Assembly (NCBI RefSeq): GCF_001949145.1
Contig: NW_019091358.1
Coordinates: 558,961-622,960, forward strand
DNA length: 64,000 nt
Origin: Acanthaster planci
Taxonomy: Eukaryota
Direction: 5' to 3'
Every line of letters starts with the position of its first letter. Position 1 is the first letter of the stretch. The notes under the pieces are model-generated. The model worked only from the letters and a program-made list of their open reading frames with translations. It was not told the DNA's origin and ran no database searches. The position numbers were made by a program, and so were the translations under genes. Of this stretch, positions 1 to 64,000 are shown in pieces.

Positions 1-755
1 TGGATGCCCTGAAGTCTCACGAATCCTGTGGGCATTTCTGCCACAGCCACTGTGCAATCTACATGTAGATCAACCCAAACAGTAACTCAGCCATCGGTAG
101 GTTTTGCACTTGAGTGAGTTGTGGCACGCCAGGTACATGTACATGTATATTCATCGTGACATGTTTTACACAATGAGCCAGCTCGGTATTTCAAAAAGCC
201 AAGGTCTTTCGGGAACAAAGTGCGTGCGTGAGTCAGCGTATGGGTGCGCGGATAAGACAGGCTGTCGCGCATGCACGTAGCTGTTCCCGAATAGCTTCGT
301 AATGGGCATGTGCTGTTGGCATACTGGACTGGCTCATTGCATGTCAGTCAATGTCCTGCCAATGAGCAATTTTAAGAGTTCAGATTGCACAGTTGGTGTG
401 CTGAGTTTAGCAGTGGTATCATTCACTGAGTTCCTGATGTTTTCTTACATGTGGCCACTCGTTCAGACACATGTACATGTAAGTGCAGGTTTGGACTTGG
501 TGTTCGGGTCCCTGTGGAGATGTATATGTACCTGGTACATGTACCTTTGAGCACTAGTTGTACATGTAGATTTGAACCTTGGTATGCACCATAGAGGTCA
601 GACTGGTCTATTGTGGGTGCCAACAAACAGCTCACAAACAAGCCAAGAATATCTGAGCAATAATCACTCAATCTAGGCTCTCCTCATCTGCCCTACTCTA
701 ACCCTTTTTGCCGTCTGTGCCAAATCTGGAAAGCAAATGGTGAGGGCGTTTTTAA

Positions 756-1092
756 AGAGCACCTTAAGGAAAACATGTTTTCTGTGATTTTATCTGTTCA
801 AATAAATATGGAAGCATGTGTATGCCAAACAATGCATGTAGCCATTGTTTGGCTTGCTAGGGTTTACCCACTACGAACACGGCGAGGGTTCCCCTCGTTT
901 TCTCTGTTTTCTCAGAATGACGCAATCTACATTCAGAATTCGCATCTTGGCATGAGCAGAAAAAACCCTTTTTAGCTTGTTGTACATGTAGTTGTACTAA
1001 GAAGACAAGTGACACTGGGTTGGATTTGGATGCTTCCATATTTATTTGAACGGATAAAAGCAGAGAAAACATGTTTTCCTTAGAGGGGCTCT
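756..1092. mobile_element. Non-autonomous DNA transposon (MITE) with TTAA TSD and AG...CT termini, Kolobok-like
   Basis: About 60-bp imperfect terminal inverted repeats (756-817 and 1030-1092), flanked by TTAA at 752-755 and 1093-1096. Confidence 0.75.
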
Positions 1093-3289
1093 TTAAATGG
1101 GGAGAAAGAGCACAACAAAACCTACATGTAAGTCTTCCAACCAGCTTTCTCTTTGTTGACTGAAATATGAGAGGCCTTATGTGTCAAAGTAGAAAATTCT
1201 GACAGTGATTCCTGCCAGGTAAGTTATCAGTCTTAGAGGGCATTTCTATTTTGCATGTAATGCACTGGGAATCTGTGGTACGTTAGGCGATCTGTGTGTA
1301 TGTTATCCTTTTAGCTTAACTCTCTTTTGACTGATGTCAAGAGGGCTTCTTGAATGAGCCGACTCACACTGCAGCAGTTTCCCTGCTATATTCTGGGGAA
1401 AGCATTCATACAGTAATACAGCATCCCAGATCTCACTGAGCGAGAGCCTGATGCAATATCGGGAGTGGCAATATACTCACATCATCTCTGGTGGGTTATG
1501 GTACTTTGTTTGATTTACGATAAATCTTGTTTGGGAATGGAGGTGCACGAAGTCCCTCTTTCTGCCAAGTCCCTCTTTCTGCCACCGTGGAGAGTGCTCA
1601 TTACCATCAGCAGGTCCTTCGTCGTAAATCATTCAGGGACGTGTTAGCCACAGGATGTGTTCTCTGAGTGCTGACAAGAGTGGGCAGGAACATGTGGCAC
1701 TTTCACGCGTGCCTCTGGGGTCTGGATGTTAAACTTTTGTCGGGGCGTTGTCATTTGGGATTTTCGTATACTCGTAAGTATGAACAGCAGCCACTTCCTC
1801 CCAGCAAAGGGCAGTCTGGCTGTTACCGAGCATGAACTGCAAGGAATTGACGTCAGTGTCGGCAAACCACTCGAAAACAACTTTGCGTCAACTTGACTGT
1901 GCATTTTGTGGGGCATGCCATATTTTTTCTTGGGTCCTGGCCCTCTGTGTATACATATGTTTTGTCGTACAGGTCGTGATGTTGACTATTCTGTCCTCCC
2001 GCTGCACTGCACACTTCAATCATTGTTGTTCGGAATAGGGTGACCTTGATCTGCCTCCACTGGCATTTGAACTTGAATGCTGTCATTGAAAATGCAATTG
2101 AAGGTCTTTGAGGGAATGCCATGCTCACATCACAATTAATGTTTCACGTCTCAGGCACCCGCTATCGTGGAGTGACCACAGTGTTCTCGCGCAGAGTCAC
2201 TGTTGAAATTAGTTATTGACATACATGTACATTGTACAGGGCAGGCACATGTCTGTAGTTTCACGTGCTGTAATAAAACTGTTAACATGTATGTACATGT
2301 AAAACAAATAATAGTGTTTCACAGTTTGGCTAACTGTACTTTCTTCCAGGATCATGAACAAATTGATCAGGCAGATCATGGTGAGCATTCTTGTCAAACA
2401 TCTGCCAATGCCCCATCTTGGATTTGGCTGAACGTAAAAGGAGATGCAGATCCCAATTTTCTAGAACAAAAGTGCTCCTTTTTGAAGGATGTGAATGTTG
2501 GAGTTGGCTTTTAAAGTTCCCTTCGGAATTTTTGCCGTTGAGTTGTTTTTTTCTGTGGTTTTTTTTTTACATGGTCTGACTCTGTATATATCTTGGCACA
2601 AAACTGGAAACGTGGACTGAACAGGAAAAGCACAATTTAGCATGTCAAACTCAAAAACAGCCAAGTCACATGCGAACAGGAAAGCTGCAAAGGAGCTTTC
2701 CAAATCCGATTCGGCCTCCCCCCATCATACCCAGGGTGCTGTTTCCAACCTAAACTTCCACTCTGAGGACTTTCTCAACCCTCCCCTGTGATGACTCAAA
2801 GATGACCTTTCCTGTGGACCCTGGCACAAAGATTCATAACCGCAACATCCAAGGGTCGTCCTTGAGACTATCCACCCCAGCCTCCAAAGATGAAGTAATT
2901 GCACCCCAAGTCTATTTGGCAGGTTGTGTACTGCACTGTCACGCTGTTGTGTAGGTATTAAACCTCAAAGCATAACCCTCTTTACAAACTTTTCGTCCGT
3001 TCCTGAAGCGTACGGTTAGGGGAGTGGTTTATGGCCCATGTTCCCTTTCAGAAAGTTGGAAAAGGTCGATCAGATCAGCCGTGAAGATTTTCTTATGTAT
3101 GTTTTTAGCAAGCTGGGGAAGGGGGAGATGAAAGAATGCCTGTATGTTGTGTACTCTCATGAAAAGAATGACCAAAATCCGTGACTCCTGACCCTACCCA
3201 ATTTTCACAAGAAATACCCAACTTGGCCCATTAGCAGACAGTGGTGTAGCATCAAAGAGCCCTTTCCACCATAAATGCCCCTATCTTAA

Positions 3290-3595
3290 CCCCAACAGTA
3301 CCGGGCGTTGTTTGGCTTAGAGTACTCAGTACTACAAAATACTACGTAACACTCTGAGCCTGAAGGACCTAGCGTTACAAATTACTATTTCTGGCTAGGT
3401 TTATTCCATTGTTATTCGTACAGAGAACAATGAAACTATGCATTCATAGTGCCACAGCATTGTATGGTACATTGTCTTCTCTATTGTATTTTATGGCTTC
3501 AGAGAATAATAATGTCATGTTCTCTTACAAGGGACAGGGCTGAGTACTACATTTTACTACTAAGTGATACTTTGTAGCATTTGGGACTGTTAGGG
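3290..3595. mobile_element. TTAA-flanked piggyBac-like MITE
   Basis: ttaa|CCCCAACAGTACC ... GGGACTGTTAGGG|ttaa, with inverted subterminal gtactcag/ctgagtac. Confidence 0.65.
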
Positions 3596-4196
3596 TTAAT
3601 GTATTGCAAACTTCAGATCACCTTGCTACCGGTATGACACTGGCTGAAATGTCTAACCAGCACCTGAGGAAAAAAAGATGTTTGATTCACTGCTATGATC
3701 AACGCAATGTAACAGAATGGTCCCAGTTCATATTTTTGTTCGGTAACATTCTTGAAACCTTTGGAATCAACCACTGTCATTATATACTGTACATGTGTGT
3801 GATATACGTGATAGCATTTCTGTCAGTGGATGGCTCGACCCGTTGTTGATGTGCACGGTCCTAACCCTAACTTTCAAGGAGTCTCACTTTAAAACCTAAT
3901 GGAAATGATTGTAAATGTACGTGTAGATGGGATATGCCTCCCTGGATCTCATAAAAGCATCAGAAATCTGCCAATGTACACTTAAGGAATTTTGAGGGTT
4001 GGCTCTAATGCAGTGAATTAGAGGGTCATTGCTGTCTTGAGAGGCTTTTAGAGAAAAAAAATGAAAAGGTTCCTAGAGTTTTGTCGGAGTGAAGACCACA
4101 AAGTTTGTGTTCCTTTGCAAATTTCCAACCACTTGGCCACCAACTTTACTTTACCATACCTTCAATCAGTTTCGTTGCTTTATATTTGCCCCACAG

Positions 4197-4343
4197 TCCC
4201 TGCTGTCGACCCACGACAACATCGCCTCCAGGGACCCCACCCAGATGCTTGGGCCCGAAGACCAAGAGGACGACCTTAACTTGGAGATGGTAGAGGAAGA
4301 CTCGGTCAAGATTGTTCGGATTGACAAAACCAACGAACCCCTG
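4197..4343 (+). CDS. MPP5: PALS1 exon: L27C tail and start of PDZ
   Basis: ccacag|TCC...CTG|gtaagg; [10 protein letters not shown]...[13 protein letters not shown]. Confidence 0.92.
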
Positions 4344-7300
4344 GTAAGGCTCGAAAACCCACATACTGTCAAATTTGTGTAGGAGTCGATGGCTGCATTT
4401 GATTGGCTCACGCTGGTCAACCTTGACCTGGGGGTGATTGTGTATGTTGTATCACACAAGCAGTGGGGAGGAGGCCGACAAGGTTGAACCTGTGTAACCA
4501 TGAAAACTAATTGAATGCACCCTGTGGTTCAGGGGTCCTCTGCCTCTTCAACTGTGAGACGGCGCACCTCACTGATTGGAGTGACCACCTCAGGCTTTTA
4601 GGGTTGAATTATACCACTTCACTCTAAAAATAGACAAAGATGGAAGGAAAAAGCAGAGTAACTTAGATATTTTGAAACAGATCAGATTCAAATTATTCAG
4701 AAGGGTAAAGAGGGACTTACAATATTAGATTGATTTATTTTAGAGGAGAAATTTGGAGAAAATGTAATATTAGACTATATAGAATTTATTTTAGGCCTTT
4801 TTGAAAACACTTGCTTTTGTTCTAGGCACTAGAATTTTGGCAAATTTGTTTGACCACCACGCACAGATCAGTACCCCAGGGGAACCCTGCTATGGTTGTT
4901 CCAGCTGAACCGCAGGTTTCGAAATTGTTTGTTGAGCCTATTGTACTTTGACCATCCATTTTGAACGGAGCCAAAACAGTGACTGATATCTGAGTCACAG
5001 GGTCTCACAGTTTGGCCATCATCGCCGTCTCATTAACTGAATTTCTTCATTTTAAAGTTTTCCAAGTTCCTGAGTATGGGTACTTCCACTCAGGAAGGAG
5101 TCCTTGAAAAGCAATTCCGTTTAGAGTGGAAATAGGGATAATTGTACGTTCAATCATATGGGGGGGGTTAATACGCTTGAAAATGAAAACAATTGCTTGT
5201 TTGCTGTACTTGTTAAATTCCCTACAGAGTGAACTGACCTGAATTTTTCTTCACATGTGGTTAATCTTATTTAGAAATAAATCATGTTCAACATCACTTG
5301 TGCGTGTCTATTCTCAAATTACATGTCCGGTATGTGTAAAAATGAAGTACCAGTGCAGGAAAACAGACTTGATTGGATTTTTCAGTGTAGACTGTCCACA
5401 GTTTGTCAGAGTGCAATAAATTACCAAGGTCAGTGAACTCTTGAGTGGAAGAAACACCTGTTGAGTCAGGACCTTGGATCAGAAAATGAAGATCCTTTTC
5501 CAAAATAAGCACCAAAGTAGCAGCTGGCCCAGCGAGGCCAGAGAACCCACCATTTGAATGTTTGTAAATTGTGTTGGTCGGTGGTTCGGCATCTGACAGA
5601 TACATGTACTGCATCTAATGAATTTCTCTTCCCCCGAGGAGACTTACTGTCAACTGTTTGTCTAGCATCAGTGTGTCAGGCATGACTTGCCACATGCCAC
5701 TTTGGCACACCTCAGTTACGTGGTTTGTGCCAAGAGCGATCGATCGTAGAGTCCAAGAAAAATGTCTGATTTTATCAGAAATGAATGGAACTGGTCTTTC
5801 TCAAATGACGTCACTTCTTACTGATTAGACATGTAAACCGGCATTTTAAATGTCAAATTTTCGTGACACACATCCTTTTGACTGTGCCATGTTTAGAAAA
5901 TATTGGATCAATACATAAATAGAACATTTTGGGCACTATGCGAATGTGCACCTGATAGTGTTGAGTACGGGGTTGTAATTTTCCTATGAAGATGTCGTCC
6001 TATGAGAAACATCTATACTGTGCAGTACACTGATTTTCATTTGTCTCTCTCCTGAGCATGCGTTGTGCTGCTCTCCTCTCAGCTGGATGAGTGTTCCATG
6101 CCGCTTAAGTTGATGTGACCTTTTTTGCTTGATTTGTCAGGGAGCGACTATTCTGAATGATGGAGAGGCTGTGGTCATCGGTAGGATCATCAAGGGCGGC
6201 ATGGCCGAGCGGAGCGGGCTGCTGCACGAAGGGGATGAGATACTGGAAATCAACGGCAACGATATTCGAGGAAAATCTGTCAATGAAATCTGTGAATTCA
6301 TGGTAAGGGGAGAGCTTGCTCACTTGTACGAGCTACCGGTGCCCTGGGACCTCCTTTCAAATGAAAGTATTGCTCGATGGACTGTCAGTGATAGTAGTAT
6401 GGAATATTGAACTGACCTGATATGTCGTTGTGATAGGTACACTTTATTATATGAAGAGATCTGCATGTTGAGCCTTGCATATTCTTGCAACAGATGGGAA
6501 AACACCCTTGAACACCAATACCCAAGGCTTACTGGATAAGAATAAGCCAGTTTGGTACTCAAACAGTGCATGCCTACAATGAAGGGCATCTGAGGTCATT
6601 TGGGAACCGTCGTACATGTGCGGAAAGCCTGCTGTATCAGTGTGGCCATCAACAGACTCGCTTGTGTCCTTTTTTCTGAAGTAAAATTGTCTTTTTGAAA
6701 TACCAACCTGGTTCATTTCTAATCAGTAAGTGCTGTGGTTTAGTGGTTGAATTTCTTTCATCAGAAATTACCGTAATTGATATTGATCTTAATAATTATT
6801 AGTACTGTTCCTATTGTACGTTTTATGACTTCTTGTTTTCCCAAAGTGTATGCTTTGCATATCTTACACTTCAAAGCATGTTTTTCAGACTCCTTACCGC
6901 TGTCTCTCCTCCCGCTGACTGTGTTCATTGACAATGCAACAACAAACTCTTTTGTCGTCTTTTTCATCTCTGACAGAGCGCTCTCTCAGGGACACTTACA
7001 TTCCTCATGGTGCCTTGTAAGCAGCATAACATCAAGCAACAGTCCAAAGACACAGCCCTTGTAAGTTCCCATCATTCGGCCTGTCGGTTGCTGACATTTC
7101 AAGTGACTTTTTTCCCTGCAGTTTCCAGATTCAGGTTTAAAAGCAAGTTGAAGTTTGTGAAATAGCTTTCATTGGTCAGTACCTGTCAGTGTTGAAGTCC
7201 AGTCCCTCACAGGTCCAATCACAAGTCCTTCCATGAGACCAGTCACCAAGGAGTGTTTTTGTCACAGTGTATTCGAACGACATGGCTTGAGACTAAATAA

Positions 7301-10300
7301 CTTGTGATGCACTTGAATATAGCACCATTATCTTCCCTGCTTAGCCCTACGAGAGCCTGCGGAATCCAAAGTGGATGGATCTGCAACCCCACCATGAAGT
7401 GAAATCTAGTGAGATTAAGTTAGTTTTTCAAAGGGAAGAAAGCAGTTTCATGTTTTTGATTGCTGTACCAAAAAGATACAGATTCAAGAACGTCACACGT
7501 GGAAGTCAATATGTTGCCTGCCAATATCCATTGAATGTCAGGCGTGGGCGCTTTGCACTTGCACAGTTACTGTGTTTAGTGTTGTGCCATTACAGGGCCA
7601 TGGTTGATGGAATCTGTAGTGCATTTCTGTCAGTTTGATAGTTTACGTTCAAGTAAACTTCTGTTATGGCTCACCCATGTGCATTTCCGCATTGCGCCCC
7701 CTCACAGATTCACATGAGGGCGCACTTTGACTACGACCCGGAGGATGACATGTACATCCCTTGCCGGGAGCTGGGGTTATCCTTCCACAAAGGGGACATC
7801 CTGCATGTCATCGCCCAGGACGATTCCAACTGGTGGCAGGCATACCGGGAGGGAGAGGAGGACCAGACGCTGGCCGGCCTGATCCCCAGCCGCAGCTTCC
7901 AGCAGCAGTGAGTGTCATCTGGCCTCGGCCTTTCAAAGGGGCCCAAAAGCACAGGGTTCCCAGGGTTGTGGAAAAATCCAGGGGGAAAAGTTGCCCTGGA
8001 AAGTCATGGAAAAGATCCTGCAAGGGTTATTTTTGATGTGATAACGGAATAATGATAAATTTACACGCTGTTTCCTTGCTAGTGTGTACTAGAGGCAATG
8101 ACCGTCTTCTAGTTCATAGTACCAGACAGCTTAAATCTGACTTCTTCCAAACTTGCTTTTGCAAACGGAATGAAATTGAAAATGACAGTTGGACTCCTGG
8201 CTTCCTCCTTTGACAAAGAAACAGGACACCAGTATTATGGACTACCTTCGTTACTGCTAATTTTTCTCAAATCTGCTTGGACAGACGAGAGGCCATGAAG
8301 CAGACGATGCCCGAGGACGAGGAACCGAAGAAGAAGCTATTCTGCGGCGGCAAGTCCAAGAAAAAGAAGAAAAAGAAAAAGCTGTACAATGCAAATGGAA
8401 ACGGTGAGCAAACAGTCGTCTTTCAAAAAGGGCAGACTTTTTTTCCGTGCAGTTTTTCCTCTAGAAATGGAAACACTTTGCCAACTGACATTAACTCCTG
8501 GGATCGAGAATGCTGCATGGAGAGAGTTGGTTCTTGGGAGTAGCTTTTTGATGCGCGATTTTGGAATTGAGGCAGCCATTTTGAAAAAGCAGCTGTCTTG
8601 CATTCACTTTGAAATTGACCCCCAAGGAAGTACACCTACACGGTTCCCATCAACTCTCAGCGTAGACCAACAGAACCATAACCTAAGCTCACATTGACTA
8701 AATATTAGTGGCAAGGAATATTATTTTTTGGGGGGGGTTTCAAGTGGTAATCAAATATTTTTTTGTACTACTTGTGGTCCCTACTTGGCCTCTATCTACC
8801 TCTATACTGGTACTCTTAGCAGTGAATGTGAGGACAAAATAACTTTCAAGATCCTGCCTGAGGATATCTAGATTTTTTCAAAGGGTGTTATTCTTGGATA
8901 ACAGCTATTGGGGCTGAGTTGTAACAGAGTTCAAATACATGTCTGTTGTTCTTTGGAACATGCAACGTGTGCCTACCATCCCCAGCCTACTGGTACCCAT
9001 TAGGCATTGGTTTCAAGACAGTTGCCGTCCTTTATTTCACATCCCTGCAGACCAAAGCAGTGATGAGATTTTGACCTACGAGGAAGTTGGCCTGTACCAG
9101 CCAGACCCCAGCAAGAAGAGGCCCGTGGTGCTGATTGGTCCACCCAAGGTGGGCCGGCATGAACTCAGGCAGAGATTACTCGAGACAGACGAACGCTTTG
9201 CAGCTGCTGTACCCCGTAAGTTCTCATGTTTGATTGTCTATTTTTTCCTGTCTCACGCTTTTGGCCTAGAGATGTTCAGAAAAGCAAGGTGACACGTTAC
9301 TTCAGTCCTGGGTTCATCTTTTGTTGGTCCCCACTTTGGACGATCTATGCATGGGACCTGCCTTAAAACCTTCACTTGAATTTGTTTTTGAGCTGTAAGC
9401 TAGGACTAAATGCTTTTGAATGTTAAAGTTTGTCAAATAACAGAGGGTTTGTGGTTGCTGATGTTGGTCTGTTGTGACCTACTTATTTTGAATCACTAAC
9501 TTTGACTGATTTTGTGTGCTTGGGTATTCAAATCCATCGTCTTTTTCAAATCAGCAAACAATCATTTGAAAGATTCAGTCATTTTTGCCTAGCTCCATTT
9601 TCTAAGTCCTGAGAGTGGAGTTTCACTGGCCCTTTGTGCCTATTAAGAGGTTGAAGACTTTCAAGAAAGTTAACATCTTGAAATTGGCCAGCTTTCACTT
9701 TTGCTGAAGTTTGAATTTACTTTCCATTGTCATTCAGCCGCTCTAGTGGTACTGTACTGTTACCAACCATTTACAGAAATTATTTCCTCAAGATGTTACT
9801 CATTTTGAGCTATTGTAACCCGTGGTGTGTGCCCGTTCTCCACAGACACGAGTAGACCAAAGAAGGACCACGAAGTCCATGGCCTGGATTACTACTTCAC
9901 CACCAGGCAACGCTTTGAGCAAGACATCCAAGCCGAGAAGTTTGTGGAGCACGGCGAGTTTGAGAAGAACATTTACGGCACTAGCCTGGAGGCCATACGC
10001 AGTGTGGTGGAGGAGTCCAAGATCTGTGTGCTCAACCTCCATCCTCAGGTGAGTTGTGGCTGGAAGTCCAGGCTTGGGGATGCCATTGCGGTTGACATTA
10101 AAGAGAGCACCAAGTCTTCTGTGAGGGAGTGTTGACCCGCGATAGTTTGGGTTCGCTGATAATGGGACTTTAATAAGTGGCTTGCCTTTCTGTAGTTAAA
10201 GTTCAGTTATATCTGACTATGTTATTATGAGTCACAAGTCCTTAGTCCATCACAAGTTGACCATAAAGTTATCCAAGTCCCATATGAAGTCACAAGCCTA

Positions 10301-13300
10301 CAAGTGAACAATAAAGACTTCCATCCCGACTGTGCATTCCCTTGATTTCCTGGCAGAACAGGTGAAGTAAGTTGTGACCAGACTTGGGATGGGCTCGGCA
10401 CTTTTGAATTCTGGGCAAGTCCACAATGTCGCCCATGCTGTGTCCCACAGTAATGGAAGTTTTACCCTAGAAAGCATTCATGCATTGCAGTGTTTTTCCA
10501 TTCTGCCATGGAGCCATGTAAGTGAGATTACCCACAGGAATTTGTACATGTACATGTCTAGTCTTTGTGATGATTCGGTAATTGACAAAACCATTTTACC
10601 GTTCTTCAGTCTTTAAGCATCGTTCCTGTGGGTGTTGTATAGTACATGTACGTGACACAAGAGAAATAATACCCTCCGACACTCTCCGTTGTGTATTTTG
10701 TGCGCATGCTTATCCACGCAACTTCAGCACAGAGCACACACCAGTAATATAGCAAAGCTGTTGCGTCTTCAGATTTTTGCTCGGTGTTTTCTCGTACCAC
10801 ACGGGTGAAAAGCTTTCAGTCTGTCGACGTTGCAATGGTTTTATTGCACTCTCCGGAAGAAAAACTGTCAACACAGTCGCTTGAAATGTCTGTCTCATTC
10901 GCTTTGGATGATGTGCATGTTAGCGTTTTCTCTCACAGCTAATTGGCCGGCAACTTTTTTTGTCTTCACCAGTATGGATTGTTGGTTTCAAAAAGTTGTT
11001 AACCACTTGCTGCCGGGTGGAATTTGAAGTTGCATGACGTAAACCCGAGAGATTTTCAAGATTGTCCGTTTTCAACAATCTTAAAAAAATCATAGCTTCA
11101 TTTACTGAACGTATACACCCACACCAATGACTGTCTGGTGACTATTCTAATTCGACAGACAACATCTATTGACGCCTGAGTATTTCAGCCAGGCCTGCCG
11201 CCTTGTAAAAAGAGCCCAGATTGTGCAGTGTTGTGTAACTTTCTTTTGCTCCCGAAAGTGGCGTGTTTTCAATAGGAGCCAGATTAACGTACAGCGGTAG
11301 GTATCGCTCATCGCTGGAGCGCTTTTGTCCCCCGGTGGGAATCCACTTGTACTGAATGCCACAAACAGTGGTATATTCTCTCAAAAAAGTATGGATTTCC
11401 TCTGCTATTGACAACTGAAAAAATATTGGCAATTCCCAGCAGCTCGGTCATTTGTTACAAGTACGGTCTTTTGTTATAAGGCCTGGCTCTTTAGTCCGGT
11501 TTCGGGCTCCCCGGTTTCGTGTGTTAAGCCTGTGTGCCTTAAATGGGGTTCCCCGGCAGCAAGTGGTTAATTGAATGAATCATTTTCACCACCTTAAGAA
11601 AGACTGTCTACCACTTATCTGAATTTCAGTTTGGTTTCATGGCTTGAATTCGGCCACATTGTGCTGTAGGCAGCAATTTTATGTTCAAACAGCACATGGA
11701 TTTGATATACATGTACTAATATTTTAGTAATTTTTCAGGCCATTAAAAAGGTAAACAGAAATGCATTTTCCAGCAGTCTTTTACCACACTAAGTTTCGTC
11801 CTTTTTGGACCACTTGCAGTTAAATGAGACGTTTGATGGAGCTACTAATAAATGAAATGTTACCGATGCTTTAGCAGAAAAATATTGGCTTTTGACATAT
11901 TAACACAATTCTGGAGTTACCGTAGTACTTAGTAGACACGGGCCCTATTGTAGAGAAGCTGGATGCTTTCCTATTGTAGACAAGCTTGATGCTTGTAAGT
12001 TCATCCCCGAATTGAAGGCATAAATTCACAGCTACATGTAAGTTGCAGGGAGAAGGAGCTTAAACAAGCATAAAAATGACTAAACTGGAGGAGGGTTAAT
12101 TTGCTCTCTGTTTTACAAGTGCAGTTGGTAAAATAGGCTTGAGTAATCAACACAGGGTCCCTGCTGACAGATTGACCGTGTTGGCCAGTGTTTCAGCTAA
12201 ATATGCATTTTTCCTTACATCTGTTTACTTCATGCAGTGTTGAGTAAAATGGGCTGCTGTTGCCAGCTGCTCTGTATTATCTTCTCAGATGTACTGGCAA
12301 AGAGTAGACAAGCTGGTGGGACAAACTACATTTTGGCACTGGCAGAATATGAGAAGATCATCCTTTTCATCAGAAAGTTGACAAATGTATGGATTGGTGC
12401 ATGCGTGCAGTGTTCTCTCACCAAGAGGGACATCATTCTTACATAGAAACATGACATCTCATTGTCACGTGGGGCCAATATCCAGATTTTGCAAATACAT
12501 TGTATCCGCCACTCGACATCTGACAGCCGCGACCCTGATGTTCATAGGGAGAGAACTAGTCCAAATTGTAGATAACTGTAGACACATGCCGTTTAGCACT
12601 AACCCTGCACTGTCACTTTTGTTTCTTGTTTGTCTTTGACTCTAGGCTTCAGAGTTCAAGCATGGCATGCGAAAAACCAGAACCTTCTGGAGGGTGTGTG
12701 GTTTGAGCTCATTAATATTCATCACTGCTTGCCCTGTTTTGCATAAGAGTAACTGGCACATTGGAAATTTGCAACATGTATATGCATGACCTTCTGTGTG
12801 ATCTTGTGCTGTTGTTTAGATTTTTTGTCAGATATAATTCCTGCTGATTGTTTCAGTGTTTGCAAAATGACTGAAGTAACACTGCTCGCTTGTACATTTA
12901 GTTGCTTCTCAGCTGTCAGAACATGATTTCTATATTTGTGGTTTTTGTGCACATTTAGAGTCATGTCATGATCTGCTGTTTTGTCAAAAGTAGTCACAAA
13001 ATGTCCGTTTTGATGTCCTCATCTAGATTGATTTCCGATCAAACATACATTTTTTGTGGATGTACAGCAATGTTTACTTGCCATTGCCATTCAAAGAATG
13101 TTACCACAGTGATGCTAGATGATGATTTTGGTATTTCCGTCATGGAACCTCCAGAATTTTGTTATTTTTTTAATTTAGCTGTGCTTTTAAGAAATACCAT
13201 GCTTCTCTGCTCTTCAACCAGTCTTCTCTTTTTTGAAAACCCTCTTTTTTAACCCTAACCCTCCTCAATCCTTCACCTGTTGGAGGACTGAGGAGTGTTA

Positions 13301-16259
13301 GGGTTAAGGAAAGCCACTGAAACAGGTTTTGTACTTGAAGCTGACAAGTCAATCTATCAACTTGCAACTGTTAACTATCAGTATTGCTTGATTTCTGGGA
13401 CCAGGCAAATCATAGTGTTAGAACTAGAACCTCATAATAGGAGTGGGAAAAAATCTGAAGAATTCAAGAGGCTTTGGAGTTTAGAATTTGCTCTTTGTAA
13501 TAGGATTTTATCACAAGAGTATTCTTCTTATCAAAAGTCTGTAATCCCCATAAATCAGGTAGAACCCATGTTTGGTGTTTGAATTCCTCTTCAGTCAGTT
13601 TTCTTTGTCAGAGCTAAAAATTGATAAAACTCTAAACTGTCTGTCTTGTACATGTATTCAGACCTGTTCATTCTTTTCCTTTTGCTTGCTGACATCATCG
13701 TGTATTGATGCGTGGTGTGTCATGCTCACATTGGTTCAACTGTGATGCAGTGCCTGTAATGTGCATGTACATAGGTATTATGACAGTGACAGGGATCGCT
13801 TGAATACGGAAGCAGCATTATTAAAAAACAGGAACTGAAATTGGAGAAGTACCAGGAGAATCAGATCTCAAATCCAAAACACACACACTGACAGAAAAGG
13901 GACCAGTTACATCGACCCATTGCTGACCTGGTGGAGTAAAGGATATTGGTATGGAAGACAGGACAGCACATTCAAATGCCCTGCCACTCTTATATCTTTG
14001 CTTTGGTTTGCTTTGCTTTAATTATTTTCACACTCATGGCCAAAGGCCATATTACAGTACAAATTTAAAATACAATACATTACTTTAACGAAAAGTTACT
14101 GAAATGTTAAAAAGAAACAGTTACAGTCAATTTAAATTGCACTTTAAAGTTACTGAACATTAGCAATGACAAAGCCCCCTGTGAAGCCCCCATCAAGTAG
14201 TTTGTGATTTTCCAGATTCCTAGACAGTAACAGTACCCAGCCTGTTTTGTACAAAAGATAGGGGAGGGAAAGAAACTGTTAAACATGTGCACCTTGGCTA
14301 AATGGTGGGCATGCAAAGCAGAGTCTGAATCAAACATGGTGGTAGAGGCGATGTCACAGCCAGACGTCGCCACGGCAACTGAACATTCGGCACCGAACAT
14401 TTTCTTGATTGTCTTCCACATTTTTACCTTCACAGAAATTGCTCTTTAATAAATTAACTCAATTTCTGTTGGCAAAGGCAGGCATCCTACTGGGTGAAAG
14501 AATCCATGTACATGTACATGTTGCCTTCAGTCTTTTCGGAAGTTTAAGAATTCAGCTTTTGTTTGCTGCACAAAGTTTTTCACTGCACGCCACATGCTTT
14601 CAAGCGCTACCATTTTTTCCTTTATTACCCTTCTTTTTGGTGATTTTTGTGTTTTTGTTGTATGCTGTGAATGTAATCCTCGCATTTCTTACCTGCATTT
14701 CTGCTCGTAACATTGAAAACCTGTTAAACTTTTTTTACTGCAGTCACTTAAAGTCCTGAAGAATTCCGACCTGAGGCCGTACTTCATCTTCGTTTGCCCA
14801 CCGTCCCTGGATCGACTCAGGCAGCAGAGAACCGAAGTTGGAGATCTCTTGAAGGTTGGTCCAGGATCATGTTAGACAAGCGATGTGGGTGGGGTTGGGG
14901 GGTTGGGGATGGGCACAGGTGGAGAAGGTTGTGGGGAAGGAATGGAAGTTGGTGAATGCAGATGAGCATAGGCTGTTGCAGAACTCCCAACCTTGCCGTA
15001 CTCCTTCCTGGGGTCAAGCATTACCACACAATAGAAGAAAAGGTATTTAAATGAGCCTTAGTTTATTTAAATATTTAATTTATTGTGTGGTAATGCCTGA
15101 CCTCAAGAAGGAGTATGGCATGTTGTATGGCAGGTCTGACTTTGACAAAAGCTAGCCCCCTAAATATATTCACTGAAGCAGCCACATTTTAAGCTTCAGG
15201 AATGTTGGTTTTCATCTTCATTCGGGCAATTTGTTTTCCCCAAAGTTTTTTTTAATGTACATGGCAACTGTAGTTGCCATGCCTTGTTAAAGGTCCCTAG
15301 TACTCCAGAAAAAGGCAGCATTTTTGTGGTAAACTGATACTTTTTCAACTGTAGTTCAGTTGTGTTTGATCCCTCAGCCTTGTGGATTCGGCATGAAAAT
15401 GGAAGCATTTCCTTGCACTTTGCAGTATGCAGTACCATGTCAAGATAGTGGTGAAGATAAAACTTGCTTTGAGGGCAGTTGTGCGTCTTGTACCTATGCT
15501 CTTCCTTTCCCTCCATAATCACTCCATCATTTGTGTGTTTAGTCAGTCACCAGTCAGAGAGCAAGGGTGAATTCCTCTTTGTTGAGGAAACCAACCGAAT
15601 GATATCCTGATGCAGTCCAGGGAAGTGGATGGCTGTTTCCTTTGCTAAGGACAACTGGAACTCACCTGTCATAGACCCTGCCTCATCTCTTTTTACCATG
15701 CCGTGTGTCCGTGTATTTTTTGGTGACCTGTCAAAATCTTGATTGACTGCAACCAGCATTGATACTCATCATGATGTAGTATGAGCCATGTGTCCAAAAT
15801 GGAGTAAAATGTTTATCTTCATTCACGTTTCACAATGGTCTAGCCTTGGCCCAGTCATGCCTGTAAGTAGGTGTAAGTTGGGGTTATTTCTGTCGTGGCA
15901 TAATGCTGGCACTTCCCCTATCAGTGGAAAAAAATATACTGCCAGATTATACACTTTGAGACACATCCAACAGATCTCCGAATCTCAAAAATAGCAAAGG
16001 GAAGGGGGCATGCTGTAAAGACCGCTAAATTGATCGAATGCAGAAGTTGTCATGTTGCTGTTGTACATTCATTCTTCAGGAGGAGGAATTACGGGAAATC
16101 ATCGAGACCGGTCGCGCCATGGAGGACACCTACGGCCACTACTTTGACTACGTCATCATCCACTACGACCACGAAAGGGCCTACTCGGAATTGGTGGAGG
16201 AGATTAACAGAATACAGCTGGAGCCACAGTGGGTTCCTCTCTCCTGGCTAGAAAGCTAG
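4197..16259 (+). CDS. MPP5: MAGUK p55 subfamily member 5 / PALS1 / stardust orthologue, 3' part (end of L27C, PDZ, SH3, HOOK, GUK). Coding exons 4197-4343, 6141-6302, 6977-7060, 7708-7907, 8285-8403, 9051-9215, 9846-10048, 14744-14854, 16080-16259. N-terminal exons lie upstream of the window.
   Basis: All nine exons have AG/GT boundaries and join in frame (phases 0,0,0,2,1,1,0,0). The product has PALS1-type segments: [65 protein letters not shown]. Confidence 0.95.
6141..6302 (+). CDS. MPP5: PALS1 exon: PDZ domain
   Basis: ttgtcag|GGA...ATG|gtaagg; [39 protein letters not shown]. Confidence 0.95.
6977..7060 (+). CDS. MPP5: PALS1 exon: PDZ end and linker (frame absent from ORF track)
   Basis: tgacag|AGC...CTT|gtaagt; [28 protein letters not shown], matching the GTLTF motif that closes the PALS1 PDZ. 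Confidence 0.9.
7708..7907 (+). CDS. MPP5: PALS1 exon: SH3 domain
   Basis: ctcacag|ATT...CA|gtgagt; [14 protein letters not shown]...[11 protein letters not shown]...[12 protein letters not shown]. Confidence 0.96.
8285..8403 (+). CDS. MPP5: PALS1 exon: basic HOOK region
   Basis: ggacag|A CGA...AAC G|gtgagc; REAMKQT...[14 protein letters not shown]. Confidence 0.92.
9051..9215 (+). CDS. MPP5: PALS1 exon: start of GUK domain
   Basis: ctgcag|AC...CCC C|gtaagt; [12 protein letters not shown]...[21 protein letters not shown]. Confidence 0.95.
9846..10048 (+). CDS. MPP5: PALS1 exon: GUK domain
   Basis: ccacag|AC...CAG|gtgagt; [18 protein letters not shown]...[15 protein letters not shown]. Confidence 0.95.
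11003..11566 (+). mobile_element. piggyBac-like MITE family A, copy 1
   Basis: ttaa|CCACTTGCTGCCGGG ... CCCGGCAGCAAGTGG|ttaa; full-length similarity to 30695-31240. Confidence 0.85.
13253..13303. mobile_element. Minimal 51-bp TTAA-flanked hairpin element
   Basis: ttaa|CCCTAACCCTCCTCAATCCT...AGGACTGAGGAGTGTTAGGG|ttaa; a related end lies at about 42835-42861. Confidence 0.65.
14744..14854 (+). CDS. MPP5: PALS1 exon: GUK domain (frame absent from ORF track)
   Basis: ttttactgcag|TCA...AAG|gttggt; [26 protein letters not shown]. Confidence 0.92.
14994..15120. repeat. 40-bp inverted repeat with an AT-rich spacer (MITE-like hairpin)
   Basis: 14994-15033 matches the reverse complement of 15081-15120 with about 4 mismatches. 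Confidence 0.8.
16080..16259 (+). CDS. MPP5: PALS1 terminal coding exon
   Basis: ttcttcag|GAG...[12 protein letters not shown]...YGHYFD...[12 protein letters not shown]. Confidence 0.95.
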   Translation, partial: EEELREIIETGRAMEDTYGHYFDYVIIHYDHERAYSELVEEINRIQLEPQWVPLSWLES

Positions 16260-19200
16260 AAAGGGGCCATGCCACCCAGGGACAGTTTTTCTCCCATCGT
16301 ATGGCCAAAGCCTTGGGAGTTGCCTAAAGGGATCAAGTGCCTGTGACGATAAACATTTCAGTACAGAAACCTGTTGATTTGCTGTGGGCTTCACTGTGTG
16401 CAACTACGGCAACAAGAATGCAGCTTGGGGTCCCTTTTGTGTCATTTTTCCCATCGAAGCGGTTTTACATGCTTTGGACTCAAGGGACTTCTGGCCAAAA
16501 GCACGCTCTGATCATGTCCCATTATATGCACATCCGGCCAGAAAACGATCACAAACCACTTCACATATGCCAAGCAAGTGATTGCCTTCTTCTGGGTAAG
16601 GCTGTGTCCGACTTGCTTGGCTGCAGCTGGCAATAATGCACAAGTTTACAGGGAATGGCTGTGCTAGCTTATGGCGTCCATAGGTACATGTATAATTTCA
16701 AGCCATAGCCAAGTAAATTTGAGAAGAGATCAGTCTTACAGCACCCTCAACTGTTTTATGCTCATAGTCAATCATTCAGATGCAATCTTTCATATACAGC
16801 AGGCACAGGACTCTGGGGGTGCAATTTATACTCCACCACAACCCCTCCCAAAATTTTTTTCGTCGGCCTCACTCTGGTAAGGTCAGGAAACTTCATGGAC
16901 CTTCCAGTGTACATGTATTTCTTCGACGAGGATTCCGTCTTCTGATGGGAGTGAAAAGAGGGTGGGCTTCAACGTGGGTGAGATTTTAAGACAGCTTCAA
17001 AGTGGCTGCCATGGCTTCAAGTGTTACCATGGCAACAAGCATTTCAACAAAATAAATCATCCTCTCCTTATGCAGAGTTTAAATCAATTGTATGACATGA
17101 AACTTGTGACTTCACCTCTGATCAAGGGTAAATTGTGAGGTGCTGCTTAACGGTTTGCAGAAAAGTGCTGAAGTACGTACAGTGTATATAGCAGAAAAAT
17201 ATGTGCTAAGCGTCGCTGGATTTGAAGACCAAGATATACTAGTTCCTTGACAGGCATGGCATTTCCCTGGTTACTTCACTACTTAAGGAATATTGCATAC
17301 TGTATATGATCACAGATGCCAAAAAATGAAGGTACTCTTTGCTATTAAGCTCGCTGTGAAAAAAAGCAGAAAGTGTTGGCTTCACACGAACATTGATGCT
17401 TCAAAAAGATCTTTACCATGACATTCAAAATTGTTTTTGGAACAAAAGCGTGCTGGCTCATTTCTGCCACTGCAATGGTTTTTTTGTCTTTGAATGAGGA
17501 CTTTGTCTTGTCATCAATGTCAAGAGTAAATGCTTTCTTCTCTCTGCTGCTCTGGGAAATTTATGACCATAGCAAGCTCTATGAGTTGACAATTCAATTG
17601 TGGACCCCACCATTTCTAATAAAAAATATTTTCCTGCAGGTTCTCAGAAATCACTAGGCGTGAAATTACCTGCTAGATTTGAATAAAGGTCACTGCATAA
17701 TGCATTTTTTGAAATTATGAAGTAAAGACCATTGCTCGTAATACCGGTACAGAGGCAAAACTCCAAGATCAACTACATCATTACTTTATAAGCAGCATTA
17801 AATTTCCAACTGAATATGCAATTACGGTTAGAACGGTGGTATTGGAAATGATTCCACTGCTATTAGTCAGTCTATCAGTGTGTATTTGAATTTCCTGATC
17901 AGTCCTGTCTGATCATCAATCAAGTTATGAAATATCATTGGGCAGAGCCGGCATGGAGCTTTCAAATGGTGTGAATCGCAGCTGCTCTTGAAATATTGAA
18001 GGATGCAGCAGATTTAAAGAAAAGAGAAAGAAGAGTCATAGGTGATGACTCCGGACTTGATTTTTTAACGTGCGTGGAGGTCATAAAGACCCAGCCCTCA
18101 ACAAACAAGTAGGGGGTCAATCCTTGGTCTCAAAAGTGACCCTTACCACGATCTTTGTGGTGCAATCGGTGAAGAATGTGGTGGTAGGTCTCTTTACAAA
18201 GTTCGTATTCGACAGATAATCTGTTGAGAGATGTGTAAAGACAAAACACCACATTTCTGCCTGTATTCCCTCCCCCCACCTGGCTGTGGCCAATGGGATT
18301 GTGTCCGATGCATTTTGATATTCACCGGTGACATTCAGCGTACTGCAATCCCTCCCCAGTTTTCTTGAGCTGTAATCAGGCCATAAAATGAGGATGGTGT
18401 CATCAAGGTACCTGCAGGCCTGATAGAAGAGCACATTGTCCAAAGCATCTGTGGAGCTGAGCTGGTTAAAAAGCCCATCAGTTTGAGAAGATAGCTTTGC
18501 TCTTGGCAAGTGATGCAAGCGGTGCTCAACATAATTGAAGTTTGCTGTAACTGAAAGCGTCAAAAAGTTCAGAAATATGCCAATGTTGTCTTCCATGATA
18601 GTCTGTGCTGCTAACTGATGGTATACTGGTCAGTTTTCCATTTCATTATATCTCCCTCAATGCCATTTCCAAAATGAGTTTGGGGTTGGAGCAAATTTCT
18701 TTACATTTCTTGAATCCTCACTCAAAGCTGGCCTACAACATGGAGACAAAATCTCCAGGAGAAGAAATTTTGAGACTAAGTTTCAGTAAACAGATATTTA
18801 AAAATGGTACTAATAATGTATCAGGAATCAAATCAGTCTTGTACAGACATCTACGTATATATCACTTCAGCTGTACATGTTATCAGAATTCATTTGTAGC
18901 TATTGCTAAGTTATTATATATCTCCAGTAGACTGTTTGCCGTCTTCAACATGTACATGTATATCTGGTTTTGGCATTTATCTTTTTTTGTTCTTTTTTTG
19001 GTTATGATTTGTTGTCAGTTGTAATTTAATTTGATAGACAGTAACAGTTAATTTGTACATAAAGTACCATTCATAACTGGTTCAGTGACAATGAACATAA
19101 ATTATTGCAACTCAATGTTTGCTTTAGTTGTAGAAAGTATAACCGGAACATTATTACAAAGCATAAATTTGAAGTATGTTTTCACTTTGTTCATTTGTAA

Positions 19201-22200
19201 AAGACATTTGTTTAGGAACTCACTTATCCATGCCTTATAAGACTGTAACAGATAACCCACCACACTGTTCAGATTTGAACTAACTTCTTGTGCTCATTCT
19301 AAAAACAACACATTTTCTTCGGAACGCATCTTTCGGGAAACCAACTCAAAGAAAACTGATCGTGCTTTGGCCAATAAACCTGTGATCGTTTTGGTCAATC
19401 TCCCTCAAGAAGTTGAATGAGATAAAACAGACATTTTCAACAGAAATGTATATACATATACGTATTTGCCAAAAATATTCAGTAATGTCAAGTTGACCAT
19501 GAAATTTTAATACCACCATGTTTGTTGTAAATGTAGGCTTTGTAATGTCTTCCAGTGCCTTACACAGTTTAACTACCAAAAGTTAACAAGATTACAAAAC
19601 GAAAAAGAGAGAAAAAAAATTCACATAGTTTAATATGCATGTGCATGCCCACATTGTTGCACTATGGTTTTGCAGTTATATACTTATGTACGTTGTACAT
19701 TACTGCCAGTCACTACTAATCTTATATAGGAAGCCCCTGAGGTTCAGAGTGTAGCAAAGCACTTTCATCCTCATCTTGTATGAAGTTTGACCAGTTTATT
19801 GTGTTTCCATTATGGTTGCTGCTGTGCTCATACAACTGCTCAATGTCATCTAAAATCCAGTGAACAATATGGTTGTTGCTTTTAAGTACTGTGTGTGTTT
19901 TAAGCCATCTGTTTTTCCCTCAACTGTGAAAAGGGAAAGCAGATAGAAAAAGGATCTCTTTGCTAAAACCAAAAGAGAACAGCATAAGTGCCTTACCAAA
20001 GTATTGCTATCTCCTGGTTCTGCTGTCTTCAAATGCCCTGATGGGATCATGTGTCATTTTGGAGCTGTTCATAATTCTGACTTGGATAATGGATTTCCCT
20101 GGGACCAGAATAGATTATGACTCAACTCTCAAATTGGTCCCGATGGGAATCTATCCTCCAAATGGAACAGAATGAAGCTATTATGATTTCCTGAAGTGAC
20201 AAAACATGTCTAATTTGGTAATGATGGCATTGAATCCACAGGACTGCAAGTGTTTCCACTTGAGCTGCAGTGTACATGCTTAATGCATCGCTCCCGCAAG
20301 GGAGTCATCTAGCCACTTTGATCTAGCTGTTGGGTGAAGAAGACTTCCTGTAACTTGTGCAGAAATCGGCAGTGTGGGCTGAAAGAGGGGCTGGGCTGGG
20401 TCAAAATATCACAAGTCGAAACTTTCCACTGGCTGTCCTGTTGCCGCATTGCACATGTGCATGCAAATGAACCTGGCCAGCATAATAACAGCGGTGCAGT
20501 TCCTGGAAATGGACCTGATATTCATGGAAAGTGGGCATCGGTTCCAGCAGTATGCTAGGCATTTTGAGCAGCTTGGAAGTTCCCCTTCTGCTGCCCAAAT
20601 GCAGTCCTGTGGATGACGGATATAGGTCAACATGATACATGTATCATTCCTAAAGCGGAAAATGTGGTAGTGTGCAACGTACTGACAAATTTGTGAGGCA
20701 TGTCATTAAAAACCTACATATACGAAGCCAGACACATACTGCATGATTTGCTTTTTTCTCAATGCAGAAAGTTGGCATACCTACTAAATACAAGTACTGC
20801 AACTCAAGTGGACTTAAAAAGAGGTTTTTTTTATTAAAATACATGTATTTATCTTACAAAGAAATAATAAATAGAACATGTTTTGACATGGCATGTTCTT
20901 TTTTTGTATTCAAGTGTTTGTTGTTTGAAATGATCCCAGTTGGTTAATCATTTCACCATGCTTGATGGTAATTGAAATTTGATTGAGTGTTATTTATCCA
21001 GGTTGACAATGAACAGAATTGGCTAAAATTCTATTTCTACCAAATTTATGACACCAGTACATGTACTCCCAGAATTGAAGGGGCCTATTCCTCCTTATGA
21101 ATTTTTTTTGGAATATTCAGGTTTGTTTGGTGTACCTTGGCTGATCTACATGTATGTGTAATTAATTTTTTAATGAACAGTATTCAGCTTAATTTTTTTA
21201 TGCTATTCAAAGATTAAAAAAATATTTCACAAGTATGGGGCTTGAATCAGAAAATCTGCATATATATTTGTAAATAAAGTTTTTTCTTGGAAGATTCGTA
21301 TTGTATTTTAAAGAAGAATTTATTCACATTTCATAAAGTTGTATTTCAAAGATGATCTGAGATTTCAGAACTGAGGATAAAATGGAGGCCGAAATGTGTT
21401 TGGAAAAAGACTATTTGAAGGATTGACAAAGATTTGACCAATGATAAATCAGCATTGGGACATGTTGTATTATGTAGTTGAGGGGCCATTCACATTAGTG
21501 TTTAGCTGTAAGATGTTTGTATAGACTGAGACTAATTTTGGTTTTCTGATATCTCAATTTTTATACCAATAAAATCAGTGCAGGCATTCTTTGAAAATGT
21601 TGCTTATGTGTTTGTCTTGTCAGCTTGTCGGGGGGGACTAGTGTTTCAGTTGAGTCCCTCACAAGTCCTTGACAAGTTCTTTCACAAGATCAGTCACAGG
21701 TAGCAGCGCGAACAATAGGAGGAATGATTATGTTAAAGTTCATTGATTAGCTTGTAACTTGTGACAGAAATTTATAAGGACTGGTGATGGGCATGACTAT
21801 ATCATAGCTGGGGACAGGCAGAAGTCAACAAAGTGACCCCGCCAAAAAAAGAACCGATCCCCAGTAATGGCTCATCACATAATGTACATAGGCACTAGGA
21901 GGAGTATGGAAGCTTGGCTTGACGGCTGAGCATGCTCTTTTTGTCCAGCCTGTTACCGTGCTGAGGGGACAATATCTGTTGCTGAGAAATAAGAGACCAA
22001 GTTGTTTAGACAAAATTTGTCCCAATTAGGTTTTTTGTAACTACAGCTTGTGTGTTTCAGCAATCCCTACAACCACACAGAGGTGCAGCAAGTCCGTGTT
22101 TGCCAGTCCAAGTCAAGTCACAAGTCATTTGGTCCAATCACAAGTCAAGTCACAAGTTATTTAGTTAAGTCAAAACTGATAGTTAAAAGTTACAGGTTGG

Positions 22201-23859
22201 TGTATGCATCAACAGGTAGAAAAGTGTGATTTCTCCGTTATCTTTCCAGCCTTTTATATCAAGGGTGTGCCTCCCAAGATGGAAAAGTCTTTAAATGGGC
22301 AAAATACACAACTGTGTGACTGGCCTCTAATGCAGTGCGAGGGAAAGCATTTTGGGAACAGCACTCAACACTAGCAGACTGAAGTACAGGTACCAACTGT
22401 GGAAAAAAGGCCTGGATCCACAACCCCTTTTTTTGGGGGGGGGAGGGAGGTGTGCAAAATGTTCTATGGGGCCACAAAGTGTAGAAATTTCTTGATGGAA
22501 GCCTCTTGTGGCCATTCTGAGAGGTGAGGCTAAATATAAATATTCACATGCTTTTTGAAGGAAGTGAACTGAAATCCCCTTCCCCAAATCACTGTTTTTT
22601 TCAAAAACAAACATTTTCTGGGGAGGAAGGGGGCTGCCACTCTTGACAAGCCACTGCTTTTAGGCTCACCGAAGGTAACGGTAACTCATCACTCGTGGAC
22701 ATCTGCCTTTGTCCAATTTGAAAGTGTTCTAGTTACCATAATTTAGTATAGATGAAAGCATATTCAATAAACTATGTCATGCCCATGCCTGTGGAAAGAG
22801 AACAATGTATCTCAAATAACTGCCTGGCAAAGACCGGTTGCACAATCACTCATCCTCAGCGACAAAAGACGAGACAAAACGAAGATCACTGGCTGTACTC
22901 CCTCCTCCTCATTCTCCACTTTATTGTCCACCATTCCCCCCAGATTTAAATAACCACCGACTGACTCCATATTTACATGAAAGGAAGGAGACACAGCCTG
23001 CATAACCAACATGTAGTTTGGGCATTCTTCAAGCAAGCATGTTCACTCCTAAAAAGACATTATTTTCTTAAAAAATAATCATTTGAATTCTTTTTTTTTT
23101 TTTGAAAAATAGTCGAGTAAATTACATTGCTACATTAAAACACAATGTCATTCTCAGCTGAAACATTAGGAATACAGGATCAGTTACTTCCACAGAATTG
23201 TTGCCTAAGTACACTGACAAAAATCACATAAAATTATTCAAAAATTCAAGTATTTTTTGCACAAACAAATCCATTTCTTGCCTACTGCAAAAGAACTTCT
23301 TTTAATAGAACATAAAGAAAGCAAAAAGTAACATCTGTGTCGATATGTTACATACAAAAGTGCAGTACCACACTGGTGGGATGGTTCGAACTTCCTTTTA
23401 GTAAAAAAAAATTTCTGGACTATTTGCATTTAAATTTTGGATTTTAAGTGCTTTCAGAATTGAATGTGGGATACATGTACATTCACTTGAAAACCTGATG
23501 AACATAAAGACCAGTGAAACTTGGAAAAACGATTGGAAGCAGATATAAATTTACTTCATCCTGAAACCTGCACTATTTTGTTATTCAGCTATAAACTTCA
23601 TTTCCTTTACTTGTCAAGACGGACTCAGCTTACAAAGTGGCAGCTGAGTGCATCACCAAGTCACATGACAAAATAACAGGAACATAAACAATGACAAAGG
23701 AAGGCTTCTATGAGACAGGTCCTTTGACAAACTTGTTATTTAGAGTTAATAGACTGTAAATGACTTACGATGGACTTCACAGAGTCTTGACTACATCTAG
23801 GGCTATAGTTGAGAGCAACACAAGCCCCTGCAAGTCCATCACAGGTCACTGTATATTAA

Positions 23860-24448
23860 CCACTTCCTGCTAGGGACTCCGGAATCGGAGACGTATGGTT
23901 TATATGCATGGCCGGGGTCTCCGAACTCGGACAAAGGAAACACGGCCCTGTAACAAAAGACCAGGCTGTTGGGCATTACCGACATTTTTCGCTCTCAAAA
24001 GTGGTGATAATCCAGCCCTGTTTTGAAATCGTATACCAGGGTTTGGGGCATTGAGAGTGAGCGGATTAACACCGGGGACAAAAGCGCTCCACCACCACAG
24101 CGATGAGCCACATAGCACCGCTGCACGCTAATCTGGCCCCTATTGAAAAGAGGTCAGCAGTACACTGAGCCAGGTTCGTGAACAAAAGAAAGTTATANNN
24201 NNNNNNNNNNNNNNNNNNNNNNNNNNNNNNNNNNNNNNNNNNNNNNNNNNNNNNNNNNNNNNNNNNNNNNNNNNNNNNNNNNNNNNNNNNNNNNNNNNNN
24301 NNNNNNNNNNGTGCCTAAAGATTACTTCCTGCGGCTATGAACAACCGTTAAATGAAATGATGAATTTTTGAAGGATTTTGAAAACGGGAAATGATAATCA
24401 TGCCGGCCCAGCATCATCAATATTGAAAAATGTCCCGGCATGAAGTGG
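23860..24448 (-). mobile_element. piggyBac-like MITE family A, diverged inverted copy spanning an assembly gap
   Basis: ttaa|CCACTTCCTGC ... GCATGAAGTGG|ttaa; internal segments (gggacaaaagcgctcc, gctaatctggcccctattgaaaa) are reverse complements of copies 1 and 2. Confidence 0.75.
24198..24310. other. Assembly gap (run of N)
   Basis: 113 consecutive N. Confidence 0.99.
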
Positions 24449-27400
24449 TTAAGCAGTCGCAAGCCGTTCAAATGGCATGGTACAAACACATTCATTCGTC
24501 ACTTTTCTTCTGGTTACTTGTGACCGGTTCTGCAAATGGCCATGTGAAATGACTTCTGACTGAACTTGTGACCGACTCGCCCCGACTACAACAATGCCAG
24601 ATCCAGTCTCTCACTTGGGGAAAACAAAATAGCTACCGTGTGCTGGGCTGCATCAAGAGGCTTTCTACAACACTTGCTGACTCGGTCTTCTCTGACAGCC
24701 CCGTTAGGGCTACATCTGAGTAATGAGTCTACCACTGGGTTTAGGTCCTTGCCAGTTGCATGGGTACATGTGCATGCTGGCAAGAGACATAGCCAAAGAC
24801 CTATATATTACAACAAGCTCATAGTTTCTTATCAAGACAGAACAATGCTGATGATGTAGCAGGCCTAATTGTAATTCCAAGTCAGCGTTCCCTGAGTGCT
24901 TCCGTAGGTGTATTTGTGTGTGCCCATGAATGCAACTGATCTTTGGGGACAAGAAAAGGAAAAGATGCAAACCGACAATGCTGGAGGCTCATTCCTAAAT
25001 TAAAAAATTTTAAGAAAGTTTCCTGTGTTACATGCAAAATCCTTTCAGACAGGAATTTTGTAGAAACCAACCAACTACAGTAGTTGTTTCTGTACACGTT
25101 CATTCCATTTGTCACATTAGTTTAATTTCTAATCCTACTGTTCCACACAGCAGCTGGATGTGTCCAAATGAGCATGAGGAACCCATGGGCATGTCAGCAG
25201 TAGAAGCAGGAGTTTCTTGAAGAATCGTTTACATACATGTTAGTGCACCCACATATTACAACTACCAATCTGTTACAACTAGAGGTAGTAGGCCTTGCAC
25301 ATGACAACCATAATGATGTGTTTGTATATCCGATGGACATTATTTACGTGTGGAAAACAAAAATAAAGTGTAACTCTTTTTACTATTTTTGGCATTTCTT
25401 GCATCAGTTACTATGCTTTTGATTCAAACAACTACTGATTTTGCCAAAGCAATGCAATCATTTCTGCATAATGGTCACAAAAAATACGTAAAGCAAAAGT
25501 AACTGGAAAGGTATCGAAGATGAAGAGCTGAGCTGTGAGGAAACATTGTCCAAAGACCAAGAAAAAACGATATTACTGAGGTGTATTATATGTACATGTA
25601 CAACGAGTCCAAATAGAAATGTGACCCTACCCAAAGAGAGAAAAAAAGACTCCAGATCATGTTTGGCTTGACAAGCTTGCAAATGACGCACAATTGAATT
25701 CAACAGGAACCCTGGATGATTTCGTCCGCATAATGCCAACATCCTACACCACTGAGTGATGCTTTCCAATAAAGGGCGACCATTCTCTTTCTCGGGCATG
25801 TATAAAAATTAATGATCATAAAAGGCTATGTGGATCATTCTGTGGGATTCACGATTGTTTGCAAAACAAAGCCAACTGTTTTGTTTGTGAGCGATGGCCG
25901 TGCAGTGTAAAACAATATTCGACTGTATCACAGCAAATGATAATTTGCAGCGCTGAAAAAACAAAACCTTTACAATCAAAAGATTCCATTCAATTAACAG
26001 AAATCTTAAAATACATTCACAACTACCAGTATCATCTGCTTAATGGTGTCATTTAAAGAAACAATCACAGGCACTGTTAGATTATTTTAATCAGGCAGAA
26101 ATAATTAACACAAAACCTTTCTACATGAGTCTTTTGCCAACTAAAACATAAAAGAATTTTCTACATCTTTGATATCACACCAATATATAAAATTCATGAA
26201 TTCACATTTATACAGGTATATAAATTTTGCACATTAACATACTAATGAATGCCACGTTATTGCCATGAACATAATTCCTTTTTTTGTTGTCTCTTTACGT
26301 CCTTTTTTTATTCCTGAAAAGAAATCCTAGCGAACAGGCAAGCATCCGATCCTGAATCAGAGGCTTTGAACCATCTTGTGCGGTGCTCCGACTGACACCA
26401 ACCAGCAGAGACCACACTCTAGTTTGCCGTGCACAATGCGCCGCGACAGACAATCACAGCATTCAACAGTTTGGATACCCCCATTTCTAATTGTTAAGCG
26501 TATCTGGACACCATTCAAATCCCACGTAAAACCCAGGTGTGAACTCCAGAGGGCCAGCATGTCAAAGCATGCATGACAACATGTGGCAAAGGGGCACCCT
26601 TTTTCTTTTCAGATGTTTATTGAGAATGCAGTAAGTAGATTAGCCTGGTGTACACAGCTTCTGCATCACGTGGGGGATCTTTAATGCATATCACACTGGA
26701 TATCTTGTCAATGTGGCAATGTACAGTTTCAAACTAAAGTGTTGACAGCAGATCATGTGAACAGTAAAGGCCCTGCCTGAAATAGCATTCAGTGGGATGT
26801 ATACGGGTACACTACAAACCATAAACCTCTCAGCCTTTCATTCTAAGCTTCACTGGGCACATCCGGCTTCCATGCACTCTGGGCGGAGCTGCTAAAGGCA
26901 GGATCTGACAGGAGATTTCTGCCATTCAGTGTGGAACTGGAGTACATGTGGAGTCCTCTCGGTGGCGTCTAACTGTGCTGAACTAACAAACTGGAGATCG
27001 TAGAAATCCGGACGAAATTTAGACCCACAAGAAGGTCACAGCCACTTGACTCTCATTTGATGATGGCAGAGTGTGTGATAACTTTGCTAAGTGCTATATT
27101 GTCAGTTTTGGGTTACTAAATACAGTAAAAGCCACTTAAAGGTACGGTTCATTTTTTCCCTAGATGACAAATGTGGGTAACATACAATGTACACCTTTGA
27201 TGAAATATGGAGTAGACTCCCCATGACAGGACTTGTAAAATCTGTCATCACACTTAGCAGAAAATTAATATACTGTTCATGGCATGGCCACAGGTCATAT
27301 AACCGTATCAAGATCCATGAATATTCAAATCTCATAATTTACTCTTCTGTTCTACTCCAGAAAATTCTCTCTCCATTTTTTTTTTACATAGGCCTATAAA

Positions 27401-28072
27401 CAAAAGTGGTTTTGACTAATGTTTGTAGAGACGACACAGTCCCTTTATAAGATATAACCTTTTGCTGGAGTTACACAAACGTTCACAAACGGAAATCTGC
27501 AATGGACATCAAGGCAGAAAAGCTGAAGTAAAAGGTGTGGTTAAAGTGGTGGTGTCATCGTGGGTTGTTCGGAGCAGTGGTTGTTTGTTCATTTACTTTT
27601 CATCCTTAGCTTCAGTGACCATCTGAAACCACGGGTCCGAGTACATACATACAAATTAATCAGCCTGGCTTTTTGTTTCTTTGTTTTGGGAAAAAAAAAT
27701 TCTGCCCAGCACCTCTGGCAGACGTTCTCTCTGCTGTAAATGTCTGCCTCAAAACTGGCGCAGGTCACTGAAATGGATGGATTGGAACATTTGCACAAAC
27801 GCAAGCCCAGACGTAGGAACACGTACATGTATTCCGCATTAATACTGAGAGTAGTTTACCACCCGGGTGCTACCGTTCAGTGTCTGCACAAAAACCCTTC
27901 CACGCATGTGCAGCGACTTTACAGGCTATGGTCTCCGTTGCTCCCCCCCCCGGCAGCGGCTGTATATGCTGAGTCGTGTCTTATGTCCCAATCATCGCTG
28001 AGGCTGTCAGCCACTAGTCGATGGGCTAGTATGTTTGGTCTCTCCCCCAGATAAGTGAATTATCTGGTTGCT

Positions 28073-28108
28073 TCATACAACGGTCCCACCCTTCGCTGAA
28101 TGAACTCC
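28073..28108 (-). CDS. WDR20: WDR20 terminal coding exon, GVHSAKGGTVV*
   Basis: ttgtcctccag|GGA...TGA; ends in GGTVV like a vertebrate WDR20 isoform; phase 0 fits the exon 3 donor. Confidence 0.85.
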   Translation of the reverse strand, partial: GVHSAKGGTVV

Positions 28109-31100
28109 CTGGAGGACAAGAGAACATCATTGACTGGTTAACGAAGCGTCTCCACTTTCAAAACACCATTTGGCAGACTACCAGTTAGACAGCAGGGCCA
28201 GTTTGCATTCCTCCAACTAAACGGGGAGTCAGGTTGGCGTAGTGGTCCTTTCCTCGCCTTTCACCTCTACAGTCCGGGTTTGAATCCCGGCCGGGTCCAC
28301 ATGTGGATTGAGTTTTCAGTCCCTCCCTGATATTGTGGGTTTGACCCAGAACATTCCTCTGGGGTTTTCCTCCCACCTCCGAAACTGTAACTGCTTCTCT
28401 CCTCTCTACAGGTTTCTTCAGGCTTGCGAGCTACAGTGCCTAAGGAGTTTTTGCGGAATCTTTGGTGTCATTATCAGAAATGATTAAAAGTAATAAATAT
28501 AATAATAAAAACAACAAAATGTGAAACACAAAATTACACAGAAGCAGGCCCCTTCGTGTGGTATGAAAAGTAAAATGTGGCCTACTGTGAAAATTTACCC
28601 TAATTAGCTCCAACTTGCAGTAAAATAGGCAATGGTTTTTCCTCTAAGTTGACAAAGTCTGAATGCAATTTCTTGTCTTAAGACTGGCACCCTACTCCAT
28701 GTTCTGGTACAAAGGTTTGATTGTAACCACAGTTTCCTCACTTTGTACACGTACCGGTATGACATTTGTATTAAGCCCTGTCTGATTCGACTGGCTACAA
28801 GGGTAACACACAAGTATGTGCATGGGAAGTGGCTTAGGTCACAAGACAATGGCTTAGGCTGGCACAGGCATCAGTTACCGCCTTCGCTTTTCGGAAACAC
28901 AGCAACCACATTAGGAAGATGTTATTTGGTTTGGGCCATCATTTGACAATGTGGTATCCACACAAATTAAAGCACACATTCCTGTGCACCCTTCATTGCC
29001 ACAAACACACCATTGGGAAAGCTGATTCCTGGTAACATTACTGATACATATGGACACTGCAAGAGCATTTACATGTACTGTATAATGTACAAGTACTCAC
29101 CACTTTCCCTGGCCTTGCCCATGTACTGACAAAGCCCTCCTGGCATGCTGTCACTATACAGTCCTCCCTGAAGATCAAGGCAGTCAGCCTCTCCTGGGCA
29201 ATCTTCTTGGCCACGAGGGGTTCCAGCATCAGTACCTCATCCAGCCGGGGGCAGGCGCTGGTGCCCACGCGGTAGGCCTCCTCCAGCAGCCGCAGGTGCA
29301 CCTTGCTGCTGTGGGAGTGGATGCTGCTCTTGCTGCTCACGCTATCCTTCTTGTGCTTGTCCTTGTGCTTGTCCGACAGCGAGAGGTTGGAGAACTTGCT
29401 GCTGATGCTGCCGGTGTCCGGGTGGCCGGTGGCATTCCCCACGGGCTTGTGGGAGGCGATGTTGTTGGACTGCGACATGGACGTCTGTCCCACTGACAGT
29501 GCAGTGTTGGTCCGTACCCGATTCGGGGGCTGGAACATGCGCAGCGTGTCCTCGGTGAACTCCCACAGACAGAGGTTGGTGTCCTGCCCGACTGATCCGA
29601 AGCGGTACGACACCTCCGGGAGACTGTTCTCCCCACTGCTGATGACTGAGGTCCGGGAGTGGCTGCTGTAAGTCCGTTCCCGGCTGTTCATTCCGTTAAG
29701 ATCATCGTCGCTTCCACAGAATGCCTCATCGTTCGGCAGCACCGTGGTGGTGAAAGGGTCAAAGTTGACCACACTGACCCACGACCCATGGCCATGACCA
29801 CGGGCCACAACTTTCCTATCAAGAAACGACCACACTGTCACCAGATCGTCCTCCCCGCCCACAACAATATACTTATCATCTGGGCTCCAACACACACAAG
29901 ACAGTCCACCGAAGTAGCTCTTCATCGTGCCAAGCAGGTCCATTGTGTCGTAATCAAAGACTCTCAAGAATCCGTCTTGTGACACACACGCAATGTTCTT
30001 GGCCTTTGAGGAGAAGGCAAACTCGTTAAGGGCACCATCTCCCAGGACCCATCTAAAGACAGGGTTGCGCGAGGACTTGCTCTTGCAGGTGTGGATTTGA
30101 TAGCTGTCTCCTTGCTTGAGGAGCTGGTAATGGGGGGGCGTGTTTGATGGGGGAAGCCCTTCATTGTACAAGTACATCTGGCCACTCGTGTGGGCGGCCA
30201 GGAACATGTGCTCCGTCCCCGGTACCCAGGACAGGCAGGTTACCTTGGTCTTGTCGATCAGCCTCTGCAGCAAAATTAGTCAAGAAAAATTCACAGTAGC
30301 CAATGCTTTGTGTAATTCCACTAAATGTTCTTTTTTATCAGCAGCAAACATGACTACAGTGGCAGTATTAAATGATGGTGAAGGCAGACAGTCCTTGAGG
30401 CTAGGTAACTGTGGAATCCTTGTGTATTACTAACAATGACGAATGGAAAGTGCCAAGATGCAGGATTTGGGCTGCTAGTTTTCACTGTAGACGATGACAA
30501 ACATTTACAAACTTTGGCTTTAGCCCTGAGGAATTGGTGAGCTTAAAGTTGTGTTTTAGTACTGCATGAAAAAATAAATGGCTACAAATATGAGCATTTA
30601 GCTACAAATTTTGGCCATTTTTAAAAACTTGTCAGCTGGGACCTCGAGGATAGATCTACAGTGTACATGTATTACAAAACAAACCAGGTAATAACCACTT
30701 GCTGCCTGGTTTAATTTGAAGTTGCACGAGATAAAACCGGGGGATTTTCCGTTTCAAAATTTTTTAAAAAAAATCATAAGTGCATTTATCCTGAATGTTT
30801 ACAACCACACGGATGACTGTCTGGTGGCTACTCTAATTTAACAGACAACATCTATTAATGCCCGAGTATTTCAGCCAGGCCTGCTGCCTGGTAAAAAGAG
30901 CCCAGATTGCGCGGTGTTACATAAGTTTCTTTTGTTCCCAAAACTGGCACAGTGTGCTGCTGGCGTCTTTTCAATAGGGGCCAGATTAGCATGCAGCGGT
31001 ATTGTATCGCTCATCACTGGAGCGCTGGAACGCTTTTGTCCCCGGTGGTAATCCGCTCGTGCTAAATGCCACAAACAGTAGTATATATAATTTTTCCAAA

Positions 31101-34100
31101 CAATAACGGATTTCCTCTGCTATTGACAACTAAAAAAATGTTAGCAATTCCCAGCAGCTCAGTCTTTTGTTCTGAGTGCGGTCTTTTGTTATAAGGCAGC
31201 AGCTCTTTTGTCCGGTTTCAGGCATCCTGGCAGGAAATGGTTAATGTATTTTAGCCAAGATTTTGCTTCTGAGAGCTTATCAGGTAAGAAGCTCAACGAG
31301 AGGACAGCAACTAAATAGTGTCCTCCTCCAAGACAAAACGTTTGGGCAATATCTTAACCCTAACCCAATAGGGTGTATGTAAAATCCTATTGAAATCGAA
31401 GGATTTGAGACTGTTATTCGGGCTATTACATGTACCTTTGCTGTCCTTCAATGTGGAGACCCATGTGATTTTGCACATTCAAATGAAAATTAGCCACGGC
31501 TACCATACCTAACACACCATAGCACTCCTTGTAAACTTACACAACCCATGACGCTAACATACCAAGCAGGATAGGTCACAAATCTATCGTACTGTCCCTA
31601 CAAACCACATAACCGTTAAGATGACGACATCCACGCAGCAGTCTGTTGATGAGAGTGCATGTACCTTCCAATTTTCCCTCCCACTTCTTCTCTCTGTGCC
31701 CTGCCTCCGCCCTGCCAAAACATACCTCCTCATTGTAGATCTTACTGATGTCCTTACGGATGGGGTCGATGAGCTGCACCTGACCGGCAGAGAAGCCTAC
31801 CAACAGGGAGATGCTCTGGGCACTGGCCGTGAACTGGTTGATGGCGTGGCAGGTAGGCAGGGTGCCGCCCTTGTATGTCCTCTTGTCCAGAGGTTTGGTC
31901 AGATCGGCAGCCTGAAAAGCAACGGCCAATGAACGAGGAGTGAAATGCTTTGACAATTGGTTAATGGGCAGCTTCTGCTATCCAGAGAAATAGAACTTAA
32001 GGAAAAGTACATGTACATGTACACTGTACATCGCAAATTGTGAAAGTACATTAAGAGGAACCAGGCCAAGGGGAACCTTCAGGTGGTAAAATGATGAGGG
32101 TTTGTGTGCTGCATTGAATACAGCCTACATTACTCAGTTTGTGATCTTATAAACATCAAATATGGCAAATATTAGAGAGCAGGAGATTGCATACTGCAGC
32201 AGAGCAAAGCTGAACAAGACACACACATTTTGTGAAGATCACAAACAAAATGCAGTATAATTTTAAATGTCTCACCTCAAATGCATTAGGAAGAGAAAAT
32301 GTACAAATGCACACTAGCTGTATACCGGTACATGTACATCTACGGTAGAACTTTTTAGATTTTGAAAGAAAAAAGTATTGCATACAGTCACATGATCCAC
32401 CGAAATACAATTACCCATGATACTTTGCATGTACATGTACATATCGATGAGGCTTCATTAACCAAAACTCATCTCACGAAACAAAAAAAATCACATCCTC
32501 TGAGGGAAGACCTGCATCGCCAGGCCTGCGTAAATACATGTACATTGTACATGTAGGAATACATGTATTTATGTATACATGTACATACATGTGCAAGCAC
32601 TGGCAGTGTTATCCACTGGCCAGAAATAAAAGCCAGAACTGTGGTGGCACAGTCACAACGAGGTGAAAAGCCCACCTCACATGCTTGTAATGTGTGCATT
32701 GGTCAACTTGAAGAACATGCACATGGTGTGATGCCACTGTAGTACAGTGTACCAGTTCTGGCTTCCTTCAGATAAGTCTATGGGACAGAGCGGACATCCG
32801 GGAGTTTCACAAAAATACGGGTAGCAACCACACCGCGCCGATGAAAACAACTGCAACGAGCGCACGCATACGTACAGATCAAAGAAAGATTGTATAACCC
32901 AATCCTCGGACTGGCTGGTGCGTGCGTACGTCGCCAAGGTCGCTGTTTTCACCGACGCAGTAAATGTACCTGTCATTTTGCGAGAATCCCGGATGTCCGC
33001 ACTGCCCCATAGAGTTGCGAAGTGTGACGTCATTTTGAACCAGAAAGTACAGTGCAAAAGAATGGCATACATGTACGTTCACGTGCTTGTTGGTTCACAC
33101 GCTGGTTCTCGCGCTAATGCCTTTTACACACTAACTGTGCATGTGACGTATTCACTCTGGTACTCTATATGCAGATATGAGATTTACGCAGGATTGTGTA
33201 TATGCGAATTTTTTAAATCAATTAATACGCACTTGAACTGAACTATAAAAATTTATGCACAGGGAGACAACTGATTTATGCAATGTATCAGTAGACTGTA
33301 TGGTCAATGCTGTAAATTGTACATGAAAGAAAATCTTCTATTCTCACTGAGAAGGGTTTTACTACAGGGGTGTCTAGATATGTTTCAGGTGCACTGTATG
33401 GTACATGTATCCATAGGCTTCATGTGCTACATGTATACATGTACGTGTAAATGCACACTACTTTAACATCTTGGACATGCATGCATGATTCATGACGAAG
33501 TTGGACGCCCACTTCTCACATGCCCACTGAAGCCGAGGCTCTCCCAGGCACTGTTTGTCTGACAAAGAGCATGTACGCTGGCAGACCGGACCCGTCTAGA
33601 ATCCTGAACACATCCGTCCTACGAGTACACCACTGTGACGTGAGATGTGTACATGTCTCAGCGTGCAACATGTGCACGTGCTCTGGGCATGAATTCGCCT
33701 CATCGTCTAGAGAGTGGACAAACCACGAAGAAAACAAGACGGGGAGAATGAGATGGCTCTTCACTGGCCTGTCTCTCCAGACATTGTATGAGCAACTAAT
33801 CCCAGGAAAGACTTGCAGATGTACAAGTAAAGGTTACCCAGATGCCGGTAGGAGAATATGAAACAAGTGCCCGGTCTGAGGTTCATCAGGTCATGAGCAG
33901 AATAACCACCTTTTTCATTGTTGATGCTTGGTAACGGTTAAAAGTTTCCGTTATCTAAGAAAGCTCTTCAGCATTAACTGTTACATGATTGTGAACAATA
34001 CATACAGATACTAAGTACATACACTGTAACTGTCATGACTGTTGATCTTTATCATGTATCATACACGGCACACCTACATGAGCATTTGCGATCTGACTAC

Positions 34101-37100
34101 AGGCTTGAAGACAGGCCAGTGCACCGGTATTATGACATCTGGTCTTTCTTGACGAAATATAAGCAACCACACTGCATGTGAGTACTGGGTAAACTCACCA
34201 AAGAGAACTCATGTTTTCAGAGGCAAGGGAGGTTGGAAGTCCATACCAGGACAAAAGAGCCTAGATTACGGTACATCTAGGGTCCAAATTTCAGGTGAAT
34301 TATACCTTCCTGGCAACACAGATTCAACAAACTTAAAACAGTCTTGAGGTGAAATCACCAATTCTATACACTAGATTCAAGTCATGTAAAAAGTGCTACG
34401 GCGATGGATACCAGCATTTATACATGTAGGTGGTAAACACCCATATTCAAGAGGGCAATTGTACAATTAACACCTTTTTAATGATCCTGTCATTAATCCT
34501 TCACCTGTTCAACCATGAGTATTCTTAGAGGTTTACTTCTATTTTTCTCTGTTTGGGGGTCAGGGAAGTTGGACTTGAACCTACCGTAACTGATCATGAT
34601 TCCCACGATGAAATTGGAGCCAGTTCCAAACANTTTCCAATTCCACCAAAGTGTCATTGATAGCATTAATTGCAATGACATTCCTAATGGTGACAAAGTT
34701 TGGGGTTTTAGACAATGATAATTTTTGAGTAAAACGATTGCAGTTACACCATGCATCAATCTCTTTCTTGAGTATGAGTGGTTCTGAGAAGAACCGGGAA
34801 TACTTTTTATCAAGACAATTCTTGAAGCATACAGCAAGCACTGGACATCTCAGCAAACACTCACATCACTACTCAATGCAGGTGGAGACTACAGCAAAAA
34901 AGACAACTGCATTTGTACATGTGTACATGTACATGTATCTCCACTTAAAATGAAAAAAATTACATTACAATTTCTCCAGCAAGCTCTTGGACAAACACTG
35001 AGCACACAGTGTTATGAATATATAATAACATCTACAGGTACATCAGTGAAGGGCAAACCCTGTTATTAAAAGTTAACATCTCCCTGACGCCACCAACATG
35101 TACATGTACCGGTACAGTGGTTCAGTCATTAAGACATCCTCATCAGTAAGCAGGAGGTTGTGGGTTCAGGTCCAGCCCAAGTAAGCTTGTCAATTATACT
35201 CACTAGCTCTCGGACAAATACTGAGCATGCAGTGTTACAAATACGCGACGGTGAAGCAAGAGGAATTACATGTAATTTGGTCAAAGTGTATTGCCACTTG
35301 TAAAGGCAAGCACACAATGAGGTTTTCCACTATTCCTAAGTCACTACATAGGCCTAAAGTAAATTCTAAATGCAGTGGACATGTACACGTCCATACATGG
35401 AGCTGTACTACCAGGTAGCACTGTACACAAGTACACATGTACATGTAGTTCTGGGGATTACATGTACCGGTATGATGTACCGGGTACATAACGGGAATAA
35501 TTTCTCAACAAAGGAAATGTACATGTAACTGGTGTAATGGTATTCCTGCTGAATTAATTCGGTCAAAAGTCCACACTTTTATCAAGTGCATATAATAAGG
35601 TATGTACTGTCCGTACATGTACATTGTACATACATAAGCCGACTAGCACCCAACATACATGTACCTGTATACATGTATGTACATGTACATTGTACAAATG
35701 TACATGTTCACAAACTGAATCCACATTCGCTAGCATCCACGCAGGGCCATGTTCATGATTGCATTGTTTTCTTACCTCTTACCGGTGGTCTTTTTCTGAA
35801 TCCGCTGACGGGTGAAGGACACTTACATGTATTATACATGTACATAAATGCACTTGTATTGTACATGGACATGTCAAATACGTGTACACTCACCCACATG
35901 TTCATACATTCATATACATGTACAGTACGTACATGTACCGGTATGTACAGTATTCAGGTATTAGTACTAGCACATGTACATCCAGCATAAATGATTGGCC
36001 AAGCTATTATCAGCCACAAAATGGAAACTTTGCAAACTACATGTACATGTACCGTTACGTACGGTGCATGAAATGAAATACAGTATTTAGGAGATATACC
36101 GGTATTCAATAACCCAGGTACCACAGACCACAAATCTTTTACAAATCGAGACTTACATTGTACTTTTTGACAAATGGCTTAAAAAAAATGAATTACAACC
36201 ATTTTGTACACTTCCGTTTCATACCGGAAGGGCAAACCTGTTATATATAAATACCGGTACCTGTTATTATGATTATTATGATCTCACAGTGACTACAATT
36301 AGGCCTGTGCTGGGTACCCGGGTACCCGCCCGTCGATTTCAAAACCCGGTTCCATTTTTCCGGGCCGGGTACCCATAAAAAGTAAATAAATTAGGAACNT
36401 TTTCCAATTCCACCAAAGCGTCATTGATAGCATTAATTGCAATGACATTCCTAATGGTGACAAAGTTTGGGGTTTTAGACAATGATAATTTTTGAGTAAA
36501 ACGATTGCGGTCACACCATGCATCAATCTCTTTCTTGAGTATGAGTGGTTCTGAGAAGAACCGGGAATACTTTTTATCAAGACAATTCTTGAAGCATACA
36601 GCAAGCACTGGACATCTCAGCAAACACTCACATCACTACTCAATGCAGGCGGAGACTACAGCAAAAAAGACAACTGCATTTGTACATGTATACATGTACA
36701 TGTACACTTAAAATGCAAAAATTACAATTTCTCCAGCAAGCTCTTGGACAAACACTGAGCACACAGTGTTATGAATATATAATAACATCTACAGGTACAT
36801 CTGTGAAGAGCAAAACCTGTTATTAAAAGTTAACATCTCCCTGACACCACCAACATGTACATGTACCGGTACAGTGTTTCAGTCATTAAGACATCCTTAC
36901 CAGTAAGCAGGAGGTTGTGGGTTCAGGTCCAGCCCAAGTACGGTAAGCTTGTCAATTATACTCACTAGCTCTCGGACAAATACTGAGCATGCAGTGTTAC
37001 AAATATGCGACGGTGAGGAATTACATGTAATTTGGTCAAAGTGTATTGCCACTTGTAAAGGCAAGCATACAATGAGGTTTTCCAATATTCCTAAGTCACT

Positions 37101-40100
37101 ACATAGGCCTTAAGTAAATTCTGAATGCAGTGGACATTAACACGTCCATACATGGAGCGGTACTACCTGGTAGCACTGTACACAAGTACACATGAACATG
37201 TACGGAATAATTTCTCAACAAATGTAATGTATATGTAACTGGTGTAATGGTATTCCTGCTGAATTAATTCGGTCAAAAGTCCACACTTTTATCAAGTACA
37301 TACATGTATGTACATGTACATTGTACAAATGTACATGTTCACAAACTGAATCCACATACACTAGCATCCACGCAAGGGCATGTTCATGATTGCATTGTTT
37401 TCTTACCTCTTACCGGTGGTCTTTTTCTGAATCCGCTGACGGGTGAAGGACACTTACATGTATTATACATGTACATAAATGCACTTGTATTGTACATGGA
37501 CATGTCAAATACGTGTACACTCACCCACATGTTCATACATTCATATACATGTACAGTACGTACATGTACCGGTATGTACAGTATTCAGGTATTAGTACTA
37601 GTACATGTACATCCAGCATAAATGATTGGCCAAGCTATTATCAGCCACAAAATGGAAACTTTACAAACTACATGTACCGTTATGTACGGTGCATGAAATG
37701 AAATACAGTATTTAGGAGATATACCGGTATTCAATAACCCAGGTACCACAGACCGCAAATCTTTTACAAATCAAGCCTTACATTGTACTTTTTGACAAAT
37801 GGCTTAAAAAAATGAATTACAACCATTTTGTACACTTCCATTTCATACCGGTACCTGTTATTATGATTATGATGATCTCACAGTGATTACAATGATCAAC
37901 CCAAGCAGAAAAGCACTGTGACAAGAATTTCCTGTTGAAAATTGAATTCTGCTTGAAAAAACCACAAAATTCTCTGAATTCTCTCTTGTTGAGGTGTTAC
38001 GTATCTGGCCCCAAACACACTACAAACAAGTACCTGTACCATACAAGAAAATGTGTACATGTACATGAACAGCAACTTAAACAAGACAAACGTATTTCAC
38101 ATTGCTCATTATCTTGAACAGAAGAATTGGAAGTGTGCAGTATGGAAAAAGAAATCTTTAAAAGTCACTGTACATTTCCATGAGATGTCACTAGGTCTGC
38201 ACGGTACCTCCCCTCCCCCATTTCAATATGAAGAATGCATTCAGACATAGTTAAAAACAAAACTCCCTCCACAAAAAAGCCTGACTCATTTGTTCCACGA
38301 ATCCTTGTAAAAGTAGCCGGTCACTTTACAGACAAAGTCTCCAAGGCATCTCCCTAAAAGCAAGAGGTGACTCGATGTACATGTACCATGTACAGAACAT
38401 GACGTTCTCTTCACAGATAGTGGATGGAAATTCCATCTAGCGTCACAGAATGTGAAACATTCTAGCACAGACAACGTGACCTGCCTGCCTGCATGCACGC
38501 CGGCCACAAGATGCACAAAAGCATTCCAGAGACAAGAGGTACACATCCATGTGCTAATGTATGTAAGCTGTGTCTAAAATCCAGGCCACAGGTTGAAGGG
38601 TTTGGGTTCAAGCTGAATGTCCTAAATTTATACACCACCCCCAGAAAAAAAGAGCCAAGGAGAAACATATGTGTATGTTCAATGCACATGTACCAGAATA
38701 AAATTCCTTACTGATATGTACATGTATCAGCGAGAATAGGCAGTTCTTTTAGAACCAACACATAAAATAAACAGGAAATAGGAAGTAATTCTTAATCTTT
38801 TGGTTCCTTTCTCAACAGTGCAAGAAACATGTACCATAATGGTATGAGCCATCATTCAACAAAAAAATTTCAGTACTAAACTAAGGTCTGTGTTTACATG
38901 TACTGTAAGTTCTCACGATACATGGAACTTACACAAGTTTGCATTGTTTTCATTAAAGAACTGTGACAAATAATCTTATGGGATGGGTATCAATATAGGT
39001 GATTCACAATAGTGCGCCTTCAAGCGCTTACAATACGTCAGGCAATCACAACACGCAAAATCTGTCGACCCTTTCTAAAGACGCACCAGGTCGACAGATT
39101 TCACACAATGTGATTGGCCAATGCATTGCAAACTCTTGAACATGCACTATTGTGAAATGCCCGTATTTTTTACAACATTACCGGTCTCATTTGTTTGCCT
39201 ATGAAATAGGCACGTGCAGTGCAGGGTCAGTTGGTCAGCAAAAAGAAAATACAAAGGTTGGTGCATATCTGAAAGGAAAAAAAGGACAGAGCCCAGACTA
39301 CACATTCACAGAGAAATGCCATGACTGTCACTGTGGTACCGTACATGTACAATCTCCCCAATGTATATTTTTAAACTTGAGGACTTAAGGTTCACTTGCT
39401 CTTTAGTAAGTTACAACATCCTCTTGGTTGAAGAGGTATGATTCCAGTTAATATCGGTGGAAATGTAAACGTGTCAACCTGATTTAGCAGTGCATATTAA
39501 TAGGGGCAGGTGATGTGTTGAAAAGTCACATTCCCCATTCGTTTTTGGATATGCAAGTCTCAGGAGGTCCGGTACGGTAACCCAGTACGTACAAGTGTGG
39601 TGAGTAGACTGTGCGTTGAAATTGGCTACTCAACACAGGCTCACTTTTGGGTAGCGTTTCATGTCATTCTCAAACTGGGCCGATTTACATAAATTTATCT
39701 TGCCTTTTTCAAATTAGTATTGTCTTTTTCAGCCAAACTTATCCACCGTGCAGTCATTTTTTATCTTCACGTCAACTGGGCAGTAATTTCTGATAACACA
39801 GAGGCCACTTTTGAAAGAATTCAGGACTTGATAAATGCTTCAACTCATTGTCTTGAGAAGTCAACACGATGACTTGACGGGTACATGTACATGTAGATGT
39901 CTGACATTTATACACCAGTACATGTCCCGGTATGTCCCAGGTTTAGTCAAGATTGACTGTTCACTACTGCGACAGGGTGGTATTACTGCATGTGACAATA
40001 GATTGTCACCAAATGTCTACTTTGGCATAAAATTTTCATGCTGCACGAAAAAACAAACAAAAAACAAGATGCATTTTTCTCTTACACTCTCAAATTTTCT

Positions 40101-43100
40101 TTTTATTTTTATAAGACCAAGCAACAGGTCTGAGGCTCTGTATATTTCTGAAATCCATAAAAACCATCTGAACCTCCTGAAAAAGTTTTCTGAAGGACTA
40201 GGGAAGGTGAAGGTCCAAAAGGATTACATTAAACATGTTAAAGGTAGAGCACCAGTACATCGTTTCTCATTTGTGCATCAAGTCTGCTGAGGTAACAAAA
40301 ATTCCCAAAGTCTAAATGAGGGCACTCAAAAACTTCCATAGCCGGATGCTGTTTCAGCTCTGCGAATGCTGTACCATTATACCGTATATTGTGAAATAAA
40401 CAATACTCTAGGAACTTGATTGTAAATAACAAGTTGCCAAGTCATGTTTTGAATTGCGCCGAAATTCAGCGTTTGTGACAGGTTCTTGTTCGGCCAGCCA
40501 TGCCAACTGTAGCTACACGATATCACACACTGAACCGACGAATTACAGTAACTGCATGCGCACGTAGGCTGCGTCCACACTTGCCAGTTCTTCACCAAAT
40601 TAACAAGAAACAACAGCAATTTCCAAAAATGCATCTTTAGACACATCACTGACAATGGCCTTCTTCGATCATTTTCTTCAAAATTACAGCTTGCCAGAAA
40701 GAACTTCATAGAGGAGTTTTGTCTCATAACTAAACCAAGTACATGTATATGCATTTCAACAATAATTTCATCAGCTAGCTGCAAATGATGGACTGTACCT
40801 TTAAATATGATGTACATGTAAACGTACAGGGTACACGTATGACAATACACATACATGTATACACATGAATGTGCATGATTTGAGACAGTTCCTACAAAAC
40901 TTAAATATGGGTTTAAAATATGGACAAGCCACAGGACAGACAGAAGGGTACCTCAAGCAGCAGGGCTACAATTTCTGGTTTCCTTTTTTTTTTTAAAACA
41001 AGAATGGGCAGAGGTGGAACATCAATTCCACTCACACAAATTTTCAAAGGGCATTGCGGGTGCCAATTAGAAGGGGGAGGGACCATTTAGAGCGAACCAA
41101 AAATTGGAATAAACTTGTCTCATCAAAAAATCCACCAAGGGCACAGAGCATTAAATGTGTCTGGTGTGAACTCACTGAAGTGACGGCACAGACGAGTGAT
41201 CATAATGCAAACAGAAAGGCGCTCGGGTTGTTCAATGTACAGTGTATGTACGGAGGTGTGGAGTGAGGGGAATTGATGGCCACAGATGAGTGATCAAAAG
41301 GGAGACACAAGTGAGATTAAAACATGAGGGCTCTAACATTCTGCTTGCACAACTTCAGTTATACTTTTTGCCCATGTTTTGGCCTCTTTTCCAGACAAAA
41401 TCCTGTGAGGAGAATGTATCACAATTGTGCAAAAAGTGTAATGATTTTCTATTCTGTTAAAATGTACATCAAACTGTAATATTGGCTGTGAGATAGATCA
41501 AAAGAGGGGCTTGTTGTTGGTAGCAATGGCATTCCTTTGGCAGGGATTCATCATATGCCCACACAGGTTCATGTACGCTGAACATTAACCCTCATGCTGA
41601 TTGGAATCCCCAAAGCTTTTCAGACAGCTCCACTGCTATTACGTTGCTCTGTATCATAAGTACACTGTTCCGCAACTGGAAGGCCTTATATACAACCCAG
41701 ACATCAGAAGCACTTGTGTTTGAGAGTAAAGCCTTTGCACACTGTGCATCCGGTACGGTACATGTACATGTATCTGTACGCGCAGGAGCCTGCTTGAAAA
41801 ACTTCCCACCAAGATGTATACCCCTCTCGTCTTTGCTGGTGAGTGTGCAATCCTACTCAGGGCAGATACATGTAGGCTGGATGAAGGCACACATGTAGCA
41901 CTTGGCTGGTTAAACATCATGCCAACAGCAGGTACATGTACATACTGTATACATGTGTACCTATTGGCTGGCTGAATATGACTAAGCATGCTGGGTAATA
42001 ATCGAGATGTGGTGCACATTTTGGTGTAGACAGGTTCAGCAATTTTCTCACCCTGAAGCTGGCCATAAAGCCACATTAGATAATGCCCTTGAAAATAAAT
42101 TTAAAAGTACGATGACAGACAACATATCAGATCTACATTGTATTACCGGTAGTTTGTTTCCACCGAGTGATGGTGGTGCTTGGTGAGTAAATATGTACCG
42201 GTAGTTGTCACAGCCTTCACAACACTCAGGTGATGCTCAATAGCATAAAGTTTTTCTACCCAAAAAATAAAATCACTTCATCCTAAAACCCCTAGGCACT
42301 TTGGAAAGAGTTCCATATACAGACCCCGCTTGACAACCCGTGCACAAACCCTGAGACTAGTCTGAAAAATTCTAAGTGTTTACTAAGCAAATGACTTGGT
42401 ATTTTTCCCTCCTAAATTAAACTTTTCTGGACATGTTTTCGCTTTCTGACAACAGGTCACTGTACGGATGTAAGTACTGGTGTCCTTATATGGAACTCTT
42501 TCCGGCTCTTTTCATTAGGATGCATCTTCAGTCCTTAAAAACTGTCCAACCTCTTCCATGCAAAATCTGAATACAGCCTTGAGCAGTCTTCCAAAATATG
42601 TTATTTCTTGAATACGCACATGTTCCTTAGAGGTCTGTTTTGATCCTTCCTCTCATTGTGTTGAGGCAGTGCAACTGATATCCGTGTGCAGCATGGAATA
42701 TGGATGATTTCACGTATAATATGCACCACAAACAACACACGGTCTAACCCAAGGCTTTACGCAATGCATCCTTTGCAATCGGCCACACCTTTTTACCGTT
42801 CAGCATAGATCCGCCAAACCCATTCAGAGGATTTTGGAGGATTGAGGATGGTTTGGGTTAACACTGTTTTAAATCAAAACCTACATTTAATCGCAGGATG
42901 TTTGAATTGTTTCATTTTTTTCCCAAAGTACAATGTTTTCCACGAGGGCTTTAAATAGGATGGACTGCCCAGCCAAAATGGTATGCTACCCTGGTGAAGT
43001 TTTACTGCCTCATTTAAATGTTCCCATTTTTAATGGGAATTAACCCTCCTACTGTTTTAATCGTCAAAAACAGTCAAAAATATCTTCCAATTGATTTCCC

Positions 43101-44648
43101 CCGTACACAGACACGTATGGGAAATTTGACTGATTTTGACTGATATGACAACTGCATCAAGAATGCATCTTAGCACAGGTGGGTTAAAGGTCTAAATCCA
43201 ACCTCATTTAAAACATTTCATCACATGATGTACAATAAAAAGGTTAACAGTGGAACAAGATTAGGCCCAAGACTAATCCACGTGCAAATTTCTCAATCAC
43301 TGGCTCACTGCATACATGTACGTATCTACACGTATCTGTTCATTGCTGTGCCATTAGTTTGCCAACTGGAGACCAGTCATGCCAGTTCACAGCCCATTGA
43401 GGCCTACATGTACGGCCCAGACAATAAACAATGATCTGGCCCTAATATTTGGCACTTACCATGCTAAGTGATGATCTGGCCATTGTAATGGTATGCCACT
43501 ACCACAGCAGAGGACACAATTCCACCATGTCAAGTTGGCTTAGGCCCTATGAATGATGTAGCCTAGGTCCTAGCTAGGCCTACCATGCCTACCTGCCGGA
43601 CATGTAGCCTACCAGTAGCCTACCGGACATGCCTACCGGCATGTCCGGTAGGCTACTGGTCATGCTGGTTGTGACTTTTAGGATGTTTCAATCTCTAGCG
43701 AGCTAGTGGGCCAATCATGCTCATGAGTCATGATGATTCTTCATATTTTCAATGGGCATTACTTAAAAACCAATTTAAACCATTACACACTAACTAAAAA
43801 ACACAACCTGCCCCTACGCTAGGGGGTTCATTACCTTTAGCACCCCGTTCCTATTAGGGCCTATAACTTGGAACAAATTCTACTTTTTCGAAGTACGTGT
43901 AACTTATCTGAACAAGTTGTTGGTGATGTCCTCTTACATATCAGAAAGAAAAGAGAACAGGGCTTTTGGTTTTTGAGGGAAATGTTTGGGTAAAACGGCA
44001 GCGTACATGACCACCCCGAAGGTAGCTGTGAACGACAAATAAATGAATGTAGTCTGGTGCCTTGACCTGGATGGAGATTTGCTTTGATGAATCCGAAAAG
44101 CCCAAGTCGGGTAACCGGACGAAAAACAAAATGGTGTAATTCGACTGAGTGGTTGTCTTTTGCCAAACTCGTGTTAGAAATTTGAAGTTTTCTTCCTTAA
44201 ATATTGTCAAAATCTACCTAAACTACGCCTAGGCCCTAGCCTAGTATCAGGATTCAGTAATGGTTCCTTAAGGTCAAAATGTTATTTAGTTTGAGAAAGT
44301 GAACTTTGTTTCCTTATTATAGGAACAGGGTGCTAATTGTAACGAACCACAAGAGTAGCATGACTGGGCCGTGGGCGTGCTTGCTGGGCAGTCACAACTC
44401 ACCTTCCGCACACCTTTGTACGGGTAAAAATACAGTTCTCGGCCCACATTGAAACAGATCTTGTCATTACAACCGGATCCATCTTCCACGCTGGTAAATG
44501 ACACCCTGACGGGATGGCAGCACTGGACGTTGTATGGAGCTCTTGACGGCCAGGAATATTCGGACAGCGTCATCAGTTTATATGTGCCCTCGCGAGTCCC
44601 AAACTGGGTTTTGACTTCGTCCCTTCCACCCCCTTCCGAAGCCGCCAT
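28073..44648 (-). CDS. WDR20: WD repeat-containing protein 20 (USP12/USP46 deubiquitinase cofactor; DMWD family), complete, 543 aa. Exons 44648-44403, 31911-31726, 30264-29101, 28108-28073.
   Basis: Four phase-0 exons with canonical splice sites. Motifs match vertebrate WDR20: EVKTQFGTREG, ICFNVGRELYFYPYKGVRK|AADL, LLVGFSAGQVQLIDP, SQDGFLRVF, MKSYFGGL, GGEDDLVTVWS, YRFGSVGQDT, KKIAQERLTAL, and C-terminal GGTVV. Confidence 0.97.
28223..28512 (+). mobile_element. tRNA-derived SINE in the last WDR20 intron
   Basis: A box TGGCGTAGTGG, B box GGTTTGAATCCC, central GGGTTTTCCTCCCAC typical of V/Meta-type SINE cores, AT-rich tail. Confidence 0.75.
29101..30264 (-). CDS. WDR20: WDR20 coding exon 3 (WD40 core)
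   Basis: ctgcag|AGG...GTG|gtgagt; 388 codons within the 411-aa ORF 29038-30273. Confidence 0.97.
30695..31240 (+). mobile_element. piggyBac-like MITE family A, copy 2 (WDR20 intron 2)
   Basis: ataa|CCACTTGCTGCC ... GGCAGGAAATGG|ttaa; collinear with copy 1. Confidence 0.85.
31353..31412 (+). repeat. Short dispersed repeat, second copy at about 58972-59034
   Basis: Both sites share atagggtgtatgtaaaa(a)tc.tattgaaatcg.aggatt.g.gact. Confidence 0.7.
31726..31911 (-). CDS. WDR20: WDR20 coding exon 2
   Basis: ttttcag|GCT...GAG|gtatgt; AADLTKPLDKRTYKG...SKIYNEE. Confidence 0.95.
32745..33054. mobile_element. CpG-rich MITE with nested inverted repeats; left end TA|CAGTG (Tc1/mariner-like)
   Basis: ctatgggacagagcggacatccggga pairs with tcccggatgtccgcactgccccatag; outer gtac..ttctgg pairs with ccagaaagtac. 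Confidence 0.65.
34634..37893. repeat. Direct duplication of about 1.5-1.7 kb (34634-36299 and 36401-37893), probably two haplotypes assembled in tandem
   Basis: Near-identical copies, each starting just after a single N (34633, 36399). Confidence 0.85.
38996..39165. mobile_element. Palindromic TA-flanked MITE
   Basis: Outer ttcacaatagtgc/gcactattgtgaa and inner aaatctgtcgacc/ggtcgacagattt inverted repeats. Confidence 0.7.
42303..42504. mobile_element. MITE of about 200 bp
   Basis: TIR aaagagttccatata / tatatggaactcttt. Confidence 0.55.
43611..43660. repeat. Perfect 23-bp inverted repeat with a 4-nt loop
   Basis: ACCAGTAGCCTACCGGACATGCC tacc GGCATGTCCGGTAGGCTACTGGT. Confidence 0.95.
44403..44648 (-). 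CDS. WDR20: WDR20 coding exon 1
   Basis: ATG at 44648 in the context aaaATGGCGGC; MAASEGGG...YKGVRK|gtgagt; 82 codons. Confidence 0.95.
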
Positions 44649-45060
44649 TTTGGGAAAGTCACAAATTTCCCGGATGTGTATCCCACGATCGAAGCAGCGG
44701 CGGACGAGATTTGATCCATACAAAGGGCCACTAATTTACCACTATCTAATCGTCTAAAATCATGCTGTGGACGACACGGCTAACAACAATCATCGTATGT
44801 GTGTTCAAGGTCAAAATTCATTGAAAACGATTGCAAAATTAACACTTTTAGTAGCGGTTCATTGCGAGCTTTCGGTCTCCAGCTAGCGAACTCCATCGAG
44901 AGAAGCTTGCTGGGCGGTGACCTCTAGTAGGTGACCTTTGAACCACGTGCTTAACCAGGAAGTAGTATGGTGCTGCCGACGGTTACATTGCAGACGTGCA
45001 TCGATGGTGCTTTCGTGCAGTGCCCGCCAACTTCAAGTTCTCACGCGCATTGGTCATGTT
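44640..45060. promoter_or_regulatory. CpG-rich, probably bidirectional promoter region at the WDR20 5' end; YY1-type motif GCCGCCATTTTG overlaps the WDR20 start codon
   Basis: CpG is visibly enriched relative to the flanking introns; GCCGCCATTTTG at 44641-44652; a divergent gene lies downstream on +. Confidence 0.55.
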
Positions 45061-45959
45061 CATGTTAGTAGAACTTGTTTTAACAAAATACTTTGGCGTA
45101 ACCACCAGACTGTGAACAATCAAGATAGGGAGGTTATTAAAATTTTCACCTTTTTTTTTCTGTTTTGTTTTGAAATGATCTTGGAATTGGGGGTATGATG
45201 ATACTGATCATGATGGTTGGACTTGATTTGGATTCCATTCCATTGGACTCAAGCAAAGCAAAGAAAAATTTATTTGAAGCAGGGATCAGAAGCAGAGCGG
45301 ATGACAAACCAGCAGTTTTGGGGTTGTTTTGAGATGTTTAGCGGTGTTTCACTGTAATGTATACTGCAGAGCAAGTTTACTGATATACATGTACATGTAT
45401 TTTGTACATAAACTACATAGGCCTATGTCAATTGTCATATGCAAATATGATTGTGAATTTTGATGGAAAAGCTTAATATCCATATTTTCATATAATCTTT
45501 GTTGAGATTTGAATCATTCTTTCATAGTTGCACCTTCTTTCATTGAATTAAATGCCAGCTTCACTCGGAATTCCAAACTTTTGAAACAAGAAATTAAATA
45601 GAAACTAGAGGAGCTACAGTGTGCAGGAGAAGAAAAGGTTTAATCACAATTCCCTGTTTAGAAAATGAAATGTCAAATGAATTGCTCCCTCACTCATTTA
45701 TGCATGGTCTAAACCATGACGACGATGATACTTTACATACTTAATGCTTGGGGCTGAGGTCAGGTGCTAGAGCTTTAACTTGAGGCATGCTTACTGACTG
45801 TACTAAGTCTGTCCGGCCATGGAGGAATAATCTTCCATGGTCGGGCGCACCACAAATACATCTATATATCAGTGCTTGTGGTCGAACACGTTGAAATCAA
45901 CCAGTCAAGCAGATTGACCGATAAACATACATATGACATGCAAGCATTTTGTGGTAACC

Positions 45960-46730
45960 TAAAATCATTTCTTGGCTATTGGCCAATAATTATGCATAAA
46001 TGTACTTAATTCAAATTACATGTGTATCATATTTTGTCCTAGCCAGTACAAAATACTCAGTCTTTACCCTAGATACCACTCTTGTGCGGGTAAAGCACAC
46101 CGTATTTTGGGGAACACCATATTGATGAAAATCTAACTTGGTAAAAGCATATACATGTATAATTGGTGACATAACAGCTAAAACATCTAAAAATATTGGT
46201 ATTATACCCATTAGCATAGTACTCATACTTGTCTCTTATAACTTTTATTTTAATATAATTTAATTTGATTTTAATATTAGTATTTAATTTTAGTATTTGA
46301 ATTTCAGTATATACTGAGTCCTATTCATAAATGCAATAGACTGCTCACTCTGCAGAAATATGCAGTAAGGGTAATTACAAAAATTGGGTTTCTTGAACAC
46401 ACTGGACCCATATTTGCTCATTTGAAACTATTAAAACTCATTGACTTGTATATTTCAACTTAGGCAAATTTATGTATAAATATACAAATCATGCATTACC
46501 TGTTTCAATTCGTGTTTTACATTAATCTCAAATATTCATTCCTATAATACTCGTAGTACAACTGGTCACAAACTTTGTTAGCTTTTGTAGAACTTTTTTG
46601 TCCTAGAACAGTGTTATCCAGTGTGGTATTACATATTAGAAGAGTCTGGATGATTCTCTTAAATCATCACCCACTCTTCATAGTTTTACGAGAAAACTTA
46701 AACGTTACTGTCTAATTGCATACTAAACAT
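45960..46730 (+). mobile_element. Decayed 3' fragment of a non-LTR retrotransposon (L2/CR1/Crack-like ORF2 C-terminus)
   Basis: Frameshifted remnants in the expected order: WLLAN, IDENLTW*KHI, KTSKNIGII, LQKYAVRVI, EHTGPIF, GKFMYK, HSYNTRS, SLKSSPTLHSFTRKLK. Confidence 0.75.
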
Positions 46731-47695
46731 TGTAATAGGGATGTCGGCTTCGATTACTGTCTTACATGTCTCTATGTGCTTTGTCTTCATGTGTGTCTCT
46801 CGTCTGTTTGTCTTTCTGTAGGCTGGAGAAGAAAAGCAGTTGCTTTACTCCAGATCCAGATGTTGTCAGTAGTATAATGTTCAGTTTATATTGACTGTCA
46901 ATATATCTCTATACATTGTACATGATATGTCACCGTGACTGTATCATTGTATATTACCCTTGATGAACTGTGGCAGCATTGAAATAAATGTAAAATAATG
47001 GAAACGTAAAAACTTTTTTTAAAAGTTGTGGCTGTATAAAAAATTGAAAGTACACGTAGCATGCTCTTGTAATAGAGGCAGGATTTGTTTTGGTTTTTTT
47101 TACACAGCTATTGACAGTCTCATGTTTATGGGTAATTCCAGAAATTAGGGGTCCAAAGTGTGACATTTTTGTGTCCCTGTTATAACTGACCTTTATTATT
47201 TGACATGGAAATATCACCAGAATTGATTTCAATCTATTACTATTTGTTTGGCAAGTAATATGCATTAATTCATCACTCTTGGAAATTAAATTTAAAAATG
47301 TGTTCTGAACTTACAAAATCATATCAGATGTGACAGGGGCACAAAAAAATGGACCCCAGATTTTTGGAATTTCCCATATTTAAGGCAAAACTGCTTTGTA
47401 GGAGTGTACTTGAAAGCAGTTTGAAGTTTCTAAAAGTATGTTTACAATTATACACAGTGTTAACATCTCAGAAGCAAGTTTGGAAATGCAAGGCAGTATA
47501 TTTTCCATCCATACTTTATGGAACAATCAATGTTTATACCATTCCCTAAAGTGCAGCTCTGTGAAAGGACCTCACCAGTCTTGATAACACAAACTCTGTT
47601 TTCTTACTTATTTGGTCCATAGATGCCAACAACCATAGGTTGAATACTTTGGACTGTCAGTAGTCGGCTATTTGCCGCTGTGAAGTATCCAGCAG

Positions 47696-47866
47696 ATGAA
47701 TGAGACGATGCTCGAGACTTTAGTTTCTCAGAGAAGTGCAGAGTGGCAGGAGCTGAGGCAACGAGTTCAGCTGACGGCCTCCAAGTTCGGGGATGCTGTC
47801 GGTGTGGGACAAGGAAGACCATATGACTTCTTTTTGTCCCTGCTCTCGGACGACGCCTGCTCTCAG
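47696..47866 (+). CDS. YqaJ-like nuclease exon (QRS-EW...LTAS motif)
   Basis: MNETMLETLVSQRSAEWQELRQRVQLTASKFGDAVG...SQ|gtaggt; the true start may lie further upstream. Confidence 0.85.
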
Positions 47867-50800
47867 GTAGGTGGTGGGTAAGTGGCAGTGTCTGCATCCC
47901 TGGGAGACCTCTTGTCTAAGTATTCTGTCTGCCCTGGTGCTAGTTTCTTGGAATTGGCTTATTACTCTTGACTTGCACACTGTACTTTGCTCATTTTTTG
48001 CTTAGCACCAGTTTCTCTATGAATTCAGAGCCTGTGTGAACAACACATTTTCCCTTACCTCAACTTCACTACGCCCCTGACCCTTCCACGTGTTCTCCTC
48101 CAACTCGTCCCATTTATGCCATTATCTCTCTTCCTCGCCCAGTTTCCCTTATCCTCTGCTTTCTTTACAGTACGTAAAGCTCCTTTCACATGCAATACAT
48201 ATGACTCCAGTGTCTGGTCTTGTAATAATCAATTCTGTTAGCTTTCAGAGTTGCTCACAACTGCACAGTGTGTCATCACTGTGGACTGTGGACCTTAATC
48301 CCTTGATGACGGGAACTTTTTTCTGAAAGCCGACTCTGAGAAGTCCAGTCTCGCTTAGCCACGAAGGCCACCTGCCAAACTGCAAATTCTCGGTTTGTGG
48401 CCCTGCGTGCTCTGCATGCTTTGAATTAACACAGTGAAAATGCTCATTGTTCGGTGGCTTTCGGCTCTACTCACGCTTCCACATTCCTGTAGCCTCTTTT
48501 CAAAGTGGGGACTATTGTGAAGCTGGTGATTATGATGCAAATTCGGTCTTTTCATTTCTGGGCAACACACAAAGGCCAATCACCATATATACAAGAGCCA
48601 GGGTCTGCCTTCTTTCACCGTGTTCGCTCGAGCGTGGGCCGAGAATAATAGCTGAAAAGCGGGCTGAGGATCTCAATTTTTACGGCGGCTTTTACCGTCA
48701 TCCCTCGCGAAGGGGTTAATTCTATGGACCTCACTTATCTGGACCGTGCAAAGGACCTCACTTCTCGTGGCATTCTATGTTTGTTCCCTTCCAGGAAAAT
48801 AAAGAAAGCGAGTACACAAAACATGGAAGACGTATGGAGCCAATCATAGACGAGGCATATCAGCTCCTGACCGGGAACGAGACACATGCAGCTGGCTTCT
48901 GGCAGCCACAAGAGGGCAGCATACTGCACAGCCTCTGTGGTGCCACACCTGATGGCAAAGTATGTGTAATTGTTTGAATGCTTTTTTTGGTGTTTAGTGT
49001 TACAGTTGCTGCTGGAAACAACATGGCATCATTGGGAGCCAGTGTCTCTATTGGTAGCCACTCCCCAAAGAAGGATGATGTTGCTTTAAGCAAAAGCTAA
49101 ACGATTTGTTCACGGCTGCTCACTTAAAATTTAATATGGATTTCGATTGATATACATGTAAGGCTAAACTCATATCAATATCCATGTAAAAGTCAATACA
49201 AAGTGTATTTAACATGCGCAGACATCAAGGACGAATCCAGATTTATCAAAATACGGGAATACAATAAATATGCAAGGTTATGGCTACCGGTGTCCCTTTG
49301 TCTTCCTGTATAGCCTAGATTTGCCAGTGGCAAATATATGAACAGGACCTTAGGACCTTTGGACAAGTCAGAGAAGATGCCATAACTGCAGTGGTACTGC
49401 ACGGACATGCATGTGATATGCATTTGGCAATTCACGACACCCTATTGGTGGAAGAGGCATGTAACGGGCTCGTACCACCTGTCCACAGGCATTTTACCAC
49501 CACATTAATAGTTTCAAATGGCTTCTGATTCTTATTGCCAAATTGCGCTAGGGTATATTTACATTTCCATGGAAAAGCATGTACACTTGATAACAAGGCT
49601 TGCAAGACCATACAGAAAGGAGCCTTCAATGTGATGTTATAACCATTGAGGACATAGTGGTCACTGCAGCCTGGCCCGTCTGTTGTATGCTTGATTTATC
49701 TTCCCACAAATTTAATATTTTACAACTTTTTAACCGGACATGTGGTGACATCAGGCCTTCGAGGAGCTCACCTAGTATTAAACTGAATTCTACATGGCAC
49801 ATACTTTCAAAATGGGGGCACATCTTTAGAAAAAGGGGTAACAAGCCCTTTATCTTCTTGAACTTATAACATCCAACAAATTCAGGAGTTGGACATGAAT
49901 TAAGTTGGGAATGTTTGAGCAGCCTTTGGTCGAGTGTCAGTCATATGACTATATGTAAGTAGAGCTCTTGTGAATCAATTAAACCATCACATTTGTCCCA
50001 ATTTTTGATAACTCCTTACCAGATTTTGTCAGCCAGCGAGCCCAAGAAGCTCATAGGGCTAGTCGAATACAAAGCCCCATTCTTCCAGTTGTATGACTGC
50101 TCCAAGCATCCCCACGGCATCCCTAGACACTACATGGCTCAGGTCAGCGCTAATTCAGTAAAACCCAATCATTAGGGCTGAGTTAATTGGAATAATGCAC
50201 AATTCAAATGTTCAACCTTCAATTCGATCAAATACCTGCATATTCAGTCGTACTGACTGGCGGATCATTGATGAACAATCCACATGCAAAATCAGTTGCA
50301 ATAACGCACACACTTGTACATTATGATCACTATAATAGCTTCTCGATTCTAGGATTATCTCCAGTCACGATTTAAAGACATTTTATAGAGGAACAATACT
50401 TCTTGCCCTGTTGGCATTTTATTCCTTTTAAGTTTTTCATTCCTTTTAAGTCTTTTAATGAATAATTTACTTTTTTAATCATTGTAGGATATATTATTCT
50501 GTCGCTTTTCAATTTAATCTGCCTGAAACAAACCTCCATAGTTCGGTTTTTCTCATTTAAAACAACAGAAATTCTCCCTTTTTATGAAGTTTGCATTCAA
50601 ATATTCAAATTCAGAAAATAACATTCGAATATTTGATAATGGATCAAATAATTGGATATTCAGCACAGCCCTACCAACTGTTGTTTTCTTTCCTTTCCCG
50701 AGTTATATTGCAAGCTTGTACTTATAAATCCTGGTTGGCAAAATTCATCAGTTCGTGCCCTTGCAAAAGGACAGTAGACAACTTCCAAACTGAGGAAGTA

Positions 50801-53168
50801 CTTACAGTGTGACATTCTCCCTGTGTACTTCGTGCGGGAACTGTAGGTAATTCTCACCTTACTCCAGAGTCAACGAAGAACAAATTGCCTTTGTGCAGTA
50901 GTTTGAATGTACATGTATGTGACACACAAAGTGCTCCACCAATTTTCAACTGAATGTGCACAAACTGGCAGCAGCTGTTTACCACCTGAAATTAAGAGTC
51001 AAGTTCCCTGTTGAGCAAGGGCTTAAAAGCATTCCAGACTCGAACATTTGTCTAAATTTGCACTTACCTGGATTTCATATCATTTTGAAAGGGAGCTTTG
51101 AAAAGCACATTGTCACATTGATTACTTTTAGGTTTGCTTGATGGATGTAACCATGGAGATAGGAACACTGTCAAGGTTTGCAGTTGCACCGTGTAAGTTG
51201 TCTTTCGGTAGTGAGTGGGGTTCTCAAGTGAACCAGAATACTCAACGTTTTCTGTTACCTGACAACAGATGCGGCATACTTTCCAAAACATTGAGTATGC
51301 CGGTTCCCTTTGGAAGCCCATCGGTTCATAAGCATTTCGCATGGTGCTACTGCTGTGCAAACCTTTGACAGGGGTTAGATTTGTCTGGATTTGGGTATTT
51401 TTGTGTAAAGCATATTGAGGATGGTTTTTTTAGATATAAAAATTAATGATTACAGTGAAGATATGCAATTGACTAAGGCCTAACATATCCATGGAAATTT
51501 TGATTGGTTTGAAAACAAGTGGAAAAATAGAAGGGAAAGGAGAAGACTACATTACCATGATTTAACGGAAATATCGACAAGCAAGGATATTATGGGGACG
51601 TTTGGTGCGATAAATCATTGAAATATTCTGACTGAGTATTGCACACTGTGTCCTCAAATCTCGCGACTGCCTTGTCAAAAAATGTCACATTGTGTTTTTT
51701 TTTACATTAGATCCAGGGCCAGATGGCTATCTGTGAGGCTCCGTGGTGTGATTTTATGGCGGTGTCTACCCAGACCAGCGAAGTCAGTCTCCAAAGGGTC
51801 CACTTCAGCAGGGCCTACTGGCAGTGCGTGGCCAAGAAGCTCAGGCAATTCAGCCTGACGCTCAAGGAGGCCAAACAGAGGAAGGAGCTGGGAAAACCGT
51901 TTCTCAACTTTCCTGGTCAGGACAGCTTTTGTGGCACCCCTGTGTCTTGTCTTGAGCATGGGAATAGATCTTTTTCATAAGGAAGCCATTTCTGATCATG
52001 TTCCCTGTAAATATGTTATTCAGTGGAATGTATCAAATTGGGTGGTGCCCGATTATTTTCGGTTCCATGCCTCTTTTTCATTTTTTTTTTATGTTGCTCG
52101 AGACATTTAGATATAACCAATCACATTTTAAATTATTCACCACTGTAAATTAAATTAATGTGAAATAAATATTTTCATTGCTTTCATTTTTTTGTTGGGT
52201 TCCCAAAATATAAAGTTAACCTTGCTTTCAATTTCATACGGCTGACTTGTGTATAACGTCAATTGATTCAGTGTCGAACCGCACATAAACAGTGCTCTGT
52301 ATACATGTATGTAGGCATTGTACATTGGACGAGTATCAACCAAAAGGTGGAGTTTTTTTGGCAAAACTGTCTACCTGATCTCTTGGCATCCTTTGGGGAA
52401 ACCCTCCTAATGCTATCAAAATTTAACACCACAAAGAACTACTTTTTCATTAAAAAAATCACAGCATTCACAAGAGCATTTGAGCTTGAAAAAGCATAGC
52501 ATCTTTCCACCAGCATGAGATAATGTGAGCTAGTAGGAATTCCTTTTATCATGTCGTTAATCTCATTTGAACCAACAGGCATACAGAGATTGAAGAATGA
52601 ACCTATTGCAAGAACCTTACTGCCGGGGGAAAATAGCATCACGGTAGAGAATCTTTTAGAGGTAAATTTGACCATATGTGTATGCCAGAAAAGTGTGTCA
52701 GACACACTGGTTATTGATAACCACTCACCAGGCAATAATCTGTAAAATTTCACAGGCTCTCAAACTGAAAACAGGAAAAGGGACTCTTTTTTTCTACATG
52801 TCGTGAATTTTGGTTTACTCTCGTGACTTTATCTGTGTATTCAATTTACTGTAACAGTTTAAGGATCCTACATCCACCATGCAGAATCACTCACCTTGAT
52901 GTAATAGATTTCTTGAGTAATGATATTTAGTTAGATTTTGGTTCTTGCAAAGTGTTTTAGACATCTGAATTTGTTTTGGTTGTGCTAGGTCAACAGCAAG
53001 GGTCAGTTTCGATCTTCGTCAGGAACGTGGATGGATTTTGATTTCCTCATGGGGAATCCAGTCCCGGGTACCAGCCATCTACAGGGGTACCAGTACGATT
53101 GTATCCTGAGAGAAATAGACAGTGCAATTCGGAAGCGGAACATTCCAGACTTGGAAGCTGTCAAATAG
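47696..53168 (+). CDS. YqaJ-like viral recombinase / lambda-exonuclease-family PD-(D/E)xK nuclease, spliced gene of about 307 aa. Exons 47696-47866, 48795-48959, 50023-50142, 51711-51915, 52579-52661, 52989-53168.
   Basis: The exons join in frame via GT-AG introns (phases 0,0,0,1,0), 924 nt with no internal stop. Family motifs appear in the correct order: QRSAEW..R...LTASKFG, HG...E, GATPDG, LVEYKAP, HYMAQ|IQGQM, WCDF, RVHFSRAYW. Confidence 0.85.
48299..48715. mobile_element. Possible TTAA-flanked MITE in an intron of the YqaJ-like gene
   Basis: ttaa|TCCCTT..GATGACGG ... CCGTCATC..AAGGGG|ttaa imperfect TIR. Confidence 0.45.
48795..48959 (+). CDS. YqaJ-like nuclease exon (HG..E and PD motifs)
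   Basis: cccttccag|GAA...AAA|gtatgt; TKHGRRMEPIIDEAYQLLTG...GF...LCGATPDGK. Confidence 0.88.
50023..50142 (+). CDS. YqaJ-like nuclease exon (ExK motif)
   Basis: ccttaccag|ATT...CAG|gtcagc; LIGLVEYKAPF...IPRHYMAQ. Confidence 0.88.
51711..51915 (+). CDS. YqaJ-like nuclease exon (QxQM, WCDF, YW)
   Basis: tttttacattag|ATC...CCT G|gtcagg; IQGQMAICEAPWCDFMAV...RVHFSRAYW; read-through would stop at 51980. Confidence 0.85.
52579..52661 (+). CDS. YqaJ-like nuclease, probable C-terminal extension exon
   Basis: caacag|GC ATA...GAG|gtaaat; the phase-1 start matches the 51915 donor; GIQRLKNEPIARTLLPGENSITVENLLE. Confidence 0.6.
52989..53168 (+). CDS. YqaJ-like nuclease, probable terminal exon
   Basis: ttggttgtgctag|GTC...TAG; 59 open codons, VNSKGQF...WMDFDFLMG...DLEAVK*; phase 0. 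Confidence 0.6.
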   Translation, partial: VNSKGQFRSSSGTWMDFDFLMGNPVPGTSHLQGYQYDCILREIDSAIRKRNIPDLEAVK

Positions 53169-54894
53169 ATAACAATGATTCATGTATTTCCCTTTGACAT
53201 GCACTTTTGTGAATGGTTCTCTGTGGCTTAGCAGCAAAGGTGTTTAATTTGACGGCACCCCCACTTTGCTAATGAAAGTGTATTTTTTACATTTTAGAAG
53301 CAGTGAATGCACAATAGGACAATCAAAGTTTCACCAACTAAGCTTCGCTGGGTCCTATTCCCATCCATAGATTATAGACCTCAAGCAATCTGCAAATTTC
53401 AGCCAGGAAATGAGGCCAAAACCTCTCATTCTATTGGACCAAAATAGGCTTGTGGTCTGCATGCAGTTGTCCATGACAGGAGATGTTGTGTTACCCCTGA
53501 GATGCTGTCCTATCTGCTCCGTTAGTCCCCAAGCAGTTGTGTCTCATATTCAGCACTGTTTACTACGCTTACAAATTCAATATTCAGATGATTTTTTGTG
53601 AGTGCATTCTGAGGGTATGTCTAGGTCCAAAGCTTGCAACAAAGGAAGCAAGGTGACGAAGAACAATCTTCCTTAAAACAGTGGAACCTAATTAAAGACA
53701 TCTATTCATGTTGGGACTTTTTATCTGACTCTTCCGTGTGATCTTGGATCCAGTACGCTTTTCATTGGTGGCATTCTTTGGAATTGTGACAAAGTGTCTG
53801 CATTGGAATGTTGCTAGTGTAATAGAGGTGAATTTAATCTTTTTTTTTGTTAGTCCACGTAGCTATATAGAAGTGGTACCCCCCAGTTTACCCAGCAAAA
53901 ACCTGCATTGTGTGTACCCCTGTGTAAAGTGTTTGTTTAAGAGGCATGCAGCTCTATGACCAAGCATGCTTAGGGTCTTTGTTCAGTAAGCAGGTCAGCA
54001 GCCAAGGAGTGCACATGTACATAAAGTCTCCTCTGAAGATGTGTAGAACCTGCAGTGGACTTGGTTGTTGAAGTTTGATTGTAATTGATTTGTGCCTTTT
54101 CTTGATACTGTGTTTGGTTTGGTTTTTTGGGGGTCGTTATTTTCTTATTACCCGGTTCTGTATTTTGTGCAAGCGATTTCCCCCCAGAGTTGTCTTCTTC
54201 TAGTGTTCCATTTTTGCAGGTTACACTTGCCTTGTATATGACGTTCTAATCAGACCCTGAAAACATACGCCATCATGCTATTCTAGAAGACGACATTGGG
54301 CTGGCAGGTTTTACACCAGACATTAACCTATTGCCATGGAGATATAGTTGAAATTCCTTTAATCTAAAGATTATTGAAGGACCCTTATCAGACTGAGAAC
54401 AGACTTGCTCACTGGGAAGAAAGTTTCTTGAAGCCAGGGCTATGGGTTTGTCTGACTGTGACGTATTAAAGGGACATCACTTGGCTTAGCAGTATTCCTA
54501 ACCTGTCAGGGCTGGCATCTGTTTGAAAGGAGGAGCCGCTTTTGGGGGCTCTAATGTACTGAAAGACTGTGACTCTCTCACATCCATTGCATCACCCCTT
54601 TTTAATGAGCTCAGAGGATCTCCTGACAAATTGGCAATGACCGAAAGCTAATCTTTTCTCTCCAAGCAGCTTATGAAACATACATCACAGGCAGTGAAAG
54701 GGTGGCTGCCTCTACAGTTTCCACATTTTTGTAGCCATTGCAGGTAACACCTTTCTTTTTCTCCAAGCTTATAGTGAGAGATATAGCCTTCCATAGCTCC
54801 CACCTGATCCAGGGATACTTTGAGAACGACAGGAGATGTTGTACAGGGATATTGCACTACGCCATAGCGTATTTGAAAGAATAATAAGATGTAG

Positions 54895-55125
54895 CAGTGG
54901 GGGCGCTATGTGGTGTCATAGGGGTGCAAATGCACCCACTGAAAAGCCGCTTGCACCCACGGTTGCACCCATAAAAACTTTTTCACATGTTACGACAGGG
55001 TGATCAACCTTGCGTTGATGACACCGCATCATATAACCCAGGAGAAATGAAGGGTCCTTTGCCCGCGCGATTCTGTCTAGCCCCACACTTGCACCCACAG
55101 CCACCGAGGTCTGGCGCCGCCACTG
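54895..55125. mobile_element. hAT-like MITE with internal TGCACCCA repeats
   Basis: CAGTGG..GCGC ... GCGCCGCCACTG termini; several tgcaccca copies; no clear 8-bp TSD. Confidence 0.55.
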
Positions 55126-57745
55126 TGTTGTGAGCGAAGGGAAATTATAAAGCTATCGCACTGCATGCGCTGTGTCCAAAATGAGAACTTTCGGTCCTAA
55201 GTATTTGCATAATTTTGCAGAAACGTGTGAGATTATGTGACACTAGAATATATCCGTTCCTATTATTGGTGGGTCCTATGTCTTGAAATTGTTGGACCGA
55301 CTCATCTTGCGGCTGCGTCGCAAAAATGGAATGTTCCATTCTGTCCAAATGGATCGTTCGTCGTTTTATTCATCAATTTTTAAGCTCGCGGGGATTTATT
55401 CACGATTCGGTTTGGTGGCACGGGGTATTTGCCTTAAATTTTTGAGTAAAATAAAGTAAACGCCAAAAAATTGGTGCAAACTGCTGCTGCCTACGATAAC
55501 CTGAAGTACAAATCGGGAAAAAATTAATAAGAGAGCATGAAGTTTTGACCTCCGCAGAGTCTTTCTGCAAGACGAAACAAATAATGACTACATCTCTATT
55601 TCACATACGCGTAATTCTTGTCCCTTTTTAGACGTTGGGCTTTGCTACTAGCATTCTTACATCATACCAAATGCAAAATATAAAAAGTATCGAACGAACC
55701 AATACCATGACGTTGTTTTCTCTGAGTTTTACAAGACATTTTTCAGAATGACACTGGATCCAATTCAGAACGGCGGAACGTCCATGAGAATATAGGGATA
55801 AAGACAAGGGGCACATTATAGCAAAAGTCAATCACGTGTGAATCACGTGTGAGTACGAATTGCATCAACAAAGTTGCAGTGCTATGTGTGGATATGTTCC
55901 TTTCCTTTCTCCGCTCATGTAAAATGTTTGTTTAGGACAGCCAGCCAAAAGAAATAGTGTAAAATAACGTACACGTACACACAAATACTGTCATGTCCCT
56001 GTGACTTGAGTTTACTAGTGCTGCAAGTTCTCCGGCTCGCCAATTTCTTTTAACATTGCATATACTCATTACGATCCTTTCATGAACGAAGTGCAAAACT
56101 CTAACCATAACAACCCCATCCCATGGCCATGTAAAGTGTACATGTATATACTCACACACAGGTGCAAGTGTTCCCTGAACTTAAAACCTGGCACGAACTG
56201 GTTTTTGTTTTAAACAGTACTCCAGAATAAGAATATATAAATAAAGTGCAATGTATATGTTAGACAAGATACAAATTAAAATGTCGATTCCAACGAACCT
56301 GCAGGGTTATTATGCACCTTCATTCCAATTAAGAGTTTAAATAAACCCGGAATTAATGTGACCAAAAAACCTTAACCACACTGAAATGCAAAAATCGTTG
56401 TAAGAGGCTGCAAAATATGGAATATTGCATGTACACGCAGACTCAGTGCGGACGTGTCTTCTCTGCATTTCTTTATTCAAGTAACAAACACTAATGAATA
56501 CACGTGTATTACTTTCGATGTATATATAAGCACGCTTTATATAAAATAATTATAAAAATATTGTCATTTTTTGGCTTTTGTTTGTTTTGGGGGGGGACGA
56601 GTGTCTAAAACGATTTGCGACAAAGAGCTACTTTATTGCGAAAGCCATATTTAGAAAAGACTGAGCTACTTTTTTTCGAAAACCATATTGACAAAGGTTT
56701 TCTTGGTAGGTCATGCTCTATATTAAATTTCGAGTAGACTCTCCTGCAGGAGACAAGAATTTAAAAATCAATATATCAAAAATACATTGAACCAATATAT
56801 ATCAATGAACAATGGGTTAACTGGGAAAAAAGGAAAGATTACTGAGGATAATTTAAGGCGCTTTCGACAGTAGTACCATTTCCTCAAAGTCCGTGTGGGA
56901 ATCATCCTTGGGCTCTTCCATTGGTGGTCGCCTCCTACATGAAGTGAATAAAGGGAAAGGGGGTCTATAAGTCCAGGACGTCGTTGTACCAAAGCCAAAT
57001 TCCTCAGTATGTGTACCCTCATGTACCTTCACCGTCGAGCGACCAGAACGCGTAACGGTCGGATGTCTGGGCCAATTGTTTTAGAATTACTAGTGGACGG
57101 TGTTATTCCACGTTGCACCCGGGCGCTTTTGAGGCCTATATTATGTGGGGCCAAAAATATCGGACTTTCTAAACCAAACACCACAACGTCCCTTTTGCGA
57201 AATTGGACTTAAAGGTTGGTCCTTGGTAGTCATTGTGAAGATTTCTGGCTCCGCATCATCGCTTTTTTTAAACACCGGGACTTGTGTCGCGCTGAGCGGT
57301 ATTTATGGAGCGGATTTCCAATATATTTGCTCGGCTTCGTCTCCATTTCAGGCTTCTTCACTAAAATTGACCCCGGCCCCATACTTATGCCGACAGTTTT
57401 TAAATTAAATAAAAGTCTTGCAGACATGCAATTAGCTCTGTTGCATGTCGTTCAATGTTCCGGCGGCACCATCTGACTTACTGTTGAGCTAACTTCGAAG
57501 TCAGGGAGTCAGAAATTAGGCAAAGCCTGATCGGACAAAAGCACAGCATTGGAAACGCACAAGAGATCTCGTTGAGTGTACATGTATATACCAGGAAAAG
57601 ATAACGTGTACACTTCTGTACGTACAAATTAGTTACCTATAGGCCTACGTGTCAACTCTCACGATAACATGGCCCAGCCAAAAACTGAACATCACATGCA
57701 ATATGGTGGTCCCCTACTGCGGCAGAAACCTACTGACTGCCTTCT

Positions 57746-58040
57746 CTATGGCGGCATCCGAATCTGTTGTCTAGAGCTAGGTGTAGGTCTTCGCTCCATA
57801 GGAAATGTGTGGAGACGCGTAGACAATAGATCTAGCCGTAGCTCTGGAAGCCCGTTTTGGACACGGTCTATATGTTCCATAAATAGATATACTTGCCCTT
57901 TTCCGCATCGGTATTCCCAGGCACCAAAGAAACACAAAACAAGCCAGACAGCTAGAAAGCCGCATGCAATGATTGTTGTAGCGTATCCAAATCCAAGACA
58001 ATCCGTCAGCCAACTGGCCAACATCGGGCCGACCATCATT
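57746..58040 (-). CDS. SLC18B1: SLC18B1-like exon with the last TM helices (3' boundary uncertain: stop at 57746, or a donor near 57893-57897)
   Basis: cttgatag|A ATG; MMVGPMLASWLTDCLGFGYATTIIACGFLAVWLVLCFFGAWEY. Confidence 0.75.
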
Positions 58041-61000
58041 CTATCAAGACAATTCAAATCAAATCACTTTACTGTTATCACAACACTTCTGTAGTCATTC
58101 CTTCCCAATTTATATTTTCCTTGCTCAGCAAAATTCTAAAGCACGTGGGTATTGAAAATGCTTTAGTTTGCCGTCAGGTTGTTTCCGTCATGCTTTCAAA
58201 AGCGTGAGATTATAGTGTTACATCCACAATTCAACCACGGTGCCTCTTTAATTTTACAGACACCCCCAAGTCGGCTTTCATGCACTCTTGATTCACATTA
58301 AAGTGAGATTGAGAAGTTTTCCGAAGAAATTCCTCAAAATATTAAGACGTGGTTCGCAACCCCCCTCCCCGAAATTTCAGAAAAGTGATATATCGCTCAG
58401 TCACCTCTTAAAATAAGTTAACCAACCCATTTCCCACTACCGTTAGACAGCTACAGGCGGTATTGCTGCTAGAACTGCACCGACAGCAAATACACGGGCA
58501 CTACCCTAGTAGTTGCCACGTCGCGTGGCAAGAGTTTAAAAAAATGACTGCCAGCAGTTCCATTTTACCCACAACACTTACCCTATTGACACTGCCATGT
58601 TCCAAAGACCCGAAATAATACCGACGAGTCCCATGTTATAAGGTATTCCATACCATCTGTGCAGTGAGGGGTAAAGTTAAATTTAGCTTTTAAAATATTG
58701 GTCTTAAGTAGTGGTTACGTTTATTTAAAAAGATGGTGATTTTGGTAGATGGATCAATACTTAATCTAGAATTTCTGAGGCCTTTCTGCGTCTAAAGAAC
58801 CGGAAACCTAAGAAGTGGCTTGGAGAATTGACTTCAAGGCAGAGATTTCTTAAAGATTTCTTAAAGCAAGCCGAAAACAAAGACCTAACCAACCAAAATA
58901 TTGTTTTAAAAAATACTTGATTTGAGACTATAGACCCCCTCGCGCGAAGTTATTCCAGCTGTGGTCACTTGAACCGTAACCCCTTCTCATAGGGTGTATG
59001 TAAAAATCATATTGAAATCGGAGGATTCGGGACTTAAAGTTAAAAGCAAGATAAAAAAGTTGTCATTTCCAAAGAGGCTATTGGCGTTTGCTGCGATCAG
59101 TCCACTGTACTCGTGTGTCTGCACGGCACGACAATGTGTTCGTTTTCTTCAAGGTTTGAGTTTGTCTGCAAAGTGGTCGTTTATGAACAACGATGGATTG
59201 TCGGATCGAGAACCTGATATGTCCCCTTTGCAATTTACTTGAAAATTGAGAGCCGTTGGTGTCTATAATTGTATTGCATGATTGTTGTTTGTGCCTTTAT
59301 TCAACCATGCAACGTGAGAAGACCTACTCAGCTGAGATGATCATGTCCAGCATCGGTGGTATGGTCATCATCGCCATCGCGAAAGCCAGAAAGGGTATGA
59401 CCAAACCCACTAAGACCCTGGTGCTGTCGAAATAAACATGCAATTGGACTTATTGAACATCGAGGCTTAGTGCTTAGAAATCAGGCCATTCTTTCGTTTT
59501 GACACTGTTTGCTAGACCAGCAGGGCTGCCCCGAGAGATCAGTGATGAATGGCTAAAAATGGTAAGGGCACGTGGATCATTAATAGTTTTGACTTGTTTA
59601 AAATAATAACAAAATTTAGCCTATGATCGTGATGACTATCGCCTAACGTATAGGCTACCTCTTTTTGAGTTATCGAGGAATCGGCGTGTTTTGTTCTCAA
59701 CTTTGACTAACAAACTATTATAGTTTATTGCTAGGGATATGTACTTACGGGGTTATGTTGAGGACAGGAGAAGGTCCAAGAAGGAAAAATCCGATGACCG
59801 CTCCAAATGTTCCCAAAGATATTACAGTTCTGGTGCACTTCTGTAAACGAATAGGAAATAGCTATAAGTTAACAAAGACGCACTTATTCTGAAATTTAGT
59901 TTCCTTTAACAATCATATTTAGCTTTACACTAAAAGAACCTCTTGGAAGCAAAAGACCGCTGGAAGTTTAAAAATCTCTCTCTCTCTCTCAATGTAGAAC
60001 TGCAGTACAAAGAAACGATCGAGTTTTATAGCTTAGAAAACATTTTAATCATAGCAATTCTGTTTCATAACTCTTTGCTAGATACATTCAAAGTTGGTGT
60101 GATGTTTCCTTACGGATGCCTTGCCATTCAGTATATGATAAGCTTGAGTAGGCTCTATTTAGCTTTCGAATGAGAGAAGGGAAAAACAGGAAAATTTTTT
60201 TTAATGTACATCACATTAAACTATTGTTGCAACGCAAGAATCTGTGCGACCCCGTTTGACCTATTATGAATGATAATTTCCGGCGTTCTGTTAGGCTTAG
60301 TTTACTTTGTTGTACGATTACATAGGCTTAATTTGAAGAAGTTTCAAGAAACCTAGAGTAAAGCGATTTCCGAAAAAAACAAACGAGAAGCTATAGGCCT
60401 ATGAACCTCGACTGCAATGAACGTGAGCAGGATTGGTAGCACGGGACTTTGAATTTTGAGGTATACGTCCAGACTTCAGAAACTAATGCAGGTCCCGTGA
60501 TGGCGACTCCTTTGTGGATCGATTGAAGAAAGTTCGGCCTAATTGAGGAAGGCTTCAGAGCTCAGTCTTATCCCAGAAGAGACACTTTTCTGAACTGAGT
60601 CTACAGTTCAATGTTATGGGTTGCCTATTCACTATTATTTACGCGACAGGAGTCAGATTGCGTCCATCGTTGTCTCGTCTGTTTCTGGCTGTTCGTTGGA
60701 GATATATTCGGCCCGCGTCTCAGCGTATTTGCACCTTCAAAGAACGGTTTGCGTCATCCACGAAGTCGTCCTTTGTTGCAGAGCCTGCCTAAGTCCTCGC
60801 CCAAACGATTCTATTTATATTGCATAAGATCTTGTGGGCCTACTTAAACACCAGCCTAATCTAATCAATATGCACTGCATAATACTCCATCGACACTCTT
60901 GAAGTGTCTAACATTCCAATAAATCATTGTTTCTTTGTTCTTTATATAACAGTGTGATTTGGTTTGATTGCTTAGTTGCATCTGAGAAAATTCGGGCTTT

Positions 61001-63756
61001 TTGAGTAATTCACAATTACTGATAGTTTGGAGATTTGTCAGATCAAACACCATTCCCTCCTGACCACTGGAAATTCTTAACGCGTAATAAACACTGACAT
61101 TGAAGGCAAGCCCTGGGAAGCGTCGACTGTTCTTACAGGGACGGAGTTTTATACCTTTTTGTCCACAACGTATCCCCAAACGACTGTACCCACAGCGTAC
61201 GAAACGCCTAAACAGCAGAAAAGCAAACTTCTTCCGAGAACCGAGAAATCAAGCTGTCGAGAAAGAGGTAAAATGAAGGCAAAATTATTAACCAAAACAC
61301 TTCTCCTTTTCAGCACAGGTAAAACACGCATGGTAAAATCAATTGTATGTTTTGCAAGTGACCATAGCTATGGACGTATTCCCTCTGACCAGAAAGAAGC
61401 AACTTCTGACTGCAAAGAAAAATGTGGGAACAAAACCAACTTGTCGTATGGACCACACGAAAAGACAGCAAGAAAAGTACAAAGCGCCCCTTCGTGCAAT
61501 GTGCGCATTTCATTTCGTTTATTTCCCGGTATTTGTGCATTTTAATATTTTTGAAATAGGCCGTTCTCGTATTTAAAGGGCAGCTGCAATCAATTTGTTT
61601 TAATACAGATCTTCAAATTGCACTTTTTTTGTCTTTTCTGTCTCAGGTAAACCCGCTGTTCAATATTTCAATGGGTAGTTTACTGCCTTTTTGGTTGTTA
61701 CGTAATGGGCATAATTATTTCCATAACCATGAGCAAACCAGTGATGTCATTCTAGGAAGAAATGTTGAAATGCTACGTTGGTTTATTGGTTCGTACACAA
61801 AAAAGTCCGACATTTTTGTAGGTTTGCTGGACTAGTTGTTTTTTCTATGCTGATTCATCGTTTTTTATGTGCATAAGTAAGCATCAATCCCTCAGAAATG
61901 TTTTCATTAAAAATATCTGGATTTACAATCTGAACAGAAAAATCTTTGCACTGAACTATTTCTTCCCTGGATCACATCACAACAACAGCGCTCTCGCATC
62001 TCCAGGGAAGCGTGAACAATTTTATACAGAAGTGCAGTTTTCAAAGCACTAAAATTGTGTCCAAGAAAAAATTCATGGCAGCTAACGCTGAAACATAACA
62101 TAGGTATGGGGTACTCCAACTCCCCCCAGCAAACAGGCCTTATCAAGCGAGAACAAACAAAACAGTGTAGGTGAAGTCCAGGTTTCGTGCGACACTTGCA
62201 TTTTTCGTTACCATGGCAACATACCGTCTCGAGATGAACTGACAGTATCGGATGTAATGCCGTGAAACCGATGAAATTGGCACAGATCGCCAACATGCAC
62301 ACCCAGACAGCCGGTATTTTCAAGACTTGGACAATGGGCCCGGATTGTTTCTCCTCGCTCCCTGTTTTCAACAAAACCACAATATACAAATGTTTGATTT
62401 CTTTCTGACGAGTTCACCAGCCGGTGAAAGGCAGGCCAAGCAGTCGACTCCTACAAGGTATCCGCAGAATCAATTGTAGGGCCCTTGTTGAACCGTACAC
62501 AGTCTCACTTTTGATAAGAAAATTAATACACACACACATATATATATATATATATAATAGTAGAGAAAAACATCATTGCAAACGATATCTTACCATGATC
62601 GGGCATGAAGAAACAGCTCGCACCGACCGTGGCCAAAACTGCTCCTCCCAGAACAAAGAATGGAACCCTGAATCCACCTGCCTATTAAGAAGCAAGCAGG
62701 GTCCAGTGGATGAAGATATGTAGTGGACAACTGATGTGCATTTAACTTGGGAATGCGTTTTGTGCAACTTTTACTCCAGAATGCAAGAAACCTTACGTCT
62801 GTTTGGGTTTACCTAAATAAGAAGTGCACCCTTAGACATTTTATAATTTCTCATGCTTTTTTATGATGAATGGGGGCGCTGTTGCTGTGATGTCATGACA
62901 AGAACAAACAGTTTTCCTGTTGAAGACTTTCTTCACTTATTTTGGACCATTTGGGGAAAACTCTGCTTGCTAGCCTACTCTCACGAACCAAAACTTAAAA
63001 AAGAGAAACTAATGAAGCAATAAAGCAAAATTTGCAACAGCCTTACATCCAAAAGTCTGATGGTGCAGAACTAGCTGTATCCCTGATGTTTGTGCCTTTG
63101 ACTTTATCACACTTTTGATCATGAACATGGTAATCGCATTAGCATTAAAACAAAAAGGCCCTAAAATAAAAATTGGAAAGCTACGACGGGACACAAAGGA
63201 GAATTAATATGATGTGCGAAAAATGTAACTCAACAGGTTTTGTCCAGTTTTGTACACGATTGTAAGACAAGAGCAGGCTGTGTCTACGACGGCACAGGAT
63301 AGAACATGTACTTTATTGGTACAAGGGCGGATCCAGACCCAGATGGGTTTGGGGGGCAGAGGAATAACGAAAGGCCTTAGTAAAAATTAAAGGACAAGGC
63401 AAAGGGTTATTATTTCGCCCAGAAATAATTTCCTGAACAAAATGGCTCTGTCCGTACAAAACAACATCCACTCAATATCTTCACTCTGATTAATAAAGAA
63501 ATCCTCATCATTTTGGGGGGGGGGTGGCCCCTGGTTGCCCCCCCCCCCGCATTGAATTGGTAGGAAAAGTGGGTCAATGTCATATGCAGTCTGACCCCAC
63601 TGACAGCGCTGTTGAGAAATTGTGGACTGTTAAAGAGGTTATATGAAGCTTAGGCATGCAAACTGTCTTGCAGCATATTTTACTTACTTCAAAGAGCAAA
63701 CCACCAGCGGCTGGTCCGACTGCAAACGCTACGCCAGCACAGGTTTCAAACAAACT
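57746..63756 (-). CDS. SLC18B1: SLC18B1-like MFS (vesicular polyamine/amine transporter family) gene, 3' part. Exons 63756-63688, 62681-62594, 62361-62225, 61253-61155, 59840-59749, 59423-59328, 58656-58582 and 58040 onward (3' end uncertain). 5' exons lie beyond the window.
   Basis: Exons join in frame (phases 0,1,0,0,2,2,2) and give a series of TM helices with SLC18B1-like motifs: SLFETCAGVAFAVGPAAGGLLFE|AGGFRVPFFVLG, LHPILSVHLE, WGYVVDK, FLLGPSPVL, IPPMLDM, GIISGLWN..VSIG.MVGP. The family is often expanded in invertebrates, so one-to-one orthology is not established. Confidence 0.85.
58582..58656 (-). CDS. SLC18B1: SLC18B1-like exon
   Basis: tgcacag|A...GG|gtaagt; WYGIPYNMGLVGIISGLWNMAVSIG. 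Confidence 0.85.
59328..59423 (-). CDS. SLC18B1: SLC18B1-like exon
   Basis: ttcgacag|C...GA|gtaggt; TRVLVGLVIPFLAFAMAMMTIPPMLDMIISA. Confidence 0.82.
   Translation of the reverse strand, partial: HQGLSGFGHTLSGFRDGDDDHTTDAGHDHLS
59749..59840 (-). CDS. SLC18B1: SLC18B1-like exon
   Basis: tttacag|AAG...CC|gtaagt; KCTRTVISLGTFGAVIGFFLLGPSPVLNIT. Confidence 0.85.
61155..61253 (-). CDS. SLC18B1: SLC18B1-like exon
   Basis: tctcgacag|CTT...AAG|gtataa; LLFCCLGVSYAVGTVVWGYVVDKK. Confidence 0.85.
62225..62361 (-). CDS. SLC18B1: SLC18B1-like exon
   Basis: aaacag|GG...ACG|gtatgt; VLKIPAVWVCMLAICANFIGFTALHPILSVHLET. Confidence 0.85.
62594..62681 (-). CDS. SLC18B1: SLC18B1-like exon
   Basis: cttaatag|GCA...CAT G|gtaaga; AGGFRVPFFVLGGAVLATVGASCFFMPDH. 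Confidence 0.85.
63688..63756 (-). CDS. SLC18B1: SLC18B1-like exon
   Basis: cctgtag|AGT...GAA|gtaagt; SLFETCAGVAFAVGPAAGGLLFE. Confidence 0.85.
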
Positions 63757-64000
63757 CTACAGGTGAGATGTAAAATGCAGATTTCAGGGAGAATAAAAAA
63801 TTCGTCCTTAACCATAACAACTTCATAGTGTTGAACAACAAATTCGAGACGTAAGTATTTCCAATATGTGAATAGGTAGCTACATGAGCAGATCAAAGCC
63901 CTTTGAAATGTTATTTAGGTTTGTCAGTTTGCGAACAGAAGGTACGGGGCAGAAAAACCAACAAATCGTGTTCTTCAACCCTTTGCTTAAGAATGTCGCA

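Follow-up and report, generated by a model that had tools for sequence, protein, structure and literature searches.

A spliced and conserved YqaJ/lambda-exonuclease-family gene in the starfish Acanthaster planci, encoding a probable and apparently unstudied host enzyme

Do the short open reading frames of phage-nuclease type that lie in the genome of Acanthaster planci form a real gene, does this gene belong to the host or to a mobile element, and what might its product do? The window analysed here is a stretch of 64,000 nucleotides of contig NW_019091358.1, in which a sequence-only reading had proposed that six exons splice into one stop-free protein of 307 residues with an intact YqaJ-type active site, encoded by a long-resident host gene. 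The features concerned are as follows.

44400..44651, minus strand: first coding exon of WDR20, the divergent neighbour (E 4e-29 to human WDR20)
47696..47866, plus strand: coding exon 1, residues 1-57, with W17 (47744-47746), R21 (47756-47758), the T-A-S motif (residues 27-29) and a Gly/basic loop
47867..52988, plus strand: five GT-AG introns of 928, 1063, 1568, 663 and 327 nt, after codons 57, 112, 152, 220 (phase 1) and 248
48360..48702, no strand assigned: multi-copy, non-coding repeat in intron 1 with RNA depth
48795..48959, plus strand: coding exon 2, residues 58-112, with E72 (48837-48839) and P109-D110 (D110 at 48951-48953)
50023..50142, plus strand: coding exon 3, residues 113-152, with E127 (50065-50067), K129 (50071-50073), Y149 and Q152; absent from RefSeq isoform X2
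51711..51915, plus strand: coding exon 4, residues 153-220, with the end of the nuclease core and a long helix (186-211)
52579..52661, plus strand: coding exon 5, residues 221-248, where the family-specific C-terminal extension begins
52989..53168, plus strand: coding exon 6, residues 249-307 and the stop, with the motif W-x-x-[FY]-[DE]-x-L-x-G, conserved in the C-terminal extension

The proposed gene model is confirmed by its exon coordinates, its splice sites and its identity to a database protein. The six-exon chain on the plus strand (47696..53168) amounts to 924 nt, which encode 307 aa and a stop in a single frame; the other two frames of the spliced chain contain 14 and 11 stops. All splice sites are GT-AG, and the junction phases of 0, 0, 0, 1 and 0 are compatible. 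The product matches isoform X1 of RefSeq LOC110981169 (P0002), labelled 'uncharacterized', letter for letter, and contains every protein motif that had been read from it earlier. An independent, homology-scored splice search gave the same five junctions as its top solution, the protein is 82% identical to its Patiria homologue over 97% of the length, and an Asterias-like ORF fragment (P0228) has exon limits equal to those of exon 3. The other RefSeq isoform, X2, remains in frame without exon 3 and loses E127 and K129 with it. Because the start codon directly follows an AG and in-frame stops lie upstream, 5' untranslated exons upstream of exon 1 are likely.

Transcription was assessed in four RNA runs from three studies, of which 18-24% of each run was read. 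Spliced reads, which the sequence-only reading had named as the check on its model, were found for four of the five junctions: 26 reads cross 47866/48795 (13, 2, 8 and 3 in the four runs), 13 cross 50142/51711 (4, 3, 1 and 5), seven cross 48959/50023 (0, 0, 2 and 5, thus in two of the four runs) and two cross 52661/52989, in a single run and with one letter differing. The remaining junction, 51915/52579, is absent among the 15 of 26 read-supported joints listed and so rests on the RefSeq model and homology. Expression is low in all four runs, the exons having a depth of 1-5; over the intron-1 repeat the depth is 60-137, and its reads show numerous variants and loose ends. These results reveal that LOC110981169 is a spliced gene transcribed at a low level. 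An artefact or a chance chain of ORFs is rejected. P0010 was likewise dismissed as a sign that an intronless starfish gene exists, since it looks like a frame-shifted transcript.

By sequence profile and predicted structure the 307-aa protein is a member of the YqaJ/lambda-exonuclease family with conserved active-site residues, and the earlier assignment, with PD and ExK residues intact, agrees with the Pfam score, the fold matches and the residue alignment. The Pfam YqaJ profile (PF09588), expected to match, does so with 62.9 bits against a cut-off of 22, over residues 16-161 and 148 of 150 profile positions; exon 2 alone matches it at E 5e-4. With the predicted model (pLDDT 91, pTM 0.88), the best solved fold match is LHK-Exo (Z 19.6, rmsd 2.9, 184 aligned), and lambda exonuclease (Z 17.2, rmsd 3.5, 197 aligned) and mimivirus R354 (Z 15.9, the alignment extending to residue 235) also match, whereas EXO5, MGME1 and DXO (Z 9.3, 8.9 and 5.8) are far below the lambda-type enzymes. 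Another fold search gave the same ranking of solved matches, and the top viral fold matches include several giant-virus models. By sequence, R354 is the closest solved relative (E 2e-5). Prediction of a three-copy complex returned a score of 0.00 and a mark of 0.42. In the profile alignment to lambda exonuclease, W17 equals W24, R21 equals R28, E72 equals E85, D110 equals D119, E127 equals E129, K129 equals K131, Y149 equals Y154 and Q152 equals Q157, with P109-D110 aligned to lambda P118-D119; the roles of lambda R28, K131 and E85 are treated in passages of PMC11611040. No substitution of E72, P109, D110, E127, K129, Y149 or Q152 occurs in any of the 19 named animal or five choanoflagellate sequences, and R21 and W17 are retained in 16 and 17 of the 19 animals, respectively, and in all five choanoflagellates. 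The 5'-phosphate pocket of lambda (R28, W24 and the TAS motif) is present as W17, R21, T27 and S29, except that the Corticium model differs and the Mactra model is without the region. In the sequence-profile alignment alone, lambda Leu78, the hydrophobic wedge, falls on T65, and the DNA-tracking Arg45 falls on Q39 in the Gly/basic loop, where most homologues have R or K.

The named species with homologues comprise 25 animals (echinoderms, hemichordates, molluscs and one sponge) and five choanoflagellates, names having been looked up for 30 proteins, and many of these homologues share the C-terminal extension. No named match came from vertebrates, arthropods, nematodes, cnidarians, amphioxus or sea urchins in a search that was insensitive, missing 13 of 17 of its own cluster-representative query members. 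Animals separate from choanoflagellates with 98/95 support, and within the animals Acanthaster with Patiria (100/99), the hemichordates (100/99) and cephalopods, limpets and scallops (100/100) are recovered. The five introns had been taken as evidence of long residence, an argument that fails: 33 other animal-like genomic loci have intron sets of their own, in which none of the five positions was found, and no orthologue with shared intron positions emerged among them (locus L049, with a donor near codon 60, was not counted among the loci that span codon 57). Antiquity rests instead on the distribution of homologues, and the earlier view of a long-resident host gene is borne out. Across 17 related loci, 133 of 136 pairs give a median dN/dS ratio of 0.13 (0.08-0.24), the pairs being non-independent, high in dS (median 1.0) and drawn from an animal lineage other than starfish; the ratio is not near 1, the value that would have spoken against a selected gene. 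Among the 40 of 155 variants listed from the RNA reads, five of six coding variants are synonymous (p 0.002-0.018). Purifying selection on the gene is supported. That the gene is dispensable or regulated is evident from its patchy distribution, from the exon-1 stop codon of locus L057 (possibly a broken allele), from a short gene model in Ptychodera and from the isoform that skips the catalytic exon. As far as they could be checked, none of the outcomes named beforehand as refuting a host gene turned up. We are highly confident that this is a real, conserved host gene, and an ancient choanozoan host nuclease appears to be the best reading of it.

The competing origin is that the gene is present or recent cargo of a transposon or virus, such as the second ORF of ISL2EU, KolobokE or an endogenous DNA virus, separately inserted and intronised in several lineages rather than inherited once. 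YqaJ domains are indeed carried by ISL2EU and KolobokE transposons, as described in parts of PMC4482050 and PMC9587614, and the differing intron sets would fit such a history. So would some features of the trees: the sponge Corticium clusters with Ambulacraria, on the starfish side (100/100), and not with molluscs, bilaterian monophyly has a p-AU of only 0.065, and a forced clade of starfish and three presumed transposon-type proteins is not rejected (p-AU 0.26). However, shallow branches track host kinship, presumed transposon-type matches form a separate group (99/99), both core trees place giant-virus-like loci apart from the animals and choanoflagellates, and a profile of the C-terminal extension detects the choanoflagellate members and none of the distant proteins compared. 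Phage matches are 24-29% identical. The search patterns used on viral and prokaryote contigs were fitted to the animal family, and relatives were confirmed for 0 of 111 matches in viral contigs and 0 of 50 in prokaryote genome contigs. The locus itself bears out the earlier remark that no transposase or enclosing terminal inverted repeats are visible. Among 91 ORFs of at least 70 aa in 38-64 kb, Pfam matched only YqaJ and, below threshold, ZSWIM3_N (E 0.0095, within WDR20 at 39.8 kb), with no transposase-type match and no adjoining annealase gene, although short exons could escape the latter search. The inverted-pair search of 43-60 kb gave seven pairs of 19-23 nt, those flanking the gene being 19 nt and 84% alike, and no terminal inverted repeats enclosing it; in self-BLAST of the window no repeat starts within 43-58 kb, and the window holds one copy of the gene. 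An intact transposon at this locus is rejected. The window flanks gave no match at E 1e-4 to 34 animal-like loci of 1-7.5 kb each, which are too short for synteny. The nuclease gene stands head-to-head with WDR20, whose downstream exon matches at E 5e-138, and the CpG-rich stretch at 44501-45000 (observed/expected 1.02 versus 0.52 for the window) is likely a promoter region shared by the two. Taken together, we regard cargo as very improbable.

The product of the gene is probably an active 5'-3' DNA exonuclease, likely dependent on a 5'-phosphate. By analogy with lambda exonuclease, R21, with W17 and the T-A-S motif, would grip the terminal 5'-phosphate, the scissile phosphate would sit on two metal ions held by D110 and E127 as ligands, with K129 and E72, and the release of mononucleotides would leave a 3' single-stranded tail. 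More speculatively, the C-terminal extension (approximately residues 205-300) may replace a surface of the phage partner or an oligomer contact, the 3' tails may supply host annealing or recombination, and the site of action may be the nucleus or cytosol, because so little sequence precedes the nuclease domain that a signal or transit peptide has no space. The full statement, that a 5'-3' exonuclease requiring magnesium has an accessory part in repair or recombination by trimming DNA ends, is put forward tentatively, at slightly less than even chances. Against it stand the T65 and Q39 that the profile alignment gives at the lambda wedge and tracking positions, the missing annealase neighbour and signs that the gene is dispensable or regulated, which fit defence equally well. 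The same enzyme could indeed be a defence nuclease that destroys linear foreign DNA from free 5'-phosphorylated ends, such as that of DNA viruses, transposon intermediates or engulfed DNA, rather than repairing chromosomes. Its patchy occurrence, the possibly broken allele, the hosts found (aquatic phagotrophs and invertebrates), the lack of an annealase partner nearby and the proposal in passages of PMC6137704 that R354 is a defence nuclease all favour this role; the low dN/dS, the low transcription in four runs, the adjacent housekeeping gene and a single locus name per named species among database matches, without the expansions common in immune genes, speak against it, and we consider it rather unlikely. 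Less likely again is a re-purposed fold, that is, a structure-specific endonuclease, a single-stranded DNA nuclease like MGME1, EXO5 or Cas4, or, as in DXO and herpesvirus SOX, a nuclease acting at the 5' end of RNA. Such enzymes share the fold (Z 5.8-11.8), residues after 250 are barely covered by the fold search, and a wedge residue that appears not to be kept in the profile alignment would suit it as well. According to the same passages R354 is dimeric and both an exo- and an endonuclease, so that neither the fold nor the residues settle polarity or mode. Nevertheless, the matches to exonucleases of double-stranded DNA are clearly stronger (Z 17-20), and conservation of the lambda-type 5'-phosphate pocket extends from choanoflagellates to starfish.

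A more far-reaching history can be drawn for the putative host exonuclease, although we hold it, taken as a whole, to be improbable. A captured 'Red-alpha' exonuclease of phage or giant-virus type would have entered intron-poor, gained the C-terminal extension, diverged early into a sponge/ambulacrarian and a mollusc/worm lineage within the animals, been intronised independently and been lost reciprocally, serving in an unrecognised end-resection or anti-viral pathway, perhaps with Rad52, that was lost in vertebrates, flies and nematodes. RefSeq/UniRef already contains the gene as a prediction with its domain label, and eukaryotic YqaJ domains have been known before; a literature search found no description of this animal gene, which is apparently an unstudied old host enzyme related to phage lambda exonuclease. 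A nuclease kept across choanoflagellates, starfish and molluscs would, if active, be a DNA end-processing enzyme outside the repair and immunity pathways known from yeast, flies and mammals, and the ancestral animal toolkit would then include a resection enzyme of viral type. It is also tractable, being a single-domain protein with predictable catalytic mutants in groups, choanoflagellates and sea stars, that are amenable to knockout, and its mismatched intron sets offer a compact test case of intron gain in a gene that possibly arrived intronless.

Comparison with known systems places the starfish protein among several relatives. EXO5, MGME1, the DNA2 nuclease domain and DXO are likewise cellular PD-(D/E)xK nucleases; they share the broad fold and work at the ends of nucleic acids, but they are distant in structure (Z 5.8-9.3, 8-12% identity), and orthology to any of them is rejected. 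The YqaJ domains of ISL2EU and KolobokE belong to the same Pfam family and occur in animal genomes; these are multi-copy and accompanied by a DDE transposase and terminal repeats, none of which is seen at the starfish locus. Stand-alone YqaJ genes are also found in plants. Those of protists, such as Hondaea P0098, resemble the starfish gene in being single-domain cellular genes, and a stand-alone gene at locus L029 has PP2A-B56 and synaptobrevin genes around it; the protist genes differ in core identity (about 33%), are unmatched by the C-terminal extension profile and form a separate 97/96 group. PMC3424549 lists Eukaryota for the family. Mimivirus R354 and the giant-virus YqaJ proteins (NCVOG1192) give the best sequence match among solved structures, yet identity is about 20-25%, and R354 is longer and, in the passages cited above, different in its dimeric state and dual activity. 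The Red/RecET module differs in having two genes, the starfish gene lacking an adjoining annealase. Finally, in contrast to lambda exonuclease (Red-alpha) and LHK-Exo, to which it is 18-22% identical, the starfish protein comes from a spliced cellular gene and carries a C-terminal extension of about 95 residues, but it shares with them the PF09588 domain, the fold at Z 17-20, the PD-ExK residues and the equivalents of E85, W24/R28 and Y154/Q157.

The sequence-only reading had proposed an intron-containing, catalytically intact YqaJ/lambda-exonuclease-like host gene, and our analysis indicates that this starfish nuclease gene is a real, conserved and transcribed host gene, without enclosing long repeats or transposase ORFs in 38-64 kb. 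The six exons proposed are joined by GT-AG introns into a spliced frame of 307 codons plus a stop:

47696-47866, plus strand, coding exon 1
48795-48959, plus strand, coding exon 2
50023-50142, plus strand, coding exon 3
51711-51915, plus strand, coding exon 4
52579-52661, plus strand, coding exon 5
52989-53168, plus strand, coding exon 6

Exon 4, used as a database query, retrieved Acanthaster planci LOC110981169 isoform X1 (307 aa, 100% identical), labelled 'uncharacterized'. Raw RNA reads (4 runs from 3 studies) supported the expected junctions as follows:

47866/48795, junction 1: 26 reads, 4/4 runs
48959/50023, junction 2: 7 reads, 2/4 runs
50142/51711, junction 3: 13 reads, 4/4 runs
51915/52579, junction 4: no read support among 15 of 26 joints listed
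52661/52989, junction 5: 2 reads, 1/4 runs

Thus, reads across the predicted junctions were found for all but junction 4. Exon depth is about 1-5, indicating low-level transcription. RefSeq isoform X2 skips exon 3 (50023-50142) in frame and, judged from its sequence, would lose E127/K129 and be a catalytically dead form; this skipping was absent among 15 of the 26 joints listed. A host gene, as opposed to one with dN/dS near 1, is also favoured by the median dN/dS of 0.13 (range 0.08-0.24) in 17 related loci on metagenome contigs, based on 133 of 136 non-independent pairs with dS between 0.05 and 2. Of the six coding variants visible in starfish RNA reads, five leave the protein unchanged (p 0.002 relative to all changes and 0.018 relative to transitions). 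One homologue, at L057 663-840, carries an in-frame stop within exon 1 and is otherwise intact; the stop reflects a pseudogene, an allele or an assembly error.

The nuclease gene is present once in the window, with the following neighbours:

8918-10135 and 4077-4382, plus strand, exons of a guanylate-kinase-domain (MAGUK-like) gene (Pfam Guanylate_kin E 5e-21)
29038-30279, 31576-31977 and 44400-44651, minus strand, WDR20 orthologue, upstream and head-to-head with the nuclease gene
44501-45000, CpG-rich stretch between WDR20 and the nuclease gene
57746-58063 and 61907-62413, minus strand, downstream hydrophobic exon-like ORFs without a Pfam match, which by their sequence look like a membrane transporter gene

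The first WDR20 intron contains a perfect 23-nt inverted repeat with a 4-nt loop (43611-43660). Multi-copy repeats lie upstream of exon 1 (47127-47345; RNA depth 11-40, opposite-strand joints, loose ends; probably palindromic and MITE-like) and in intron 1 (48360-48702; transcribed, depth 60-137 with loose ends). Near-identical ORF translations are paired about 1.7-1.8 kb apart in 34493-37621 (34493/36299 and 35553/37268), and one N base stands at each of 34633 and 36399; this reflects either a tandem duplication or an assembly artefact.

Among animals, named homologues were found in 4 echinoderms, 2 hemichordates, 18 molluscs (one of them represented by a fragment) and the sponge Corticium, with 39-82% identity where scored against the starfish protein; among choanoflagellates they were found in 5 named species. 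Searched with a profile, a set of 1.84 billion representatives yielded 39 proteins scoring E 1e-30 or lower, and 8528 at E 0.001. None of the named matches came from a vertebrate, arthropod, nematode or cnidarian, a blank that does not establish absence because this insensitive search missed 13 of its own 17 query representatives; humans are not known to have a YqaJ protein. Past residue 205 lies a family extension, in which the motif W-x-x-[FY]-[DE]-x-L-x-G occurs. When 228 collected proteins were searched with a profile built on residues 210-275 of 22 animal-type sequences, Codosiga matched at E 3e-5, Salpingoeca punica at 5e-5 and Corticium at 8e-4, but S. macrocollata only at E 0.21; the profile found neither Hartaetosiga nor Choanoeca, and no distant protein below E 0.5. 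A stand-alone YqaJ gene at L029 5959-6831, amid eukaryotic housekeeping genes on a gene-dense contig of 30% GC, falls, together with Hondaea, into a distinct group of protist type.

None of 33 other animal-like genomic loci, 27 of which come largely from a few related lineages, had an intron mapped at any of the five exact starfish positions (after codons 57, 112, 152, 220 in phase 1, and 248). Loci aligned unbroken across these codons numbered 23 (L049 left out), 26, 22, 11 and 11, respectively. Thirteen loci have a single coding intron, after codon 204, and six (L044, L046, L049, L057, L058, L060) have parts of a set near 60, 97 (phase 1), 134, 154 and 204. ORF fragments reading into introns provide indirect evidence: an Asterias-like fragment has limits at 112 and 152 in common with starfish, Amphiura-like fragments have those at 57 and 152 and not the one at 112, two Corticium isoforms part exactly at the 220 phase-1 site, and others suggest positions near 84, 101, 110 and 143. 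From these positions, the introns fall into two or more sets that largely exclude each other, although some members nearly coincide, at 57/60 (an indel-prone loop) and 152/154. The sets would fit a gene that arrived with few introns and gained others separately, or one that was duplicated early and then lost reciprocally; a further possible reading is an intron-rich ancestor with extensive differential loss. Intron gain is reported after transfer for a fungal amylase (available part of PMC3584928) and for domesticated transposon genes (available part of PMC3369469).

In the 128-row core tree (no rows dropped at core cover under 60%), a 69-row group (SH-aLRT 98) unites animals and choanoflagellates with some unnamed proteins; the phage, giant-virus-like and protist rows, and those presumed to be of transposon type, lie outside it. 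A 66-row tree separates the named animals by a branch in 92% of bootstraps, but support for a 41-row group of animals and choanoflagellates is only 72/91. The full-length tree of 27 named proteins recovers shallow host groups and splits animals from choanoflagellates (98/95), groups Corticium with Ambulacraria (100/100) and gives bilaterian monophyly a p-AU of 0.065. Repeated insertion by a mobile element is quite improbable in our judgement. On its side, a forced clade of the starfish protein with three proteins presumed transposon-type from a Viral_alk_exo co-match and a butterfly source is not rejected (p-AU 0.26); on the other, transposase (and annealase) families have no match among 91 ORFs in 38-64 kb and the gene is not enclosed by long repeats, in agreement with the sequence-only reading, which saw no transposase or enclosing TIRs. 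The 72/91 support, this p-AU and the Corticium placement mean that the trees do not fix a donor, if any.

Main-text literature searches returned no paper on the gene or its subfamily, although survey tables on choanoflagellates or horizontal transfer could list the family; by title, no animal host gene appeared in part of the literature containing the word YqaJ, and four animal locus ids were absent from main texts. In the available parts of these sources, the YqaJ family is listed for Eukaryota (PMC3424549), ISL2EU and KolobokE are described (PMC4482050, PMC9587614), clam YqaJ domains are treated as endogenous viral elements (PMC7826175) and giant-virus YqaJ is covered (PMC3493329, bioRxiv 10.64898/2026.07.28.741200).

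The proposed family membership is borne out by Pfam YqaJ (62.9 bits, cut-off 22). An AlphaFold2 model (pLDDT 91, pTM 0.88) matches LHK-Exo best among solved folds (Z 19.6), followed by lambda exonuclease (17.2), mimivirus R354 (15.9) and a Haemophilus phage-related exonuclease (14.3); Cas4, herpesvirus alkaline nuclease, RecE, EXO5, MGME1 and DXO score 12 or less. By sequence, the nearest solved protein is R354 (E 2e-5). The catalytic residues E72, D110, E127 and K129 (the last three from the PD and ExK motifs said to be present) align with lambda E85, D119, E129 and K131 in the profile alignment, as do W17, R21, Y149 and Q152 with W24, R28, Y154 and Q157. Seven core residues are invariant in the 19 animal and 5 choanoflagellate sequences examined.

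Exonuclease chemistry is predicted as probable. The fuller reading, which we favour tentatively, is that a magnesium-dependent exonuclease would grip a 5'-phosphorylated DNA end and remove that strand, leaving a 3' tail that would serve host annealing or recombination. Rad52 and Red-beta are kin, and by this analogy Rad52 may be a partner. A defence nuclease acting on linear foreign DNA is a less likely role, and a different substrate or mode of action is rather unlikely again; on the latter, R354 is a dimer with dual nuclease activity (available part of PMC6137704), so the fold does not fix the mode of action. In lambda Exo, R28 binds the 5'-phosphate, K131A is inactive, L78 is the wedge and R45 the groove tracker (available part of PMC11611040). 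The starfish protein has T65 and Q39 at the last two positions, so wedge and tracker are not clearly conserved. It belongs to a known nuclease family as a cellular variant that has an extension of its own, and its nuclease function is a prediction.
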